62,134 bases of DNA from the NCBI GenBank assembly GCA_964487295.1, contig CAZAQL010000002.1, positions 1 through 62,134 on the forward strand, in the 5' to 3' direction. Under the pieces are notes generated by a model. The model was not told where the DNA came from and searched no databases. It saw nothing but the letters and a program-made list of their open reading frames with translations. Position 1 is the first letter of the stretch. Each line of letters begins with the position of its first letter. Both the position numbers and the translations under genes were made by a program. Source of the DNA: an uncultured bacterium (lineage in GTDB: Bacteria > Joyebacterota > Joyebacteria > Joyebacterales > Joyebacteraceae). This document shows, one piece after another, positions 1 to 62,134 of the stretch.

Positions 1-515
1 ACGGTCCCGTTGGGGATGTACGTCGCGCCGTAGTCGTAGTGCGACCAGAAGTACTCCCTGAGCGCCTTGGAGACCACGATCGTGCGGTCCGGGTAGTAGA
101 CGGAGGTGTACTCCCCGCGCTTGAGCACCCACGTCGCGAGAGCTCCCCACTTCTCCCTCTGCCAGTCCAGCCCGTGCACCGTCACGAGGGTCTTCGCCCC
201 GCGGTACCTTGGGAGCTTCGAGAAGAGCGATGGACCGAGCGCGTGGAAGTGGACGATGTCATAGCCCTGCACGAGGATGTGCGGCATCGCGAGCGCGCAG
301 TGTGTCGCGGTGTCCAGGTGCTTCGTCCGGACGCTGGGGATCGACTGGAGCTTCACGCCGCGGTACTCCCCGGCGACCTTCGTATAGTAGGGCCGGCAGT
401 AGACGGTCACTTCGTGGCCGCGCTCCACGAGTCGCGTCGCCAGCTCCTCGACGTGGCGCTCGATGCCACCGTACGTGGCAGGGATCCCCTTCTGCCCCAG
501 CATTGCGATCTTCAC
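1..515 (-). CDS. Glycosyltransferase family 4, N-terminal part (gene continues past the window start)
   Basis: Not in the ORF track because it runs off the edge. My reverse-complement translation from GTG at 515 gives VKIAMLGQKGIPATYGGIERHVEELATRLVERGHEVTVYCRPYY...TVHGLDWQREKW, a typical GT4 N-terminal Rossmann domain. GTGA start/stop overlap with the upstream gene at 512-515. Confidence 0.75.
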   Translation of the reverse strand, partial: MKIAMLGQKGIPATYGGIERHVEELATRLVERGHEVTVYCRPYYTKVAGEYRGVKLQSIPSVRTKHLDTATHCALAMPHILVQGYDIVHFHALGPSLFSKLPRYRGAKTLVTVHGLDWQREKWGALATWVLKRGEYTSVYYPDRTIVVSKALREYFWSHYDYGATYIPNGT

Positions 516-1732
516 GGGATGACCCTTTCGTATATCGCCATCATCTTCTCGTAGTGGGCGTCCGGACCGTACTCCGACTCCGCTCGCTTCCGCGCTCTTC
601 GCCCCATCTCGATCGCGCGCTCCGGATGGTCCCAGAGCTCCCGCATCACGGCCGAGAGACCGGCGTGATCGCCGGGCTCGTAGATGAGACCCGTCTTCCC
701 GTCCAGCACGAGCTCCGGGATGCCGCCCATCCGGGACCCGATGACCGCCTTGCCGTACGCCGCGGCCTCGTAGACCGTCAGTGGAGAGTTCTCGTAGCAC
801 TCCGACGACATCACGACGAAGAGAGCTCCGCGCATGAGCCGCTCGAGGGCTTCACCCTTAAGATACCCGGTGAACTCCACGTTGGCCAGTCCGAGCGCGT
901 CCGCGCGCCGTCTGAGGTCCTCCTCCAGAGGGCCGGAACCCGCGATCAGGAAGCGGACGTCCGGCGCGGCGGCCAGCGCGTCGAGGACCGTCATGAGCCC
1001 CTTGCCCGTCGAGAGCCGCCCGACCGAGACCGCGTATCCGTCGCTCTCGTACCGCGGCTCGAAGCGCTCCATCGCGATCGCGTAGGGCTGATGGACGATC
1101 CTCTCCTTGGGAACGCCGTGCTCGATCATACGCTGTCTGAGCGACTCGCTCGGCGCGACCCACAGGTCGACGAGCCGCGTGTAGCTCCCGAGCAGCTTGT
1201 GGAGGTAAGCCTCCACGCAGACCAGTCCGCTCCAGAGCAGCGAGTCGTGCATGCAGCGGTGGAACACCGCGTTGTAGTACCGCCAGCGGCGGCAGCGGCG
1301 GCACGGCCGTCCGTGAACGAACATCTGGTAGTTCGGGCAGACCAGCTTGTGATCGTGCAGCGTCTGCACGATCGGAACGCCGCGCCGCTTGAGCGCGTAC
1401 AGGATCGACGGCGAGAGCTGATGGGCTATGTTGTGAAGATGCGCGACGTCCGGACGGAACTCGTCCGCCAGGCGGCCTATCGCCGCGCTCGCCTCCCGCG
1501 AGTAGAGCACGTGGCACGCCATCCGCAGACGCCGCGCCGGTCCCATGCTCCCATCGAAGCCGACGTTCGACACGAAGTGCCGGTCGAACGCGCTCTCATC
1601 GTTCATCTCGTGACGCATCGCGAACGGCGCGACGCTGTGCCCGCGAGACTCAAGGATCCGCGCCAGCTCGAAGAAGTACCGCTCGGCGCCGCCCTTCACG
1701 AAGTAGAACTTGTTGGCCGCGAGCACCTTCAT
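512..1732 (-). CDS. Glycosyltransferase family 4
   Basis: ORF 512..1795. MKVLAANKFYFVKGGAERYFFELARILESRGH at the N-terminus and the C-terminal region SSECYENSPLTVYEAAAYGKAVIGSRMGGIPELV are typical of GT4. Start placed at ATG 1732, preceded by GAGGGGAG. 1795 is the longest-ORF alternative. Confidence 0.85.
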   Translation of the reverse strand: MKVLAANKFYFVKGGAERYFFELARILESRGHSVAPFAMRHEMNDESAFDRHFVSNVGFDGSMGPARRLRMACHVLYSREASAAIGRLADEFRPDVAHLHNIAHQLSPSILYALKRRGVPIVQTLHDHKLVCPNYQMFVHGRPCRRCRRWRYYNAVFHRCMHDSLLWSGLVCVEAYLHKLLGSYTRLVDLWVAPSESLRQRMIEHGVPKERIVHQPYAIAMERFEPRYESDGYAVSVGRLSTGKGLMTVLDALAAAPDVRFLIAGSGPLEEDLRRRADALGLANVEFTGYLKGEALERLMRGALFVVMSSECYENSPLTVYEAAAYGKAVIGSRMGGIPELVLDGKTGLIYEPGDHAGLSAVMRELWDHPERAIEMGRRARKRAESEYGPDAHYEKMMAIYERVIP

Positions 1733-1772
1733 CGTCTGAACGGACTCCCCTCGCCCGACCGGCCCGAGCCTG

Positions 1773-2756
1773 TCATCGGTCCACGGTCGTGTCAAGCCCG
1801 AGCAACTTCGCCTTGAGCATCCAGATGAGCGGCTTCAGAGGCCTCCGCTTCATCGGGGGCGCCACGGTGCACACCATCCAGCACTGCACGTCGCACGTGT
1901 CGACCGCCTCGTGAATCCGCTTCCAGGAGCGTCGCCTGAGCTCCGCGAAGCTCCCGTCGCGGATGTTGCCGATCAGCGTCCCCCCGACGTTGCAGGGATA
2001 GACGTCGCCCCACGGGTCGAGAAAGAAGAAGTCCGTCCCGGCGCGACACGGAAGGCGCCTGGGCCGGCCGCGGACGTACTCGATGAGCCCGCGCACGTAG
2101 TACGCCTTCGCGAGCTCGAGCGGCCGCCACGAGCGAAGCTGATCGCGCATGATGGCGCTCATCTCGCGGACCGACTCCGCCGAGTGCGGACGCTCCACAT
2201 CGTGGTCTCCGAAGAAGATGGGCGAGCTGTGGGCGGCCGTCACGCTGAACTTAAGCCCCATCTCCCGCGTCTTGTCACGGACCCTCGTGACCTCGCCGAC
2301 GTTCGACTCGGTCGCGGTCACGGCGAGCCCGAGGTCCTCGACGCCGAGTCCGCGGAGACGCCTGACGGTCTCCATGGCCCGGTCGTACGCGCCCGGGACG
2401 CCGCGCACCGCGTCGTGCGCCTCTCCGATGCCGTCCACGGAGACCCGCACGGCGACCCCGGGCATCTCCGTCATCGCCTTCTCGATCCTCTCCGGCGCCA
2501 GGCCGTTGGTCGAGATGAGGATCCTGGCCTTCGGGCAACGCTCGCGCATCACGCGCACGACCTCCGCGATGTCGTCCCGCAGGAACGGCTCGCCGCCGCT
2601 TACGTTGATCGAGCGGAGGCTTCGCGGAAGCCACCGGTAGTCCGACGGAGCGAGCTCCCGCTCGCGCCGCGCGTCGGACTTCCAGATGTCGCACATCACG
2701 CACCGCGAGTTGCAGCGGTAGGTGACCGCGACGACGCAGTCTATGGGTCCTCTCAC
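1773..2756 (-). CDS. Radical SAM protein with Cys-rich C-terminal (SPASM/twitch-like) region
   Basis: CX3CX2C motif in VAVTYRCNSRCVMCDIW. C-terminal cysteines occur in LPCRAGTDFFFLDPWGDVYPCNV and CDVQCWMVC. GTG start overlaps the upstream stop (GTGA at 2753-2756). Confidence 0.8.
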   Translation of the reverse strand: MRGPIDCVVAVTYRCNSRCVMCDIWKSDARRERELAPSDYRWLPRSLRSINVSGGEPFLRDDIAEVVRVMRERCPKARILISTNGLAPERIEKAMTEMPGVAVRVSVDGIGEAHDAVRGVPGAYDRAMETVRRLRGLGVEDLGLAVTATESNVGEVTRVRDKTREMGLKFSVTAAHSSPIFFGDHDVERPHSAESVREMSAIMRDQLRSWRPLELAKAYYVRGLIEYVRGRPRRLPCRAGTDFFFLDPWGDVYPCNVGGTLIGNIRDGSFAELRRRSWKRIHEAVDTCDVQCWMVCTVAPPMKRRPLKPLIWMLKAKLLGLDTTVDR

Positions 2757-3970
2757 GGCTCTGGCGCCCCATCGCCGAATCCGAACAACCAGTCGTATGC
2801 CTTCACGAGCTCCGTGCCGGTGTGCTCCCAGCAGAGCTCATCCTCGATCCGTTTCCTGTTCCGCTCCCCCATGCGCTCCCTGAGCCTCGGGTCGTCGAGA
2901 AGCTGGATGATCCTCTCGCCGAACTCGATCTCGTCGTTCGGCATGGCGTAGAGCGCGCCGTCCTGAGCCGAATAGTGGCTCTCCTTGAGATCGTAGGAGA
3001 CCATCGGCTTCCCGAACGTCATGTACTCGAGAACCTTGTTCATGGTCGAGACGTCGTTGAGCGGGTTCTTCGGGTCGGGGCAGACGCAGACGTCGGCGGT
3101 CGAAAGGTACCGGCGGACATCCTCGTCCGGCACGCGGCCCGTCATCTCCACGAAGTCCTGGAGCCCGAGATCGTCGCGCAACGCCTTGAGGTCGACGAAG
3201 GAGTCGCCGGAACCGATGAGAACGAAGTGCACGTCCCGGCGCTTCACGACGTCGACGACGTGACGGATCGAGCGCAGGAGGTAGTCGAGGCCGTCCTGCG
3301 GCGCCATGACGCCGAGATAGCAGATCAGGAAGCGCTTCCCCCGCTTCAGCTCGGGCTCCGGGGCGACCGGCGTGAACCGGGCAACCTTGGGACCGCTCCG
3401 GACCACGTAGACCCTGTCCGCCGGGAAACGGCCCACGGTCGACGCGTGCTCCTTGTACGACACGTTCGTCGCGACGACCATGTTCGCGGTCCGGTACGTG
3501 AACCACTCGAGCACGCGCAGAAGCGAGAAGTTGAGCGCGCGCCTGCCTCCGAACCGCGAGAGGTAGAGCTCCGGGCAGAGGTCATGCTGATCGAAGACGA
3601 ACCGGCTTCGCCTCAGCAGCTTGAACAGCGCCGCGATGGCGAAGAACGTGTCGGGCGGATTGCACGCATGGATCGCGTCGAAGCCCTCCCGGCGTGCCAC
3701 CCGGAACGCCAGCCTGAGGGACGTGAACCAGCAGTACGGGAACTCCCACGCATAGGAGAGCTTGTTCGTCGTCGGCGGAGGCGGCGGGTAGCGGTAGATG
3801 CTGATCCCGTCGATGACCTCGAACGACTTCTTGTAGTTCCGCCCCTGCGGACAGATGACGCTCACGTCGTAGCCCGCATCCTTGAGCGTCGTCGATTCGA
3901 GCCAGACACGGCGGTCGAACGGCACCGGCAGGTTCTCGACGATGATGAGGATCCTCTTGTTCTTCTTCAC
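2753..3970 (-). CDS. Glycosyltransferase family 4 (WbuB-like)
   Basis: MKKNKRILIIVENLPVPFDRRVWLESTTLKDAGYDVSVICPQG plus a GT1-fold C-terminal domain (VCVCPDPKNPLNDVSTMNKVLEYMTFGKPMVSYDL). Confidence 0.85.
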   Translation of the reverse strand: MKKNKRILIIVENLPVPFDRRVWLESTTLKDAGYDVSVICPQGRNYKKSFEVIDGISIYRYPPPPPTTNKLSYAWEFPYCWFTSLRLAFRVARREGFDAIHACNPPDTFFAIAALFKLLRRSRFVFDQHDLCPELYLSRFGGRRALNFSLLRVLEWFTYRTANMVVATNVSYKEHASTVGRFPADRVYVVRSGPKVARFTPVAPEPELKRGKRFLICYLGVMAPQDGLDYLLRSIRHVVDVVKRRDVHFVLIGSGDSFVDLKALRDDLGLQDFVEMTGRVPDEDVRRYLSTADVCVCPDPKNPLNDVSTMNKVLEYMTFGKPMVSYDLKESHYSAQDGALYAMPNDEIEFGERIIQLLDDPRLRERMGERNRKRIEDELCWEHTGTELVKAYDWLFGFGDGAPEP

Positions 3971-4060
3971 GCTGACCTCCGTGCCACTCGCCTCGACGAC
4001 GTGTCGTCCGGCAACGCGACCTCGCGCGCCACCCGCCCCCGGCGGGACGCCGCGCGGCGG

Positions 4061-5386
4061 CTACCAGGCGATGCCGATGTATCGCCCTTTCGCTTTCGAC
4101 GGATCGTCCGTGATCCGCACGAGGTCGACCATGACCTGGTCCGCGCGCATGCGCTCCGGGACACTCTTGAACTCCTCGGCGCCGTTCGCGACGACGATGA
4201 CCTCGGACCGCTCGAGCAGTTCCTCCACACTCGCCGCGCGGATCTTCTCCGCATACGGCAGCTCGTGCTCGAGGAAACCCAGATTCGAGCCGAAGAGGTC
4301 GTTCCAGTTGATGTTCTCGTCGTAGATGCAGAGCTCGTAGCCCTTGCCGATGAGCGTCGAGACGACCTGGACGATCGGACTCTCTCTCAGATCGTCCGTC
4401 TCCGCCTTGAAGCTCATGCCGAGAACGCCGATCTTCTTCATGCCCGTCGCGCGGATGTGCTGGACGGCGCGTTCGATGTGCGCCGTGTTCGACGGGGTCG
4501 CCGCCGACAGCACGGGACACGCGAGATCGAGACGCTGGCTCATCCTCACGATGGCTCTGAGGTCCTTCGGCAGGCATGATCCGCCGAAGGCGAAGCCGGG
4601 CTTGAGGTAGTACGGTGAGAGGTTGAGCTGCGTGTCGAGGCAGAAGATCTCCATGACCTTGTGGCTGTCCGGCACGCCCATGCCCTTGGCGATGATCCCG
4701 ATCTCGTTGGCGAAGCAAACCTTGATCGCGTGGAAGCAGTTGTCGGCGTACTTCACCATCTCCGAGGTCTTGACGTTCGTGCGGACCAGAGGCGCATCGA
4801 TCGGCTCGTAGAGCGCCTCGAGCATGTCGCCCGCCTTCGACCCCTCCTCAAGCTCCCCGATGACGATCTTGGGCGGATGGTAGAAGTCCTGAACCGCTGA
4901 GGCTTCTCGCAGGAACTCGGGGTTGAACAGGACGCCGTAGGTCTCTCCCACCTTCCTGCCCGACGTCTCCTCGAGCACCGGGAGCAGTTCGTTCTCCACG
5001 GTGCCGGGAGGAATGGTGCTCCGGAAGACGACCGTGTGGAACTCGGACTTCCTCGCGAACACCTCGCCCATCTGCTGGCAGACCCGTTTCGTGTACTCAA
5101 GGTTCGGACTCCCGCCCTCCATCGACGGCGTGCCGACACAGACGAGCGACACGTCCGTGTTCAGGATGGCGTGCCCGTAGTCCTCGGTCACGGAGAGCCG
5201 CCCCTCGGCTACGCCCCTGGCAATGAGATCCGCGAGCCCGGGTTCGACGATCGGACTCGTGCCGTTCCGAAGGGGCTCGAGTTTCCTCGGATCAACATCG
5301 AGGCCGATGATCGTGTGTCCGAGATCACTGAAACAGGCTGCCGACACGCACCCGACGTATCCAAGACCCAGTACGCTGATTCTCAT
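4061..5386 (-). CDS. algD: GDP-mannose 6-dehydrogenase-like nucleotide-sugar dehydrogenase (AlgD type)
   Basis: True start is MRISVLGLGYVGCVSAACF (ATG 5386); the longer track ORF to 5620 is Arg/Ser-rich junk. NPEFLREASAVQDFYHPPKIVIGE, LNLSPYYLKPGFAFGGSCLPKDLRAI and the C-terminal ...GIAW resemble AlgD as I recall it more than Ugd/TuaD. Confidence 0.8.
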   Translation of the reverse strand: MRISVLGLGYVGCVSAACFSDLGHTIIGLDVDPRKLEPLRNGTSPIVEPGLADLIARGVAEGRLSVTEDYGHAILNTDVSLVCVGTPSMEGGSPNLEYTKRVCQQMGEVFARKSEFHTVVFRSTIPPGTVENELLPVLEETSGRKVGETYGVLFNPEFLREASAVQDFYHPPKIVIGELEEGSKAGDMLEALYEPIDAPLVRTNVKTSEMVKYADNCFHAIKVCFANEIGIIAKGMGVPDSHKVMEIFCLDTQLNLSPYYLKPGFAFGGSCLPKDLRAIVRMSQRLDLACPVLSAATPSNTAHIERAVQHIRATGMKKIGVLGMSFKAETDDLRESPIVQVVSTLIGKGYELCIYDENINWNDLFGSNLGFLEHELPYAEKIRAASVEELLERSEVIVVANGAEEFKSVPERMRADQVMVDLVRITDDPSKAKGRYIGIAW

Positions 5387-5420
5387 GGTGGAAGATCCGC
5401 TCCTCTCCATCCTGTGCTCT

Positions 5421-7760
5421 CTAGAGGCGGTTCGCCGCTCGCTCGTACTCGACGGCCGCTCCGTCCCTCGTCCACTTCGTGATGTCCAGCCCGACGGCAC
5501 CCAGCGGAGGCGACACCGCGCCGGGTCTCGACTCCGGCTCCAGGCAGATGCCGAACGCCCCCTCGAACTCCAGGTTCCCGAGCCGCACGCTGCCAGCCAG
5601 AAACCGCTGTCTCCTGCCATCGATCACGAAAGAGACGGAAGCGCCTGACCGCTCGTCTCCCTCGATGCGGACCGCGCCGCCCTCGAACGCGCTGCCGGGA
5701 AGAAGGAGCGACACCAACATCACGGGCAACTCGACCTCGCCGCGAAACCCGACGCGCGGGGCGGCCGTCCGGTCGCCGAAGCCGCGCGACACCCATCCGG
5801 TCCTCGGCTCCTCGCGTCCGGCGACGACCTCGCAGGCGAGGCCGCGCGGCGTCCTCAGATGCAGCATCGCGTTACCGCCCGGACCGCGGAGTCCGAAGAC
5901 CGTACGGCCGTCGATCGATGCGGCCGCGTCCCGTCTCACCTCGACGCCCGCGGCCATCTGGAAACCGCTCTCAACGTCGTGCCGGCCGCGTCCCACCAGC
6001 CGGTCCACGATGACGCACGCGCCGAGTGGAAGAAGCGCGACGGTCCGCGTGTGGACGACGCCGGTTCCACGGTAGCCGTCGTGGCTCCCCCTGAAGACGT
6101 CGCCCATGAGCGTCCTGCACCAGATCTCGCGTGACGGTCTAGCGCGCGCTCCCCACATGAAGGGACCCGCGATCTCCGACTGGTTCCGCCCGTCGACGGC
6201 CACGGTGTTGTGGGCGCGTGTCGAACGGAAGTGGTCGCGCCAGCCGCGTGAGCCGTGATAGCAGCACGTCCCCGGATCGACGATGAGCCACCGCCCCCCG
6301 ACGCCGTAGACCAGCGACAGGCAGTCCGCGTGTCCGTGCGCCGCGATCGACAGATACCCCAGTTCCCCACAGTCGACGACCGCGTGCGCCGGCTCCCTGG
6401 CCAGAACGAAGTAGCCTCCCTCGCTGAACGCCTCGCTCTCTCTGGTGCGCCGGTCGCGCCTTGAATCGAGCGCCCGGCGCACATCCGCCGGGCCGCGAAG
6501 CCAGAGCGACGGCTCCAGGTCGGCGTCCTCCGCGACGGCCGGGATCCAGTCCGCCGTCTCCAGAGCGGCGCACGCTGCCGCGCGGATCGCCTGCCGGCCG
6601 GAGAGGTCGGAGAGCTCGTACACGCGCCCCCCGTCCGAGTCCCCGATCTCGGGGACGACGCCGGCGCCGGACGCCGCGGCCGACAGAAAACCCGCCATCC
6701 GGCGGAGACGCTCCCGGACGTCTTCCGGGAGGTCCGAGCCCCGCGTCCGAAGCGCCGCTGCGGACACGAGGGCGAACTCCGCGACGAAGGCGCCGTAGTG
6801 AAGCGCCTGCTCTCGCGGCACCCCGTCCGGCGCGATCTGCCGGATGAACTCGCGCCGCAGATGCCTGAGCCCGGACGCGAGCCAGCCGCCCGCTCCCCTG
6901 AGGAACGGGAACTTGGCCGCGACGACAATGAGCCCGGCCGCCTCTCCAATGAGGTGGTTGTTCCTCGAAGAGGCGTAAACTGACAGGTTATCAGACAGGT
7001 GCTCGGCCTGCAATCGCGCACACGTCACCACCGTACGGACATCCTCGTCCGTTGCACCAACCGTGCCCACCAGGTCGACCGCGAGCGACCACGAGACAAG
7101 ACGAAGCGCGACTTCCAGGGCGCTCGTCCAGTTTATTCCGAAGAACGGCGGATTCCGATCCGCCCAGTCCCTCATCGACGTCCAGATCGCGCGCGCGTAC
7201 CTCTCGTCTCCCGTCAGAGCCCACGCCCGACCGAGCGTTACGAGCTCGTGCTGCCGGTTGATCTCCCAGACGAGACGCGGCTCCTCGAGCCCGGGCTCGT
7301 GTCTGAAGTCGAGCTCCGCCCAGTACGCGAGCGGCCACCTTCTGCCGGACCGAGGATCGGCGTGCCAGTCGGGCGGGTATCCCGTCTCGAAGGTCGTCCA
7401 CCCGAAGGCCGGGAGCCGACCGTCGAGCACGGCGTCGGCGGCCGCCGCGATGCGCCCGATCGATCCTCCGAGCAGCGCCAGTTCGCGCGCGAGGCCGGCG
7501 GCCTCGCGGGCGCCCGGCAGAAGCCGGCCTCGGTCTTCGTCGAGCACGCTCCGGACCGCCTCCGCAGACCGATCGAGTCCTGGAAGCTCGCCCGGATCGA
7601 GCACTCGCTCGAAGCGGACCATCCCCGTGACGGGAGTCGGCCGGGACGGGCGTCGCGCTCTGTTCCTCGCGGCGCGCGTGCATCGGACCGCCACCTCCGA
7701 AGGCGTCATCGCCGTCAGTCGGCGCGCGACCCAACGGAGCCTGTCGCTTCGATCACTCAA
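5421..7760 (-). CDS. Heparinase II/III-like family protein (polysaccharide lyase or polymer-level uronate epimerase fold)
   Basis: 779 aa. NNHLIGEAAGL, and AAHGHADCLSLVY...FRSTRAHNTVAVDG, are hallmark heparinase II/III C-terminal motifs. 8-nt overlap with the upstream GT stop. Confidence 0.8.
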   Translation of the reverse strand: MSDRSDRLRWVARRLTAMTPSEVAVRCTRAARNRARRPSRPTPVTGMVRFERVLDPGELPGLDRSAEAVRSVLDEDRGRLLPGAREAAGLARELALLGGSIGRIAAAADAVLDGRLPAFGWTTFETGYPPDWHADPRSGRRWPLAYWAELDFRHEPGLEEPRLVWEINRQHELVTLGRAWALTGDERYARAIWTSMRDWADRNPPFFGINWTSALEVALRLVSWSLAVDLVGTVGATDEDVRTVVTCARLQAEHLSDNLSVYASSRNNHLIGEAAGLIVVAAKFPFLRGAGGWLASGLRHLRREFIRQIAPDGVPREQALHYGAFVAEFALVSAAALRTRGSDLPEDVRERLRRMAGFLSAAASGAGVVPEIGDSDGGRVYELSDLSGRQAIRAAACAALETADWIPAVAEDADLEPSLWLRGPADVRRALDSRRDRRTRESEAFSEGGYFVLAREPAHAVVDCGELGYLSIAAHGHADCLSLVYGVGGRWLIVDPGTCCYHGSRGWRDHFRSTRAHNTVAVDGRNQSEIAGPFMWGARARPSREIWCRTLMGDVFRGSHDGYRGTGVVHTRTVALLPLGACVIVDRLVGRGRHDVESGFQMAAGVEVRRDAAASIDGRTVFGLRGPGGNAMLHLRTPRGLACEVVAGREEPRTGWVSRGFGDRTAAPRVGFRGEVELPVMLVSLLLPGSAFEGGAVRIEGDERSGASVSFVIDGRRQRFLAGSVRLGNLEFEGAFGICLEPESRPGAVSPPLGAVGLDITKWTRDGAAVEYERAANRL

Positions 7761-9003
7761 CCGTGTCTCCTTCGCCCGAGATGGTCTCGGCGATCAGCCG
7801 TTCGAGCGAGTCCACCGCCCGGTCCCAGCCGTATCGCTCCTCGGCGTATCGCCGGCAGCGCTCCCGGAGCTCAGCAGCGGCCTGCTCGTTGGAGAGCCAC
7901 TCCAGGACCGAGAGCATCCCGCGCCGGAGCGCCGCAGGGTCCGCGCCGGTGAAGACGAGCTGCGGCGCAAGCGGAGTGAGCAGCTCGGGCGTCGCTCCGA
8001 CCGGAGTGCCGATGGCGGGCGTGCCGCTCGCCAGAGCCTCCAGCGTCACCATTCCGAAGCCCTCGAAAGCGACCGACGGGAGCACGAAGAGATCGGCCGC
8101 CCGGTAGTACTCCGGCAGCTTGTCATCCGGCACGAATCCCTCCAGCCGCACGGCGTCCGCCAGCCCGAGCGAAGCCGCCTGCGAGCGAAGCTCCTCCTCG
8201 AGCCGGCCCCGGCCGGCGATGACCAGGGTGGCTTCCGGCCAGCGCTCGTGCACGGCCGCGAAGGCGGTCACGAGGTTCGGGAGCCCCATCCGGGGCACGA
8301 GCCGCCGCGCCGTGAAGAGGATGGCCCCGGTCCGGGGGAGCCCGAGCTCGCGCCGCACGGCCCCCCGATCTCCAGCGGGACGGAACCGCTCAAGATCCAC
8401 GCCGCCTGGGATCTTCACGGTCTTCGGGCGTGCGAATGAGTAGTAGCTGGCGAGCTGATCCGCGGAGAAGTCCGAGAGAACGACGACGCGGTCGGCGCGC
8501 CGCAGGCACGCCACCTCCGTGCGTCGGGCCATCCGTCCGAAGAGCAACGACTCCAGGGGCTTCGAGAGCTTGCGCTCCGCGCCCTCGAGCCTGAGTTCCT
8601 GCCAGAACGACGCATGGAACGTCATGATCTCAGGGATCGACGATCGCGCGACCGTGCGCAGATACGCGTAGTAGGGGAAGTAGTGATGAGGGAGAACCAC
8701 GTCGTATCGGTTCCGGCTCGCGAGCCTCTCGAGGACGGGCCGTGAGGCTCGGAGGGCGTCGCGCGTCCTGCCGCCCACGCGTCGCCCGCCGTCCGCCCGG
8801 CCGTAGCGGTGCACGGTGATCCCGTCGACCACCTCCGAGTCGGGCGTGCCGGCGCGGGTCCGCTGGCCGACCAGGTCGACGTGGTGCCCGCGGGCGGCCA
8901 GTCGGGTCATCGTCTCGTGCGCCACGCGTTCGACGCCCCCGAAGCTGTCGGGGATGAAGAACTGGTTGATGCAGAGGATGCGCATCGAGCCCGCCATCGT
9001 CAT
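7753..9003 (-). CDS. Glycosyltransferase family 4
   Basis: MRILCINQFFIPDSFGGVERVAHE and the E-rich C-terminal motif LPSVAFEGFGMVTLEALASGTPAIGTPVGATPELL. Start chosen at ATG 9003 (ATGA overlap with the upstream stop at 9000). 8985 is possible. Confidence 0.85.
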   Translation of the reverse strand: MTMAGSMRILCINQFFIPDSFGGVERVAHETMTRLAARGHHVDLVGQRTRAGTPDSEVVDGITVHRYGRADGGRRVGGRTRDALRASRPVLERLASRNRYDVVLPHHYFPYYAYLRTVARSSIPEIMTFHASFWQELRLEGAERKLSKPLESLLFGRMARRTEVACLRRADRVVVLSDFSADQLASYYSFARPKTVKIPGGVDLERFRPAGDRGAVRRELGLPRTGAILFTARRLVPRMGLPNLVTAFAAVHERWPEATLVIAGRGRLEEELRSQAASLGLADAVRLEGFVPDDKLPEYYRAADLFVLPSVAFEGFGMVTLEALASGTPAIGTPVGATPELLTPLAPQLVFTGADPAALRRGMLSVLEWLSNEQAAAELRERCRRYAEERYGWDRAVDSLERLIAETISGEGDTVE

Positions 9004-10172
9004 TCCTCCCCTTCCGAGCAGACCTCCGCGTAGACGTCGAGGACCGCCTCGACGCACGTGTCGACCGAGAACTCACGCTCGAGCTTCGCCCGCCCGGCCT
9101 CGCCCAGCGACGCGCCGCGGTCCGGGCGCTCGAGGATCCCCGCGACGGCGTCGGCGAGGCCGGCGACATCGCGCGGCCGGATGAGACGGCCCGTGACACC
9201 GTCCTCGACCTGCTCGCTGATGCCTCCGACGTCCGTCGCCACAACGGGCAGTCGCGCCCCCATCGCCTCCAGGATCACGAACGGAAGACACTCGTCCTCC
9301 GACGGGAGCATCAGGAGATCGACGCACGAGAGGATGTCCGGCACGTCGCGGCGGAATCCCGCCCACACGACGTGATCGTCCACGCCGAGCTCGGTCGACA
9401 GACGGCGGAGTGTCTGCTCCGTCTCCCCCTCGCCGACGAGAACGAGCCTGTAGCCGGGGATCCGCTCGCGGATCGCCGGGATCGCCCGCAGCGCGAGCGC
9501 GTGACCCTTCCGCTCCGCCATACGGCCGACGAGCACGGCGGCAACGGAGCTCTCGGTCAGACCGAGAGAGCGCCGCGCTCCAACCGCGTCGCGCGCCGCA
9601 TCGAGCGCGCCAATGTCGAGCCCGTTCCTGATCGCCGTGATCCGGTCCGGCGGGACCCCGTAGTGATCGATGAGCATGCCACGGCTGAGCTCCGAGACCG
9701 CGACGATCCGGTCGACGCGTCGGTTCGTCCAGCGAACGAGCGACGTGATGATCGGTCGGCCGAACGGAACGCGGGAGTCCGGGGGAAGCGCGAGATGCTC
9801 CGTGGTCACGACGTTCGGCACCCCGCCGGAGCGCGCCCCGAGGATCGCCGAGAGGCAGTTCCTCGGATGCGTCTTGTTGACGTGGACGAGTTCGAAGCCG
9901 GCGAGCAGCCGCCTCGCCTCGGAGTAGACGCGCGGGCTGAACTCCTTGCCGTGCCGGAACCGCGTGACGTCGAACCCAAGTCCGGTGAGGTGCTCGACCC
10001 AGGCGTCGACCTCGCCCCAGTCCGCGACGAAAAGAGGCGTCTCATAGCCGGCCCTTCTGAGACCACAGGCGAGCTGCGTCAGGTAGACCTCGGCCCCTCC
10101 CCACGCGCGCGCGTCGGTGTAGAAGGCGATGGTGCGGGGGACCGCACTCCGGTTCGGAGACCGGCCCGTCAC
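9000..10172 (-). CDS. Glycosyltransferase family 4
   Basis: IAFYTDARAWGGAEVYLTQLACGLRRAGYE and LPSEDECLPFVILEAMGARLPVVATDVGGISEQV. Confidence 0.85.
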   Translation of the reverse strand: MTGRSPNRSAVPRTIAFYTDARAWGGAEVYLTQLACGLRRAGYETPLFVADWGEVDAWVEHLTGLGFDVTRFRHGKEFSPRVYSEARRLLAGFELVHVNKTHPRNCLSAILGARSGGVPNVVTTEHLALPPDSRVPFGRPIITSLVRWTNRRVDRIVAVSELSRGMLIDHYGVPPDRITAIRNGLDIGALDAARDAVGARRSLGLTESSVAAVLVGRMAERKGHALALRAIPAIRERIPGYRLVLVGEGETEQTLRRLSTELGVDDHVVWAGFRRDVPDILSCVDLLMLPSEDECLPFVILEAMGARLPVVATDVGGISEQVEDGVTGRLIRPRDVAGLADAVAGILERPDRGASLGEAGRAKLEREFSVDTCVEAVLDVYAEVCSEGEE

Positions 10173-11722
10173 GGCTCCATCCAGACCGTGCTCGGCACGA
10201 GATCCTGTTCGTCAGGCTGAACCGGCAGCTGCCCCTCGCGCACCATCCGGTCGAGCGACACGATGATCGCAAGAAGCGCGTAGAGCGCGTATCCGACGTT
10301 GCGGTGATGGAACAGGTGGACGAAGAGAGTCTGCGCGAGGATCGCGAAGAACCCCGCGTAGGCTCCCTGCGCGAGGAAGCCGAAGCCCGGATGCCGCGCG
10401 AGCGCCCGGAGGTTCCTCAAGGCCATCCGGAAGATGGCGACGAGAAACGCGATGAAGAAGAGTACGGCTGGAATGCCGTTCTCCGCGGCGATGGTCAGAA
10501 GCAGGTTGTGCGCCTGGGTGAGCACGCCGGCCACCATGCTGTTGTCGGCGTGCCAGAGAAACGCTCCCGCCCCGACGCCCGTGATCGGATTGCTCCCGAT
10601 GACCTCGAGCGCGCTCCTGAAGATAGCCGGCCGCGCCGAGTAGTTGCTTCGGTTGAGCTGCTCGAACCTGAGCGAGATGAGCTCGACGACACCCCGCTCC
10701 GTGTAGACGAGCGACATGCCCTGCGCCACGAGGGCGAAGAGGACGATGAAGAGCACGATCCGCTTCAGCGCCCGGTGGTCGCTGATGCCGAGCATCCCGA
10801 TGCCGGCCATGACGCCGATCCACGCGCTCCTCGAGTAGGTGAAGAGCAGTCCGAGGAACCCGATGAGGATCGCGAGGTCCGCGAAGAGCTTATGATACCA
10901 CCGTTTCAGGTGGTCGACGGCGAAGAACCACATCGGCATCGACATGATGAGGAACGCCCCGAGGAAGTTCGGATGTCCCAGGCCCAGGAACTTCGACCCG
11001 GCGCCCTCCGATCGACCGCCGACGACGCCCGCCTCGAGTTCCTCCTCCGTCGCGTGCACCGCCTCGACCGCGCCTCCGAAGCGACCGAAGAGCCCGACGC
11101 CGGCCACGAAGAGCCCGGCCGTCGCAAAGACGATCGCGAAGTTCCTGACGTCCTTCGGCCTCCTCAACAAGGTGACGACCAGGTAGAACCAGGCGAAATA
11201 CAGCACCTGTTCCTTCCAGTAGAGCAGCACCCTGGCCCGCGCGTACGGGCTCCAGTTCTTGTTGAGCCCGACGAGCATCGCGAGCGTGACGAACACGAGG
11301 TACATAACCACGATCGTGTCGAGCGGGGTCTTTCTGACGAGCGGACCCTTCGCCGCGAAGGCGCGGTCGGCCGAGTACCGCACGATATAGACGAACCAGA
11401 CCCCGACGAGCGCGAGGTTGAATCCGCTCACGTGGAAGACGTTGCCCGGACCGAAGCTGATGCCGGGCCGCGTGAAGGCGATCATCGCGCAGAGGCCGAG
11501 CACGGCCCACTCGATGCGGACGACCGTGATGATGACGATGAAGGCCGCCATGATGAAGACGACCAGGTAGATGGGATCCGGAAACCGGACCTTCGTCAGG
11601 AGAACCCAGGAGAAGGCGACGTAGAAGCAGATGGCCGCCGCCCAGACCGGCCACGACCGGCCGAGGAAGTCCTCGCTCCGCTCGTAGAGGCCCCTGAAGA
11701 GGCGGGTGAGTGCGCTCATCAT
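10169..11722 (-). CDS. O-antigen ligase/polymerase family membrane protein (Wzy-like)
   Basis: Multi-pass hydrophobic protein with the Wzy_C-type motif LLFTYSRSAWIGVMAGIG. Start placed at ATG 11722/11719 directly after GGGAGGAG. The longer ORF to 11800 is an extension. Confidence 0.75.
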   Translation of the reverse strand: MMSALTRLFRGLYERSEDFLGRSWPVWAAAICFYVAFSWVLLTKVRFPDPIYLVVFIMAAFIVIITVVRIEWAVLGLCAMIAFTRPGISFGPGNVFHVSGFNLALVGVWFVYIVRYSADRAFAAKGPLVRKTPLDTIVVMYLVFVTLAMLVGLNKNWSPYARARVLLYWKEQVLYFAWFYLVVTLLRRPKDVRNFAIVFATAGLFVAGVGLFGRFGGAVEAVHATEEELEAGVVGGRSEGAGSKFLGLGHPNFLGAFLIMSMPMWFFAVDHLKRWYHKLFADLAILIGFLGLLFTYSRSAWIGVMAGIGMLGISDHRALKRIVLFIVLFALVAQGMSLVYTERGVVELISLRFEQLNRSNYSARPAIFRSALEVIGSNPITGVGAGAFLWHADNSMVAGVLTQAHNLLLTIAAENGIPAVLFFIAFLVAIFRMALRNLRALARHPGFGFLAQGAYAGFFAILAQTLFVHLFHHRNVGYALYALLAIIVSLDRMVREGQLPVQPDEQDLVPSTVWMEP

Positions 11723-11858
11723 CGCTCCTCCCTCAGACCCGAGCCGCGTCTCCGGGCGCCCGAGCGCGTCGCGCGGCGCGGCGTGGCCCCGCATGGGCAC
11801 GGGAGAGCGATGCGTCCGTCCCGCCGCGGCGGCGCCGGCGCCGCCGCGTTCGCCCCCG

Positions 11859-12662
11859 CTACAGGCGTTCGTAGATCATGCGGGGGATGTAGAAGCGCCT
11901 CCGGTTCAGGACGGTGCCGAGAATGTTGGCTCCCGCCCCGCGGAGGTGTTCGGCCGCCAGCTCGACGAGCTGCCGCTTCGTCCTGCCGGCGCGGATGACG
12001 AGCACGACACCGTCGACCTGCCTCGAGAGCTGCACTCCCTCGGAGAAGGAGAGCACCGGCGGCATGTCGATCACGGTCAGGCGGAAGCTCCTGCGAGCGG
12101 ATCCGATGGCGTCCTCGAGACCGGGGTGCGTGAAAACACGCGGCGGCGCGATGACACGGCGTCCCGCCGGCATGAGCGACAGATGAGGGACCGGGGTCGC
12201 GTGAACGCACGTCTCGAACTCCGCTCCGCCCAGCACGAGATCGGTGAGGCCCGGGTCGGGCTGCGTGCGGAACAGCGTGTGATGTTCCGGCTTCCTGAGG
12301 TCCGCGTCGACGAGCAGCGTATCGACCTCGTTCGTGGACGCCAGCGTCTCGGCGAACTCGCGCGCGATGGTGCTGGTGCCTTCCCGTCTCACCGCGCTCG
12401 TGACCATGACGACGCGCGACCGGAGGTCGGGCAGGGCGATGTAGATCTCGGAGGCCAGGGTATGGTACTCCTCGGCGTCCTCGGCGGGCGTGATCCTGCG
12501 CGCCGTGGACGGCGGCGCCGGGCGGCGGGCCGTGACGAACTCCTCACGGGCGACGTCCTCGCCCTCACGGGCGAACGCGCCTTCGCGCCGCTCCTGCTCC
12601 CCGGCCGCGGAGCCCTCGCTCTCGCGCCTCGCCTTGTCCATCGCCTTGGAGATCTTGCTCAT
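11859..12662 (-). CDS. BY-kinase-like (CpsD/CapB, PEP-CTERM-locus tyrosine autokinase-like) P-loop protein with degenerate Walker A
   Basis: Start MSKISKAMDKARRE (ATG 12662). VVMVTSAVRREGTSTIA sits where GxGKS/T is expected. Walker A' is TLLVDADLRKP and Walker B is LTVIDMPPV. There is no C-terminal Tyr cluster (only ...RFYIPRMIYERL). Confidence 0.7.
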   Translation of the reverse strand: MSKISKAMDKARRESEGSAAGEQERREGAFAREGEDVAREEFVTARRPAPPSTARRITPAEDAEEYHTLASEIYIALPDLRSRVVMVTSAVRREGTSTIAREFAETLASTNEVDTLLVDADLRKPEHHTLFRTQPDPGLTDLVLGGAEFETCVHATPVPHLSLMPAGRRVIAPPRVFTHPGLEDAIGSARRSFRLTVIDMPPVLSFSEGVQLSRQVDGVVLVIRAGRTKRQLVELAAEHLRGAGANILGTVLNRRRFYIPRMIYERL

Positions 12663-12679
12663 CACGTCCCTCCGGACGG

Positions 12680-13537
12680 TCAGGCCTGCCCCGCTCCCGC
12701 TTGCGGCGGATCGTACGCGCCGTCGTCGGCACTGCGGCATTCGACCGCGTCGATGGTCTCCTCGATGGTCCGCCGGCCGATCCACGGCCGGTTGTCCGCA
12801 TACCCCGCCAGCAGCGCGTTGTCGCACACCGTGTTGATCGACCTCGGCACGCCCTTCGAGTAATCGTAGACCGCGTCGATGGCGCTCCGGTCGAAGATCT
12901 CAAGATCGGTGGCGCCGGCCACCGTCAGGCGGTGCCGGATGTACTCCCCCGTCTCCTGACGGGAGAGCGGCTCGAGATTGAAGCGGATGCTGATACGCTG
13001 TCTGAGTTGCCTGAGCTGCTCGAGCTCGAGCTTCCTCCTGAGCTCCGGCTGTCCCGAGAGGACGATCTGCAGGCTGCACCGGCCCATCGACCGGAGGTTG
13101 GACAGCAGCCGAATCTCCTCCAGCAGCGGGAGGTTGAGGTTCTGAGCCTCATCGATGACGAAGACCGCGTTCCTCCCCTGCGCCGTCCACTGACCGAGGA
13201 AGGCCGCGATCTCACGCATGATCTCCATCTTCGTCGTGCCCTTGAACTCAACGCCGAGCTCCCATGCCAGGACGCGCAGCAGGTCGGTCTTGCCGATGGT
13301 CGTGTTCGACAGCCACGCGACCTTCGTCGACGCGTCCAGCCGTGAGACCAGCGCGTCGAGCATCGTCGTCTTCCCCGTGCCGACCTCACCCGTAAGCTGG
13401 ACGAACACGCGCCGCTCCCTGACCCCGTACGTCAGGTGCGCCAGCGCCTCCCGGTGCTTCTCGCTCAGATAGAGGAACCTGAGGTCCGGCGAGAGCTCGA
13501 ACGGCCGTTCCGACAGCTTGTAGAACCTGGTATACAC
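12680..13537 (-). CDS. ExeA/GspA-like AAA ATPase (PEP-CTERM-locus secretion ATPase type)
   Basis: MYTRFYKLSERPFELSPDLRFLYLSEKHREALAHLTYG....QLTGEVGTGKTT matches the ExeA-like N-terminus plus Walker A. Walker B is in VFVIDEAQNL. Confidence 0.8.
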   Translation of the reverse strand: MYTRFYKLSERPFELSPDLRFLYLSEKHREALAHLTYGVRERRVFVQLTGEVGTGKTTMLDALVSRLDASTKVAWLSNTTIGKTDLLRVLAWELGVEFKGTTKMEIMREIAAFLGQWTAQGRNAVFVIDEAQNLNLPLLEEIRLLSNLRSMGRCSLQIVLSGQPELRRKLELEQLRQLRQRISIRFNLEPLSRQETGEYIRHRLTVAGATDLEIFDRSAIDAVYDYSKGVPRSINTVCDNALLAGYADNRPWIGRRTIEETIDAVECRSADDGAYDPPQAGAGQA

Positions 13538-13583
13538 GTCCTCACACCTTCTTCTCTGTGCGCACCCCGCGACGCCCGCCGCG

Positions 13584-14951
13584 TCAACCGCGATCGGGGA
13601 TCGTGGCGATCACCTTGAGTCCGAGACTGTGCTGCACGTCCTCCCGCCGCTCGAGCGAGTTGTCCATCCGCTCGAGCATGAAGATGAGGAGCACGCCGAA
13701 CACGATCGTGAAGAGCCCGACGACGATCCGCATGTTGACGGGCTGCGGCGTCGGCCGCGCCGGAATCGCGGCACGCGATACGATCCCCACGTTGAGGAGA
13801 TTCGGGTCGGTCGCTGCGGTGATCCGGAACTGCTCGCGCCGGTCCATGATGATGCCGTAGAGATCGGCGCGGATCGACAGGTCGTGCTCGAGGAGACGGA
13901 TCGTCAGCGCCTCCTCCATGATGTCCTCGTCCTCCGCGTGAAGGTCCTCGAGCATCGCCTCGATGGCCCGGCGCTCCGCCTTCCACTCGTCGAGCCGCAT
14001 CTGCTGCCTGGCGAGGGCCTGCTCGACCTCCGAGCGCAGCACCTGCTCCGTCGACTCGATCTGGCGGCTGAGCTTGAGCACCTCGGGATGATCCGGCGTG
14101 TACCGGGACGTCGCGTCCGCGAGCTCGAGATCGAGTTCGATCAGCCGCGACTTCGCCTGCCTGACGGTCGCCATGTCGTAGATCTCGCCGCTCGGCACGT
14201 GCGAAGGATCTGCGCCGGAATCGAGCCACTCGCGGACCATGGAGAGCTGCTCCTCGCGAGCCTCGATGTTCGCATTGAGCGACGCAAGCTCGTTGCTGAA
14301 GCGGTCCTGAAGGCCCATCCGCTGTTCGCCCCGGCGGCCCTGCGCCAGGTTGCCGCTCTCTCCTCCGTACTCCGCGATCGCCATCGCGATCGAGTCGCGC
14401 TCGGCCTTGACACGCTGCGCCTGCTCGTCCAGATATCGAACGGCATCGTAGTTGAGCGAGACGCTCTTCCGGATCTCGAGGTAGGCGTCGAGCGCCGTGT
14501 TGACGATCGCCGCCGCGCGCTCGGGATCCGTGTCCCGGTAGCTGATATCGATGATGTCGGACTCGGGCTGGTCGGCCGCCCGGATACGGTCCTGGATGTT
14601 CTCGACGATGAGACGGCGGTTGCGGCCCTCGGCCAGACCGAGGCTGTCCACGACGGCCGCCGCGACCGCCGAGCTCTCGATGATGCTGATCTCCGAGTTG
14701 ATCACCTCGCCGCGTTTGAGCACGGCGCGTGTCTCGGACGGCATCACGTAGCCCTGGTTCAGTCGCTTGATGTACACGCGCGCCGTCGCCTCGTAGCCTG
14801 GAACGGCCGTCGAGAAGCCGTAGACCATGACGGCGATTCCCACGATCAGGAAGGTGATCAGCACGACCTTCCGTTTGAACACGACGTACGCGATATCGCG
14901 CAGCAGTGATGCGCTCTCGGCGGTCGTCTTCGTGGCGGGCTGTGCGTTCAA
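13584..14951 (-). CDS. Polysaccharide chain-length determinant (Wzz/GumC family)
   Basis: N-terminal TM (VVLITFLIVGIAVMVYGF), long coiled-coil region and C-terminal TM (IVVGLFTIVFGVLLIFMLE). Start proposed at TTG 14951, 7-8 nt after GAGGGA, because the longer ORF overlaps the exporter gene by 170 nt with junk sequence. Confidence 0.75.
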   Translation of the reverse strand: MNAQPATKTTAESASLLRDIAYVVFKRKVVLITFLIVGIAVMVYGFSTAVPGYEATARVYIKRLNQGYVMPSETRAVLKRGEVINSEISIIESSAVAAAVVDSLGLAEGRNRRLIVENIQDRIRAADQPESDIIDISYRDTDPERAAAIVNTALDAYLEIRKSVSLNYDAVRYLDEQAQRVKAERDSIAMAIAEYGGESGNLAQGRRGEQRMGLQDRFSNELASLNANIEAREEQLSMVREWLDSGADPSHVPSGEIYDMATVRQAKSRLIELDLELADATSRYTPDHPEVLKLSRQIESTEQVLRSEVEQALARQQMRLDEWKAERRAIEAMLEDLHAEDEDIMEEALTIRLLEHDLSIRADLYGIIMDRREQFRITAATDPNLLNVGIVSRAAIPARPTPQPVNMRIVVGLFTIVFGVLLIFMLERMDNSLERREDVQHSLGLKVIATIPDRG

Positions 14952-14976
14952 TGCCGCGTCCCTCTGGTGGTGTCGT

Positions 14977-15750
14977 CTAGTAGTAGCGTCTGCCGCTGTC
15001 GTTGACGTTCGCCATCTCCCAGCCGCGCAGGTAGAAGATCTGCGCGGGGGCGATGTTGTCGAAGAACAGGTCGACGAATTCCCCGACCTTACCGATGACC
15101 GACTTCGGCACGTAGACCACGTCGTTGGGGGCCAGGACCAGGTCACCCGACATGTCCCGCCCGCTCAGGATCTTCGTAACGTCCACACGGTGCGCCTCGG
15201 GCTCGGCGACCCCGCTCGTGCGGACTACCATCACGCTGCTCGGCTTGCCGGTCGACAGGAGCCCGCCGGCCGCCGCCAGAGCGCGCGTGACCGTGAGCTC
15301 ACCCGAAGACTCGATCCTGCCCGGCCTGTCGACCTCGCCGATGACGAACACCGGCTGCTCGGCGATCGACTCCACGACGACGGTGACCGTCGGATCCAGC
15401 AGGTAGGCGCCGAGCTTCCGCTCGAGCTCCTCGGAGACCTCGCTCGCCGTCCGTCCCGCCGCCTGGATCTCGCCGACAAGTGGAGCGCTGAGCCCGCCGG
15501 ACGGCGTGACCGGACCAGTGAAATCGAGCTGGTCGTCGGTCATGAAGTTCACGTCCACGGTGTCGCCTATGCGCAGCCGGTACGGACCCGCGCTCGTCGT
15601 CGCCGTCAAGCCCGTCGACACCGTCGCCTGCGCCGCCTGCCCCGTCGTCACCGGTTCGACGCTCGTCTGCCGCCCCGCGCAGCCCGACAGGCACAGCACG
15701 ACCGTCATCCCCGCCGTTGCGAGGAGCAATCCGCGATTCCTCGACTGCAT
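14977..15750 (-). CDS. Polysaccharide export lipoprotein (Wza-like; Poly_export + SLBB)
   Basis: MQSRNRGLLLATAGMTVVLCLSGC has a lipobox. YRLRIGDTVDVNF...LVGEIQAAGRTASEVSEELERKL is a Poly_export-type motif. 15774 is an alternative start. Confidence 0.8.
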   Translation of the reverse strand: MQSRNRGLLLATAGMTVVLCLSGCAGRQTSVEPVTTGQAAQATVSTGLTATTSAGPYRLRIGDTVDVNFMTDDQLDFTGPVTPSGGLSAPLVGEIQAAGRTASEVSEELERKLGAYLLDPTVTVVVESIAEQPVFVIGEVDRPGRIESSGELTVTRALAAAGGLLSTGKPSSVMVVRTSGVAEPEAHRVDVTKILSGRDMSGDLVLAPNDVVYVPKSVIGKVGEFVDLFFDNIAPAQIFYLRGWEMANVNDSGRRYY

Positions 15751-15844
15751 AATCGGGTCCCCCGATGCACCCAAGCGGTCCGTCGAAGCGAACGACGCTC
15801 CGACCCTTCACACGCTAAAGCATAACTCATGCCACAGTTAGGGC

Positions 15845-17476
15845 CTAGCGCCCCGTCCCGGCTCGTGAACTGAGCTCTTCCTCACTCTCGGGCCCGTCCG
15901 GGTCTCCCTCGCCGTCCCCTCCGAGAGCATACAGGCGCACGGTGACGCCGGGGAAGCCCTCGGTCTTAAGCCGGCGGTGTCGCCGCTCGAGGTACTGCAC
16001 GATCCGACCGTCCGGGTCGGCGTGCCACAGCCGCCCCTCGACGAGCCACACCCTCTCGTGGCCGGCGACCCCTTCCTCAACGCGGCGAGCGACCTCCGAA
16101 TCGCTCCCGCACTGCCCCGGATACAGCAGGAAGCTCGGGGCGTCTCCCTCATAGTAGTGGTCGAAGACGTCGGTCACGACGGGGACGAGAATAACATCTC
16201 CGGGCCTCTCCGCCATCTCGATGTATCGCGCCGCCGCCCGGACGTCCTCGCGCCAGTACTCGGGGTTCCAGTAGGCGTTGCCGACCCCGACCAGGCAGAG
16301 CGCGAACATCAGGCCACCGACGATCCACGCGGGCGCGCGCGGGAGCCGCGCGATGCCGCCTCCCAGGAGCACCAGCACCAGCGGAGCCATGACCGCCACG
16401 TAACGCGCGTTGAAGACCTTGATGTTCAGAAGCGCAAGAAGCGTGACCGCCGCCAGCGGAATCAGTACCGTGCAGGCCAGAAGCCACAGCCGCAGGCGGT
16501 CGTGCCGGAAGCACGCAAGCCCGGACAGGCCCGCCGCCGCAAGCGCCGCCAGCGCCGCGCCGACGACGAACCGGTGCTTCAGGAACGCGCGCGCCGGTCC
16601 CTCTCTGTGGAGCTCGGCGTTCGAGGGGCCGACCGAATACCCGTAGACCATCGCGTAGATGGAGTACGGGATCGCCATCGGCGTGAAGGTCGTCTCGCCC
16701 CTGAGCCGCGTCACTTCTCCCGACTCCCCCGGAGCGGTGACGCGCTCTCCGACGCGGTCCACTCGGACCCACTGCGTCACGCCCCAGATCCACGGCGCCA
16801 GACAGACCGCGACGAGCACGAAGGTCAGGATCCACCGGACGACAAAGCCACGGTCGTCGCGCGCCCGCGGCAGCGCGAACACCCAGTGCGCAGCGGCGAG
16901 GAAGACCGCTGAGAGGTTCGAGAGAATCGCCAGACCCGTCGCGACGCCGTATGCGATCCACGGGCCGCCCCGCCGCGTCACGATCCGCCACACGGCGAGC
17001 GTCGCCGCCGTCGCGAAGAAGAGCAGGAGCGCGTAGTTCCGGAGTTCCTGGGAGTACCAGATGAAGAACGGCGAGACGGTGGCGAGACCCGCGGCGACGA
17101 GTCCCGCGCGTCGATCGACGACCTCCCGTCCGAGGAGGTAGACCATCGGGACCGTCGCCACTCCGAAGACCGCGGAGAGCCCCCTCAGGAGCCCCTCCCC
17201 GGTGCCTGCCGCGCTCAGCAGATGGACCAGCACGGCGTGAAGCGGTCCCTGGACGTTCGTTAACACCGAGCGGGCCGTGAGCGTTCCACCCACGGCCGCG
17301 GCCTTGATCGTCCATAGCTCGTCCACCCAGAAGCTCTGGGCGTCGATACGGTAGAAGCGCAGCATGGCTGCCGCGACCGTGAGGGCGACCACCCACCACG
17401 TCACACTCCCGCCGCCCGCGAGCGGCCGCACGGCAGCGCCGTCGCGCACTCTCCGTGTTCTCTTAACTCGACTCAC
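15845..17476 (-). CDS. GT-C fold glycosyltransferase (ArnT/PMT, GT39/83-like) membrane protein
   Basis: About 11 TM segments, an FWVDE acidic motif in the first loop (FYRIDAQSFWVDELW) and a soluble C-terminal domain of about 150 aa. GTG start. Confidence 0.75.
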   Translation of the reverse strand: MSRVKRTRRVRDGAAVRPLAGGGSVTWWVVALTVAAAMLRFYRIDAQSFWVDELWTIKAAAVGGTLTARSVLTNVQGPLHAVLVHLLSAAGTGEGLLRGLSAVFGVATVPMVYLLGREVVDRRAGLVAAGLATVSPFFIWYSQELRNYALLLFFATAATLAVWRIVTRRGGPWIAYGVATGLAILSNLSAVFLAAAHWVFALPRARDDRGFVVRWILTFVLVAVCLAPWIWGVTQWVRVDRVGERVTAPGESGEVTRLRGETTFTPMAIPYSIYAMVYGYSVGPSNAELHREGPARAFLKHRFVVGAALAALAAAGLSGLACFRHDRLRLWLLACTVLIPLAAVTLLALLNIKVFNARYVAVMAPLVLVLLGGGIARLPRAPAWIVGGLMFALCLVGVGNAYWNPEYWREDVRAAARYIEMAERPGDVILVPVVTDVFDHYYEGDAPSFLLYPGQCGSDSEVARRVEEGVAGHERVWLVEGRLWHADPDGRIVQYLERRHRRLKTEGFPGVTVRLYALGGDGEGDPDGPESEEELSSRAGTGR

Positions 17477-17539
17477 GAATCAGCACCGCCTCGTTCATCA
17501 GAACCCGTGAGCCGACGGGGTACTCGGTAGCAAGCATGC

Positions 17540-17569
17540 AGCTTAGGCGAACAGACGCCCCCCTGTCAA
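17540..17569 (-). promoter_or_regulatory. Sigma70-type promoter candidate for the GT-C gene and downstream EPS export genes
   Basis: Minus strand reads TTGACA (17569-17564), then 18 nt, then TAAGCT (17545-17540), about 65 nt upstream of GTG 17476 inside a 290-nt gap. Confidence 0.5.
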
Positions 17570-17655
17570 CGACACAGTCACCCGCCCCCGTCGTCGCTCA
17601 CGTGTGTCCGCACAACTTGTGTGGCTGAGACCGTGCGCCTGTCGCGGACGCAAGA

Positions 17656-17710
17656 ATCCGGCAGCGTCGCGGTGTGAGTGAGGGTTCCTGATGCGCTTCC
17701 GCTGCCGGAT
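17656..17710. repeat. 11-bp perfect inverted repeat separated by 33 nt (terminator stem or operator candidate)
   Basis: atccggcagcg (17656-17666) and cgctgccggat (17700-17710). It lies between the sugar transferase stop (17767) and the 17569 promoter. No U-tract. Confidence 0.35.
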
Positions 17711-17766
17711 CCACGGTGGTCTCTGTCACTGCGCGTCGTGCGAAGTCCTCCATCGAAGCAGTGCGC

Positions 17767-18459
17767 CTAGTATGCTCCCTTTCGCGACAGGACCGCCGGG
17801 AGAGTCCTGCTCAGGATCTTCACGTCCAGTCCGAGCGACTGACGTCGGATGTACTCGATATCGAGCCGCATCCACTCGGTGAACCCGATGTGGTTGCGGC
17901 CGCTGATCTGCCAGAGACACGTGATGCCCGGCAGCACCGAGAGCTTCTCGCGCTGCCAGCTCTCATACTTCGCCACCTCGCCGGGCAGCGGCGGCCTCGG
18001 GCCGACCAGACTCATGTCTCCCCTGAGGACGTTGATGAGCTGTGGAAGCTCATCGAGACTCGTCCGCCGCAGGAAGGTGCCCACACGCGTGATGCGCGGA
18101 TCGTTCGAGATCTTGAAGACCGGTCCCTCAAGCTCGTTGAGATGCATCAGCTTCTGCTTCTGCTCCTCGGCGTCGATGACCATCGACCGGAACTTGTAGA
18201 ACCAGAACTCCCGTCCGTCCTTCCCGACGCGAACCTGGCGGAAGTAGACGGGGCCACGCGAATCCAGCTTGACGGCGATCGAGATGATGAGGAACACCGG
18301 TGACAGCAGCGTGAGCCCGATCAGGCTCGCGACGACGTCGAACGGACGCTTAAGCATGCGCCGGTAGAGCGCGCCCCTGAGAACGCTGACCGACTCACGC
18401 TCCTCGCGCGCCCCCTCCTCGATCGTGCCGTATCCGAACCTCTCGTCGACGAAATACAC
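17767..18459 (-). CDS. Undecaprenyl-phosphate sugar phosphotransferase (bacterial sugar transferase, WbaP/EpsB C-terminal type)
   Basis: MLKRPFDVVASLIGLTLLSPVFLIISIAVKLDSRGPVYFRQVRVGKDGREFWFYKFRSM...GDMSLVGPRP is the PF02397 signature. The track start is GTG 18459. ATG 18357 (MLKRPFD) is a credible alternative. Confidence 0.88.
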   Translation of the reverse strand: MYFVDERFGYGTIEEGAREERESVSVLRGALYRRMLKRPFDVVASLIGLTLLSPVFLIISIAVKLDSRGPVYFRQVRVGKDGREFWFYKFRSMVIDAEEQKQKLMHLNELEGPVFKISNDPRITRVGTFLRRTSLDELPQLINVLRGDMSLVGPRPPLPGEVAKYESWQREKLSVLPGITCLWQISGRNHIGFTEWMRLDIEYIRRQSLGLDVKILSRTLPAVLSRKGAY

Positions 18460-18734
18460 AGTCCCGCTCCTGTGTTCGCCTCGCTGGGCCCGACCCCCCG
18501 GGAAACAGGAAACCGGGCGAGGACACTGGGTCCGCCCGGCATCGTTGCTGCCGCACTCTCACTGCCTCGGGCGAGCCCAGGCCCGACAGCGATACACCAC
18601 GCGGCGCTGCAGTCCGTGCCCGCCTGCGGTGTCCTTGCAATCGCTGTCAGACTTGAGAAAAAACCCTTAACAGTGGTGCTATGCGAGTCCTTCCGCGCCT
18701 GGTGTGGGTCGCTGCTTCCTCAACCGACAATGCT

Positions 18735-18763
18735 AGTCTATCACAAGTTTTGTCCGGTGTCAA
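18735..18763 (-). promoter_or_regulatory. Sigma70-type promoter candidate for the EPS operon
   Basis: Minus strand reads TTGACA (18763-18758), then 17 nt, then TAGACT (18740-18735). The -35 box overlaps the stop codon of the upstream gene (18760-18762). It sits in the least GC-rich patch of the window. Confidence 0.55.
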
Positions 18764-19734
18764 CCGGATTTGCGTATCCGCTCCTCCCCCCCGATCCGGT
18801 GAACCACGGCCGCCCACAGGAGCGGGAGGAGCAGTTCGTGCCTCCCCCGAAGAGCAATCCCCGTGCCCTCCTGCGCCGTCGGACGCCGGACCACGTTGGT
18901 CAGGGCGCGATACGGCTCGTTCATGTCGAGCGAGATCGCCGTGAAGCGTCCCCGGGCCGCGCCGACGTTGCGCGCCATCGAGAGCGCCTTGAGGAAGACC
19001 TCGGGCAGGATGACAGCCGACCCGACGTTCATGACCACACCATCATCAATGGCCGGCAGAAGCCCCGCCAGGATCCGCATGTCCCGCAGGCTCGTCGCTC
19101 CGATCGCTGCTCCGTCCGCGCTCGCGTGCTCGTGAACGATGTCCGTGCCGACCCCGACGTGCACGGTCGCGGGGATGCGGAGGCGGTGCGCCGAAGCGAG
19201 CAGCGAGACGTCGTCGTGAGGCGCGTCCGCTTCCGCGATCGCCCGACCCACGCACTCGCCGAAGCCCTCACCCGCCGCGTGTCCGGCCACGACGGCCGCG
19301 TTGAGACCGTCCGCCGTCTCGGCGCACGTCCCGAACGAGCCGTCCGGCAGTCGCGCCGCCACGTCCTCGGACGTTCGCCCGAACATCGCGATCTCGTAGT
19401 CGTGGATGGCCCCGGCGCCGTTCATCGCGATGGCCGTCACCACTCCCCGCTCCATGAGATCGATCAAGAGCCTGCTCAGCCCGCACTTGATCACGTGCGC
19501 CCCGAGCATCACGAGCACGCCGCGGCCGTTCGAGCGGGCGAGAGAGAGCGCGTCGCACGCGTCGTGGAAATCCCCGCCGCCGAACGTGCGAGGGATCATC
19601 GCGAGCAGCCGGTCGAGGCTCTCACCCACGGGGACCGCGCGGACGAAATCCTCGATCCGCACCGTCCCTCCGCGCTCCTCGATGGAGATCCGTGTGAGCT
19701 TCCCGGGATCGAGCTCCGCATATCGGGATGTCAT
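18760..19734 (-). CDS. Conserved hypothetical protein, possibly deoxyhypusine synthase-like (DHS-like NAD-binding fold)
   Basis: LGAHVIKCGLSRLLIDLMERGVVTAIAMNGAGAIHDYE, IPATVHVGVGTDIVH and VVMNVGSAVILPEVFLKAL follow the spacing of DHS-family motifs as I recall them. No stronger identification is possible by eye. Confidence 0.35.
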   Translation of the reverse strand: MTSRYAELDPGKLTRISIEERGGTVRIEDFVRAVPVGESLDRLLAMIPRTFGGGDFHDACDALSLARSNGRGVLVMLGAHVIKCGLSRLLIDLMERGVVTAIAMNGAGAIHDYEIAMFGRTSEDVAARLPDGSFGTCAETADGLNAAVVAGHAAGEGFGECVGRAIAEADAPHDDVSLLASAHRLRIPATVHVGVGTDIVHEHASADGAAIGATSLRDMRILAGLLPAIDDGVVMNVGSAVILPEVFLKALSMARNVGAARGRFTAISLDMNEPYRALTNVVRRPTAQEGTGIALRGRHELLLPLLWAAVVHRIGGEERIRKSG

Positions 19735-19774
19735 CTGCCCTCCTCGCGATCGCTGCCGATGGTCGTCCGGCGGG

Positions 19775-20578
19775 TCACTGGACCCCGTCGGCGAGGGAGT
19801 ACTCCGCGAGCTCGGCCGAGATCGAGCCGATCACGACCTTGCTCCGCATCATCACGGGCAGGCGGCGGTCGTCGTCGGTCAGCCAGACCCAGAGCCTGCC
19901 CTTGTGACTGAAAAGCCCGGCGCCCTTCATCCTGGGCTCGACGACGATACAGTCGAACGTGCCGGCCGGGACGGTCACACGCTCCCGCCGCAGAACGAGG
20001 ATCTCGAGCGGGTAGTTCCTCCGATCGGCATGGTTCTCGATGAAGACGGATCGTCCGACCTCGAGATCGAGCATGCGCACGACGTAGAGCGACGAGAGGA
20101 TGTCCTGGGTGCCGGAGGCCAGCGGGACGACCTCCTCGCGCTCCGGGTAGACGGCGACCTGCCGTTCGTGATCGAACTCGACGAGGTCGTGCGCCCGGTA
20201 GTTCCCCTCACGCAGGGTCTTCTCGAAGCGCCTCGTCACGAGGTCGCGCACATCGAGGAGGGACTCCGCGACGTCCCGCACGGGAAAGAAGGCCGAGACG
20301 AAGGCGTTGGACTCGGCGACCGACACGATGCGGTAGCACGCGCGCCCGTCGCTCTCAACGAGCCCGGGAATGCCCATGATCGCCGTCCCCGCCTTGACGA
20401 ACCCGTATCCGATCTCGAACGTGAGCCGTTCGCCCACACCGAACGGTGGCATCGCCACGGTCCCGCCCTGCGCAAGCGCCGGCAGGCGCGAGGCCGGCTG
20501 CAGTGCCGGGCCGTCTCCCGGGACCGCCGCCGCGAGCAACCCCGCGAGCAGACAGGCGCATGCAATGGTGATCCTCAT
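19775..20578 (-). CDS. DUF3108 domain protein (secreted)
   Basis: Signal peptide MRITIACACLLAGLLAAAVPG. GERLTFEIGYGFVKAGTAIMGI...YRIVSVAESN...LWVWLTDDDRRLPVMMRSKVVIGSISAEL is DUF3108-like. ATGA overlap with gmhB. Confidence 0.65.
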   Translation of the reverse strand: MRITIACACLLAGLLAAAVPGDGPALQPASRLPALAQGGTVAMPPFGVGERLTFEIGYGFVKAGTAIMGIPGLVESDGRACYRIVSVAESNAFVSAFFPVRDVAESLLDVRDLVTRRFEKTLREGNYRAHDLVEFDHERQVAVYPEREEVVPLASGTQDILSSLYVVRMLDLEVGRSVFIENHADRRNYPLEILVLRRERVTVPAGTFDCIVVEPRMKGAGLFSHKGRLWVWLTDDDRRLPVMMRSKVVIGSISAELAEYSLADGVQ

Positions 20579-21162
20579 CGACCGTCCTCCTCGAGCCGCG
20601 ACAGCATCCAGCGCGCGGCCTCCAGAACGCCCGAAACGACAGCGGCCACAGCAAGCCCCCGCGCCCGTGCCTCCCGCGCCGCCTCCACGCCCTTGCCGGT
20701 GCGGACAAGTACACAGGGGATGCCGACACGCTCCGCGAGCTCCACGTCGGTGACCTGATCTCCGACCATCGCGCTCCGCGCCGGATCGATCCCGAGATCG
20801 CGGACCGCCGCGTCGACCATGCCGGTCTCCGGCTTGCGACAGGACGCGTCCCGCGAGAAGCGCTCGACCTGTCCGTCCGGATGATTCGGACAGTAGTAGG
20901 CCGCGTCGAGCCGCGCGCCGGTGCGCGCGAGCATCTCCTCGAGCCTCGCGTGCACGGCCGCCAGGTCATCCTCCGTCATGAGACCCCGCGCGACGCCCGA
21001 CTGGTTGCTGACTAGGACGGCCGCCACACCGGCCTCATTCAAGAGCCGCACGGCGTCCGCGGCGCCGCGTTCGAGCACGAGCCCATCCGGCCGCGTGATG
21101 TAGCCGTCCTCGACGGTCAGCACGCCGTCGCGATCAAGAAGAAGCGCCGCTCGACCCGTCAT
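20575..21162 (-). CDS. gmhB: D-glycero-D-manno-heptose 1,7-bisphosphate phosphatase (HAD-IIIA)
   Basis: MTGRAALLLDRDGVLTVEDGY, VSNQSGVARG, the Zn-loop YYCPNHPDGQ...CRKP and MVGDQVTDVE. Only the last 195 codons of track ORF 20575..22803 are real. ATGA overlap at 21159-21162. Confidence 0.88.
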   Translation of the reverse strand: MTGRAALLLDRDGVLTVEDGYITRPDGLVLERGAADAVRLLNEAGVAAVLVSNQSGVARGLMTEDDLAAVHARLEEMLARTGARLDAAYYCPNHPDGQVERFSRDASCRKPETGMVDAAVRDLGIDPARSAMVGDQVTDVELAERVGIPCVLVRTGKGVEAAREARARGLAVAAVVSGVLEAARWMLSRLEEDGR

Positions 21163-22382
21163 GGTCCGCTCACCTCCTCGTCGTGGCATGCTGATCCCTC
21201 GATCGCCGGTTCCTCCCGCCCGCGGCCCGACGCCACACCTCGCACCGATCCGATCGCCGCCAGCGCGTAGAAGAGCATCCCCGGCTCGGCGTCCGTCGAG
21301 ACCGCGGTGAGACCCGCGACGACGGAGGCCGTCAGCCCGCCGATCGCCGCGAGCGCCACGCCGCGCTCGATCGCGTTGCGAGCCGACCGCGCCGACCGCG
21401 CGGCCGCCCGGAACCCTAATACCAGAAACACAACGAGCGCGCCAGCCCCCACGAGCCCGATCTCGGCCGCGGTGTGGAAGAGGGTGTTGTGGGCGTTGAG
21501 CTGGTGTTCGTCCTCCTGTCCGTCGGTGAAGGTGACCCCGAGCGCCCAGTAGATGCCGGGGCCGTGCCCGGTGAGAGGCCGCTCCGCGATGAGCTCGAGG
21601 TTCCGGTCCCACGTCTCCAGGCGTGCCACCACGTTCCTCGCCCTGAAGAGCCGCGACTCCGGGTGCGTCGCCGCGAAGGCGGCCACGGCCGCCGCGGCGA
21701 TGGCGAGTGCAACGAGAGCGTACCGCTTCCGCCTGAGCGACGCCAGGATGAGCGCCGCGATCCCCAGAACGGCGCCGAGCAGCCCGCCCCGCGAGCGCGT
21801 CATGGCCAGCGCGATGCCCGAGAATCCCGAGGTCACGACCAGCACGGGACCCGTCATCGCCGAGCGGAGCTCCGCGCCGAGGACCGCCAGGGCCATGACC
21901 AGACCGATGGCAAGGTACTCGGCCGCCGGCACCGGATTCTCGATGGACGGAAGGCCCAGGCGATCGGCGTACCCTGTCAGATAGGTGACGTACGAGCCGA
22001 CCGACGCCACCAGAACCCCGAGGAGAATGGCCCAGGTCAGAAGCAGAGCCCGCGTCCGCCTGCGGCACGCGTCGGCGACCAGAAAGAACGGGGCGGTCGT
22101 CATGAGGACGGTGAAGAGCTCGTGCGGACGCCTGAGCTCCTCCTCCGCGAACGCGTACGACAGGAAGCTCGCGAGCACGAATGCGGCGAGCGCGAACGCA
22201 AGAGCCCGATCGGGAAAGCGCGGCCGGCGCCCCAGCGCCCACTTCCCTGCGAACCCGAGCGCCGCGATGGCGAGCCCCGTGCTCTTGAGCCCCTCCGACC
22301 AAGGGAGCGACACGAGCAACACCACCAGACCGAAGGTCTGCAGCGCCTCGAGCGCGCCCGCCGCTCGTCTCAGGAACCTCAT
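21159..22382 (-). CDS. O-antigen ligase family protein (WaaL-like)
   Basis: Polytopic membrane protein with AMTRSRGGLLGAVLGIAAL (Wzy_C motif) and HAHNTLFHTAAEIGLVG. Confidence 0.75.
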   Translation of the reverse strand: MRFLRRAAGALEALQTFGLVVLLVSLPWSEGLKSTGLAIAALGFAGKWALGRRPRFPDRALAFALAAFVLASFLSYAFAEEELRRPHELFTVLMTTAPFFLVADACRRRTRALLLTWAILLGVLVASVGSYVTYLTGYADRLGLPSIENPVPAAEYLAIGLVMALAVLGAELRSAMTGPVLVVTSGFSGIALAMTRSRGGLLGAVLGIAALILASLRRKRYALVALAIAAAAVAAFAATHPESRLFRARNVVARLETWDRNLELIAERPLTGHGPGIYWALGVTFTDGQEDEHQLNAHNTLFHTAAEIGLVGAGALVVFLVLGFRAAARSARSARNAIERGVALAAIGGLTASVVAGLTAVSTDAEPGMLFYALAAIGSVRGVASGRGREEPAIEGSACHDEEVSGP

Positions 22383-23596
22383 CGTCCGCCTCCCCCGTCC
22401 CCGGCAAGCTGCCGGATGTGAAGCGCGGCCTCCCTCGCGCGGTCCTCCCAGGTGTTCGCGAGCGCGAACTCCACGCGCAGGCGGCGCACCGGGTCGTCGG
22501 GCGGTTCTGCGAGCGCCCGCTCAACGGCCTGGGCGAAGCCCGCCGCGTCGACGGCCGTGGCGATGAGCGCGCCTCGCTCCCGCGCGGCCGGGAACGGGGT
22601 GGCGACCACGGGCTTGCCGCAGAGGAGGTACTGGTAGAGCACGATGGGGTCCGCGTTCCGCGAGAAGACCCCTTCCTTCCATGGCAGCATCGCCACGTCG
22701 CAGGAGGCCACGTACCACGGGAACTCCCCGTACGGACGCCTTCCGAGCCGAACGACGTTCGACGGCAGCGTCTCGCTCGCGCCGCCGGGACCGACCAGCG
22801 CAAGCGTCCACTCGGGCCTCCCGCGCGCGACCTCGCCGAGCAGGTCGTGATCGAGCCACCCGTACGCGGCTCCTCCGTAGAGGATCACAGGACGGCGGAG
22901 CCGGCGGAGCCCGTCAGGGACGCCCGGGCCGTCCGCCGCCTGCTCGACGGCATCGAGCAGACGCGATGCCCCCGCGGACGCCTCCCCCGCGAGCACGCGG
23001 CTGAAGTGCGCCGCGTCCGCCGCATTCGGCAGGCGATGGATGTTCGGATGGCGCGCCCGCCCTTCGAGCAACGACGCCGAGACGACGAGGACGAGATCCG
23101 CCGCGTCGAGCATCCGCTCCTCGAGCGCCTGAGTGGCCTGCGGATCCCGGCTGAACGCGGTCGGCTCGTCGGCGGCGCTGTAGACGACTGAACGCTCTCC
23201 CAGGCGGCCGACGCAGTCGACCTGCTCGGGAGAGAAGCACCACAGCGCCCGCTCCTCGAAGCCCAGGCGCTCGATCGCCTCCCGGATGCGCGGGACGAGC
23301 CGGCCCCAGGCGGCCGCGCGGCGTCCCGGCCGCGACGGCACCGAGCCGGCGACCGGCGAGAGCACCCAGAGCCCGGGCAGCTCACGCCGCAGTCCCCGGA
23401 GCTTCGACCATCGCCGCCGGCGACCGAGTACGGAGAAGACGTCCAGCGGCGGTTCGACGTAGAGCACCCGTGTGGCGCGCGCCATCTCACGCATCAGGCA
23501 CTGCTTGCTCGTCGGCAGGCCGGTCCAGTGGTTCGTCGAGAGGCAGACGATGTCGGCGCCCGGCCCGGCCTGCGCCGCGCGGATTCCGTCAGCCAT
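22379..23596 (-). CDS. Glycosyltransferase (GT1-fold, TuaH-like)
   Basis: ADIVCLSTNHWTGLPTSKQCLMREMARATRVLYVEPP at the N-terminus and SRNADPIVLYQYLLCGKPVVATPF in the C-terminal domain. Confidence 0.7.
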   Translation of the reverse strand: MADGIRAAQAGPGADIVCLSTNHWTGLPTSKQCLMREMARATRVLYVEPPLDVFSVLGRRRRWSKLRGLRRELPGLWVLSPVAGSVPSRPGRRAAAWGRLVPRIREAIERLGFEERALWCFSPEQVDCVGRLGERSVVYSAADEPTAFSRDPQATQALEERMLDAADLVLVVSASLLEGRARHPNIHRLPNAADAAHFSRVLAGEASAGASRLLDAVEQAADGPGVPDGLRRLRRPVILYGGAAYGWLDHDLLGEVARGRPEWTLALVGPGGASETLPSNVVRLGRRPYGEFPWYVASCDVAMLPWKEGVFSRNADPIVLYQYLLCGKPVVATPFPAARERGALIATAVDAAGFAQAVERALAEPPDDPVRRLRVEFALANTWEDRAREAALHIRQLAGDGGGGR

Positions 23597-24695
23597 TGTC
23601 GCCTCCCCCGCTGCGCGCGGGCGGGTCGCCGTCGGCCCCCGCGCCGCCGGAGCGGGCGCCGCGGCGCAGCAGGTCCAGGGCGGCCTCGAAGACCTCGTCC
23701 ACCGTGATGGCCGCCATGCAGGGGTTCTCCGGTCGCACGCACTCCTTCTGGTCGCAGGGCGAGCACGGATACTCGTGGCGGATCACGCGCGACGGGGCCC
23801 CCCGCGGCGCGAAGCGGACCGGCGTGTTGGGACCGAACAGGGCGACAACCGGCGTCCCGACCGCGGCCGCGACGTGCATCGGCCCGCTGTCGCTCCCCAC
23901 GAAGACCGCCGCCCGTTCGACGACGGCCGCCGAGCCCCTGATGTCCAGGCAACCCGCGAGGCTCACGGCGACGCCTTCCGCGTCGCGTGCGATGCGTTCG
24001 CAGAGCGCGACGTCCGCGGCGCCCCCCGCGAGCACGCACGCCAGACCGGCCTCTTGCGCAAGGCGGCGCGCCAGCGCCGCGTGCCGCTTCTCGGGCCAGC
24101 GCCGATACTCCCAGTTCGCCCCCGGGGCCAGCACGGCGAAGCGGGCCGCCGGCGCAACGCCCGCCCTCTGGAGCGCCTCGACCGCGGCGCCTCGTTCCTC
24201 ATCGGTGAGGTAGATGCGCGGGCGGGGTTCGGCTGTCGCACCGAGCGGCTCGACGGCCGAAAGAAGATGCTCGACGACGCTCCCGTCGCTCACGTAGGGG
24301 ATGCGGTAGTCGAGCAGGTGCGGGAAGCCGGCGTGATTGAAGCCGACCCGGTAGGCCGGGTCAGCGGCCCACAGGATCCACGAACTCAGGAGATTCCCCG
24401 ACAGGTCGACCGCGAGATCGAACCGCTCGCGTCTGAGCCGCCGCGCCAGCTGCCACTGCCGTCGCGGCATGTGGTAATCGGGGACCGCGTCGTACAATAC
24501 GATCTCGTCGACGTGGGGGTTCGCGATGAGCACGTCAACGCCACGCTTCTTGGCGAGAACCGTCAGCCTGGCGTCCGGGAAGGCTCGCTTGAGCGCTTCC
24601 AGAACGGGCGTCGCCAGCAGAACGTCCCCCATGAAGTAGAGCCGCATCACGAGGATCGACCGCACGGTCTCTGGATGGAAGGGCCGTCTCTTCAT
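23589..24695 (-). CDS. Glycosyltransferase family 9 (LPS heptosyltransferase family)
   Basis: SILVMRLYFMGDVLLATPVLEALKRAFPDARLTVL and FVGSDSGPMHVAAAVGTPVVALFGP are GT9 hallmarks. Confidence 0.85.
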   Translation of the reverse strand: MKRRPFHPETVRSILVMRLYFMGDVLLATPVLEALKRAFPDARLTVLAKKRGVDVLIANPHVDEIVLYDAVPDYHMPRRQWQLARRLRRERFDLAVDLSGNLLSSWILWAADPAYRVGFNHAGFPHLLDYRIPYVSDGSVVEHLLSAVEPLGATAEPRPRIYLTDEERGAAVEALQRAGVAPAARFAVLAPGANWEYRRWPEKRHAALARRLAQEAGLACVLAGGAADVALCERIARDAEGVAVSLAGCLDIRGSAAVVERAAVFVGSDSGPMHVAAAVGTPVVALFGPNTPVRFAPRGAPSRVIRHEYPCSPCDQKECVRPENPCMAAITVDEVFEAALDLLRRGARSGGAGADGDPPARSGGGDNG

Positions 24696-25801
24696 GGTGT
24701 GCGCCCTCCCCGCCGGTCCGCCTCGGCGGCGAAGCAGGCCTCGATGTCATCGATCATCGAGCGCAGAGAGAACTCCTCGAGGACGCGCCCGCGCGCCGAT
24801 GCCGCCATCCCGCGCGCGGACTCCCTGTCCGTGAGCATGCCCAGCACTGCGGCGGCCGCTGCGTCGGAGTCGCCGGGTTCGACGAGAAGACCGTCGCGGC
24901 CGTCCCGGATCATCTCCGGGATGCCCGCCACGCGCGTCGCCACAACGGGCGCGCCCGCCGCCATCGCCTCCAGGATCACGTGGGGCATCCCCTCGCGGAA
25001 GCTCGTCAACAGCACGACCGACGCCGCGGCGAGGACATCCTCGACGTCGCTCCTGTGGCCGAGGAACCGCCAGCTGCCGTCCGGCAGAGTCTGTGTCGCC
25101 ATCGTTCTGAGTTCCTGTCGCAGCTTCCCGGCTCCCGCCACGAGCAGCTGAGCCCGAGGTTCCGCCTCGACGACCTTCGCGAACGCTCGGAGCGCAACGT
25201 CGTGGCCCTTGTCCGGGACGAGTCGGCCGATCATCACGACCGTTGGGGTCTCCGCCTCGAGGCACAGCTCGGCGCGCAGACGCGCACCCTCGCCGGCCGC
25301 CGTGCGCTCCGGATCGATGCCGTTGGGGATGACCGTGATCCTCTCCGGCGGTACCACGCCACCGCGCTCCAGGTCGTCGGCGATGGCGCGGCAGTTCGCG
25401 ATGACGCGCGTCACGAACCGCCGGTACGTCAACCTGTTCACCGCCGTCGGGCGAACCGGGAAGAGCAGCCCGCGCCGCTCCACGACGCCGCGAACCCCTG
25501 CGATGCGCGCGGCGAGCGCGCCGACGCGAACGGCCCGCTGCACGTTGACGCTCGCCACGTCGCACCGCCAGCGGCGCAGCCAGGCCGCCAGCGGGAGAAC
25601 GGACGTCGGGTCCGCATCACCCCGCATCGGGAGTTCCAGCGTTTCGAAGCCCGACCGCCTCGCGCGGCCGGCCAGGGCGCTTCCGGACCTGGCGACGACG
25701 CTCACGTCGTGCCCGCGCTCGAGCAGTCCGCCGGCGGTCTCGACGAGCCATCGCTCGCCGCCACCGAACGTCCTGAGCGAGTTCACGAAGCAGATCCTCA
25801 C
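24692..25801 (-). CDS. Glycosyltransferase family 4
   Basis: GTG 25801 preceded by GGAAGAGGGG. VRICFVNSLRTFGGGERW and LLTSFREGMPHVILEAMAAGAPVVATRVAGIPEMI. Confidence 0.85.
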   Translation of the reverse strand: MRICFVNSLRTFGGGERWLVETAGGLLERGHDVSVVARSGSALAGRARRSGFETLELPMRGDADPTSVLPLAAWLRRWRCDVASVNVQRAVRVGALAARIAGVRGVVERRGLLFPVRPTAVNRLTYRRFVTRVIANCRAIADDLERGGVVPPERITVIPNGIDPERTAAGEGARLRAELCLEAETPTVVMIGRLVPDKGHDVALRAFAKVVEAEPRAQLLVAGAGKLRQELRTMATQTLPDGSWRFLGHRSDVEDVLAAASVVLLTSFREGMPHVILEAMAAGAPVVATRVAGIPEMIRDGRDGLLVEPGDSDAAAAAVLGMLTDRESARGMAASARGRVLEEFSLRSMIDDIEACFAAEADRRGGRTP

Positions 25802-25817
25802 GGAAACCCCTCTTCCG

Positions 25818-27008
25818 TCATCTCCGTCGATCGGCCCGGACCGGCCGTGACGGCGGGTCGAACGTCGCATCGGCCGAACGGCCCGATGAACCGATGCCGA
25901 CCGAGGTCAGCACGGCAGCGAGCCCACTCTCGAACGCCTGTCGCGAGAAGAGCTCTCGTGCGCGGTCGCGCGCCGCGAGGCCCATCCTTGTCGCCCGCGC
26001 GTGATCCGCGAGCAGACCGCTCACGGCGGAGGCCAGCCCCGACGCGTCGGACGGCGGGACGAGGAGACCGCTCTCGCCGTCGGCGACGAGTTCCGGGATG
26101 ACGCCGACGCGCGTTGCGACGACGGGGCGTCCCGCGGCCATGTACTCGCTGACCGCCCGGGAGTTCTCCTCGCTCCCGACGGAGGAGGAGACACAGACCG
26201 AGGCCGCGGCGAGGAGCGCGGGAACGTCCGAACGCCGCCCGGCGAAGCGGACGCAGGAGAGCACGCCGAGACGCGCGGCCTGTCCGCGGAGCCCTTCAGG
26301 CTGTCCCGACCAGGGCTCGCCCACCAGGAGCAGTACAGCCTCGGGATGCTCGCGGACCACTGCGGCCCACGCATCCAGCAGAACGGGGTGCCCCTTCACG
26401 GGAGCGAGGCGCGCGACGTTGACCACGAGCGGAGCGTCGACCCCGATCCCGAACTCCTCGCGTATGCCGGCGCCCGCCGGAAGGCCCGTTCCGCCGCCCT
26501 CCGTCGTGAAGCGACCGATATCCACCGGCAGGTAGAGTAGAAAGAGCCGATCCGCAGCGAGTCCGAGCCGCTCCCGAACCCACGTCTCGATCCTGCGCGA
26601 CGAGACGATGACGGCGTCGGTCCGACGCCGATACAGACACCGGTTGAGGATCCCGCCGCTCGGGCGCGCGGCGCCGCCCCTGAGGTGAACGAGTCGCGAG
26701 TCGGGCGACCGCGCGATCCCCGCCGCGACGTGCGCCGCGGAGCGCGAGCTGTGGACGAGCCCTGTCTCGCGCGTTCGGGCGCTGATCCAGCGACCGGCCG
26801 CAAGGAGGTCCGACGGCGACCTGCCGATGTCCTCACCCGGAAGCACGGCCGACCGGACCCCGTTCGGAAGTCCCTCGAACGCGGCGCTCCCCTCCGGCGC
26901 AGCGAAGGTCACGGTTATCCCCATCGCTGCCTCGGCGCCGGCCACGCCGAGCGCGAACTCCGTCTCCGCGTTCATGATCATCGAGTCCGTTACGATGAGC
27001 GATCGCAC
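25818..27008 (-). CDS. Glycosyltransferase family 4
   Basis: GTG 27008 preceded by GGGGAGGG. VSSSVGSEENSRAVSEYMAAGRPVVATRVGVIPELV. The upstream part of track ORF 25818..27188 overlaps the GT9 gene and is junk. Confidence 0.8.
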   Translation of the reverse strand: MRSLIVTDSMIMNAETEFALGVAGAEAAMGITVTFAAPEGSAAFEGLPNGVRSAVLPGEDIGRSPSDLLAAGRWISARTRETGLVHSSRSAAHVAAGIARSPDSRLVHLRGGAARPSGGILNRCLYRRRTDAVIVSSRRIETWVRERLGLAADRLFLLYLPVDIGRFTTEGGGTGLPAGAGIREEFGIGVDAPLVVNVARLAPVKGHPVLLDAWAAVVREHPEAVLLLVGEPWSGQPEGLRGQAARLGVLSCVRFAGRRSDVPALLAAASVCVSSSVGSEENSRAVSEYMAAGRPVVATRVGVIPELVADGESGLLVPPSDASGLASAVSGLLADHARATRMGLAARDRARELFSRQAFESGLAAVLTSVGIGSSGRSADATFDPPSRPVRADRRR

Positions 27009-27039
27009 ACGCCCTCCCCGATCACGGATGGCGATTCCC

Positions 27040-28083
27040 CTACGCCGCCCGCGGCTCGCCGCCCACGGATGCGCCGAGCAGATCGAGCACGGCCTCGTGG
27101 GCGCGGTCGACGGTGACGTCGACCATGCACTGCAGGGTACCGAGCGGACAGCTCTCGCCTCCGTGCCGTCCGCACGGCCGGCACGCAAGGTCCGCCTCGA
27201 GAACGCGAGCCGCCTCCGCGTACGGGGCGAACCCCTGGCCGGGGATCGTCGGACCGAACACGGTGACCACCGGAGTGCCGACGCCGGCCGCCACGTGCGC
27301 CGCGGCCGAGTCGTTGGAGACGACGATCCTGCTCCGCGCCACGAGCGCGATCCAGGTCCCGAGCGTCAGTCGCCCGGTGAGATCCACGAGCGACGCGGTG
27401 GCCTTCCGCGACACCGCCCCGGCCGCGCCGCGGTCGTCGACCGACCCCGAGAGCGCCACCGTAAGGCCGCTCGCCGCAAGCCGGTCGGCCAGCTCGGCGT
27501 AGCGCTCAGCCGGCCACCGCTTGGTCGGCCACCGGCTGCCCGGCGCGAGAACGGCCAGCCCGCCGCCGGCACCGAGTTCTGTGAGCAGATTGTCGGCCTC
27601 GCGCGCGCCGTCATCGGGAACCGCAACCGAGAACGGAACGCGGTCCGCGGGCAGCTCGACACCCAGCGGCGTGGCGAGCGACGCAACCCGTTCCACCTCG
27701 TGTCCCCGCGCGCGGTACGGGAGCGTCTGCGTGAAGAGCGCCCGGCCCCCGCTCTCGTCGAATCCCACGCGCCTCGGGATCGCCGCCAGCGCCGCGATCG
27801 CGGCGCTCCGGAGGGAGCGGTGCGGCACGAGCGCCACATCGGCCCCGAACCCCCTCGCCGCTCTCGCGATGCGGAGCGTCCCTGACGGCCCCCGGTCGCC
27901 GGCGCGCTTGTCGAACGTCACGATGCGGTCGGTCAGGCTCTGCGTCTCGAGGAGCCGCGCGCCCGCGGGCGCGGCGACCACACACACGCTCTCGGCGATC
28001 CCCGCCTCCCGGATGAGAGCCAGCAGCGGCAGTGTGAGGATCATGTCCCCGAGAAACGCCGTCTGGATGACCAGGATTCTCAC
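27040..28083 (-). CDS. Glycosyltransferase family 9 (heptosyltransferase family)
   Basis: GTG 28083 (GTGA overlap, GGAGGGGAGG upstream). VRILVIQTAFLGDMILTLPLLALIRE and VVSNDSAAAHVAAGVGTPVVTVFGPT. Confidence 0.85.
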   Translation of the reverse strand: MRILVIQTAFLGDMILTLPLLALIREAGIAESVCVVAAPAGARLLETQSLTDRIVTFDKRAGDRGPSGTLRIARAARGFGADVALVPHRSLRSAAIAALAAIPRRVGFDESGGRALFTQTLPYRARGHEVERVASLATPLGVELPADRVPFSVAVPDDGAREADNLLTELGAGGGLAVLAPGSRWPTKRWPAERYAELADRLAASGLTVALSGSVDDRGAAGAVSRKATASLVDLTGRLTLGTWIALVARSRIVVSNDSAAAHVAAGVGTPVVTVFGPTIPGQGFAPYAEAARVLEADLACRPCGRHGGESCPLGTLQCMVDVTVDRAHEAVLDLLGASVGGEPRAA

Positions 28084-29213
28084 GACCTCCCCTCCGGGGT
28101 CCCGCCTCGCCGGTCGAGCAGCGCGTCCGCTTCGGAGAGGACCCTGTCTGGCTCGATCGCCGTCATGCACCGCCAGTGTCCCAGACGGCAGCGTTTCGTC
28201 CCGTAGAACGAGCACGCGCTGCACTCGAGATCCTCGAAGACCACCACATCGCCCGTGAAATCGAACTGACCCGGGTCGGTGGGACCGAAGATCGCCACGG
28301 TCGGCGTTCCGCGCGCCATCGCCATGTGCATCGGCCCGCTGTCGTTCCCGATGAAGAGGCGAGCGTCTCCGAGCAGGGCCGCCAGCTCGCCCAATCCCGT
28401 GTCGCCGGCGCCGTTGACGACCGTCGCGCGACCCGCCTCGCTGCCGCCCGCGACCTGCTCGCAGAGCGCACGCTCGCTCGCGGACCCGACGAGCAGGACA
28501 TCGAGACCCCTGCCCCCCGCCAGACCGGTCACGACGCTGGCGAAGCGGTCGACCGGCCAGCGTTTGGTCTCCCAGAGCGCGCCCGGAGCGACGACGGCGT
28601 ACGAGCCCGCTCGCAACCCCCATCCGCGCAGTCGGTCGCTCGCCGCCTCGGAAGCCTCGGGCGAGACGTACAGCCGAGGGCGGCTCTGCTTCGCGACGAC
28701 ACCCAGAGGACGGAGGCTGTCGAGATACCGCCTCACGAGCAGTCTGTCCGCCCGAAAGCGCCGACGGCCGAGTCGGACGCGGACGGCGTCCGCGGGGTTT
28801 CTCTTGCGATACGCGGTGACCATCGACGCGCGCGCGCAGACGCCCAGCAGGACGCTCCGCTGATTGCGATGGAGATCGACGACGCACGAGTAGCTCGCGG
28901 CTCTCAGCTCCTCGCAGAGCCCGCGCAGGTCGCCGAACGAACTCCCGGCGAGCGCGTGGACGCGGTCGACGGCGGGATGGGCCTCGACGAGCTCGCGGTA
29001 CCGTTCCTTGACGGCGAACCCTATCGTCGCGTCGGGGTATGCGTCGCGAAGCGCGGTCACGACCGGCTCCGTCAGGACGATGTCACCGATCGAGCTCAGG
29101 CGAACGATCACGAGCCCCGTCTGAGGAAGCGGCGTGGCGCTCCCCGAGAAGCCGGATGCGCGGCTCCCGGCCTCTTCGTTCGCGCCGCCGTCCCGGGCGT
29201 CCCCGTCATCCAT
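28080..29213 (-). CDS. Glycosyltransferase family 9 (heptosyltransferase family)
   Basis: LVIVRLSSIGDIVLTEPVVTALRDAYPDATIGF and FIGNDSGPMHMAMARGTPTVAIFGPT. Start set at ATG 29213. The ORF stays open to 29357 through a tandem repeat. Confidence 0.8.
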   Translation of the reverse strand: MDDGDARDGGANEEAGSRASGFSGSATPLPQTGLVIVRLSSIGDIVLTEPVVTALRDAYPDATIGFAVKERYRELVEAHPAVDRVHALAGSSFGDLRGLCEELRAASYSCVVDLHRNQRSVLLGVCARASMVTAYRKRNPADAVRVRLGRRRFRADRLLVRRYLDSLRPLGVVAKQSRPRLYVSPEASEAASDRLRGWGLRAGSYAVVAPGALWETKRWPVDRFASVVTGLAGGRGLDVLLVGSASERALCEQVAGGSEAGRATVVNGAGDTGLGELAALLGDARLFIGNDSGPMHMAMARGTPTVAIFGPTDPGQFDFTGDVVVFEDLECSACSFYGTKRCRLGHWRCMTAIEPDRVLSEADALLDRRGGTPEGRS

Positions 29214-31239
29214 GAGCGCCACCTGGTCCGCCGGCGTCGTCTGAGCCATCGGCGCCACCTGATCCGCCGGCGTTGCCTGAGCCATCGGCGCCACCTGGTC
29301 CGTCGGCGCCACCTGGTCCGCCGGCGTCGCCTGCCCCCTGAGACCGCCGCGGTTCATCGTCCGCGAACTGCAGGTCGTGCAATCGCCGGTAGAGCCCCCC
29401 GTTCAGGACGAGCTCATCATGGGTGCCGCACTCGACGATGCGCCCCTCCTCCATCGCCACGATGCGGTCGGCGTTGCGGACCGTCGAGAGCCTGTGCGCG
29501 ATGATCAGCACGGTGCGCCCGCTGAACAGCCGCTCGATGGCCTCCTGCACGAGCCTCTCGGACTCGGTATCCAGCGACGAGGTCGCCTCATCGAAGATGA
29601 GAACGGGAGGGTTCTTCAGGATCGCGCGCGCGATGGCGAGGCGCTGCCGCTCGCCGCCCGAGAGACGCGCCCCACGCTCCCCGATGACGGTGTCGTATCC
29701 CTCGGGCATTCTGGATATGAAGTCGTGCGCGTTCGCGGCTCGCGCCGCATCCTCGACGGCCTCGCGTGAGGCCCCCTCGAGGCCGTAGGCGATGTTCGCG
29801 AGGACGGTGTCGTTGAAGAGAATGGTCTCCTGCGTCACGATGCCCATCATGCGACGAAGCGACGCCAGTTTGACGTCCCGGAGATCCCGACCGTCGATCG
29901 TGACGCGGCCCGACGTCGGGTCGTAGAACCTCGGCACGAGATCGAGGAGCGTCGACTTCCCGGCCCCGCTCGGTCCGACCACCGCTACGACCTCACCCTT
30001 GGAGACCGAGATATCGATCTCGTCGAGCACGACGTCTCCCGTGGCGTAGCGGAAGCTCACCCCCTCGTACCGGATGGCGTCCGAAAACCCATCGAGCTCG
30101 ACGGCGTCGGGCGCGTCGCACACGTCGAGCTCGGCGTCGAGCACGTGGAAGACGCGGGCGGCGGCCGCGAGGCCCATCTGGAGCTGGTTGTTCGCCTTCG
30201 AGAGCTTGCGGAGCGGCTGCATGGTCGAGAGCGCCGCGCCGAGGAAGATGAGGAACCAGTCGGGCGATATGGCGTCCGCCAGGAGAACCTCACGGCCGCC
30301 GTACCACAGGACGACGACGACACCGATGACACCCATGTACTCGGTCAGCGGCCCGGCGAGCGCGCCCAGCGCCTCCATCCGCACGAACCTGCGGAAATAC
30401 TCCCGGGTGTGAGCGAAGAATCGGCGACGCTCGTAGGACTCCATGCCGAACGCCTGAACCACCCTGATCCCCGAGATCGCCTCCTGCAGCGTCGAGGTGA
30501 TGTCGGCCATCTTCTCCTGGATACGCGTGCTCCGCTTCCTGAGGCGCGCGCCGATGCGCGCGATGAGAAACATGATGGGCGGCAGCACCACGAACGCGAC
30601 AACGGCCAGGCGCCAGCTGATCCAGATCGCCACGCCGAGGTAGATCAGTGTCAACAGCGTCTCCCGGAACAGATTCACGAAGGAAGCGACGAGCGCGCCT
30701 CGCACGAGCGTGACGTCGTTCGTGATCCGCGAGATGAGCGTCCCCGTGTGCTGCCCGTGGAAGAACGAGAGCGACAGGTCGGTGAGCTTCGCGAACAGCC
30801 GGTCCCTGAGATCCCGGACCACGCGCTGTTCGAGAGTCATCATCAGGAAGGTCTGCAGATACCCGAAGAGCTCGCGGACGAAGAAGACCGCGAGGAGCGC
30901 GAGGCACACCTTGCCCAGCGCGCGCTCGGGCGTGTCGCTGACGAAGAGGAGGAGAATGCGCTCTCGGACAACGTCTTTGAGATCTTTGATCACCTCGTCG
31001 CCGGCGGCGGTGCCGGGCTCACCGTCTCCGATCGCCGCGCCGACGCTCGGCACGGTCTCGGCCGACACCTCAACGAGCGCGTCGCGCTCGAAGAGCACGT
31101 TGACGAACGGGAGGATCATGCCGAGCGACACACCCGAGAGAAGCGCGAACACCGCCATGCACACGAGCGCCGCCGTGAGGCGGCGCCAGTACGGTCTGAC
31201 ATATCCGAGCAGCCGCACGAAGTGCCGCATGCTATCCAC
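29206..31239 (-). CDS. msbA: Lipid A export ABC transporter, fused permease/ATPase (MsbA-like) with Gly/Asp-rich repeat tail
   Basis: Six-TM ABC_membrane domain, Walker A GPSGAGKST, signature LSGGERQR and Walker B VLIFDEATS. The tail GAGDAGGPGGADGPGGADGSGNAGGSGGADG is encoded by the tandem repeat. Confidence 0.85.
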   Translation of the reverse strand: MDSMRHFVRLLGYVRPYWRRLTAALVCMAVFALLSGVSLGMILPFVNVLFERDALVEVSAETVPSVGAAIGDGEPGTAAGDEVIKDLKDVVRERILLLFVSDTPERALGKVCLALLAVFFVRELFGYLQTFLMMTLEQRVVRDLRDRLFAKLTDLSLSFFHGQHTGTLISRITNDVTLVRGALVASFVNLFRETLLTLIYLGVAIWISWRLAVVAFVVLPPIMFLIARIGARLRKRSTRIQEKMADITSTLQEAISGIRVVQAFGMESYERRRFFAHTREYFRRFVRMEALGALAGPLTEYMGVIGVVVVLWYGGREVLLADAISPDWFLIFLGAALSTMQPLRKLSKANNQLQMGLAAAARVFHVLDAELDVCDAPDAVELDGFSDAIRYEGVSFRYATGDVVLDEIDISVSKGEVVAVVGPSGAGKSTLLDLVPRFYDPTSGRVTIDGRDLRDVKLASLRRMMGIVTQETILFNDTVLANIAYGLEGASREAVEDAARAANAHDFISRMPEGYDTVIGERGARLSGGERQRLAIARAILKNPPVLIFDEATSSLDTESERLVQEAIERLFSGRTVLIIAHRLSTVRNADRIVAMEEGRIVECGTHDELVLNGGLYRRLHDLQFADDEPRRSQGAGDAGGPGGADGPGGADGSGNAGGSGGADGSDDAGGPGGAHG
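29215..29333. repeat. Tandem repeat, 36-nt unit (two full copies, an 18-nt half copy, and a copy of about 29 nt)
   Basis: Units at 29215-29250, 29251-29286 (32/36 identical), 29287-29304 and 29305-29333, with core ggcgccacctggtccgccggcgt. The repeat is open in two minus-strand frames. Confidence 0.85.
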
Positions 31240-32518
31240 CCTCCCCCGACGCCCCCCGGAGCATGGCGGACTGCGTCCGCTCCATGAACTCCTCGATGGG
31301 GAAACGGTCGCCGGGGACGAGCGTGATCACCTCGAGGCACCCACGGTCCGGATACGCCTCGTCCTCCAGCTCGCCCGCCGTCATCATCGAGACCGTCGGG
31401 ATGTCCATAGCTATGGCGAAGTAGACGAGATCCGTGTTCCCGGCCACGAAGAGGTCGCACTGCCCGAGGAGGCTCACCACGTCCCGCATGCGGCGCTGCT
31501 GCACGAGGATCGGCTCACGGGAGAGCAGATCCTCGAGCCGCCGGGCGTGTTCCAGGTGTTCCGGTGACGTCAGGAGGATCGCGCGCGCGTTGTAGTCGGC
31601 GCAGAGCTGATCCAGAAGCTTCGCCTGCTGTGTCGCCGAGACCGACGTGCCACCCCTTCCCGGCCCCGGGTCGAACCCGATGAGCAGTTCGTCCTCCCGT
31701 GGCTTGCGGAAGTGAATGAGCTGCTCGGCCGTCCTGCGCTCCTGGTCGGGAACCTCCCACATGAGACCGAGCCCGCTCACATCGATCCCCATCACTCGTG
31801 CGATCTCGAGCCCCAGCTGTGCCCGCGTGCTTCCCGAGACGCGCCGGCTCACCTCGAAATTCAGGAAGGGGTGGGTCTCCGCGCCCTGCAGCCCCGCCCG
31901 CACCTTCGCGCCCGTCATGTAGCACAGATAGATGCGTTCGAAGTCGGACACGCGGTCGAGGAGTATGGCGATGTCGAAGCGGTACGACTTGAGACGCTTC
32001 GCCAGACGCATGAACGACGACAGACGCTTCATGCCACGCGGCAGCGAGTACCCTATGACGCGGTCGACCTCGATCGACCCCTCGAGAAGCTCCTTGTCCT
32101 CATCGTGCACGAGCACGGCGATCTTCCCCGTCGGGAAACCGCGTCGCATCGCGCGGAGCGTCGGCACGGCGAAGAGCGCCCCCGTCACGCCGCGCTCGGG
32201 GATGACGAGCACGCGCTCTACGCTGCCGAACGCCGCGCCGAACGAGATCGGCTCGGGCCGGTCGAAGCGCTCCACGTAGCGGCAGACAAGACGACCGAGC
32301 CGGGAGGACCCCGCATCTCGGCGCGACGCGGGCGCCTGCCCGCGCGAGACCGCCGCCCTGTCGCCCCGAGGGTCACTCCGGGGCCCGTCTGCTCCCATGA
32401 CTGCCTCCGCGCTCTTCGAGGGGTCGGTGCGCGCAACGCATCCGCGCACGGACGACATCCGCCGCCCGCGCGCGCGCAGAGGTATGCGCCTGCCGGGGAT
32501 CCGCGCGTTCCCCGGCAT
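31232..32518 (-). CDS. GT9-like glycosyltransferase (divergent heptosyltransferase fold)
   Basis: VLVIPERGVTGALFAVPTLRAMRRGFPTGKIAVL and FVAGNTDLVYFAIAMDIPTVSMM sit at the positions of GT9 motifs. The N-terminal 60-80 codons are Arg-rich, so the start is uncertain (32518, 32458 or 32398). Confidence 0.55.
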   Translation of the reverse strand: MPGNARIPGRRIPLRARGRRMSSVRGCVARTDPSKSAEAVMGADGPRSDPRGDRAAVSRGQAPASRRDAGSSRLGRLVCRYVERFDRPEPISFGAAFGSVERVLVIPERGVTGALFAVPTLRAMRRGFPTGKIAVLVHDEDKELLEGSIEVDRVIGYSLPRGMKRLSSFMRLAKRLKSYRFDIAILLDRVSDFERIYLCYMTGAKVRAGLQGAETHPFLNFEVSRRVSGSTRAQLGLEIARVMGIDVSGLGLMWEVPDQERRTAEQLIHFRKPREDELLIGFDPGPGRGGTSVSATQQAKLLDQLCADYNARAILLTSPEHLEHARRLEDLLSREPILVQQRRMRDVVSLLGQCDLFVAGNTDLVYFAIAMDIPTVSMMTAGELEDEAYPDRGCLEVITLVPGDRFPIEEFMERTQSAMLRGASGEGG

Positions 32519-32558
32519 CGCTCGGCCAGTCCCTCATACCGGACACTTGTCGGCTCGT

Positions 32559-32588
32559 AGGCTAGCAGACGCGTTCGGAAGGTGTCAA
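32559..32588 (-). promoter_or_regulatory. Sigma70-type promoter candidate for the LPS-core operon
   Basis: Minus strand reads TTGACA (32588-32583), then 18 nt, then TAGCCT (32564-32559), in the divergent intergenic region. Confidence 0.5.
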
Positions 32589-32680
32589 CGCTTTTCTCCC
32601 GGTCTAACCCCCCGTCCCGTCGTCACTTCCCTCATTCCTGCCGCGCATCCGCACACGCCGTCTGATAGACTCACCACGTC

Positions 32681-35110
32681 ATGAACGAGGAACATCACAC
32701 GCCCGCGGGAGAGCGCTCCCGGGCCCCGTCCCCCTCCGTCCGCGCCGGCGCCGGCCGCCGGCCGGCTGCGACAGCGGTGCGCCTTGCCCGCGCGGTCCGC
32801 ACGGCGGCCCTGTCCCTCGGTTTCGCGACGATCGCAGTTCAGACCCTCGTGCTCCGCGAGCTACTCGTCACGTGGCGGGGCGATGAGACGGCCTTCGGCG
32901 TCGCTCTCGCCTCGTGGCTTCTCGCGGCCGCGGCCGGCAGCGCCCTGCTCGGTCCTCGGCTTCGCGGAACCGGCCCGCCCCGCGCGCGCCTCGCCCGCGC
33001 GCTCGCGCTCCTCGGCATCCTCGCCCCGCTCTCGGTGCTGGGGGCGCGTCTCGGACGTCTCGTCCTGGGTCCCGGTTCGGGAGCGCTCGCACGCCCCGCC
33101 GACCATCTGCTGGCGATCGTGATCGCCACCACGCCGTTCGCGCTCGTCGCGGGAGCCTGCTTCGCACTCACGATCCGCGCTCTCGCCGCCGGGACGGCCG
33201 GATCGCGGCGACGGGCCGCTGCCACGGCCTATGCCGTCGAGGCCGCGGGAGCCGTATGCGCAGGCATTCTGCTGAGCTTCGTCCTCATCCCCTTGGTTCC
33301 GCCGGTCGTGGTCGCCGGGATCTGTGCGCTCATCCTCGGCCTGACCGCCATCGCTCTGACGCTCCCGGCCGACGGCGCCCCGGCACCGTCGCGGCGCGCG
33401 AGGCTCGCGGCCCCCGTCTGCTGCGCGGCCGTCGCGCTCCTGACGCTGTCGCCCCTCGGCGCCCGGACCGACCACGCGACGATCGCGGCCCTGTGGGCGG
33501 ACGCCGGATTCGTCGAGGCGCGGGAGTCGGTCTACGGCCGCGTGGTCGCCACGCGCCGCGGGAGCCAGGTCAGCATCTACCAGAGCGGCGTCCTCGCCGC
33601 ATCCGCTCCCGACGCGCTCGCCGCCGAGGAGACCGTGCACGTCCCGATGCTCGCGCACCCTCGACCGCGCAGGGTGCTGCTCGTCGGAGGCGGTCTTGGG
33701 GGCGCGATCGCCGAGGCGCTCAAGCACCCGGACGTAGAACGCATCGACTACGTTGAGCTCGATGGAACGCTCCTCGAGGTGGCTCGCGAGTCGTTCGGCG
33801 GATCGATCGCGGCGGGTCTCGACGACCCGCGCGTGAACGTCCGTCTCGGCGACGCGCGGCTCCTCATCGCCGGTGCGCGGCAGCGGTACGACGTCGTCGT
33901 TCTGAGTGTGCCCGACCCGGTCACGCTGCAGCTCAACCGTTTCTACACGGTCGAGTTCTTTGAGGAGACGCGACGCGTCCTCGCTGAGGGCGGCGTGCTC
34001 GCCCTCTCCGTCTCCGGCGCCGAGAACTACGTGCCTCCGGAGCTTGCCGAACTCCTCGGACTCCTCCGGGACTCGCTTGAGCGGTCCTTCGAGAACGTGA
34101 CGCTCCTCCCCGGAGACCCCTGTCACATACTCGCCTCCGGACCGGCGATGCACGTCCCGCGCGAGGGTCGCGAGTTCGCCCGGCGCGCCGACGAACGCAG
34201 ACTCGGAACGCGCTTCATCGCACGCTACTACCTCGAGGACCGCTTCAGCGAGGCCAGAACGCGAGCCCTTGACGACGCGGTCGCGCGCGCCGAGCCTCGC
34301 GGGCTCAATCGCGACCTCCATCCACTCGGCTTCTTCACCTCTCTCGTCCTCTGGTCCCGTCGGATCGGGTCGTGGGGATCCTGGCTGACCGTGGGGCGCC
34401 GCATCGTGACGCTCCCCGCCTTCGCGGCGGTCGCCGTCGCGATGCTCGTCGCGTTCGGGTTCGCCCCCCGTCTCGCCGCGCGCCTGCGCCGCGCGGGGCG
34501 ACCGGCCGACCGCCCGGCGACGTCCGGCGCCATTCTCCTGTCGATCGCCGTCGTGGGATTCTCGGAGATGGCGCTCGAGGTTGCCGCGATCCACGCGTAC
34601 CAGAGCCTGTACGGTTACGTGTACGGACACCTTGCGCTCATAACCGCGGCGTTCATGGCCGGACTCGCCGGCGGCGGGTGGTTGGGCCGGCGGCTCGCGG
34701 GAGGATCGAGACTCTGGCGCCAGTACGTCGCCGTTCAGGGAGGGATCGTGGTCGTCCCACTCATCTTCGGTCTCTCCATTCGGGCTCTCGCGACATCGGT
34801 CTCCGCCGGGAGCACGTTCTCCGCGGGGCTCTTTCCCGGGATCGTCGCCGGTTCGGCCCTCCTCGCCGGAGTGCAGTTCCCTCTCGCCGCCACGCTTCTC
34901 GCCGAGGACGGCGAACGCAGCGTCACTCGCAAGGGTGGCGCTCTCTACGGGCTCGACCTGGCGGGGGCGGCGGCGGGCGCCGTGCTGTCCTCGCTCCTGA
35001 TGTTCCCCCTGCTCGGGATGTTCCGCTCGATGATGGCGCTGGCCGTGCTGAATGCGAGCGTCGCGCTGACGCTGCTCATGGCCGGAATGAGACGGGGCCG
35101 CCCCCGATGA
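32681..35110 (+). CDS. Fused polytopic membrane / spermidine synthase-like (SpeE-fold) protein
   Basis: The only credible plus-strand gene. TM bundles lie at both the N- and C-termini. The central domain RVLLVGGGLGGAIAEALKHPDVERIDYVELDG...YDVVVLSVPDP...FYTVEFFEETRRVLAEGGVLAL is an aminopropyltransferase/SAM-MTase fold. Confidence 0.8.
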   Translation: MNEEHHTPAGERSRAPSPSVRAGAGRRPAATAVRLARAVRTAALSLGFATIAVQTLVLRELLVTWRGDETAFGVALASWLLAAAAGSALLGPRLRGTGPPRARLARALALLGILAPLSVLGARLGRLVLGPGSGALARPADHLLAIVIATTPFALVAGACFALTIRALAAGTAGSRRRAAATAYAVEAAGAVCAGILLSFVLIPLVPPVVVAGICALILGLTAIALTLPADGAPAPSRRARLAAPVCCAAVALLTLSPLGARTDHATIAALWADAGFVEARESVYGRVVATRRGSQVSIYQSGVLAASAPDALAAEETVHVPMLAHPRPRRVLLVGGGLGGAIAEALKHPDVERIDYVELDGTLLEVARESFGGSIAAGLDDPRVNVRLGDARLLIAGARQRYDVVVLSVPDPVTLQLNRFYTVEFFEETRRVLAEGGVLALSVSGAENYVPPELAELLGLLRDSLERSFENVTLLPGDPCHILASGPAMHVPREGREFARRADERRLGTRFIARYYLEDRFSEARTRALDDAVARAEPRGLNRDLHPLGFFTSLVLWSRRIGSWGSWLTVGRRIVTLPAFAAVAVAMLVAFGFAPRLAARLRRAGRPADRPATSGAILLSIAVVGFSEMALEVAAIHAYQSLYGYVYGHLALITAAFMAGLAGGGWLGRRLAGGSRLWRQYVAVQGGIVVVPLIFGLSIRALATSVSAGSTFSAGLFPGIVAGSALLAGVQFPLAATLLAEDGERSVTRKGGALYGLDLAGAAAGAVLSSLLMFPLLGMFRSMMALAVLNASVALTLLMAGMRRGRPR

Positions 35111-35179
35111 GGGACGGCCCCGTGTATCCCGATGGTCCTCGACCCGTCTGAGAACCGTGACGCGCCGCACCGGCGTCTG

Positions 35180-36193
35180 TCAGCGATAGAGGGCCTTGAT
35201 CGCTCCCCAGCTGGTCTCCTTGACGGGCGAGACGCAGTCCGAACAGGCTCCCACGCCCAGGCCAGATGTCGCCGCTCCGATGTCGGTCCCTCCCTCGCCT
35301 CCACCGACGTTCGGCGAGGTGAAGCATACCTGGTAGTCGTACCCGACATCACCGATGAAGTCACAGTAGAACGGCTCGGCCGATATGTTCCCGTCCGTCC
35401 CGGTCAGATCCGTCAGACCGCCGCCGTACTGCTCGAACTCCCCGCTGATGTAGTCGTTCCAGTAGACGTTCGAGTACTCCACCGATGCCGTTGCCTGATA
35501 CGTATAGATGCCGGTCTTGTGATTGTGCGTGATCGACGAACTCGAGATCGCGACCGACCCGCCGAAAAGCTTCACGCCGTAGTCGAAGTTCCCGACGATC
35601 GTCACGTGGTCGAGCGTGATCGGACTGGCGCCGTTCATGAAGCTGTACACCCCGTGATGCCCGCCGCGCGCGATGATGGTCTCCTCGACGAGCGGCGCGC
35701 AGTCCGCGCGGCACAGAATGCCCGTCGATGACTCCTCGATCGTCACCTCGCGGATATGCGGAGAGGCGTTGTCGAGACAGCTGATGGCGGCGCGCAGGTC
35801 CCTGCCGTCACCGTCCGACTGAATGCGCTCGCCGACGTCCACGCCGCCGATGATCGTCATGTTGATGATCTTCGCGTCGTTGCCCACGTCGAGACAGAGC
35901 ACCCCGTAGTCGGCCATCGTGTGGTCGATCACCGCATCATCCCGGTCGATCCCCTGCAGGACCACTCCGTCCTTGAGCTCGCAGATGGCCGAGCGCGTGC
36001 CGATCGGCGTCGGGAAGAAGTACACGCTGTCGTAGACGCCCGCGTAGACGAGCACGGTGTCCCCGACATCCGCGAGGTTCATGCCCTGCTGGATCGTCTC
36101 GATGTCGAGATCCTCGTCCGGCACCTCAATGGTGGCGGCTGATCCGGCCGAGGCCAGAAGCCCGACGAAGAGGATCACAAGGAGAGAACGCAT
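35180..36193 (-). CDS. Secreted right-handed parallel beta-helix repeat protein
   Basis: ATG 36193 directly after GAAGGAGGAG. Signal peptide MRSLLVILFVGLLASAGSAA. Beta-helix repeats include IINMTIIGG, IREVTIEES, LVEETIIARGG, LDHVTIVGN and the terminal motif GNISAEPFYCD...DYQVCFTSP. The protein ends ...CSDCVSPVKETSWGAIKALYR. Confidence 0.75.
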   Translation of the reverse strand: MRSLLVILFVGLLASAGSAATIEVPDEDLDIETIQQGMNLADVGDTVLVYAGVYDSVYFFPTPIGTRSAICELKDGVVLQGIDRDDAVIDHTMADYGVLCLDVGNDAKIINMTIIGGVDVGERIQSDGDGRDLRAAISCLDNASPHIREVTIEESSTGILCRADCAPLVEETIIARGGHHGVYSFMNGASPITLDHVTIVGNFDYGVKLFGGSVAISSSSITHNHKTGIYTYQATASVEYSNVYWNDYISGEFEQYGGGLTDLTGTDGNISAEPFYCDFIGDVGYDYQVCFTSPNVGGGEGGTDIGAATSGLGVGACSDCVSPVKETSWGAIKALYR

Positions 36194-36264
36194 CTGCTCC
36201 TCCTTCACGCTGCTGAGAGGTTCGTGGATTCTCCGGTCGCTGAACCAGGATAGACTTCAACTTG

Positions 36265-36293
36265 ACCATAGACGATGCTGAACGCCGTGTCAA
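36265..36293 (-). promoter_or_regulatory. Sigma70-type promoter candidate for the beta-helix protein gene
   Basis: Minus strand reads TTGACA (36293-36288), then 17 nt, then TATGGT (36270-36265), about 70 nt upstream of ATG 36193. Confidence 0.55.
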
Positions 36294-36355
36294 CCTCGGG
36301 GTGAAGCCCGGAGTGCCGGCACCCGTCCCCGTCCAGGGGACGCCCGAGGGCGGGG

Positions 36356-37531
36356 CTATCGCCACACGCCGTCCACAGCGGCGCCGCAGGACGAGCACGC
36401 CCCGTCGGACATACCCAGGACATCAACCGCATAGCCGATGCGGTGGATGAGCAGCTCTCCGCAGGACGGGCAGTACGTGCTGTTCGCCTCGTGGCCCGGC
36501 ACGTTGCCGATGTAGACGTAGCGCAGCCCCTCCTCGCTCGCGATGCGGCGGGCGAGCTCCAGTGTCTCGACGGGGGTCGGCGCCACATCCGTCAGCTGGT
36601 ACTGCGGATGGAAACGCGAGAGGTGCAGCGGGACGTCGGGGCCGAGGTGATCGCGGATCCAGGCGCACATCGCGCGGAGCTCCTCCGGATCGTCGTTCCC
36701 GCCCGGCACGATGAGTGTCGTCAGCTCGAGGTGGATCCGCTCGTCACTCAGAACCTCGAGCGAGCGCAGCACCGGCGCCAGGCTCCCGCCCGTCATCTCA
36801 CGGTAGTACTCCTCGGAGAAACCCTTCAGGTCGATGTTCGCTGCATCGAGGTAGCGGCAGAGCTCTCTGAGCGGCTCCTCCTCGATGAAGCCGTTGGAGT
36901 GGTAGACATTGCGGAGACCGCGTTGGTGGGCGGCGCGCGCGCAATCGAGCATGTACTCGTAGAAGATCGTCGGCTCGGAGTATGTGTACGCGATGCTCGC
37001 GCTCCCGCTTCGGGCCGCGAGCTCGACGAGGTGCTCGGGCGCGAGTTCGTAGTTGAACGTCTGCTCGGGGCGGCTCTGGGAGATGTGCCAGTTCTGACAG
37101 AATCTGCAGTCGAGATTGCAGCCGGCCACGGCGATCGAGAACGCCGTAGTCGTCGGGAGGTAGTGGTAGAACGGTTTCTTCTCTATCGGATCGACGTGCA
37201 CTGCGCACGGGTTGCCGTACGTGAGCGTGTAGTACGTCCCACCGCGGTTCTCCCGAACGCCGCAGAAACCCCGCCCCCCCTCGGGGACGACGCAGCGACG
37301 CGGGCAGAGCGCGCACCGCACAGCGCCGTCCTCGAGCGGCTCCCAGTACATCGCCTCCCGCGGCTCGACGAACCCGTCGGACCCGTCCCCCGGACCCGAG
37401 GTCGCGAGTCCGACGACCCCCAGGACGACGACCGCGAGAGCCAGCGCGAGAAGCGTTGCCGCTCTCCGGCGCACGCGAGGTCCCTCCGGACCCGCCGTCC
37501 CGCTCCCTGACCTCCACGTCCGGTCGATCAC
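36356..37531 (-). CDS. AmmeMemoRadiSam system radical SAM enzyme
   Basis: MYWEPLEDGAVRCALCPRRCVVPEGGRGFCGVRENRGG and the CX3CX2C motif in VAGCNLDCRFCQNWHIS. GTG 37531 (GTGA overlap with the upstream stop) adds RVRRRAATLLALALAVVVLGVVGLATSG. ATG 37351 is the conservative start. Confidence 0.85.
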   Translation of the reverse strand: MIDRTWRSGSGTAGPEGPRVRRRAATLLALALAVVVLGVVGLATSGPGDGSDGFVEPREAMYWEPLEDGAVRCALCPRRCVVPEGGRGFCGVRENRGGTYYTLTYGNPCAVHVDPIEKKPFYHYLPTTTAFSIAVAGCNLDCRFCQNWHISQSRPEQTFNYELAPEHLVELAARSGSASIAYTYSEPTIFYEYMLDCARAAHQRGLRNVYHSNGFIEEEPLRELCRYLDAANIDLKGFSEEYYREMTGGSLAPVLRSLEVLSDERIHLELTTLIVPGGNDDPEELRAMCAWIRDHLGPDVPLHLSRFHPQYQLTDVAPTPVETLELARRIASEEGLRYVYIGNVPGHEANSTYCPSCGELLIHRIGYAVDVLGMSDGACSSCGAAVDGVWR

Positions 37532-39168
37532 CGAAGTCCCAGCTCCTTCTCGCTGAACACCTCCGCCGAGAAACGCTCGATGGCGATGTCCGGGTCGCCC
37601 CACACACCGGGCGGCAACCCGGCCTTGACGCAGGTCTGATCGAGGAAGGTCTCGCGATCCCACCCGCGCTCGGACGCAACCTGGGGAAGCAGCAGCCCGC
37701 TCCTCCCGCGCCCTCTGATCACGAGCCCGTCACGACCGACGACGATCTCCGAGGGATCCTCAACCGGTGAAAGCGGCGACAGGACCGAGATCTCGATCTC
37801 GATGTCCTCGAGTTCGTCCTCCGTCACCGCCGGGAAGCGCGGATCGTGAAGCGCTGCCTGCACGGCCATGTCGGAGACGGTCTCGTGGAGCGGCTTGACG
37901 GCGACGACGTAGCCGATGCAGCCCCTGAGGCGCCCGCGCTTGTCGAGCGTCACGAACCCTCCACACGGCGTGCGGAGCGCCGGCGTCGTCTGCTCGAGCC
38001 GCGGCAGGGCCTCGCCGCGGACGGCCGCCTCCACGGTGGCCCGCGCGAACCTCAGGAGCATCATCCGCTCCTCTCGACCCAGCCCCTCGTACGGCCGTTC
38101 CTGCGGGCTCGAACCGACGCCCGCGTCCTCGCGCGTCTCGCTCGATGCGTCTCCGCCGACGTCGCCGGATGCCTCTTCGCCGGCGTCGCCCGATGCGTCT
38201 CCGCCGACGTCGCCGGAGGTCTCGCCTCCGTCGGCCCCCGAGCGGGTCAGCACGGCCGCCAGGTAACCGACCACCTGGCTCATGTCACCAGATGTGTCGC
38301 CAGAGGTCGCGTAGCGCACCACGTCGCTCCGGTCGGCGCCGAGATGGCGGGAGACCATCATCACGACGGCCATCGGGCCGCCGCCGCACGCCTCGCAGCG
38401 CCCTGCGGCGAGGTCCTCCAGGAGGCCCTCGGGGTCGAACGCCGCGACCCGGTCGATCACGACCTGATCGAGCGCGTTGGCGCGCGCCTGCTCGTGGTAG
38501 TGCGACAGGTCGGTGCTCGCCACGAGCAGCACGCGCCTCGACGAGGACTCGACGGCGCGAGCGATCGCGCCCGCCAGCGCCCGGACCGTGGACTCGCTCT
38601 GATCGCCCATGACGATGGGCACGATGGCAAACTCCCCGAGCGCCCGCTGCAGGAACGGCACCTGGACCTCGAGCGAGTGTTCCTGCGAGTGGGCACCGGC
38701 GCGGCAGGCGAAGGCATCCCCGCTCGCGCGGATCGCGTCCGCCAGCGCGCCGTCGACCGGCACCCTTCCGAGCGGGGTCTCGTAGGCGTCGCCGTCGTAG
38801 ACCGAAGCGCCGCGGAAGGCCGCGCGGTGCGACGGGGCCACGACGATGACCGAGTCGAATGCGTGTCCCGCGACCCGTGCGTAGGCCTCCCCCGCCACGG
38901 CGCCCGAGTAGACATATCCTGCGTGCGGCGCGATGACGGCCACGACCTCGCCCGAGACCCCGGCCGTCTCCGCCGCGTCCAGGTATCCGTCGATGGTCGA
39001 AGCGAGCTGCCCGGGGTCCCCGGGATAGAAGGTCCCGGCGACCACCGGGGTTCTCACGCTCTCATTCCGTGCATCCATCTCGTCCTCGCTTCCTCCGGCA
39101 CACGCGGGAAACGTCGCCGCCGCGAGCAGGATCGCGGCCGCGGCCCACGTCGCTCTCCGTCCCATCAT
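37528..39168 (-). CDS. Fused AmmeMemoRadiSam system protein B (Memo) and protein A (AMMECR1)
   Basis: Start MMGRRATWAAAAILLAAATFPACAGG (ATG 39168). Memo motifs are VAGTFYPGDPGQL and VIAPHAGYVYSG. A D/G/S repeat linker follows. AMMECR1 motifs are CGGFVTLDKRGRLRGCIGY and DPRFPAVTEDELEDIEIEISVLSPL. Confidence 0.85.
   Translation of the reverse strand: MMGRRATWAAAAILLAAATFPACAGGSEDEMDARNESVRTPVVAGTFYPGDPGQLASTIDGYLDAAETAGVSGEVVAVIAPHAGYVYSGAVAGEAYARVAGHAFDSVIVVAPSHRAAFRGASVYDGDAYETPLGRVPVDGALADAIRASGDAFACRAGAHSQEHSLEVQVPFLQRALGEFAIVPIVMGDQSESTVRALAGAIARAVESSSRRVLLVASTDLSHYHEQARANALDQVVIDRVAAFDPEGLLEDLAAGRCEACGGGPMAVVMMVSRHLGADRSDVVRYATSGDTSGDMSQVVGYLAAVLTRSGADGGETSGDVGGDASGDAGEEASGDVGGDASSETREDAGVGSSPQERPYEGLGREERMMLLRFARATVEAAVRGEALPRLEQTTPALRTPCGGFVTLDKRGRLRGCIGYVVAVKPLHETVSDMAVQAALHDPRFPAVTEDELEDIEIEISVLSPLSPVEDPSEIVVGRDGLVIRGRGRSGLLLPQVASERGWDRETFLDQTCVKAGLPPGVWGDPDIAIERFSAEVFSEKELGLR
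38143..38217. repeat. Direct repeat (27-nt core, 48-nt period) in the Memo-AMMECR1 linker
   Basis: cgatgcgtctccgccgacgtcgccgga occurs at 38143-38169 and 38191-38217. It encodes SGDVGGDAS repeats. Confidence 0.8.
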
Positions 39169-39181
39169 GCTCGCTCCCGCG

Positions 39182-40786
39182 TTAGAGCCCGGACCCGCCC
39201 GGGATGACCGTGTCGCGACCGTAGCGCTCATCGTCCCGCTCCGGGTAATCCTCCATGGAATGAAGCCCGCGCGACTCCAGACGGCTGAGCGCGCAGCGGA
39301 TGACGAGTTCCCCGACGAGTGAGATGTTCCGAAGCTCGATGAGATCGGCGTTGACCGGGTAGCGCGTGTGGTAGTCCATGACCTCTCGCCGGATGGCGGC
39401 CATGCGCTCGACGGCGAGCTCAAGCCGGCGCTGCGTTCTCACGATGCCGACGTAGTCCCACATGAGACGACGCACGACGTCCCAGTTGTAGTCGATCAGC
39501 ACGCCCTCGGGCACCGGACCCGCCTCGCGTCCACTCCACTCCTGGTGCTCCGCGCGATCCCGTGCCTCGCGACGCGCGTCGAGCTCGTCGATCGCCGTAC
39601 GCGCCGCGCGTTCGCTGAACACGACGGCCTCCAGAAGCGAGTTGCTCGCCAGTCGGTTCGCGCCGTGCATCCCCGTGTGCGCCGTCTCCCCGCACGCGTA
39701 GAGCCCCGGGAGACTCGTGCGGCACTCCATGTCGATCTCGATGCCGCCGCAGAGATAGTGGGCGGCCGGCACCACCGGTATGGGCTCTTTCGTCATGTCG
39801 ATGCCGAGTTCGAGAAGCCGGCCGGAGATCCCGGGAAAGCGTCGCCGGACCCGGTCCGGCTCGATGTGGGTGATGTCGAGATAGACGTGCTTGTCGCCCG
39901 TCTGTTTCATGGTCCGGTCGATGGCCCTCGCCACGATGTCGCGCGGCGCGAGTTCCTTCCGCGGATCGACCCCCTCCATGATGCGGTCCCCGGAGAGACT
40001 CAGAAGGACGGCCCCCTCGCCGCGGACAGCCTCCGAGATCAGGAAGGAGCGCACCTCCGGATGGTAGAGACACGTCGGATGGAACTGCACGAACTCCATG
40101 TTCCGCACGGCGACGCCGGCCCGAAACGCCATGGCTATGCCGTCCCCGGTGGCGATGTCGGGGTTCGTCGTGTACATGTAGACGCGGCCGCACCCGCCCG
40201 TCGCGAGGACGGTCACGGCGGAGACGAGCGTCCTGACCCTCTCGGCGCGCTCGTCGAGCACGTGGACCCCCACACAGGATCGCCGGGCCCCCTTGCCGGT
40301 CGTGATGAGATCGAGCGCGATGTGGTCTTCGAGAACCTCGACGTTCGGATGGCGGTCGACGGCCTCGAGCAGCGAGGACTCGATCTCCCGACCGGTCATA
40401 TCGGCCGCGTGCACGATGCGGCGCTCCGAGTGTCCTCCCTCGCGACCGAGCGCGAGCTCCGTGCCTCCCGAATCGTCGTCTGCGGTGGTGAACTCGGCGC
40501 CCCACTGCGTGAGTCGCCGGACCGCGTCGGGGCCGCCGCGTACGGCGATCTCGACGGCCTCCCGGTTGCACAGACCGATTCCCGCCGCCATCGTGTCCTC
40601 GATGTGCCGTTCGAAGGAGTCCTCGCGAGCGATGACCGCGGCGATGCCGCCCTGGGCGAGGTTCGTCGCGGACTCCGCGTCGTCCTTCTTCGTGACGACC
40701 AGGACGCGACCGCGCTCCGCCGCATTGAGCGTGAACGTCAGTCCGGCGATGCCGCTGCCGACCACGATAAAATCGTACTGGTCCAC
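39182..40786 (-). CDS. nadB: L-aspartate oxidase
   Basis: MDQYDFIVVGSGIAGLTF (FAD dinucleotide motif), LAQGGIAA, HPTCLYHP, GLYACGETAHTGMHGANRLASNSLLE. Confidence 0.92.
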   Translation of the reverse strand: MDQYDFIVVGSGIAGLTFTLNAAERGRVLVVTKKDDAESATNLAQGGIAAVIAREDSFERHIEDTMAAGIGLCNREAVEIAVRGGPDAVRRLTQWGAEFTTADDDSGGTELALGREGGHSERRIVHAADMTGREIESSLLEAVDRHPNVEVLEDHIALDLITTGKGARRSCVGVHVLDERAERVRTLVSAVTVLATGGCGRVYMYTTNPDIATGDGIAMAFRAGVAVRNMEFVQFHPTCLYHPEVRSFLISEAVRGEGAVLLSLSGDRIMEGVDPRKELAPRDIVARAIDRTMKQTGDKHVYLDITHIEPDRVRRRFPGISGRLLELGIDMTKEPIPVVPAAHYLCGGIEIDMECRTSLPGLYACGETAHTGMHGANRLASNSLLEAVVFSERAARTAIDELDARREARDRAEHQEWSGREAGPVPEGVLIDYNWDVVRRLMWDYVGIVRTQRRLELAVERMAAIRREVMDYHTRYPVNADLIELRNISLVGELVIRCALSRLESRGLHSMEDYPERDDERYGRDTVIPGGSGL

Positions 40787-40823
40787 GGACTCCTCCCCTC
40801 GACCCCCGCCGTCCGGCGGGCCG

Positions 40824-41750
40824 TCACGAGAGCTCGAGCATCCTGTCCAGCGCCCGGCGAGCGCCGGCGAGGACGTCCTCCGGAACGGTCACCTCGTACC
40901 GCTCGTGTTCGAGCGCCCAGGCGAGCCTCGGCAGATCGGTCATCTTCATGTTCCTGCAGACAGCGAACGCCGACAGCGGATAGAAGCTCCGCTCGGGGTA
41001 CTCGCGGTTCATCCGCTCCACCAGCCCGATCTCCGTGCCGACGATCAGCTCTTCGTGTTCCTGAGCGAGTCGCATCATCCCCTCCGTCGACGCGACGTAG
41101 TCCGCCTCCTCCACGACGGCGGGCGGCGATTCTGGGTGAACGACGATCGGCACCCCCGGGTGCTCGCCGCGGGCGAGTTCAACGTCCTCGATGACGAACA
41201 TGTTGTGAACGTAGCAGTGGCCCTGCCAGAGGATGACACGCTTGCCCGTCTTCGACGCGACGTAAGAGCCGAGATTCCTGTCCGGCACGAAGATGACGGT
41301 GTCCGAGTCGAGAGCCTCGACGATCCGCACGGCGTTGGATGAAGTGCAGCATACGTCGCTTAAGGCCTTGACCTCCGCCGACGAATTGACGTAGGTCACG
41401 ACGGGCACGCCGGAGTACTCCTCCTTCATCCTGAGGACCGCGTCCGCCGTCGCCATGTCCGCCATCGGACAGCCGGCGTCCTGCGAGGGGATGATCACGC
41501 GTCTCGTCGGGTTCAGGATCTTCGCGCTCTCGGCCATGAAGCGCACGCCGCAGAGCACGATGAGCTCCGCGTCGGTCTCCGTGGCGAGCTGCGCGAGCCG
41601 GAGCGAGTCACCGAGGTGATCGGCCACGATCTGAACCTTGGGGACCTGGTAGTTGTGGCCGAGGATCACGGCCCGCTTCTCCCTCTTGAGCGTCCTGACG
41701 CGGTCGGACACCTCCTCGACCGGCAGTGCTGCGTACTCCTCAAGCTTCAT
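40824..41750 (-). CDS. nadA: Quinolinate synthase
   Basis: RAVILGHNYQVPKVQIVADHLGDSL, FMAESAKILNP, VTYVNSSAEVKA, and the conserved Cys in AVCRNMKMT. Confidence 0.92.
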   Translation of the reverse strand: MKLEEYAALPVEEVSDRVRTLKREKRAVILGHNYQVPKVQIVADHLGDSLRLAQLATETDAELIVLCGVRFMAESAKILNPTRRVIIPSQDAGCPMADMATADAVLRMKEEYSGVPVVTYVNSSAEVKALSDVCCTSSNAVRIVEALDSDTVIFVPDRNLGSYVASKTGKRVILWQGHCYVHNMFVIEDVELARGEHPGVPIVVHPESPPAVVEEADYVASTEGMMRLAQEHEELIVGTEIGLVERMNREYPERSFYPLSAFAVCRNMKMTDLPRLAWALEHERYEVTVPEDVLAGARRALDRMLELS

Positions 41751-42888
41751 CCCTTTTCCCCCGTGCGAGTGCCTCCGCGAGCGTCTCGCGGACGCAGCGT
41801 TCGCCGCGTGTCACCTCGACGTCGATGCCGACGGCCACCAGGGAGACGCTCGGACGCCATCCCCGAAGACGGACCGCGTCCTTCTCGGTGGTCAGGACGA
41901 CGCTCGCATCGAGTCTCCTGATGTCCGCGTCCAGCCCGGCAATGTCATCGTCGGTGAACTCGTGGTGATCGGCGAACCCTCGAAGACCGACGAGCTCGAA
42001 GCCCAGATCCCGGAGCGACGCCGCGAAGTCCTCGGGGTCAGCGATGCCGGCCACGGCGAGCGCCCGCTCGCCGCGGACATCCGACGCCCGGACCGTGCGC
42101 CCGCTCGAAACATCCCAGAGCTCAGCGAGCCGCATGCGGGTCTCGACCAGGGGCGCTCCGGGCGCAAGAGCGGCGGCGATGCGGCGCACCGAGTCCGCGC
42201 CCCCGCTCCGGTCGCATCGCGTCGCGATGACAAGCCCCGCCCGGGCTATGCCCTGTGGATGCTCCCGGAGCGGTCCGGCGGGAAGCAGGTGGCCGTTGCC
42301 GACCGGCGACCTCGCGTCGACCGCCACGATATCAAGGTCCCGGGCCAGTTGCACATGCTGCAACCCGTCATCAAGCAGTATAACACCAGCTCCGAGCTTG
42401 TCCACCGCGAGCCGGACGCCGTCGGCACGACGCGCCGCCGCGACGACTCCCGCTCCCCGCGCCAGCATCGCCAGGAGAACGGGCTCGTCGCCCGCCTCGC
42501 GCCAGCCGGTCAGAGCGCGCTCTCCGCGCGAGACGATGACGGGAGCCGCGCCCGATCTGCCGTACCCCCGACTCACGATGACGACCCGATGACCGTCCTT
42601 CACCAGCAGCCGCGCCAGGTAGACCACGAGCGGCGTCTTGCCGGTCCCACCGACCACGAGGTTGCCGACCGAGATCACGGGCACGTCGGCGACGACCGCC
42701 CGACTCGCTCGCACGCGCATCACGACGAAGGAGACCACGCCGTAGAGAATCGACGACAGCACGAGGAGCCAGACCGCGTAGAGCCCGGGCGGAGTCACCG
42801 GCCTCCGTCCGTACGCCACGTCTCGCCACCACGCGGCGAGCCGCCGCGACGTGCCCGCGCGGTTACCTGCTTCTCCTCGCCTCGTCAA
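41740..42888 (-). CDS. lpxK: Tetraacyldisaccharide 4'-kinase
   Basis: VISVGNLVVGGTGKTPLVVYLARLL P-loop and VVIVSRGYGR. 11-nt overlap with nadA. Confidence 0.88.
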   Translation of the reverse strand: MTRRGEAGNRAGTSRRLAAWWRDVAYGRRPVTPPGLYAVWLLVLSSILYGVVSFVVMRVRASRAVVADVPVISVGNLVVGGTGKTPLVVYLARLLVKDGHRVVIVSRGYGRSGAAPVIVSRGERALTGWREAGDEPVLLAMLARGAGVVAAARRADGVRLAVDKLGAGVILLDDGLQHVQLARDLDIVAVDARSPVGNGHLLPAGPLREHPQGIARAGLVIATRCDRSGGADSVRRIAAALAPGAPLVETRMRLAELWDVSSGRTVRASDVRGERALAVAGIADPEDFAASLRDLGFELVGLRGFADHHEFTDDDIAGLDADIRRLDASVVLTTEKDAVRLRGWRPSVSLVAVGIDVEVTRGERCVRETLAEALARGKRDEA

Positions 42889-44900
42889 GGAACCTCCCCC
42901 CGCTCCGGGACGCTCCCGGACAGAAGCCCGCGTTCGACGAGCCAGTCCACGGCCCGCGCCGTCGCCCCGCGTCCCTGCGCGACCGTACGGGCCGCGGCGG
43001 ACGCCATGGCGGCCGCGAGCGCATCGTCGGCGAGAATGCCCTCGATCACGGCGCCGAGGTCGCGATCGTCCTCCACGCGCAGAGCGCCGCCTTCGCGCAC
43101 CAGCAGCTCGGCGCTCTCCCGACAGCTCTCAACGTAACGTCCGATGACGACGGGCACGCCGTGCGCTGCGGGCTCGAGCGGGTTGTGCCCGCCGTAATCC
43201 GAGAGAGTGCCCCCGACGAACGCGACCCGCGCGACGGCGTAGACGCGACTCAACTCGCCGGTCGTGTCCAGGAGCACGACCGGCAACCGCTCACCCGCGT
43301 CGCCGGGCGGGAGGGCCGCGGCTGCGCGCCCCGCGCCGCCCGGCCCCTCGGGCAGCTCGCTTCTGCGGAGCGTCGCGAGGCCTGCCCGTCGACACGCCTC
43401 CTCGATGGGAGCGATCCGCGCGAGATGTCGCGGTGCCACGATGACTCGCAGGTCCCCTCGTCGTTCGAGCAGGTCAAGCGTCGCCCGAATGACCGCCGCC
43501 TCCTCACGGGGACGGACGCTCCCGAAAACGACGACGGCCTCCTGTTCGGAGATACCGAGCCGCTGTCGGAGCTCGCTCCGCGCGTCCTCCGACAGCGGCG
43601 GAGAGAGCGCGTCAAACTTCGTGGTGCCGAACGACCTGAGACGCGCGGCCTCGAACCCCAGCCTCTCGAACCTCCCGAGATCGTCCTCCGACTGACAAAC
43701 GACGCCGCTGATGACGTCGGACACCCCGCGAAGCGGGGAGCCGGCCGAGAGGTATCGAGCGAGACTCCGCTCCGAGAGCCGCGCGTTCGCCATGACGACC
43801 GGAACGCCGTGTGCCTCGGCCTCGACAAGCAGGTTCGGCCAGAGCTCCGTCTCGATGAGCACGATGAGACGCGGGTCGCGCGCGGCGAGCGCGCGGCGGA
43901 CGGCGGGTACCAGGTCGAGGGGCGCGAAGGCGACGGGGACGCTCTGCGGAAGGCTCTTCCTCGCGACGGCCACGCCGGCCGGCGTCACGCAGGTCACGAC
44001 CACGCGCTCGCCCCGTGCCTCGAGTTCGCGAACGATCGGCAGCGCGGCCCCGATCTCCCCGACCGAGGCGGCGTGCACCCAGACTCCGCCGCGCGGCTCC
44101 GCCGGATCGACAGCTCCCAGTCTCTCTCGCCACTCCCGACGTCGCGACCGCAGCCACGCCAGGAACGGCCACGAGAGCGCGCCGACGACCCGCGTCGCGA
44201 ACCGGTAGGCCGCGTATGCCGGCCGGCGCGGCTTCGGGGCGCGCACGCGCGCCGCCGCGCGCTCCTCGAGGCGCTTAAGCTCGCGCGTCAGCCGTTCCGC
44301 AGCTGCCTCCATGTCGTCCTGCTCCGACACGTGGAGCGGCTCGCCGTAGAGGATGGCCACCCGGGCGAACGGGCGCGGGACGATGAACCCGTCCCACGAG
44401 GAGAGCCTGCGGAAGGAGCTGGCGGCGGCGGCGATCGGCACGATGGGCCCCCGCGCCCTCGCCGCGAGGAACACGGCCCCGGTCTTGGCGACTCGCGCCG
44501 GACCCTTCGGACCGTCCGGCGTGACGGCGAGATCGAAGCCCGCGCGCGCCCGCGCGATCATCTTCACGACACCGCGGACCGAGCCGCGCGTCGTCGACCC
44601 TCTCTCGACGATGAGTCCGAGCGCCCGCATGACGCGCGCGCTGATCTCGCCGTCACGGTGCCACGACGAGAGCACCACGACGCCTGCGCCGCGATGTGCG
44701 AAGCCGATCGGAAGGATATGAGCGTGCCAGAACGCGAAGACGATCCCGCCCCTCTCGCGCGTCTCCGCCACCGCCCCCCGCCCCTCCCACGTGACGCTCC
44801 ACGTGGCTCCGAGCATCCGCACGAGCAGCGGGCCGACGAACCCGGCGATGGCGGCGAGCACCCGGTCGCCGCGGGTCAGTGGATAGGGTGAGCGACTCAT
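42885..44900 (-). CDS. waaA: Fusion: DUF374 (LPLAT-like) domain + Kdo transferase
   Basis: The N-terminal 210 aa or so (FAFWHAHILP...TPDGPKGPARVAKTGAVFLA) is DUF374. The remainder (VWVHAASVGEIGAALPIVRELEARG...IETELWPNL...GGTLSDYGGHNPLEPAA) is WaaA/KdtA. Confidence 0.85.
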   Translation of the reverse strand: MSRSPYPLTRGDRVLAAIAGFVGPLLVRMLGATWSVTWEGRGAVAETRERGGIVFAFWHAHILPIGFAHRGAGVVVLSSWHRDGEISARVMRALGLIVERGSTTRGSVRGVVKMIARARAGFDLAVTPDGPKGPARVAKTGAVFLAARARGPIVPIAAAASSFRRLSSWDGFIVPRPFARVAILYGEPLHVSEQDDMEAAAERLTRELKRLEERAAARVRAPKPRRPAYAAYRFATRVVGALSWPFLAWLRSRRREWRERLGAVDPAEPRGGVWVHAASVGEIGAALPIVRELEARGERVVVTCVTPAGVAVARKSLPQSVPVAFAPLDLVPAVRRALAARDPRLIVLIETELWPNLLVEAEAHGVPVVMANARLSERSLARYLSAGSPLRGVSDVISGVVCQSEDDLGRFERLGFEAARLRSFGTTKFDALSPPLSEDARSELRQRLGISEQEAVVVFGSVRPREEAAVIRATLDLLERRGDLRVIVAPRHLARIAPIEEACRRAGLATLRRSELPEGPGGAGRAAAALPPGDAGERLPVVLLDTTGELSRVYAVARVAFVGGTLSDYGGHNPLEPAAHGVPVVIGRYVESCRESAELLVREGGALRVEDDRDLGAVIEGILADDALAAAMASAAARTVAQGRGATARAVDWLVERGLLSGSVPERGEVP

Positions 44901-46036
44901 GGCGCTTCCCCTCCGAGCATCGACGCCGCGATGGCGGCCGCCCGCCGGCTCGCGCCGGGCTCACCGAGCGAGCGCCAGACGCCGAGGAGTCGTTCTGAGA
45001 GGCGCCGGTATCCCTCCCGGTCCTCGAGCAGCGCGGCGATCTCCGCGGCGATGCGTTCGGGGGTCGCGTCGTTCTGAACCAGCTCCGGGACGATCCGTTC
45101 TCCCGCCACGACGTTGACGAGCCCGATGTCGGGAATGCGGACGAGCCTCCGACCGACCGCGTACGACACCGGCTGCATCCTGTAGACGACGACCATCGGC
45201 GTGCCGAAGCAGGCCGCCTCGAGCGTCGCCGTGCCGGAGGACACCATGAGAACGTGGGCCTCTCGCATGATCGCGTGGGCCGAGCCCGGCGGAGCCGCGG
45301 TCACGCCTTCGGGAAGCGGCGGAGCGTGGCCGTCCGGCGACGCCGTCCCCGCCGGGCACCCCAGACGGAAGGTCGCCTCCGGGAAGCGCGCCCGGACCCG
45401 CTCGGTGGCGGCGAGCATCACCGGAAGGTGGCGCTCGATCTCGTTCGGCCTGCTGCCGGGGAGTATTCCGATCAGGGGAACCCCCTCCGGCGGCTTCCTC
45501 GGAGCGTCCGCGGGAACCAGCGCCGGCTCCTCGACGAGCGGATGCCCCACGTAGTCGACATCGACGCCACGTTGCCGGTAGAACGACTCCTCGAACGGGA
45601 GGATCACGGCCATCCGGTCGACGTCGCGGGCGATGCTCTTCACGCGCCGCTCGCCCCAGGCCCAGACCTGCGGGCTGATGTAGTAGAACACGGGGATCCC
45701 CGACCGCCTGAGGTGCCTGGCCAGTACGAGATTGAAGCCGGGATAGTCGACCAGGATGGCGAGCGCCGTCCTCCGAGCCCGCGCTTCGCGCACGAGCTCG
45801 CGCATGACCCGGCGAAGCCTGGGCAGATGCGCCAAGACCTCGACGAGGCCCGTCACCGCGAACTCGTCGGAGTGATGCAGGATCTCGACGCCCGCGGCGC
45901 GCATCCGATCGCCTCCGACGCCGAAGATCCGGACGTCGCGCTCGATGGCTCGGAGCTCGGTCACGAGCTTCGACGCGTGCAGGTCGCCGGACGCCTCCCC
46001 GGCGACAATCAGTACCGAGGGATCAGGTGCACGCAT
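44897..46036 (-). CDS. lpxB: Lipid-A-disaccharide synthase
   Basis: True start is MRAPDPSVLIVAGEASGDLHASKLV (ATG 46036). YISPQVWAWGERRV. The track ORF to 46444 is an Arg-rich extension. Confidence 0.9.
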   Translation of the reverse strand: MRAPDPSVLIVAGEASGDLHASKLVTELRAIERDVRIFGVGGDRMRAAGVEILHHSDEFAVTGLVEVLAHLPRLRRVMRELVREARARRTALAILVDYPGFNLVLARHLRRSGIPVFYYISPQVWAWGERRVKSIARDVDRMAVILPFEESFYRQRGVDVDYVGHPLVEEPALVPADAPRKPPEGVPLIGILPGSRPNEIERHLPVMLAATERVRARFPEATFRLGCPAGTASPDGHAPPLPEGVTAAPPGSAHAIMREAHVLMVSSGTATLEAACFGTPMVVVYRMQPVSYAVGRRLVRIPDIGLVNVVAGERIVPELVQNDATPERIAAEIAALLEDREGYRRLSERLLGVWRSLGEPGASRRAAAIAASMLGGEAP

Positions 46037-46074
46037 GACTCGATCCGGGAAGCGGGATGAAGGTGATGGACAAA

Positions 46075-47052
46075 TCAGGCGACGTTCAGGTGTTCGATCT
46101 GGCGCATGATCTCCAGCGCGACCTCGAGCGCCTTCAGTCCGTCCTCGCCGTCGACGACGGGGCGGCTTCCGCTCTCGACGGCGTCGAGGAACGCCTCGAG
46201 CTCGAGCTCGAGCGCGTCCGCCCCGTCCATCGGGGGCTGCTCGATCTCTATGATGTTCTCGAGTCCGCCCTCGATCTCGCCGCTGGCGACCCTGAGCATG
46301 AGTTCCTTCGGAACGTCCTTCCGGTGGATGACCTCGACGGCAGGCCCCATTGTGTCGATGCTGACATACGCATCCGACTGGAAGAAGCGGATCTTCCGGA
46401 CGCGATCCCTCGATACGCGGCTTGCCGTCACGTTCGCGACGCATCCGTCCTCGAACGTCAGTCGCGCGTTCGCGATGTCGATCGTCGGAGATAGGACCGG
46501 GACGCCTACGGCGTCGATCCTGGCTACCGGCGACCGGACGGCGGACAGGATGAGGTCGATGTCGTGGATCATCAGATCGAGCACGACGGCCACGTCGGTG
46601 CCGCGGGGAACGAACACACCCAGGCGATGAGCCTCGATGAACTTCGGATCTCGGAGGACGGCGAGCGCCGCCCGCGTCGCCTGGTTGAACCGCTCGATGT
46701 GGCCGACCTGGATCCGCACACCCCGACGCCGCGCAGCCTCCACGAGTTCGCGCGCCTGCTCCACCGTTGAGGCGATCGGTTTCTCGATAAGAACGTGCAC
46801 ACCCGCGTCGATGCAGGCCATGCCCGTCTCGTGGTGCGACGTCGTCGGCACCGCGATGCTCGCGGCGTCGACCATATCGATGAGCGTCGGGAGATCGTCG
46901 AACGCGGTTGTCCCGTACTCGTTCGCGACCGCGGCCGCGCGCTCCCCGTCCGTGTCGAAGACGCCGACGAGCTCACATCCCGGCAGCTCCGAGTAGACGC
47001 GCGTGTGGAACCGCCCCAGATGTCCTGTGCCGATCACACCGACCTTGAGCAT
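46075..47052 (-). CDS. Gfo/Idh/MocA family NAD(P)-dependent oxidoreductase (GnnA-like candidate)
   Basis: MLKVGVIGTGHLGRFHTRVY Rossmann start and VLIEKPIAS motif. Located between lpxA and lpxB. Confidence 0.8.
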   Translation of the reverse strand: MLKVGVIGTGHLGRFHTRVYSELPGCELVGVFDTDGERAAAVANEYGTTAFDDLPTLIDMVDAASIAVPTTSHHETGMACIDAGVHVLIEKPIASTVEQARELVEAARRRGVRIQVGHIERFNQATRAALAVLRDPKFIEAHRLGVFVPRGTDVAVVLDLMIHDIDLILSAVRSPVARIDAVGVPVLSPTIDIANARLTFEDGCVANVTASRVSRDRVRKIRFFQSDAYVSIDTMGPAVEVIHRKDVPKELMLRVASGEIEGGLENIIEIEQPPMDGADALELELEAFLDAVESGSRPVVDGEDGLKALEVALEIMRQIEHLNVA

Positions 47053-47152
47053 CTCGCCCCCTCTGCTGCTGCGCCGCGCCCGGCTGGGAAGCCGTGCGGC
47101 GCACCCGCGCCTGGGCGCCGCCCGGCGTTCGATGAGCGCTGCGCGCTGGTGT

Positions 47153-47926
47153 CTACTTGATGATACCCCTCGAGGAACTCTCGATGAAGGAGATGAGCCG
47201 CGCGACCTCCTCGGTCTGCGGGACTTCCTCCCGAATGCGGACGAGGGCCTGAGTCGTATTGAGGTCCGAGAGGTAGAGCAGACGGTAGCTCAGCCGAAGC
47301 GCCGACAGCGCCTCCTCGCTGAACCCGCGCCGCATCAGGCCTATCGTGTTGACCTCGATCGGACGGGTCGGCACGCCGCCGATCTTGAAGTAGGGCGGGA
47401 CGTCCTTCGTCACGCGACACGCGCCTCCCACATAGCAGTGAGCGCCGATACGAACGAACTGCTGGACGGCCGTCATGCCGCCGATGAAGGCGTGGTCCGC
47501 GATGGAGACGTGACCCGCGATGTTGACCGCGTTGACGATGACGACGTGGTCTCCCACGACGCAGTCGTGGGCGATGTGCGCGTACGCGCAGATGAGGCCG
47601 TCACTCCCGACGAACGTCGTACCGCCCTCCCCCGTGCCACGGTTGATCGTCGCGAACTCCCTGATGGTCGTCCTGTCGCCGATCTTCAGAAAGGTCTGCT
47701 CGCCCTCGTACTTCAGATCCTGCGGGTTCCCTCCGACCGCCGCGCCGTGGCAGATCTCGCACGACTCACCGATCTCCGTGTCGCGGTCGATCAGCGCCAT
47801 CGTTCGGACGACCGTGCCGCCGCCGATCGTGACGTTCGGCCCGATGACGGCAAACGGCTCGACGATGACATCATCGGCGAGCTTCGCGCTCTCGTGCACT
47901 ACGGCTCTCGTGTCTATCCGGGTCAT
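47153..47926 (-). CDS. lpxA: Acyl-ACP--UDP-N-acetylglucosamine O-acyltransferase
   Basis: Hexapeptide repeats throughout and a C-terminal helical domain GLMRRGFSEEALSALRLSYRLLY. Confidence 0.9.
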   Translation of the reverse strand: MTRIDTRAVVHESAKLADDVIVEPFAVIGPNVTIGGGTVVRTMALIDRDTEIGESCEICHGAAVGGNPQDLKYEGEQTFLKIGDRTTIREFATINRGTGEGGTTFVGSDGLICAYAHIAHDCVVGDHVVIVNAVNIAGHVSIADHAFIGGMTAVQQFVRIGAHCYVGGACRVTKDVPPYFKIGGVPTRPIEVNTIGLMRRGFSEEALSALRLSYRLLYLSDLNTTQALVRIREEVPQTEEVARLISFIESSSRGIIK

Positions 47927-47937
47927 CTGTCCTCCGG

Positions 47938-49245
47938 CTACCGATCCACGACCTGTGACCAGAACTCACCCTCCGCGGCGACCGCCCCCTTGACGTACGC
48001 GGTCCCGCGCATCTTGCACGTGCCGCCCCGGAGCCGAAGCAGCTCGAGCTCGAATCGGACGGTGTCGCCCGGGAAGACGGGCTTTCTGAACTTCGCATTC
48101 TCGATCGCCCCGAAGTATGCGAGCTTCTCCTCCGCCGGATCGAAGCGCGAGAGGAGGAGGAAGCCGCCGACCTGCGCCATCGCCTCCACGAGCACGACCG
48201 CGGGCACGATCGGATGTCCCGGGAAATGCCCGACGAAGAACCACTCGTTCATGGAGAAGTTCTTCACCCCCACCACGCGGTGGTCATCGAGTTCGAGGAT
48301 CCTGTCGACGAAGAGGAACGGGTAGCGGTGCGGCAGCACCTTCTCGATGTCTCGGATGTCCCAGCTCGTCGTCTCCCTGTAGCGGATCTTGCCCCGCTTG
48401 ATCCCGTCGACCAGGGCCCGAACGAACCGGACGTTCGACGCATGCCCCGATTTCGACGAGTAGATGTGACCCTTGATCGGCATCCCCAGAAGCGCGAGAT
48501 CGCCCATGAGATCGAGGATCTTGTGGCGGACGAACTCGTCGGGGAATCTGAGATCGCCCCGGTTGAGGATGCCGTCGTCGTCCACGACGACGGAGTTCTC
48601 GAGGCTGCCGCCCTTGATGAGCCCCATCTTCTTGAGTCCGTCGATATCGCGCTTGAGCGCGTACGTCCTGGCCGGCGCGATCTCGCGCCGGAAGGTCTCC
48701 TCGGTGATCTTGAAGCTCGCGAACTGGGTGCCGATAGTCGGGTTGTCGTAGTCGATCGTGAAGCTGACCCGGAACGAGTCATCCGGAGAGGCCGCCAGGT
48801 AGACGTCGGAATCCTGCACGGCGACCGGTTCGAGGATCTCCAGATACTGGAGCGGCTCATCCTGGTCCTCGATGCCGGCCTCGGTGAGAATGTCGACGAA
48901 CGGCTTGCAGCTGCCGTCCGTCGGCTCCGCCGGCTCATCGCGGTCGAGCTCGACGAAGACGTTGTCGACACCCACGCCGGAGAGCGCGGCGAGAACGTGC
49001 TCGACGGTGGAGATGTTGACGCCTCGCTTCGAGAGCATGGTCCGGCGCGTCGCGTCGTCCGACGTCACGGCGTTCCGGATCGACGCCTCCAGGGATGGCG
49101 TTCCCGGCAGGTCGACGCGCACGAAGACAACGCCCGTGTTCGCGGGCGCGGGCTTGAACGTGACCGTTGTCTCCTGCCCGGTGTGGATGCCGATACCCTT
49201 GTAGGAGCAGGGCCCGCGGAGCGTGCGCTGCTGGCTTCTCGCCAT
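47938..49245 (-). CDS. lpxC/fabZ: Bifunctional UDP-3-O-acyl-GlcNAc deacetylase / 3-hydroxyacyl-ACP dehydratase
   Basis: LpxC motifs: QRTLRGPCSYKGIGIHTG, TVEHVLAAL, SKSGHASNVRFV. FabZ motifs: LPHRYPFLFVDRILE, FFVGHFPGHPIVPAVVLVEAMAQ. Confidence 0.92.
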   Translation of the reverse strand: MARSQQRTLRGPCSYKGIGIHTGQETTVTFKPAPANTGVVFVRVDLPGTPSLEASIRNAVTSDDATRRTMLSKRGVNISTVEHVLAALSGVGVDNVFVELDRDEPAEPTDGSCKPFVDILTEAGIEDQDEPLQYLEILEPVAVQDSDVYLAASPDDSFRVSFTIDYDNPTIGTQFASFKITEETFRREIAPARTYALKRDIDGLKKMGLIKGGSLENSVVVDDDGILNRGDLRFPDEFVRHKILDLMGDLALLGMPIKGHIYSSKSGHASNVRFVRALVDGIKRGKIRYRETTSWDIRDIEKVLPHRYPFLFVDRILELDDHRVVGVKNFSMNEWFFVGHFPGHPIVPAVVLVEAMAQVGGFLLLSRFDPAEEKLAYFGAIENAKFRKPVFPGDTVRFELELLRLRGGTCKMRGTAYVKGAVAAEGEFWSQVVDR

Positions 49246-50297
49246 CAGTCCTCCTTCTCGAGATCATCCACTCGGCGCTCGAGCTCCTTGAGACGCCTGA
49301 ACAGCGCGGGCAGGTTCTGGATGCCGGCGTAGAACCGCTTCGAAAGAGAGTGCTTCCTGGCCGGATACCCGGAGACCTGTTCGCCGGCCTCCACGTCGCG
49401 CATCACGCCGGCCTGCGCCGCGACGATGGCGCCGTCGGCGATCCGGAGGTGACCCGCGATACCTGCCTGGCCCGCGAGGACGACGCCGTCCCCGACGCGG
49501 GTGCTTCCCGATATGCCGACCTGAGCGACGACGATCGAACGCTCGCCGATCTCCACGTTGTGCGCGATCTGAACCAGGTTGTCGATCTTGGTGCCTCGTC
49601 CGATGCGCGTCGCGCCGATGGTGGCCCGATCGATGCAGGCGTTCGCGCCGATCTCCACGTCGTCCTCGATGATCACCGTTCCGACCTGGGGCACCTTCCG
49701 ATGGCACGTGCCGTCCCACGCGAAGCCGAATCCGTCGCTGCCGATCACCGCCCCCGAATGGACGAACACGCGGTCACCGATCCTGACCCCGTGTTTGACG
49801 GTCGCACTCGGGAAGATGACGCAGTCCTCGCCGATGGTGCATCGCGAGCCGACGTAGGCTCCACCATGGACGACGCTTCTCGCCCCCACGGTCGCACCTT
49901 CGCTGATGACCGCGCAGGGTCCCACGGAGACGCCCTCCCCGAGCGACGCCGTACTCGCGATACGGGCGCTTGCATCGACTCCGGGCTCGATCGCCTCGAC
50001 CTCCACCTCGAACAGAGAGAGTGCCGAGGCGAACGCGACGTACGCGTCGTCCGCGACGAGCAGCGCTCTGCCGGCCGCAAGCGGCGAGGACTCGTACTGC
50101 GATGGGACGATGACCGCGGAGGCGCGTGTTGAGCTCAGGTGCCGCTCGTAGCGGGGGTTGGCGAGGAACGACAGATCGCCCGGGCCGGCCTCGGTCAGTG
50201 ACGCGACACCCCTGAGCAAGACCGTTCCATCACCGATGAGCTTCGCGCCGACAGCGCTCGCTATCTCAGACGCCGTGCGCGAGGACGTTCGCCCCAT
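49245..50297 (-). CDS. lpxD: UDP-3-O-(3-hydroxyacyl)glucosamine N-acyltransferase
   Basis: N-terminal domain followed by a long hexapeptide-repeat region and a C-terminal coiled tail. TGATG stop/start junction with lpxC/fabZ at 49245. Confidence 0.9.
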
Positions 50298-50330
50298 GCG
50301 CGTTCCTCCAGCCTCAGATGCGCCCGGGGG

Positions 50331-50891
50331 CTACTCCGTGGTCGTGTCGTTCAGCTTCTCGAGCACCTGCTCGGTCAGGTCCGACCCCGGTGCGGCATAG
50401 ACGACCGTGCCTCCCGCCGCGTCGAAGATCATGTCGTACTCGCCGGCCTCGCCGATCTCCGTGAGGATGGCGTTGATCCGCTCGAACACGGGCTGCCAGA
50501 GTTCGGCCTCCCGTCGCGCGGCCAGACCTCCGGTACCCCAGACGTCGTTCAGGAAGGACTCATACTCGAGCTGCTTCTGCTGGACGGCCTGCTCCTTCTC
50601 TCGGACGGCCTCCGGGGAGAGCATCAGGCGCTGGCTGTCCAGCTCGCCGAGCATGCTCTGGATCTCCGCCTCGAGGTCCTGAGCCTGCGAACGCCAGTCA
50701 TTGAGGCTCGCCTGCAGCTGGTTGTTGATCTCCCGCGCTCCGCTGTACTCGACCCGGATGCGCTCGGAGTGAATGAACCCTATCTCGGCAGCCTGGCACG
50801 CCATCGCGACGAGCAGGAACGATGCGACGGCGATGACGCGCAGTACGGTCAGACGTGTACTCACTGCAACCTCCCGGGGCGCAGGCCCCAC
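50331..50891 (-). CDS. skp: OmpH/Skp periplasmic chaperone
   Basis: Signal peptide LRVIAVASFLLVAMACQAAE followed by a Gln/Glu-rich coiled coil. Canonical position between bamA and lpxD. Exact start uncertain. Confidence 0.75.
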   Translation of the reverse strand: MGPAPREVAVSTRLTVLRVIAVASFLLVAMACQAAEIGFIHSERIRVEYSGAREINNQLQASLNDWRSQAQDLEAEIQSMLGELDSQRLMLSPEAVREKEQAVQQKQLEYESFLNDVWGTGGLAARREAELWQPVFERINAILTEIGEAGEYDMIFDAAGGTVVYAAPGSDLTEQVLEKLNDTTTE

Positions 50892-50900
50892 TTCGATCGT

Positions 50901-53339
50901 CTAGTATTCCATGCCGAAGCGGTAGTGGACGCGCCACTCCCCTCCGAGTTCTTCATCGAATCCGTAACCAAGGTCGATCCCCATGTTGCCGAGCATGGGC
51001 ACCTCGACGCGCACGCCCACGCCCGCCCCCCAGTAGAGATCGGTCGGGTGGGTGTCCGCCGCGCTCTCCCAGGTGTTTCCCGCGTCGACGAACCCGAGCA
51101 CGTGGACCGGGATCGTGTCCGGCCCCTCGATGATCGGGAACTTGAGCTCGGCCGAGCCGATCAACACGGTCCGCCCGCCGTAGAGCTCGCTCTCCCCGGG
51201 CAGGATCTCACGGTCCTGGTAGCCGCGCAGCCCGTAGGGCCCGACGCCGCCCAGCTCGAAACGGGTGTCCGTCGGAACCGTGTTCGGATCGCCGTATCCG
51301 GTCACGAGACCTCCGCGTCCCCGGACCATGAAGGTCAGCCCGAGCGGAAGCGGCAGGAACTTGCGAACCTCGAGGATATAGCGCTGGTACTCGACATCGC
51401 CACGGAACGCGCCGCCGAAGAGGTCCGCGGTCGCCCTCGTGTAACTGCCGAGTCGCGGGTGGAATCTCCGGTCGGTCGTGCGCCTGACGAGCGTAACCGT
51501 CAGACCGCTCCGCCATTCCCACTCGTCGTCGGTCCTATCGTACGTGACGGTGTCGTAATCTACATCCCCCGTCGCCGTGTCCTCGATCGCCGTCGTCAAC
51601 TCCCCGTACTCGTGGAGCTTGACCTGCTCGAGCGTGTACTGATTGTAGAGCATCGTGTAGCGCGAGCCGAACAGCGGCCAGCCGACGCGGATGTCGCCGC
51701 CGCGCCTCTCCCGATTGACGATGAAGTGTCGTGTCTGTCCCTCGTCCTCAGACCATATGTCGGAATCGGACGAGTCGGGGAAGACCTCCTGGTAGAAGTC
51801 GTCACCGAGAAGCGTGTAGGTCCGCTTGTCGTCGCGGTCGTAGAGGTCGAACCCGACCGAGAGCCTGCGGTCCATGAACCACGGCTCCGTGAACCCCAGG
51901 ATGAGCTCGGTGTTCCGCTTGCCGAACTCCCACTTGAGGTTCAGATACTGCCCGTTTCCGAAGAGGTTGGCCTCCGCCAGCTCGAGGAAACCGGTGATGC
52001 CCCTCTCGCTCGTGTGCGAGACCCCGACCCCGGCGCGTCCGGTCTGCCGTTCCCGCACGGTGAAGACGAGATCGACGTCGTCCGGGCTCTCGCTGTCGGC
52101 GAACTGCACCATCGGGCCGTCGAAGAAACCGAGATTCGCGACCTTGCGCTGGCTCGAGATGACCTCGGAGGTCTGGTAGAGGTCACCGGGGTGGATGGAG
52201 AGCTCTCGACGGATGACCTTCTCCTTGGTGCGCGTGTTGCCGACGATGTGTATCCGACCGACGCGCGCCGGCTCGCTCTCGTCGACGTTGAAGACCAGCG
52301 CCAGCTCCCGCCCGGAGGAGACGATCTCCTGCTTGACGATCCGGGCATGGATGTAGCCACGCTCCCAGTACCAGGAGTAGGCATCGTCGATGGTCTCGTC
52401 GGCGAGTCCGGGCTCGTACGTATCACCCGGCTCGACCGCGGTCACCTCGGTCAACGCATCCGCGGCGAAGTCCGACACGCCGACCCACTGTACGTCGGTC
52501 ACCGTGTAGAGCTCGCCGAGGTCCAGCTGGACGGTGATGGTGACCCGCTCCCCCTCGTCCTCATAGACGGTCTCGTAGCCTGGAGAGCTCGCATCGATGT
52601 AGCCCCTCGAGCGGACGTGCTCGAGAACCAGCTCGACGTCCGAGGCCAGAACCTCGCGGTCGAAGAAGGCGCTCGTGCGCCACCAGCGATCCTCCTCCGT
52701 CTCCATCAACGCCTTGAGTTCGTCCTCGTCGAAGGGACCGGCGCCCTCGAAGCCGATCCTCCGGACGAGCACGCGGGTTCCCTCCTCGATATCGAAGATG
52801 ACCCGAACGTTGTTGCCGGAGCGGTCCTCGACGCGCGTTTCGACGACAGCGCCCGGAAATCCCTTGCTCTCGTAGAGAGCAAGGACGGCCACCTTCGAAT
52901 CCTCCAGCCGCCCCTCGTCGAAGGGTACGCCGCGCTCGATACTGAGCCGCTCCTCGATATCATCATCGCTCAGCTCGTCGTTGCCGCGGATGTCCACCGA
53001 CGAGACGCGTGGACGCTCCTCAACGACGACGATCAGACGAAGGTCGCCATCCGGCGTCTGCTCACCGAACACCTGGATGTCGGAGAAGTAGCCCAGATCG
53101 TGTAGACGACGAATGCCCTTGCGGATGCCCTCGGTCGTCGGGGCATCCCCCAGCCGCAGACCGAAACCCAGAAGGACTCTGTCGCGGCTCACCAGCTCAT
53201 TGCCCTCGACGACGATCTCGGCGATCCGAGGTCCGTCGAAGGTCTCGACGGCCGCCGACGGCGCTTGCGCGTGCGCCACCGCCCCCCACAACAGGAGGGC
53301 GGAGAACACGGCCGAGCACACCAGACTGCGAATTCGCAC
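50901..53339 (-). CDS. bamA: Outer membrane protein assembly factor BamA
   Basis: GTG 53339, 6 nt after GGAGGT. Signal peptide VRIRSLVCSAVFSALLLWGAVAHAQA. POTRA repeats are followed by a C-terminal beta-barrel ending ...GGEWRVHYRFGMEY. Confidence 0.9.
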   Translation of the reverse strand: MRIRSLVCSAVFSALLLWGAVAHAQAPSAAVETFDGPRIAEIVVEGNELVSRDRVLLGFGLRLGDAPTTEGIRKGIRRLHDLGYFSDIQVFGEQTPDGDLRLIVVVEERPRVSSVDIRGNDELSDDDIEERLSIERGVPFDEGRLEDSKVAVLALYESKGFPGAVVETRVEDRSGNNVRVIFDIEEGTRVLVRRIGFEGAGPFDEDELKALMETEEDRWWRTSAFFDREVLASDVELVLEHVRSRGYIDASSPGYETVYEDEGERVTITVQLDLGELYTVTDVQWVGVSDFAADALTEVTAVEPGDTYEPGLADETIDDAYSWYWERGYIHARIVKQEIVSSGRELALVFNVDESEPARVGRIHIVGNTRTKEKVIRRELSIHPGDLYQTSEVISSQRKVANLGFFDGPMVQFADSESPDDVDLVFTVRERQTGRAGVGVSHTSERGITGFLELAEANLFGNGQYLNLKWEFGKRNTELILGFTEPWFMDRRLSVGFDLYDRDDKRTYTLLGDDFYQEVFPDSSDSDIWSEDEGQTRHFIVNRERRGGDIRVGWPLFGSRYTMLYNQYTLEQVKLHEYGELTTAIEDTATGDVDYDTVTYDRTDDEWEWRSGLTVTLVRRTTDRRFHPRLGSYTRATADLFGGAFRGDVEYQRYILEVRKFLPLPLGLTFMVRGRGGLVTGYGDPNTVPTDTRFELGGVGPYGLRGYQDREILPGESELYGGRTVLIGSAELKFPIIEGPDTIPVHVLGFVDAGNTWESAADTHPTDLYWGAGVGVRVEVPMLGNMGIDLGYGFDEELGGEWRVHYRFGMEY

Positions 53340-53469
53340 TGCTGCACCTCCGTGGGGTATACCGACCCGGCATCGTAGCATACGGCCTGGGGGATGTAAA
53401 CGAAAACTTGGACCCCCAAACCCTTTGAGAGCCAAGCAGTTATGGCTGTTCTGCGATGCCGTCTCGGGG

Positions 53470-55989
53470 TCAGAACCGGAATCGGTTCTCTATGGATATG
53501 CCCCGGTCCCACCCCTCCAGGACGGGGTCGTAGACGGCCTTCAGGGAGAGAGACGTATTGCGGGAGACCTCGTATTCAATGCCGAACTCGTGACGCGTCA
53601 CGAGGCTCTGCTCACCGACGGAGATCTCGTATGCCTGGGCGATCCCCTCGTAGGAGAGCATCCAGTCATGGGCGATGTACTTCCCCAGTGTAAGCCGGGT
53701 GTCCGCGAGGAACGGCTGGTACTGGCCCGAACCCTCCTGAGCCTGCCACAGGTCGAGCTGGTAGAGGAAGTACTCCACGAAGTCGACGTTGATGCGCACC
53801 AGGTCGAGATGGAGGGTCCGCTTGATGCGGCCCTCGACCGGTGAGATGAGCGGACGCACGACGGCGACACCGACCTGAGAGGCGACGACCTCCAGGGCGC
53901 GGCGTCTCTCCAGTGTTGCCAGATCAGCGCCGTCGACCTCCTCGCGATCCGCCCCGTAGGTCAGGCGGGCCAGGGCGTCCTCGGCGGTCGCGTCATCGGG
54001 CGAGTCCGAGCGGAGCACGACGGTCGATTCGTCCCAGGGGGTGCCGGCGCCAGCCAGCGCCGCTCCGGCCTCCTCCTCGGCCACGACCGACAGTGTGATC
54101 TCGGTGCCGTCGTCGACGCGCGTCGTGCCCTCGATGTAGAAGCGGGGCGGTTCGCAGAATGACGGGAAATCGATGAAGGCGATCCTCACGTCGAAGTCGG
54201 CGTTGAGATACGTGACGGTCCCGCGCGACGAACTGGCCCGGCCCGCCACGCAGAACGTGTGGTCGGCGGGGACGCCGACGAAGTCAAGACTCGAATCTCT
54301 GTCGAGCTTCAGATTCGCGTCCGGCCGACGGTACCAGAGGTTGCGTCCGGCCTGGATCGTGATCGACCAGTCGGCCCGCGAGAGGAAGTCCCCGCTGAGC
54401 CCTCCCCCCGACGACAGGAAGGGGTAGGTGAATGACGTGTCCGCGAACCGAAGGGTACCCCAGAGCACGGGATGCTCGGATGGGCCGGCCACGAGAAGGG
54501 CCCCGACGTCACCCCGGCGGATGACGGTGGCCCGACCGGTCTCCCCCTCCTCCATCAGCCCGGGAACACGGACGGGAACGCCCTGCTCCCCGGTCGTCAC
54601 GGCGAGCACGCCCAGATCCACACCCCGTACGACGAGCGGCTCCAGCAGTCGTCCCTCTACCAGCGCGCTCCGGCGGGACTCGATCGAGAGTTCCTCTCCG
54701 TCAGCGAGCGCGGTGAGCCTGCCCCGCGTAAGCTCCCCGTCGACGAGCGAGGCCTCGAGCGACAGCGACTCGAGTTCCTCGAGAACGCCGGGGATGCGAA
54801 GGGTCCCGTTGCGCACGTCCGCCTCGCCACGAACGAGCACGTACGACTCCCGGTCGCCGACGAGGTGGAACGTCATGCGCCCGTCGCTGCTCGCGTCCTC
54901 GAACCCATCGACCAGCGAGCCGACGAGCGCGAGAGGATCCTCATCCACCTCCACGGTGAGCTGCCCCTCGGCGGATCCCCCCGGCCTCGTCAGGGCCGCC
55001 AGCGGGGTGCGACCGGACGCCGTGACTCGATAGGAGCCGGCGCGGTCGAGCGACAGGCGGTCGAGCGACAGGTCGCCGGTCGCCCCGGTCACGCGCGCCG
55101 CGAACCGGTCGAACGGGATCCCCAGGAACACGCCCCTCTCGCCGTCGATCCGGCAGTCGAGGTTCGGGTTCTCGATCGTCCCGCCGATGCCCGCCACGAG
55201 TCCGAACTCCGTCCGGCCGTCTCCGCCCAGGAGCGGTCCGGGCACCGCCTCACCCCGGATCGTCAGCGCAAGCTCGCCCGCAAGATCGGCGCTGCCACTC
55301 GCCGTGAGGAAGCGTCTGTCAAGATACTCGGCCTCGGCTTCATCAACGCTCACGACCCCGCCGGCCAGCGAGACGACGGCGACCGCATCCAGGCCCCGGA
55401 CGTCGCCGACCCCGGCGCCCGCGAGCTGCAGCTGCGCGCTCCCGGCGAGATCGCCGACCGGCCCGCTCACCGATCCCGACGCGAATGCCAGGCCGTCGAG
55501 CGACGGCGGCGCCTCGCGACCGAGCGCCAGGCGATACGCATCACCGATCGGCGCCTCCGAGAGCACCGCGCTGGCGCGGAGCGTGGGAGCCTCACCCAGG
55601 GTCAGGACGCCAGCAAGCTCCGCGTATCCCCCCGCCTCCAACCTGCTCAGGACAAGCTCTCTCGATGTGATGGCGAGATCCGCCGAGAAAGGCATCTCGA
55701 CCCCGCGCGCGACGGCGTCGACCGAGTCCAGTCGCAATCGGAGTTCGCTGCCCGCGGGCTCAGGGCGGACGCGTCCCGTGACCTGAACCGTCGCGGTCGC
55801 GTCGAGCCCCCTCAGTCCGACGATGCCGTCGATGTCTACCTCCGGAAGCGTCCCGGAGACGTGGATCGGCCCGTCCATCCGAAACGGAACGAACCGTCCG
55901 GCTGGTCCGGCGATGAGCGAGTCCGCGGGAAGGTCCGAGAGAACGATGCAGCTCCGGACCGTCCATTCCGATCTCGCCCGAGATCTCAT
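53470..55989 (-). CDS. tamB: TamB/AsmA-like translocation and assembly module protein, C-terminal segment (DUF490-type end)
   Basis: Track ORF 53470..56076. The sequence is meaningful only from about WTVRSCIVLSDLPADSLIAGPAG onward. C-terminal ...FGIEYEVSRNTSLSLKAVYDP...ISIENRFRF is TamB-like. ATG 55989 is the only plausible internal restart. Confidence 0.7.
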   Translation of the reverse strand: MRSRARSEWTVRSCIVLSDLPADSLIAGPAGRFVPFRMDGPIHVSGTLPEVDIDGIVGLRGLDATATVQVTGRVRPEPAGSELRLRLDSVDAVARGVEMPFSADLAITSRELVLSRLEAGGYAELAGVLTLGEAPTLRASAVLSEAPIGDAYRLALGREAPPSLDGLAFASGSVSGPVGDLAGSAQLQLAGAGVGDVRGLDAVAVVSLAGGVVSVDEAEAEYLDRRFLTASGSADLAGELALTIRGEAVPGPLLGGDGRTEFGLVAGIGGTIENPNLDCRIDGERGVFLGIPFDRFAARVTGATGDLSLDRLSLDRAGSYRVTASGRTPLAALTRPGGSAEGQLTVEVDEDPLALVGSLVDGFEDASSDGRMTFHLVGDRESYVLVRGEADVRNGTLRIPGVLEELESLSLEASLVDGELTRGRLTALADGEELSIESRRSALVEGRLLEPLVVRGVDLGVLAVTTGEQGVPVRVPGLMEEGETGRATVIRRGDVGALLVAGPSEHPVLWGTLRFADTSFTYPFLSSGGGLSGDFLSRADWSITIQAGRNLWYRRPDANLKLDRDSSLDFVGVPADHTFCVAGRASSSRGTVTYLNADFDVRIAFIDFPSFCEPPRFYIEGTTRVDDGTEITLSVVAEEEAGAALAGAGTPWDESTVVLRSDSPDDATAEDALARLTYGADREEVDGADLATLERRRALEVVASQVGVAVVRPLISPVEGRIKRTLHLDLVRINVDFVEYFLYQLDLWQAQEGSGQYQPFLADTRLTLGKYIAHDWMLSYEGIAQAYEISVGEQSLVTRHEFGIEYEVSRNTSLSLKAVYDPVLEGWDRGISIENRFRF

Positions 55990-57499
55990 ATCCCATGCCG
56001 CGGGAGTTAAGCGACACGTAGGCGCGTCCGTCCTCGACAAGGACTCCTCCGGCGCCGTCGCCCAGCGCGAGTTCACCGTAGCGCACGTCGCTGAAGTTCA
56101 ACAGGAGCTCGCCGGAGTACGAATCGCCGTACCCCTCGAGCACGATGTCCGAGAGGGTCGCGTGCCCCGTCAGCGCGTCCGCCCATCCGAGCGCGGCCAG
56201 GCGGTCGAGCTCGATCGAGGTGATCGCGCCGCGCGCCTCGAGTTCCCGCGTGCCTGCCAGCGTGATCGTCCCGCTCGCTGTGAACTCGCCGCCGAGCACG
56301 TTCGCGTCCATCCGGTCGAACCGGACGACACCTCCACGGTACGCTCCCTCGGCCGTCATGCCTTCGAACTGCAACGGACTCAAGAGGAGTCGGTCCGAAC
56401 GGACGTGGAAGGTCACGATCGGTTCCCGGAACGTGCCGTCCAGCTGGACCCCGGCCACGAGCCCGCCGCCGAGCTCCGGGATCGTTCCTCCGATCAGATC
56501 CGCGAGCCGTGAGGCATCGAGCCCTGCGACCGTCAGGGCGATCCCGCTCATCGTCCCTTCGGAGAGGGAGATGCGGCCGCCGCGCGCGTCGATGCGCGCG
56601 CCCCTCCAGCGACCCGAGATGGCCGACGGCCTGACCGTCCGCCCGTCGTACGAGAAGCCGCCCCGGATGCCCGAGACCGTGTCGCTCCCGGCGACGGCCA
56701 CGTCCACGCCGTCCAGCTCGACGTCGAGGTCGAGCTCCGTTCCCGTCGAATCGCGCGTGAACGAGAAGTCGGCTGAGACGAAGCCGGCCAGCGGCCGCAC
56801 ACCTCCCCAAACCGGCGTCACGGCAGACGGCGAGAGGTCCGCGCGTTCGAGCGCGCCCGTGACGCTCAGGGTATCCCCCCGTACCGCGATCGTCGCTGTC
56901 AGATTGGTCGAATCACCGAGGACGGAGCCGTTCGCCCGCCCCGCCAACCGGTCCCGCGCGGTCCTCTCGAGGACCAGGTCGAGCCCCTCGATCTTTGTCC
57001 TCACGGAGTCCGCGCCCGCCAGGATGCTGACCCGCGCGCCGCTCACTCCCAGGTAGTCGGGCAGAACGGAGCCGAGCCTGTCGAGCGCAAGCGAAGCACG
57101 ACGGGACCTCTCCCGGCGGCTCGCCTCGTCCGCGGCGGACCGACCGGCGCCGACTTTGAGCGTCACGTGCGGCTCCGTCAGAATGACGGTGCTCAGGCTC
57201 TGCGCCGGATCGAACCCGCCCGCGATGAGCTGCCGGTAGCTGATCGATGCGCTGCCGCCGGGCACCCGGATGGAGCTCCCGTCGTCGAACGTGAGGAGAA
57301 CGTCCTGGAAGCGGACGGACGCGAGACCGAAGGAGAGCCCGCCGACCTCAATGTCGCCGTCGATGCGCGGAACGAGGCGAGCCATGAGAGCGCTTCGTAC
57401 GGAGGGGCGCGTCGTCGCGACGCGCAGGAACACGAGCGACGCCGGGACGACGCCGAGAACGACAACGGCGAGGATGAGGACCCACCTGCGGTGTCGCAT
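55760..57499 (-). CDS. tamB: TamB/AsmA-like protein, N-terminal segment (signal anchor plus repetitive beta-rich region)
   Basis: MRHRRWVLILAVVVLGVVPASLVFL anchor. Protein-like up to ...SRGMGYEISGEI (about 55975), then the frame degenerates into Arg-rich junk until the stop at 55760. Confidence 0.7.
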   Translation of the reverse strand: MRHRRWVLILAVVVLGVVPASLVFLRVATTRPSVRSALMARLVPRIDGDIEVGGLSFGLASVRFQDVLLTFDDGSSIRVPGGSASISYRQLIAGGFDPAQSLSTVILTEPHVTLKVGAGRSAADEASRRERSRRASLALDRLGSVLPDYLGVSGARVSILAGADSVRTKIEGLDLVLERTARDRLAGRANGSVLGDSTNLTATIAVRGDTLSVTGALERADLSPSAVTPVWGGVRPLAGFVSADFSFTRDSTGTELDLDVELDGVDVAVAGSDTVSGIRGGFSYDGRTVRPSAISGRWRGARIDARGGRISLSEGTMSGIALTVAGLDASRLADLIGGTIPELGGGLVAGVQLDGTFREPIVTFHVRSDRLLLSPLQFEGMTAEGAYRGGVVRFDRMDANVLGGEFTASGTITLAGTRELEARGAITSIELDRLAALGWADALTGHATLSDIVLEGYGDSYSGELLLNFSDVRYGELALGDGAGGVLVEDGRAYVSLNSRGMGYEISGEIGMDGPELHRSLGPSRGLAHRRTSRTVRSVSDGRADPRLRDASGGRHRRHRRTEGARRDRDGSGHGTRPP

Positions 57500-57612
57500 C
57501 GCTCCCTCTCTGCCTCAGCCGCTCGCCGGGACACGGAGATACGCCAAACCCGCCACGACCGCGGTCACCGATCGCACGGGTCTGGCGGCGGCTGCCGGCC
57601 GTCGCGCTCCCT

Positions 57613-57647
57613 GGAGTCGCGAAGCGACTCCCAAGCTGCTGCGGCGG

Positions 57648-57665
<18 letters not shown>
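57613..57665 (-). terminator. Two consecutive perfect GC-rich hairpins at and after the clpC stop (no U-tract)
   Basis: 14-bp stem gctgctgcggcggc/gccgccgcagcagc (57635-57648 / 57652-57665) with loop tag; the clpC stop codon occupies 57648-57650. 8-bp stem ggagtcgc/gcgactcc (57613-57620 / 57624-57631). Confidence 0.5.
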
Positions 57666-60113
<2,448 letters not shown>

Positions 60114-60156
60114 GGTATCCTCCGCATTCTCTCTCAGGAGGTTCGCCGGCGCACCC

Positions 60157-62133
60157 TCAGCGCGTCGACTTCTGCGTCCGGTCGTGTCCCGTGAGCTCCC
60201 GTCGAACGAGGTCCGCTCGCATACGGCACTGCTCCTCCCGATCCGGGCCCTCGCCGTGGAAGCACATCAGATGTCCCGGCTGTGTCAGGACCAGAAGACG
60301 GTTGAGCGTTCCGAGGTCCACACTCCCTACGATGCCGAGCGCCACGCCAAGTCTCAGCGAGGAGCAGAGCGACATGAACTCCTCGGTAGAGAGCATGCGG
60401 GCGCTGGTCAGGATACCATGGGCGCGCCAGACCTCATCCTCGAGCCTGAGCCCCGCCCTTGCCGCCAGATCCTCGCGCGCGGCAAGCTCGAGTTCGACGA
60501 TCCTGCTCCCTATCCGTTCGACGGTGTAGGCGATGTCCTCTTCAGACTGCCCGAGCGTTGTCTGGTTCGAGACCTGGAAGAAGCCGCCCAGAGCCGCGCT
60601 CCGCTCTCCGTAGAAACCCCGGACCGACAGGCCAAGCTTCGAGATGCCCCCGAGGACCTGCGCAACTTCACCCCGTCTGGCAAGACCCACGAGATGAAGG
60701 AGCACCGAGACACGGACCCCCGTCCCGACGTTCGTCGGACAGGCCGTCAGGTAGCCCCACTCTCTGGAGAAGGCGTACTGCAAATTCCGCTCCATTTCGG
60801 CGTCGACGCGGGACACGAGACGCCAGGCATCGAGCGGCATGAGCCCGCTGCGAATGCTCTGGAGGCGGAGATGATCCTCCTCGTTGATCATGGCGCCGAC
60901 GACCTCGCGTTCGCCGGCGAGCACCGCGCGCCCCTGGGGAATTCGCGCGAAGCCGGGGCTCGCCAGATGCCGCTCGACGAGGACCTTCCTCAGCGGGGCG
61001 CCCGCGTCCTCCATCCGAACGGACACTGCGTTCGCAAGGTAGTTGCTTCGTGCAGCCGCGGCGAGCAGTCTCTCGCGAACGCTCTCGAGCTCGTCCGGTC
61101 GGGCGCGCGAGGGGAACGCCCCGTCCGCGAGGTTGCGGGCGAGCCTGGCCCGCGTCGAGAGGACCACATCCGCGCGCGGTCCCGTCGCGTCCAGCCAGTC
61201 GCGGACAACGCCGTACAGCCGTTCAGCCTGCCGCGAGTTGGTCTGATAGAAGCTCTTGGGGTGGATCGCGAACTGCAGGTGGCCGCACCGCTCGGTGATG
61301 ACCTGGTCGCCCGCGGCCGGGTAGGCGGGATGGGGGCCAATGTCATCGTTCCTGCTGGTGTTGATGACGTACCATGCGGAGGTAATCCCGGGGACTCGCT
61401 GCATGAGCGCGCCCAGGAACCGGCCCGCGACGTCCGGCCGATCCTCGCCCAGCACCAGGATCACCATGACGCCGCCCAGCGTGCTGGTGCGCACGATGAT
61501 GCTTCGCAGCAGTCCCGTGTGGAGGGCGGGGTCGTGGAACGAGTAGTCGTTCTCCAGGGCGATGGCGCGCGCTTCCGTCCTGATGGCGTTCGAGGGATCC
61601 GCCTGCAGGTAGCAGTGCTCTATGTCCAGGACCCGGTCGAACCGCCCCTTCACGTGGAAACCCAACGCGCGTCGGTCGGTGATCTCGGCCCCCGAGTCAA
61701 CCTCGGCCTGCGTGATCCAGCGCACCGGCGCAAATGAGAATTCCAGCTTGTTGCGGTAGTAGGTATCCGACTCGCAGCCCAGGATGGGCAGCGGAGCCGG
61801 TTCGTGGATGCCGCCGATCCGCCGCAGCACGTCGGCCACGAACTGCTCCTTGTACCGGAGCTGGGCGGGGTAGGGCAGGTACTGCCAGGTGCATCCGCCG
61901 CAGTCGGTGAAGTGGGAGCAGAATGGTTCCTGCCGCTCCGGCGAGGTGGCATGCCAGCGGTCCACCCGGGCAAACGCGTGGTCGCGCCGCTTGCGGGTGA
62001 TGGTCACATCCACCACCTCTCCGGGGAGGACCCCATCCACGAAGACCACCCGGCCCTCCGGTCTGATGATGCCGTGTCCCTGGTACTCGATGGATTCCAC
62101 CGTCTGGTTCTGGTAACTGCGCTGTTTTGCCAC
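60157..62133 (-). CDS. mcsB: Single ORF joining an RlmD (RumA) N-terminal fragment (about 61168-62133) to protein arginine kinase McsB (60157-61167)
   Basis: RlmD part: TRAM domain (GRVVFVDGVLPGEVVDVTITRKRRDHAFARV), Fe-S cysteines FCSHFTDCGGCTWQ plus IEHCYL, up to FYQTNSRQAERLYGVVRDWLDATGPRAD. McsB part: VVLSTRARLARNL, INEEDHLRLQ, GYLTACPTNVGTGVRVSVLLHL, FQVSNQTTLGQSEEDI. There is no stop between them. GTG 61167 is a possible internal McsB start. The ORF starts 1 nt from the window end, so the 5' end may be incomplete. Confidence 0.8.
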   Translation of the reverse strand: MAKQRSYQNQTVESIEYQGHGIIRPEGRVVFVDGVLPGEVVDVTITRKRRDHAFARVDRWHATSPERQEPFCSHFTDCGGCTWQYLPYPAQLRYKEQFVADVLRRIGGIHEPAPLPILGCESDTYYRNKLEFSFAPVRWITQAEVDSGAEITDRRALGFHVKGRFDRVLDIEHCYLQADPSNAIRTEARAIALENDYSFHDPALHTGLLRSIIVRTSTLGGVMVILVLGEDRPDVAGRFLGALMQRVPGITSAWYVINTSRNDDIGPHPAYPAAGDQVITERCGHLQFAIHPKSFYQTNSRQAERLYGVVRDWLDATGPRADVVLSTRARLARNLADGAFPSRARPDELESVRERLLAAAARSNYLANAVSVRMEDAGAPLRKVLVERHLASPGFARIPQGRAVLAGEREVVGAMINEEDHLRLQSIRSGLMPLDAWRLVSRVDAEMERNLQYAFSREWGYLTACPTNVGTGVRVSVLLHLVGLARRGEVAQVLGGISKLGLSVRGFYGERSAALGGFFQVSNQTTLGQSEEDIAYTVERIGSRIVELELAAREDLAARAGLRLEDEVWRAHGILTSARMLSTEEFMSLCSSLRLGVALGIVGSVDLGTLNRLLVLTQPGHLMCFHGEGPDREEQCRMRADLVRRELTGHDRTQKSTR

Positions 62134-62134
62134 G

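Follow-up and report, generated by a model that had tools for sequence, protein, structure and literature searches.

The AmmeMemoRadiSam system, which is normally cytoplasmic, consists of AMMECR1 (protein A), Memo (protein B) and a radical SAM enzyme (rSAM). Burroughs et al. 2019 (J Biol Chem 294:10211) reportedly connected the contexts in which Memo occurs with the modification of bases or isoprenoids. AMMECR1 has been placed among the top-priority uncharacterised archaeal families (PMC6393860).

The window analysed in this work (the whole stretch of 62,134 nucleotides) contains a locus that is similar to this system. The family models TIGR04335, TIGR04336 and TIGR04337 all match above their cut-offs, the genes are adjacent and lie on one strand, and the CX3CX2C motif of the rSAM is kept together with its N- and C-terminal Cys motifs. 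The locus differs from the family model where every component, here and in a large clade of relatives, carries an export or anchor signal; the TIGR04337 model begins at residue 42 of the rSAM of the window and is thus without a signal. It also differs in an extra conserved partner, a 14-TM SpeE-like protein that is absent at the loci of signal-less rSAMs. From the sequences and models described below, we consider it fairly probable that this AmmeMemoRadiSam system is extracytoplasmic and tethered to the membrane. If this is true, radical SAM chemistry would take place outside the cytoplasm, of which no description was found in the literature searched. The features of the locus are:

32681..35110, plus strand: polytopic membrane protein of 809 aa, 7 TM + SpeE-like domain + 7 TM ('fused MFS/spermidine synthase'), from adjacency, AlphaFold and Pfam Spermine_synth
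33494..34405, plus strand: SpeE-like Rossmann domain, predicted to face the periplasm (Foldseek, K/R loop bias)
35180..36208, minus strand: secreted right-handed beta-helix (NosD-like) protein, downstream of the rSAM (Pfam Beta_helix; NosD 24.6 bits vs 23.6)
36356..37474, minus strand: AmmeMemoRadiSam radical SAM enzyme, 372 aa, stop codon within the coordinates (TIGR04337)
37097..37120, minus strand: radical SAM cluster motif CX3CX2C, Cys119/Cys123/Cys126 (invariant in two alignments)
37397..37474, minus strand: signal or anchor of the rSAM, MRRR, then a 22-aa hydrophobic helix (aa 5-26) and a G/S/D linker to aa 30 (model and conservation)
37483..37487, minus strand: GGAGG Shine-Dalgarno site, 8 nt upstream of GTG 37474 (sequence)
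37528..37531, minus strand: GTGA, stop of the fusion overlapping an in-frame GTG that is probably unused as a start (comparison with L001, database product)
37528..39168, minus strand: Memo (protein B)–AMMECR1 (protein A) fusion, 546 aa (TIGR04336 and TIGR04335 above cut-offs; Pfam Memo and AMMECR1)
37555..38061, minus strand: AMMECR1 domain with LRGCIG motif (TIGR04335, Pfam, structure matches)
38062..38250, minus strand: D/G/S-rich interdomain linker (translation and DNA tandem repeat)
38251..39054, minus strand: Memo / LigB-like domain (TIGR04336, Pfam)
39097..39168, minus strand: signal peptide of the fusion, aa 1-24 (sequence and homologue conservation)

Domains and start codons of the fusion and the radical SAM enzyme

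The fusion matches TIGR04336 (protein B/Memo) at aa 39-306 with 298.5 bits (cut-off 26) and TIGR04335 (protein A/AMMECR1) at aa 370-538 with 185 bits (cut-off 99). Its nearest solved structures are PH0010/ST0229/MM0484 and MEMO1. The linker DNA at 38123-38214 is a tandem repeat with a 24-nt unit in 3.8 copies. These matches and this repeat bear out the preliminary description, in which both domains were joined in one reading frame through a D/G/S-rich repeat linker. The fused architecture is conserved and also ordinary, as all 120 best homologues are fused and JGI already labels such fusions 'protein B/protein A'.

The rSAM matches TIGR04337 with 399.8 bits against a cut-off of 220, and its AlphaFold model has a pLDDT of 91.8. 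The cysteines that are invariant in the alignments are Cys54/57/61/71, Cys119/123/126 and Cys335/338/360/363. The start of the rSAM had tentatively been placed at the GTG of a GTGA overlap at 37531-37528, coupled to the stop of the fusion. The tetranucleotide is present and the frame from it reads ...RVRRRAATLLALALAVVVLGVVGLATSG... ahead of MYWEPLEDG, but translational coupling is not confirmed because the rSAM starts at GTG 37474 with its GGAGG ribosome-binding site and not at GTG 37531. The protein database entry for this rSAM (P0001) has 372 aa, which matches the start at 37474. A stop closes the frame from the equivalent GTGA in L001 (79% identity), where the rSAM starts at an ATG after GGAGGA and the protein reads MRWLGVAAV.... 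The first 19 of the 60 codons upstream of MYWEPLEDG are therefore probably untranslated, and the gap between the fusion and the rSAM is 53 nt. The alternative start at ATG 37351, with the upstream codons unconserved, is excluded. Met42 is found in this sequence alone (1 of 72 relatives), whereas Ala41 is invariant (72 of 72). The stretch 31-41 (G.V.PR.A), which is conserved, is part of the folded core in the AlphaFold model.

N-terminal signals in the window and among relatives

The signal calls rest on hydrophobicity, motifs, conservation and matches to two HMMs (TIGR01409 and PF10518). The fusion N-terminus reads MMGRRATWAAAAILLAAATFPACAGG; it is preceded by a GGAG Shine-Dalgarno site and the nadB stop lies 13 nt upstream. 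A lipobox was defined as [LVI][ASTVI][GAS]-C closing the h-region. Cys23 lies within F-P-A-C, which is lipobox-like and non-canonical at -3 and -2, and an alternative site for signal peptidase I is ACA|GG. The homologues of the fusion exhibit a hydrophobic N-terminal signal in 90 of 111 cases, a lipobox-like Cys in 56 of 111, and a conserved box ..[AS]G-C-[AGS][AD]EGG. The fusion of the nearest relative, L001, is without the lipobox Cys. The start of the fusion is signal-peptide or lipoprotein-like, as was described before.

The rSAM carries an uncharged hydrophobic N-terminal stretch in 76/76 full-length homologues with at least 65% identity, with a mean of 25 aa, and a conserved G..GLA.GG motif ends this segment in the close homologues. 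In the AlphaFold model, helix 2-25 is detached from the core and is followed by a low-confidence linker at 22-28. Both N-terminal extensions are therefore conserved among homologues, and this extends to low-GC genomes. It is extremely improbable, and in our judgement close to refuted, that these N-termini are GC-rich non-coding DNA in frame, with internal true starts and cytoplasmic proteins. High-GC DNA easily encodes Ala/Leu/Val/Gly-rich peptides, and the database gene calls for the fusion begin downstream in 20 of 111 homologues. However, the conservation described above stands against it, as do the Shine-Dalgarno sites that precede the long forms, the rarity of Met42 and the place of rSAM residues 31-41 in the fold. 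The 'signal-less' fusion call of L087 is a missed GTG start, and the true N-terminus encodes MKIARITTALLTMVLVAASGTAGC.

The preliminary description had noted a twin-Arg followed by a hydrophobic helix in the rSAM. RRR and the helix are present, but a Tat reading is not supported. The Tat criterion was [ST]-R-R-x-F-L-K with a moderately hydrophobic h-region, or a match to TIGR01409 (cut-off 16.7 bits) or PF10518. Neither model matches the rSAM N-terminus of the window despite the RRR, and the close relatives have RR in only 23 of 76 cases and a Tat-like motif in only 3 of 76. The best 10-residue Kyte-Doolittle value of the h-region is 3.3 in the rSAM of the window, averages 3.05 in Eisenbacteria-type N-termini, and is 2.1 in the Tat-type clade. 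Such a long and very hydrophobic h-region is typical of Sec or of a signal anchor. More distant rSAMs of many phyla have canonical twin-arginine motifs, and four of the eight tested exceed the TIGR01409 cut-off (L033 22.3, L045 25.5, L028 17.9 and L011 25.5 bits) and three further N-termini are just under it (13.4-15.8 bits). RRx[FLIVM][LIVMF] occurs in 29 of the 37 members of the rSAM clade at 55-62% identity, and many rSAM signals terminate in AxA cleavage sites. No radical SAM enzyme was found among described Tat substrates in the literature searched.

The survey took the best 80 among over 600 matches to a query made from sequences of the exported type. These loci are not independent of one another phylogenetically, and in several cases the class was assigned by eye. 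Among these best 80, relatives with a signal-bearing system span about a dozen phyla, and the module is present in an Aenigmatarchaeote (L045) and a Chloroflexia MAG (L026). The signals of the rSAM and of protein B co-vary across 42 scorable, phylogenetically non-independent loci from many phyla (36 with both, 4 with neither, 2 with B only, 0 with rSAM only; Fisher p = 1.3e-4). The envelope-targeted or membrane-anchored version that had been proposed earlier is supported by the conserved signals, the Tat signals in distant rSAMs and this co-variation.

The third partner and the genomic setting

The clustering of ORFs from 85 loci yielded only three widely shared families, which are the rSAM (80 loci), the Spm-like protein (48) and the B-A fusion (46). 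The rSAM and B-A are adjacent in 46 of these 85 related loci. Where the rSAM bears a signal, 45 of 72 loci have a full-length Spm-like homologue beside it; where it bears none, 0 of 11 do (p = 7e-5). In the window, the gene of this partner is convergent to the fusion and rSAM genes; it was absent from the preliminary description.

The AlphaFold model of the partner (pLDDT 91.4, pTM 0.92) consists of 7 helices, a SpeE fold and further helices. The C-terminal helix 745-802 is modelled as one long helix, and the C-terminal 7-TM count rests on hydropathy. The SpeE-like domain exhibits a Foldseek TM-score of about 0.75 to SpeE structures (E = 2e-13 to 1UIR) and a Pfam Spermine_synth PF01564 score of 94 bits. 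Over 46 homologues, the K/R per loop are 3.7/2.0/1.4/2.1 and 1.0/3.6/2.5/1.6 for the loops predicted inside and 1.0/1.5/0 and 0.07/0.24/0.02 for those predicted outside, which places the SpeE-like domain on the predicted periplasmic face. We take the gatekeeper of SpeE to be the acidic residue in GGG(D/E)G and its catalytic Asp to be the first D of D-S-x-D-P. The partner of the window has GGGLGG, without the gatekeeper acid, and SVPDP, where the first Asp of DxxDP is missing. All 46 homologues are without the gatekeeper acid and their first Asp is mostly Asn or Ser. A canonical dcSAM-dependent aminopropyltransferase is therefore unlikely. The adenosyl-binding residues are kept, with Glu for the ribose and Asp for the adenine, and so is the NRFYT.EFF motif.

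Redox modules of a periplasm-directed kind are also found near the exported systems. A CcdA-type gene lies near 12 of 16 non-Tat rSAM loci vs 0 of 56 Tat-like loci (p = 1e-10, the loci being non-independent), and three of these neighbours are DsbD_2+FMN_bind+Fer4_5 fusions. The Spm-like protein of Planctomycetota is itself fused to a Fer4_5 module, and its gene shares an operon with those of a Tat-rSAM and an anchored B-A. A Tat-signal DUF362 protein adjoins the system in 9 loci. These neighbours bear on the possibility that the Tat- and Sec-like N-termini do not export the proteins but are remnants or have a regulatory role, in which they dock chaperones or associate with the membrane, and that the system works at the inner face of the membrane. 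Such a reading would sidestep the problems of SAM, reductant and Fe-S supply, and non-exported proteins with vestigial Tat motifs exist (e.g., NarG). We regard it as very unlikely, because the signals of the Memo-AMMECR1 partners are of the ordinary Sec and lipoprotein types and have a conserved lipobox Cys, AxA sites close many of the rSAM signals, the SpeE-like domain is predicted outside, and the adjoining CcdA and FMN_bind/NosR-like modules are of types that serve periplasmic acceptors.

The system in the window is flanked on one side by bamA-lpxD-lpxC/fabZ-lpxA-lpxB-kdtA-lpxK and on the other side by heptosyltransferase, MsbA-like ABC, O-antigen ligase and Wzz genes. The same LPS-cluster arrangement is repeated in L001, L007 and L087. 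Also downstream of the rSAM is the beta-helix gene, which is lineage-specific and syntenic in L001, L007 and L087 only; a promoter-like site lies near it at 36293-36265.

The location in a lipid A operon had been taken as a clue to the substrate, and from it the system might modify lipid A or LPS. This does not carry over to the relatives. Synteny with lpx/kdtA/nadAB is confined, among about 85 loci, to the Eisenbacteria-type L001, L007 and L087 together with one lpxK in L079, so that an lpx gene is nearby in only 1 of about 80 loci outside this lineage. The genes nadA and nadB separate lpxK from the system even in the window. L045 is from an archaeon, L026 is from Chloroflexia and many other phyla have unrelated neighbours, and apart from the Spm-like protein and the redox modules no neighbour is widely conserved. 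A lipid A or LPS substrate is thus improbable and the module is not LPS-specific in general. Since the module is embedded in an LPS/O-antigen cluster here, a lipid or glycolipid of the envelope can reasonably be guessed as the substrate in the Eisenbacteria-type lineage.

Proposed arrangement and comparison with known systems

The extracytoplasmic, membrane-tethered version could be arranged as follows. Memo-AMMECR1 would be exported by a Sec-type signal and would then either receive a lipid anchor at Cys23 or be cleaved at ACA|GG. The rSAM, which resembles PFL activase, would have a signal anchor or a long signal peptide at its N-terminus, with the catalytic domain outside (N-in/C-out) because of the charge distribution of the signal, where MRRR precedes the helix and 1 K/R vs 4 D/E are found in the next 15 residues. 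The 14-TM protein would be the third component. We infer the sidedness of the rSAM, the fusion and the partner from these sequence features. Radical SAM chemistry would then take place at the outer surface of this membrane, upon a substrate that is embedded in it or belongs to the envelope. The polytopic partner might supply or handle a SAM-derived cosubstrate, and in other lineages the CcdA/NosR/NapH-like modules may provide reducing power.

Fe-S assembly outside the cytoplasm counts against this arrangement, since the rSAM of the window has no Tat match and Sec-type export delivers an unfolded apoprotein. We know of no periplasmic Fe-S assembly pathway, and SAM with a low-potential reductant outside the cytoplasm is to our knowledge unprecedented. 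We also count against it the non-canonical FPAC, the missing Cys of L001 and the lack of CcdA or NosR near the system of the window.

An alternative is a divided topology where the rSAM is tethered but faces the cytoplasm (N-out/C-in), and the outside holds just the Memo-AMMECR1 lipoprotein and the SpeE-like domain. A substrate embedded in the membrane (e.g., a polyprenyl or lipid intermediate), flipped or held by the 14-TM partner, would be processed first from one side and then from the other. Fe-S assembly, SAM and reductants are available in the cytoplasm, and all exported Fe-S proteins known to us use Tat. The helix of Eisenbacteria-type rSAMs is long (25 aa mean) and hydrophobic (3.05), usually without RR and with no Tat HMM match, and no CcdA- or NosR-like gene adjoins the system in the window, L001, L007 or L087. 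However, the charge bias is N-in/C-out, and the sister clades have cleavable Tat or classical Sec signals that are incompatible with a domain that stays inside. The G..GLA.GG at the end of the helix resembles a signal-peptidase site, and the rSAM and B-A signals co-vary. We therefore consider the divided topology unlikely, although it deserves more weight than the other alternatives.

Comparing the rSAM to solved structures, the nearest by sequence is PflA, the pyruvate formate-lyase activating enzyme (3CB8, 3C8F; E = 8.5e-10), which is also the nearest fold (TM-score 0.80 over ~250 residues) with a partial TIM-barrel radical SAM core. The rSAM of the window differs from PflA in its N-terminal Cys4 motif, its C-terminal CX2C...CX2C ribbon and its N-terminal membrane or signal segment. 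A glycyl-radical enzyme activase was considered and rejected, as the best activase models score 55-61 bits against NCBIfam cut-offs of 131-250, and no glycyl-radical enzyme partner was found in the neighbourhood of this rSAM.

The distant rSAMs with [ST]RRxF[LI]K signals are similar to Tat-exported Fe-S proteins such as the Rieske protein, NapG and the hydrogenase small subunits, and one archaeal rSAM also matches the Rieske Tat-signal family UCR_Fe-S_N. The Tat route would permit export with the clusters pre-inserted. The rSAM N-terminus of the window differs from these proteins in having no Tat model match.

The partner is similar to SpeE and to membrane-fused SpeE (PRK03612; NF037959) in having a full SpeE fold. 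It differs from SpeE where the domain is without the gatekeeper acid, interrupts a membrane part with 7 TM helices on either side and is predicted outside.

The NosR/NosD/NosL set, which serves the maturation of nitrous-oxide reductase, is an analogy for the service of a periplasmic metalloenzyme. The FMN_bind+Fer4_5 (NosR-like) membrane proteins near exported rSAMs, the NosD-like beta-helix protein in the window and the lipoprotein partner are similar to this set. The two are alike in domain types only, with no NosZ and a marginal NosD match here.

The HXS antiphage system also ties radical SAM chemistry to a periplasmic end point, and there the effector HxsA, not the rSAM, has the signal peptide and reaches the periplasm (PMC13128918). 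At the locus described here, unlike in HXS, the rSAM enzyme itself bears the signal.

Gene order and start codons of the AmmeMemoRadiSam locus

The genes of the Memo (protein B)-AMMECR1 (protein A) fusion and of the cognate radical SAM enzyme (rSAM) sit in a lipid A, core, and O-antigen supercluster. The genes of this region are as follows.

50901-53435, minus strand: bamA
Between bamA and kdtA, in this order, minus strand: lpxD, lpxC-fabZ, lpxA, a GFO-family oxidoreductase gene, and lpxB
42885-44900, minus strand: kdtA
41740-42888, minus strand: lpxK
40824-41750, minus strand: nadA
39182-40786, minus strand: nadB
37528-39168, minus strand: Memo-AMMECR1 fusion of 546 aa, after nadB
36356-37474, minus strand: rSAM gene, after the fusion gene
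35180-36208, minus strand: secreted right-handed beta-helix protein, downstream of rSAM
32681-35110, plus strand: 809-aa polytopic membrane protein with a spermidine-synthase-like (SpeE-like) domain, convergent to the fusion and rSAM genes

Beyond the gene of the 809-aa protein, the minus strand encodes heptosyltransferases, an MsbA-like ABC transporter, O-antigen ligase, Wzz, and other envelope proteins. A terminator scan between the genes found none. The preliminary description placed Memo and AMMECR1 in one ORF next to the cognate rSAM, and this is borne out by the curated models: TIGR04336 (aa 39-306) and TIGR04335 (aa 370-538) hit the fusion and TIGR04337 hits the rSAM, all scoring far over the cut-offs. 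The D/G/S-rich linker between the two domains is also present and its coding DNA is a 24-nt tandem repeat.

The link to a lipid A operon holds only locally. The embedding in the supercluster is real and is conserved in the Eisenbacteria-type relatives L001 (the closest relative, 79% identity), L007, and L087, but it was not seen elsewhere. Co-occurrence with lpx genes over the surveyed loci is confined to the Eisenbacteria-type lineage, apart from a single lpxK in locus L079, and does not stand as a general property. The LPS embedding is a local hint and not a property of the system.

Several features of the surrounding genes were also observed. The beta-helix gene is downstream of rSAM only in L001, L007, and L087; its product has a marginal NosD match and a C-terminal tail ending in SWGAIKALYR, and the gene has its own promoter-like site (36293-36265). 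Possible roles for this protein are those of a substrate or of a metallochaperone-like helper. The N-terminus of KdtA is extended by about 225 aa, and L087 has a separate DUF374 gene at the equivalent position. LpxC (47938-49245, minus strand) is fused to a FabA/FabZ-like domain, and the lpxK stop and nadA start overlap by 11 nt. Beside bamA lies an 868-aa ORF without a Pfam match (53470-56076, minus strand). A 658-aa ORF with TRAM and ATP:guanido phosphotransferase (McsB-like) domains is found at 60157-62133 (minus strand), adjoined by a ClpC-like ATPase.

The fusion starts at ATG 39168, with the nadB stop 13 nt and a GGAG 5 nt before it. The GTGA overlap of the fusion stop with an in-frame GTG (37531) exists as described, but the rSAM start moves from this codon to the second in-frame GTG at 37474. 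This GTG has a GGAGG 8 nt ahead of it, and the product in the public protein collection has 372 aa, which matches this start. In L001, the equivalent GTGA frame hits a stop and the gene opens at an ATG after GGAGGA. The rSAM protein therefore begins MRRRAATLLALALAVVVLGVVGLATSGPGDGSDG. A start at ATG 37351 was considered and rejected: Met is found there in 1 of 72 relatives and Ala41 in all 72, and residues 31-41 are conserved and form part of the folded core in a high-confidence model (pLDDT 91.8). The N-terminus in this model is a 24-residue helix set apart from the rest, with a flexible linker after it.

Probable export signals of the rSAM and the fusion

The 120 best rSAM homologues include an Eisenbacteria-type clade of at least 65% identity and a second clade of 55-62% identity. 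All 76 full-length sequences of the first clade have an N-terminal uncharged and very hydrophobic stretch (mean 25 aa) that closes with a conserved G..GLA.GG motif, which looks like a signal-peptidase site. The h-regions of the second clade are less hydrophobic, RRx[FLIVM][LIVMF] precedes them in 29/37 sequences, and AxA often follows. A twin-Arg had been noted at the N-terminus of the window rSAM, and a Tat (twin-arginine export) signal was considered. This reading is dropped, as the window rSAM matches neither TIGR01409, the Tat model, nor PF10518; another Eisenbacterial rSAM likewise has no TIGR01409 match.

A hydrophobic segment is present at the N-terminus of 90/111 fusion homologues, 56 of which carry a lipobox-like Cys followed by conserved [AGS][AD]EGG. 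One fusion that seemed to be signal-less (L087) is a missed GTG start, and its true N-terminus encodes a textbook lipoprotein signal. The predicted export of the window fusion is well supported. It carries a putative lipobox, but lipidation is not settled because the box (F-P-A-C) is non-canonical, ACA|GG offers an alternative signal peptidase I site, and L001 has Pro in place of the lipobox-like Cys.

The wider survey was an rSAM profile scan with one genome per species, in which the best 80 loci of more than 600 matches were kept. These loci span Omnitrophota, Acidobacteriota, Desulfobacterota, Bacteroidota, Zixibacteria, KSB1, Poribacteria, Ignavibacteria, Chloroflexia, an Aenigmatarchaeote, and others. 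The signal state of each rSAM was judged on the in-frame stretch that precedes the conserved core. In most of these best 80 loci, this stretch contains [ST]RR[DEKR]F[LI]K-type motifs. The TIGR01409 model scored over its cut-off for 4 of 8 tested rSAM N-termini and just under it for 3 more. The rSAMs of Omnitrophota have classical Sec-type signal peptides, and those of eleven surveyed loci have no N-terminal extension.

Memo and AMMECR1 are nearly always fused in the surveyed loci, with Sec or lipoprotein-type N-termini. Signals are present on both rSAM and fusion in 36 loci, on neither in 4, on the fusion only in 2, and on the rSAM only in 0 (p = 1.3e-4, which overstates independence because some assignments were made by eye and the genomes are related). 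Of the loci with both genes, four thus pair a signal-less rSAM with a signal-less fusion, and two are discordant.

Three variants were also observed. The Bacteroidota signals (loci L042-L085) have K-R for R-R in an otherwise perfect motif, [ST]KR[DE]F[IL]K, and the one tested against TIGR01409 (L054) gave no score. Locus L005 (6001-13203) has an anchor-type and a Tat-type rSAM paralogue, along with a signal-bearing Memo that lacks AMMECR1, one CcdA, and two SpeE-like membrane proteins. Locus L045, from an Aenigmatarchaeota MAG, has a Tat-motif rSAM (25.5 bits to TIGR01409, also matching the Rieske Tat-signal family) adjoined by a SpeE-like membrane protein; therefore, the module is not restricted to diderm bacteria.

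The SpeE-like membrane protein

The 809-aa membrane protein was left out of the gene set first described, and it is a conserved rSAM neighbour in the surveyed loci. A full-length homologue directly adjoins the rSAM in 45/72 signal-bearing loci versus 0/11 signal-less loci. In Bacteroidota and Desulfobacterota, the SpeE-like gene lies between the fusion and rSAM genes on the same strand. Unsupervised ORF clustering over all loci gave only three widely common families, namely rSAM (80 loci), SpeE-like (48), and fusion (46). A candidate Rosetta-stone fusion of the Radical_SAM and Spermine_synth domains (P0343, a database protein of 1066 aa, L090 5001-8201) was rejected; its N-terminus and junction are garbled and it is probably a frameshift artefact of long-read assembly.

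The 809-aa protein is predicted to have 7 TM helices on each side of its SpeE-like domain. Its AlphaFold model (pLDDT 91.4, pTM 0.92) exhibits seven long helices, a complete SpeE fold, and further helices. The soluble domain has a TM-score of about 0.75 to SpeE structures in Foldseek; when the whole protein was searched for the fold of its membrane part, the SpeE domain alone scored. Both termini are predicted to be inside and the SpeE-like domain outside because Lys and Arg, averaged over 46 homologues, cluster in every second loop. The firmer part of this topology is the N-terminal half, through the parity of its seven helices, which follow an Arg-rich N-terminus.

The SpeE-like domain retains the Glu and Asp that bind the cofactor ribose and adenine in the SpeE fold. 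The acidic gatekeeper of GGG(D/E)G is missing in 46/46 homologues and the first Asp of DxxDP is mostly missing; in SpeE, these two residues select dcSAM and deprotonate the amine. As the cofactor-binding residues are kept and the gatekeeper and first Asp are lost, the domain is better described as a putative outward-facing adenosyl/SAM-binding domain rather than a spermidine synthase.

Proposed sidedness and electron supply of the module

Radical SAM enzymes are taken as cytoplasmic, given their need for Fe-S assembly, SAM, and a low-potential reductant. The best-supported reading of the sequences is that the whole module would operate on the outer face of the cytoplasmic membrane. Four kinds of evidence speak for it: export signals on the enzyme and on its partner domains, joint gain and loss of the rSAM and fusion signals, the predicted outside position of a second SAM-fold domain, and periplasm-directed redox modules that accompany the system. 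We infer the sidedness of the rSAM, fusion, and SpeE-like proteins from these features. We tentatively propose, holding it somewhat more doubtful than probable, that a widespread PFL-activase-like rSAM clade works in the periplasm, or on the outward side of the membrane, with the secreted Memo-AMMECR1. Members of this signal-bearing clade come from Eisenbacteria-type bacteria, Omnitrophota, Acidobacteriota, Desulfobacterota, Bacteroidota, Planctomycetota, and at least one archaeon. The 14-TM SpeE-like partner would bring out or handle SAM, a SAM-derived cosubstrate, or products; electrons would come from lineage-specific CcdA/NosR/NapH-like modules; and the substrate should be membrane-embedded or in the envelope.

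In non-Tat lineages, including the window, Fe-S clusters would have to be acquired after Sec export. The main difficulty of the outer-face reading is that the N-terminus of the window rSAM is not Tat-like. The protein would therefore cross the membrane unfolded, and we know of no way to insert Fe-S clusters outside the cell. This makes a split topology the chief rival, in which the rSAM core is inside while the remaining parts face out. It is disfavoured by the charge bias of the rSAM anchor and by the cleavable signals of the sister clades.

Annotations already exist for the fusion and for the three-gene system. Memo and AMMECR1 have human disease links. A 2019 paper by Burroughs et al. is said to be the only comparative work on Memo-AMMECR1-rSAM contexts. 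In the literature searched, we found no account of a radical SAM enzyme that is exported, periplasmic, or equipped with a Tat signal, nor of signal-bearing Memo/AMMECR1; the contexts paper might mention such forms. AMMECR1 is still listed among the proteins of unknown function (PMC6393860). If the outer-face reading is true, radical chemistry extends to the cell envelope, and one must ask by what routes SAM, electrons, and Fe-S clusters arrive in the periplasm. It would also give a new handle on Memo/AMMECR1 function, as the substrate should be accessible from outside the membrane, and a set of three to five genes is defined for reconstitution.

CcdA, NosR, and NapH type modules hand reducing equivalents to periplasmic acceptors. 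In the window, tblastn found no CcdA/DsbD homologue, and no module of these types was found beside the system. A DUF362 protein of about 340 aa is encoded just upstream of rSAM in nine related loci of Acidobacteriota, Zixibacteria, KSB1, and Poribacteria (L022, L023, L028, L029, L031, L049, L052, L057, and L058), with a Tat-like N-terminus in at least one (L052, LNRREALLK...); the copy in L090 (4044-4913) begins MGKGFV... without a Tat-like motif. In Planctomycetota (L088 7001-12788; L089), a 1008-aa SpeE-like membrane protein carries a NapH/NosR-like Fer4_5 module at its C-terminus, and its gene is followed in the same operon by those of an rSAM with a Tat signal (DRRRFVRR) and of a Memo-AMMECR1 with an N-terminal anchor.

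A CcdA/DsbD-type gene neighbours the system in 12/16 loci with non-Tat (Sec-like or anchor) rSAMs versus 0/56 with Tat-like rSAMs (p = 1e-10, again overstated by relatedness and by-eye assignment). Such adjacent redox modules fit an rSAM that would need reduced cysteines and electrons outside. Plain CcdA-type genes are found at nine of these non-Tat loci and at no Tat-type locus. The other three neighbours, beside Sec- or anchor-type rSAMs (L012 5069-6814; L021 1744-3435; L024 5075-6742), are fusions of about 560 aa that join DsbD_2 (CcdA) to FMN_bind and Fer4_5, the latter two being the domain set of NosR.

What the first reader, a model, noticed from the sequence alone, without database searches (positions are those of the whole stretch)
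60157..62133. RlmD N-terminal fragment (TRAM + 4Fe-4S + central domain) joined in frame to McsB exactly at the SAM-binding motif
Seen in sequence: one uninterrupted 658-codon ORF. Residues 1-322 match RumA/RlmD up to the segment FYQTNSRQAERLYGVVRDWLDATGPRAD. In RlmD this segment is followed directly by motif I (VLDLxCGxG). Here it is followed by VVLSTRARLARNL..., the conserved N-terminus of the arginine kinase McsB. The whole methyltransferase catalytic domain is therefore missing. The two families share a D-V-V-L microhomology at the junction near 61167. Established knowledge: mcsB normally follows mcsA (often ctsR-mcsA-mcsB-clpC), and McsA activates McsB. No mcsA-like UVR/zinc-finger ORF is present upstream here, while mcsB-clpC adjacency is kept. 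Inference: this could be a real fusion placing an RNA-binding, Fe-S module on an arginine kinase. It could also be a deletion scar, with McsB starting at GTG 61167 (no clear RBS). A third possibility is an assembly chimera at the microhomology.
Basis: partly seen in the sequence, partly recalled or inferred. Interest (0 to 1): 0.7.

Follow-up and report, generated by a model that had tools for sequence, protein, structure and literature searches.

The report
Chimeric contig end, not a fusion
The apparent RlmD–McsB fusion protein is almost certainly an assembly artefact: the last 957 bases of this contig come from a spirochaete's rlmD gene and were joined to an unrelated bacterium's mcsB gene at a 21-base stretch that both genes happen to share.

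Summary
The 658-codon ORF (60157..62133, minus strand) exists and does consist of an RlmD N-terminal two-thirds followed by an almost complete McsB. It is very unlikely to be a real gene.

- **Position.** The window is a whole 62,134-bp contig, and the RlmD piece is its terminal 957 nt.
- **Body.** It is colinear with Eisenbacteria-like genomes, where the order is lolD–mcsA–mcsB–clpC–tamB–bamA. Colinearity stops 13 codons into mcsB.
- **Tail.** From that point the sequence follows an rlmD (85% nt, 89% aa to its closest relative) whose relatives all lie in a conserved gene neighbourhood of Spirochaetales MAGs.
- **Crossover.** It is a 21-nt stretch (61177–61197, W-L-D-A-T-G-P). Relatives of both parent genes carry it with only 2–3 mismatches. 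This also explains why the join is in frame.
- **Codon usage.** It switches from spirochaete-like to body-like at the junction. The tail is the only outlier against all 36 body ORFs.
- **Selection.** The fragment's dN/dS of 0.095 fits a piece of an intact working gene.
- **Recurrence.** No protein or contig with both halves was found in four searches, one of them an exhaustive scan of 1.84 billion representative proteins.

A real, very recent inter-phylum recombination cannot be excluded without reads. It is much less parsimonious.

The parts
61198..62134 (-). Foreign tail: codons 1-312 of a Spirochaetales-type rlmD (TRAM domain, Fe-S cysteines, central domain, first helix of the catalytic domain), running to 1 nt before the contig end.
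   Evidence: It is 85% nt identical to L001 over 61177-62134 and 89% aa identical to the intact 462-aa P0001 over residues 1-321. L001 is syntenic with the Spirochaetales MAG loci. Codon-usage LLR is +0.041, in the spirochaetal range. dN/dS against L001 is 0.095.
61177..61197 (-). Crossover: the 21-nt stretch TGGCTGGACGCGACGGGACCG (W313-L-D-A-T-G-P319), present in near-identical form in relatives of both parent genes.
   Evidence: L001 rlmD differs at 2 of 21 positions and L163 mcsB at 3 of 21. The blastn alignments to the two parental lineages overlap exactly here: L051/L163 end at 61198 and L001 starts at 61177. The 21-mer is unique in the window.
60157..61176 (-). mcsB of the contig's real (Eisenbacteria-like) organism. 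Together with the crossover it corresponds to residues 14-355 of the native protein. The native start codon and first 13 codons are missing.
   Evidence: It is 77% aa identical and ungapped against L163 McsB residues 14-344 and 79.9% nt colinear with L163. NCBIfam NF002194 scores 343.7 bits over profile positions 4-341 of 345. Codon-usage LLR is -0.053, typical of the body.
61165..61167 (-). GTG (Val323), the only in-frame start-type codon near the junction. It is not a native start.
   Evidence: this is the only ATG/GTG/TTG between residues 286 and 345, and the upstream 20 nt (CGACGGGACCGCGCGCGGAT) hold no clear Shine-Dalgarno sequence. In relatives mcsB starts at an ATG that overlaps the end of mcsA.
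57648..60113 (-). clpC, the native downstream neighbour of mcsB. It was used to identify the body's lineage and to show that the window is a whole contig.
   Evidence: Pfam finds Clp_N, AAA, AAA_2 and ClpB_D2-small. Self hit P0121 sits on a contig of 62,134 bp. The nearest relatives are 93% and 90% identical, and the named relatives at 81-83% are 'Candidatus Eisenbacteria bacterium'.

Best explanation
The ORF is an artefact of a chimeric contig end. The contig is a 61.2-kb piece of an Eisenbacteria-like genome that truly ends inside the 5' end of mcsB. During assembly (or, less likely, by template switching during library preparation or amplification) it was extended into reads from a different organism in the same sample. 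That organism is a high-GC member of the Spirochaetales. The bridge was a roughly 21-nt sequence shared by that organism's rlmD and the Eisenbacteria-like mcsB. The shared sequence encodes the same peptide (WLDATGP) in the same frame in both genes, so the join is automatically in frame and reads as one 658-codon ORF.

Shown: the two-lineage origin, the position of the crossover, the codon-usage switch, the terminal position, and the absence of any second instance.

Inferred: that the join arose in silico or in vitro rather than in a cell.
For: 1. The window is a whole contig, and the RlmD piece is its last 957 nt (P0121 'longest_contig 62134').
2. The body is colinear with L051 and L163/L164/L165 from about 47.7 kb to 61198 and no further. 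Those relatives carry lolE-lolD-mcsA-mcsB(355 aa)-clpC-tamB-bamA, on 11 contigs from several samples.
3. The ClpC relatives that carry a name at 81-83% identity are Candidatus Eisenbacteria. None of the named relatives listed is spirochaetal.
4. The tail's relatives are all Spirochaetales/Spirochaetaceae MAGs. The closest relative's contig, L001, is syntenic with them across 9.8 kb, and rlmD there is intact and followed by a glycerate kinase gene.
5. The crossover is a 21-mer present in both parental lineages with 2 and 3 mismatches.
6. Codon-usage log-likelihood ratio per codon (spirochaete minus body): tail +0.0405; McsB part -0.053; 38 body chunks -0.047 +/- 0.016 (max +0.005); L001 chunks +0.038 +/- 0.006. 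All 36 body ORFs are negative. Models trained on independent sequence give tail +0.041 against body -0.008 +/- 0.012.
7. dN/dS of the fragment against the intact L001 rlmD is 0.095, as expected for a piece of a working gene.
8. No two-domain relative was found among the best 120 hits in a 5.8-billion-sequence word-indexed search, among the 80 kept loci from 185,579 species genomes, among the 80 kept loci from metagenome contigs, or among the best 150 of an exhaustive HMMER scan of 1.84 billion representatives, every one of which has a single matched stretch.
9. Chimeric contigs that arise from k-mers shared between genomes are a recognised failure mode of de Bruijn-graph metagenome assemblers (PMC7299287).
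Against: - No reads, coverage values or assembly graph are available, so the join itself was never tested directly.
- The exact parental sequences (100% identical contigs that continue differently past the junction) were not found in the collections. The length of the exact shared k-mer is therefore inferred from relatives that are 80-85% identical.
- Modern assemblers finish with k-mers longer than 21, so a 21-nt overlap alone would not normally make a join. Extra coincidental identity, low coverage, a read-level chimera or a gap-closing step has to be assumed.
- The reading frame is open and both halves are undamaged, which a real recent event would also give.
Confidence: 0.87

Rival explanations
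1. The junction is real but accidental. A fragment of spirochaetal DNA recombined very recently into the Eisenbacteria-like chromosome by illegitimate recombination at the WLDATGP microhomology. This replaced mcsA and the first 13 codons of mcsB and left an unselected in-frame scar.
For: - The ORF is open and both parts are intact.
- A microhomology of about 21 nt is also what microhomology-mediated recombination would use.
- Unameliorated codon usage and low dN/dS are compatible with a very recent transfer.
- The artefact reading was not tested with reads.
Against: - It needs an inter-phylum transfer that lands by chance at the very end of a contig.
- It would remove mcsA and disrupt the conserved lolD-mcsA-mcsB-clpC arrangement seen in every relative.
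- No second instance turned up in any collection.
- A unique, real junction gives the assembler no reason to stop 957 nt later.
Confidence: 0.09
2. The fusion is real and functional: a TRAM/Fe-S RNA-binding module placed on the arginine kinase McsB, replacing McsA as its regulatory partner.
For: - The join is in frame, the TRAM domain and four cysteines are intact, and McsB is nearly complete.
- McsB does accept N-terminal fusions in nature, but the partner seen is McsA (P0300-P0302, P0320).
Against: - The architecture does not recur among 1.84 billion representative proteins or in the other three searches.
- The breakpoint is not at a domain boundary. It keeps the first strand and helix of the RlmD catalytic domain (FYQTN...WLDATG) without the rest of that fold.
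- The two halves come from different phyla and have different codon usage.
Confidence: 0.02
3. A deletion scar within one genome: rlmD and mcsB lay on the same chromosome and the DNA between them was deleted.
For: Same-strand orientation and a microhomology at the join.
Against: - The tail's gene lineage and codon usage are spirochaetal, while the body's are Eisenbacteria-like.
- In the body's relatives the 9 kb upstream of mcsB hold polA, coaE, prfB, lysS, lolE, lolD and mcsA, with no rlmD.
- In the tail's relatives rlmD is flanked by an AP-endonuclease gene and a glycerate kinase gene, with no mcsB.
Confidence: 0.02

Closest known systems
Inter-genome chimeric contig (metagenome misassembly at a shared k-mer)
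   Same: The join sits at a short sequence shared by two unrelated genomes. Phylogenetic affiliation and codon usage switch exactly there. The foreign piece is short and terminal, and the junction does not recur in other data (general description in PMC7299287).
   Different: The read-level signature (clipped reads, discordant pairs, a step in depth) could not be examined. The shared stretch inferred from relatives is only about 21 nt, which is shorter than the final k of most assemblers.
RlmD/RumA, 23S rRNA (uracil1939-C5)-methyltransferase
   Same: Residues 1-312 are an ordinary N-terminal part of this family: TRAM domain, Fe-S cysteines and central domain. They are 89% identical to an intact 462-aa member.
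   Different: SAM-binding motif I (LLDLYCGIG in P0001) and the whole catalytic domain are missing. The TIGR00479 score of 158 is below the cut-off of 183.55.
McsB protein arginine kinase in an mcsA-mcsB-clpC operon
   Same: The catalytic domain and C-terminal part are complete, and clpC is directly downstream. It is 77% identical to the McsB of the closest relative.
   Different: The native start and first 13 codons are absent, and so is mcsA, although mcsA is present in the relatives whose upstream context was examined (L051, L163-L165).
Natural McsA-McsB fusion proteins
   Same: They show that McsB can carry an N-terminal extension, joined just upstream of the same W-[LM]-x-x-x-G-P-x-x-D-[IV]-V motif (P0300, P0320).
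   Different: The partner is McsA (zinc ribbon and UVR motif), not an RNA methyltransferase fragment, and several such fusions appear among the cluster representatives listed.

Membership tests
RlmD/RumA methyltransferase | N-terminal TRAM domain | tested here: met
   Pfam PF01938, residues 5-57, 31.8 bits against a cut-off of 21.
RlmD/RumA methyltransferase | Four cysteines for the 4Fe-4S cluster | tested here: met
   C72, C78, C81 (CSHFTDCGGC) and C174 (HCY) are present and conserved in P0001. Their assignment as cluster ligands rests on knowledge of E. coli RumA, not on a test made here.
RlmD/RumA methyltransferase | SAM-binding motif I and the C-terminal catalytic domain with the nucleophilic cysteine | tested here: not met
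   The profile match ends at position 293 of 432. P0001 residues 319-462 find nothing in the window by tblastn. The whole-protein score of 158 is below the cut-off of 183.55.
McsB protein arginine kinase | ATP:guanido phosphotransferase catalytic domain covered end to end by McsB profiles | tested here: met
   PF00217 scores 178.6 bits and NF002194 covers positions 2-341 of 345. The score of 343 is below the cut-off of 385, but the intact McsB of relative L163 is also below it at 372, so this is typical of the lineage.
McsB protein arginine kinase | Native N-terminus and start codon | tested here: not met
   Colinearity with L163 and L051 begins at codon 14 of their mcsB. The first 13 codons (MWTFESMVGQP[AS]S) are replaced.
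mcsA-mcsB-clpC operon | mcsA directly upstream of mcsB | tested here: not met
   tblastn with L051 McsA finds nothing better than E = 0.056 in the window. mcsA is present in L051, L163, L164 and L165.
Genuine multidomain fusion family | The same architecture recurs in other genomes or samples | tested here: not met
   No hit with both halves. Hits with more than 50% query coverage are alignment drift.
Chimeric contig (assembly artefact) | The two sides of the join belong to different organisms | tested here: met
   The body is Eisenbacteria-like by ClpC and by synteny. The tail belongs to a Spirochaetales clade by homology and by the synteny of its closest relative.
Chimeric contig (assembly artefact) | Compositional switch at the join | tested here: met
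   The codon-usage LLR changes sign at the junction. The tail lies 5.6 SD from the body mean and inside the spirochaetal range. GC content alone does not discriminate: 0.662 against 0.684.
Chimeric contig (assembly artefact) | The join lies at a sequence shared by both parents, near a contig end | tested here: met
   A 21-mer with 2 and 3 mismatches in relatives of the two parents, 957 nt from the contig end.
Chimeric contig (assembly artefact) | Read-level discordance (clipping, discordant pairs, a step in depth) at the join | not testable with these tools
   No reads or coverage data are available.

The most novel reading that the evidence does not exclude
The junction is real: an Eisenbacteria-like bacterium acquired the 5' two-thirds of a spirochaetal rlmD by inter-phylum transfer, fused in frame to mcsB in place of mcsA. 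This would give an arginine kinase with a TRAM/Fe-S RNA-binding module that could direct ClpC-dependent degradation to RNA-bound or ribosome-associated substrates.
Probability: 0.03. Interest if true: 0.6.

Novelty: not a real feature. Interest (0 to 1): 0.05.

Why it matters
As biology it does not matter. There is no evidence for a new RNA-binding arginine kinase, and an annotation of this ORF as a fusion protein would be wrong.

It matters for data hygiene.
- The last 957 nt of this contig should be trimmed or flagged before binning, taxonomic assignment or domain-architecture mining.
- The case shows how a hexa- or heptapeptide shared by chance between two high-GC genomes with similar codon bias can produce an in-frame 'domain fusion' that looks convincing from sequence alone.
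- The checks used here generalise to other candidate fusions at contig ends: where colinearity with each parental lineage ends, a codon-usage likelihood ratio, and an exhaustive search for the same architecture.

Tried and rejected
- **Looking up the fusion protein by exact sequence:** not on record. The likely reason is that the gene touches the contig edge, so this says nothing either way.
- **GC content as a discriminator:** rejected. The tail is 0.662, the body 0.684, L001 0.662 and L051 0.657.
- **Hits covering 53-67% of the query as possible fusions** (P0025, P0041, P0068, L015, L030, L062): rejected. One case, P0041, was examined and its alignment past residue 320 is gapped low-identity drift into the methyltransferase domain; the others were not examined separately.
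- **P0243 (92% identical to residues 1-178, 223 aa) as a possible closer parent or second chimera:** it is a frameshifted copy of P0001.
- **Long McsB proteins with N-terminal extensions as possible analogues:** they are McsA-McsB fusions.
- **Exact parental contigs:** I searched for 100% identical sequence continuing into mcsA or into the methyltransferase domain. None was found. The exhaustive search is the strong negative for the architecture.
- **Third word-indexed protein search (McsB half alone):** not run. The closest ClpC relative is only 93% identical, so a same-species McsB was not expected.

Full report
**1. The observation**

The ORF is real as sequence. It runs 60157..62133 on the minus strand, is 658 codons long and begins with GTG.

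Profile searches confirm the two-part make-up.
- Residues 16-318 match the RlmD equivalog TIGR00479 over profile positions 2-293 of 432. The TRAM domain covers residues 5-57.
- Residues 311-648 match the protein-arginine-kinase model NF002194 over positions 2-341 of 345. Pfam ATP-gua_Ptrans scores 178.6 bits.
- Cys72, 78, 81 and 174 are present.
- clpC follows at 57648..60113.
- Neither mcsA nor the missing methyltransferase domain is anywhere in the window.

First, the junction is about ten codons further upstream than stated. 'GPRAD-VVLS' is native McsB sequence: relatives read WLDATGPRSDVVLS (L163) and WLDASGPRSDVVLS (L051). The intact RlmD relative reads WLDATGSEALLDLYCGIG. The crossover is therefore W313-P319, window 61197..61177.

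Second, the ORF has no upstream boundary, because it begins 1 nt from the end of the sequence. The window's own ClpC (P0121) is recorded on a contig of exactly 62,134 bp, so the window is a complete contig. The other end of the window cuts through a glycosyltransferase-like gene, as a contig end would.

**2. Where each side comes from**

The body. blastn shows that the contig is colinear with L051 (JAPEKQ010000001.1) and with L163/L164/L165 from about 47.7 kb up to position 61198, at 72-80% nt identity, and not beyond. L163-L165 carry the closest ClpC (93% identity), which is on 11 contigs from several JGI and ENA samples. There the gene order is polA-coaE-prfB-lysS-lolE-lolD-mcsA(192 aa, UVR)-mcsB(355 aa)-clpC-tamB-like-bamA-ompH-lpxD-lpxC/fabZ-lpxA. 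L051 likewise has mcsA directly upstream of mcsB. The ClpC relatives that carry a name at 81-83% identity are 'Candidatus Eisenbacteria bacterium', and none of the named relatives listed is spirochaetal.

The tail. Positions 61177-62134 align at 85% nt identity to L001, an ENA metagenome contig. The protein is 89% identical over residues 1-321 to L001's intact 462-aa RlmD, P0001. In the species-representative genomes, the 23 closest relatives of this half (45-78% identity) are Spirochaetales/Spirochaetaceae MAGs; more distant ones (at most 48%) are Bacteroidales-type. L001 is syntenic with these MAGs over its whole 9.8 kb: ABC-F, SpoU methylase, AP endonuclease, rlmD, glycerate kinase, DUF1820. 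In that lineage rlmD is followed by a glycerate kinase gene, not by mcsB.

**3. The join**

The window follows L001 up to ...TGGCTGGACGCGACGGGACCG and follows L163/L051 from that same stretch onward. In this 21-mer, L001's rlmD differs at 2 positions and L163's mcsB at 3. Both genes encode W-L-D-A-T-G there in the same frame, so any join inside the stretch is in frame. The open reading frame is therefore not evidence of selection. The 21-mer is unique within the contig.

**4. Independent tests**

Codon usage. I trained synonymous-codon models on the 36 body ORFs (17,873 codons) and on L001's genes other than rlmD (2,368 codons). The log-likelihood ratios per codon (spirochaete minus body) were:

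| Sequence | LLR per codon |
|---|---|
| Tail (codons 1-312) | +0.0405 |
| McsB part | -0.053 |
| 38 body chunks of 312 codons | -0.047 ± 0.016 (max +0.005) |
| L001 chunks | +0.038 ± 0.006 |

. Every one of the 36 body ORFs is negative, and a sliding window over the fusion ORF changes sign at the junction. Models trained on sequence from neither source (L163 against the Spirochaetales loci L005-L008 without rlmD) give +0.041 for the tail against -0.008 ± 0.012 for body chunks. GC content does not discriminate.

Selection. dN/dS of the fragment against L001's rlmD is 0.095, with dS = 0.64. This is the signature of a piece of a working gene, not of a remnant that has been decaying.

**5. Recurrence**

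No protein or locus contains both halves in any of four searches:
- the best 120 of a word-indexed search of 5.8 billion sequences;
- the 80 best loci from 185,579 species genomes;
- the best 150 of an exhaustive HMMER scan of 1.84 billion cluster representatives, all of which have a single matched stretch.

A relative with both halves would have outscored every single-half hit. Hits with more than 50% query coverage are alignment drift. The only N-terminal partner of McsB seen in those lists is McsA.

**6. Interpretation**

The most economical explanation is a chimeric contig end. An Eisenbacteria-like contig that really ends inside the 5' end of mcsB was extended into a co-occurring spirochaete's rlmD through a shared k-mer. 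Shared k-mers between genomes are a recognised source of chimeric contigs in de Bruijn-graph metagenome assembly (PMC7299287). Template switching during amplification would give the same picture. I put this at 0.87.

The remaining probability goes mainly to a real but very recent and unselected inter-phylum recombination (0.09). That reading shares the phylogenetic and compositional signatures, but it needs several coincidences: terminal position, loss of mcsA, and no recurrence. A functional fusion (0.02) is further disfavoured because the breakpoint is not at a domain boundary. It keeps the first strand and helix of RlmD's catalytic domain without the rest. An intragenomic deletion (0.02) is contradicted by the two-lineage origin and by the gene neighbourhoods of both parental lineages.

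**7. What was not shown**

No reads, depth values or assembly graph were available, and the exact parental sequences were not found. The in-silico origin of the join is therefore an inference. The length of the exactly shared k-mer is inferred from relatives that are 80-85% identical. The report's next-steps section lists the read-mapping, graph and PCR tests that would settle it.

**8. Verdict**

This is not a real feature. It is of low biological interest, but the terminal 957 nt should be flagged or trimmed, and the ORF should not be annotated as a fusion protein.

Noticed in passing
window 53470-57499 (- strand), frame change near 55947-55952: The tamB-like gene is split into two overlapping ORFs (579 aa and 868 aa). 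In the close relative L163 it is one 1350-aa ORF. tblastn shows a -1 to -2 frame change at about 55950. This is either a real frameshift or pseudogene, or a consensus indel error. The second would be another sign of imperfect assembly of this contig.
   Followed up: partly
window 47669-61197; L163 6346-22466; loci L026-L082: A complete mcsA-mcsB-clpC module, without an adjacent ctsR, sits between a lolE/lolD-like ABC transporter and an outer-membrane biogenesis cluster (tamB-like, bamA, ompH, lpxD, lpxC/fabZ, lpxA) in Eisenbacteria-like genomes. McsB homologues at 39-47% identity are also found in MAGs labelled Gemmatimonadota, Latescibacterota, Planctomycetota, Omnitrophota and Elusimicrobia. 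The McsB literature retrieved describes the system as Gram-positive (PMC11046695 abstract).
   Followed up: partly
database proteins P0300, P0301, P0302, P0320 (not in the window): These are natural single-chain McsA-McsB fusions of 502-556 aa (zinc ribbon and/or UVR motif, then the kinase domain). They are joined just upstream of the conserved W-[LM]-x-x-x-G-P-x-x-D-[IV]-V-[IL]-S motif.
   Followed up: partly
window 61177-61197; L001 7516-7536; L163 8912-8932: The N-terminal McsB motif W-L-D-A-[TS]-G-P and the RlmD helix just before SAM motif I (V-V-R-[DE]-W-L-D-A-T-G) coincide by chance at peptide level. In these high-GC genomes they also nearly coincide at nucleotide level. This is a ready-made trap for in-frame chimeras between the two gene families.
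   Followed up: yes
L163 4653-4803 (not in the window): Two adjacent 76-nt copies at 97% identity (4653-4728 and 4728-4803) lie in the intergenic region between the prfB-like and lysS-like genes of the relative. They appeared as off-diagonal megablast hits. The size suggests tandem tRNA genes, but this was not checked.
   Followed up: no
database protein P0243 (not in the window): This 223-aa entry is identical to P0001 over about 176 residues and then goes out of frame. It is a frameshifted copy of the same spirochaetal rlmD in another assembly.
   Followed up: yes
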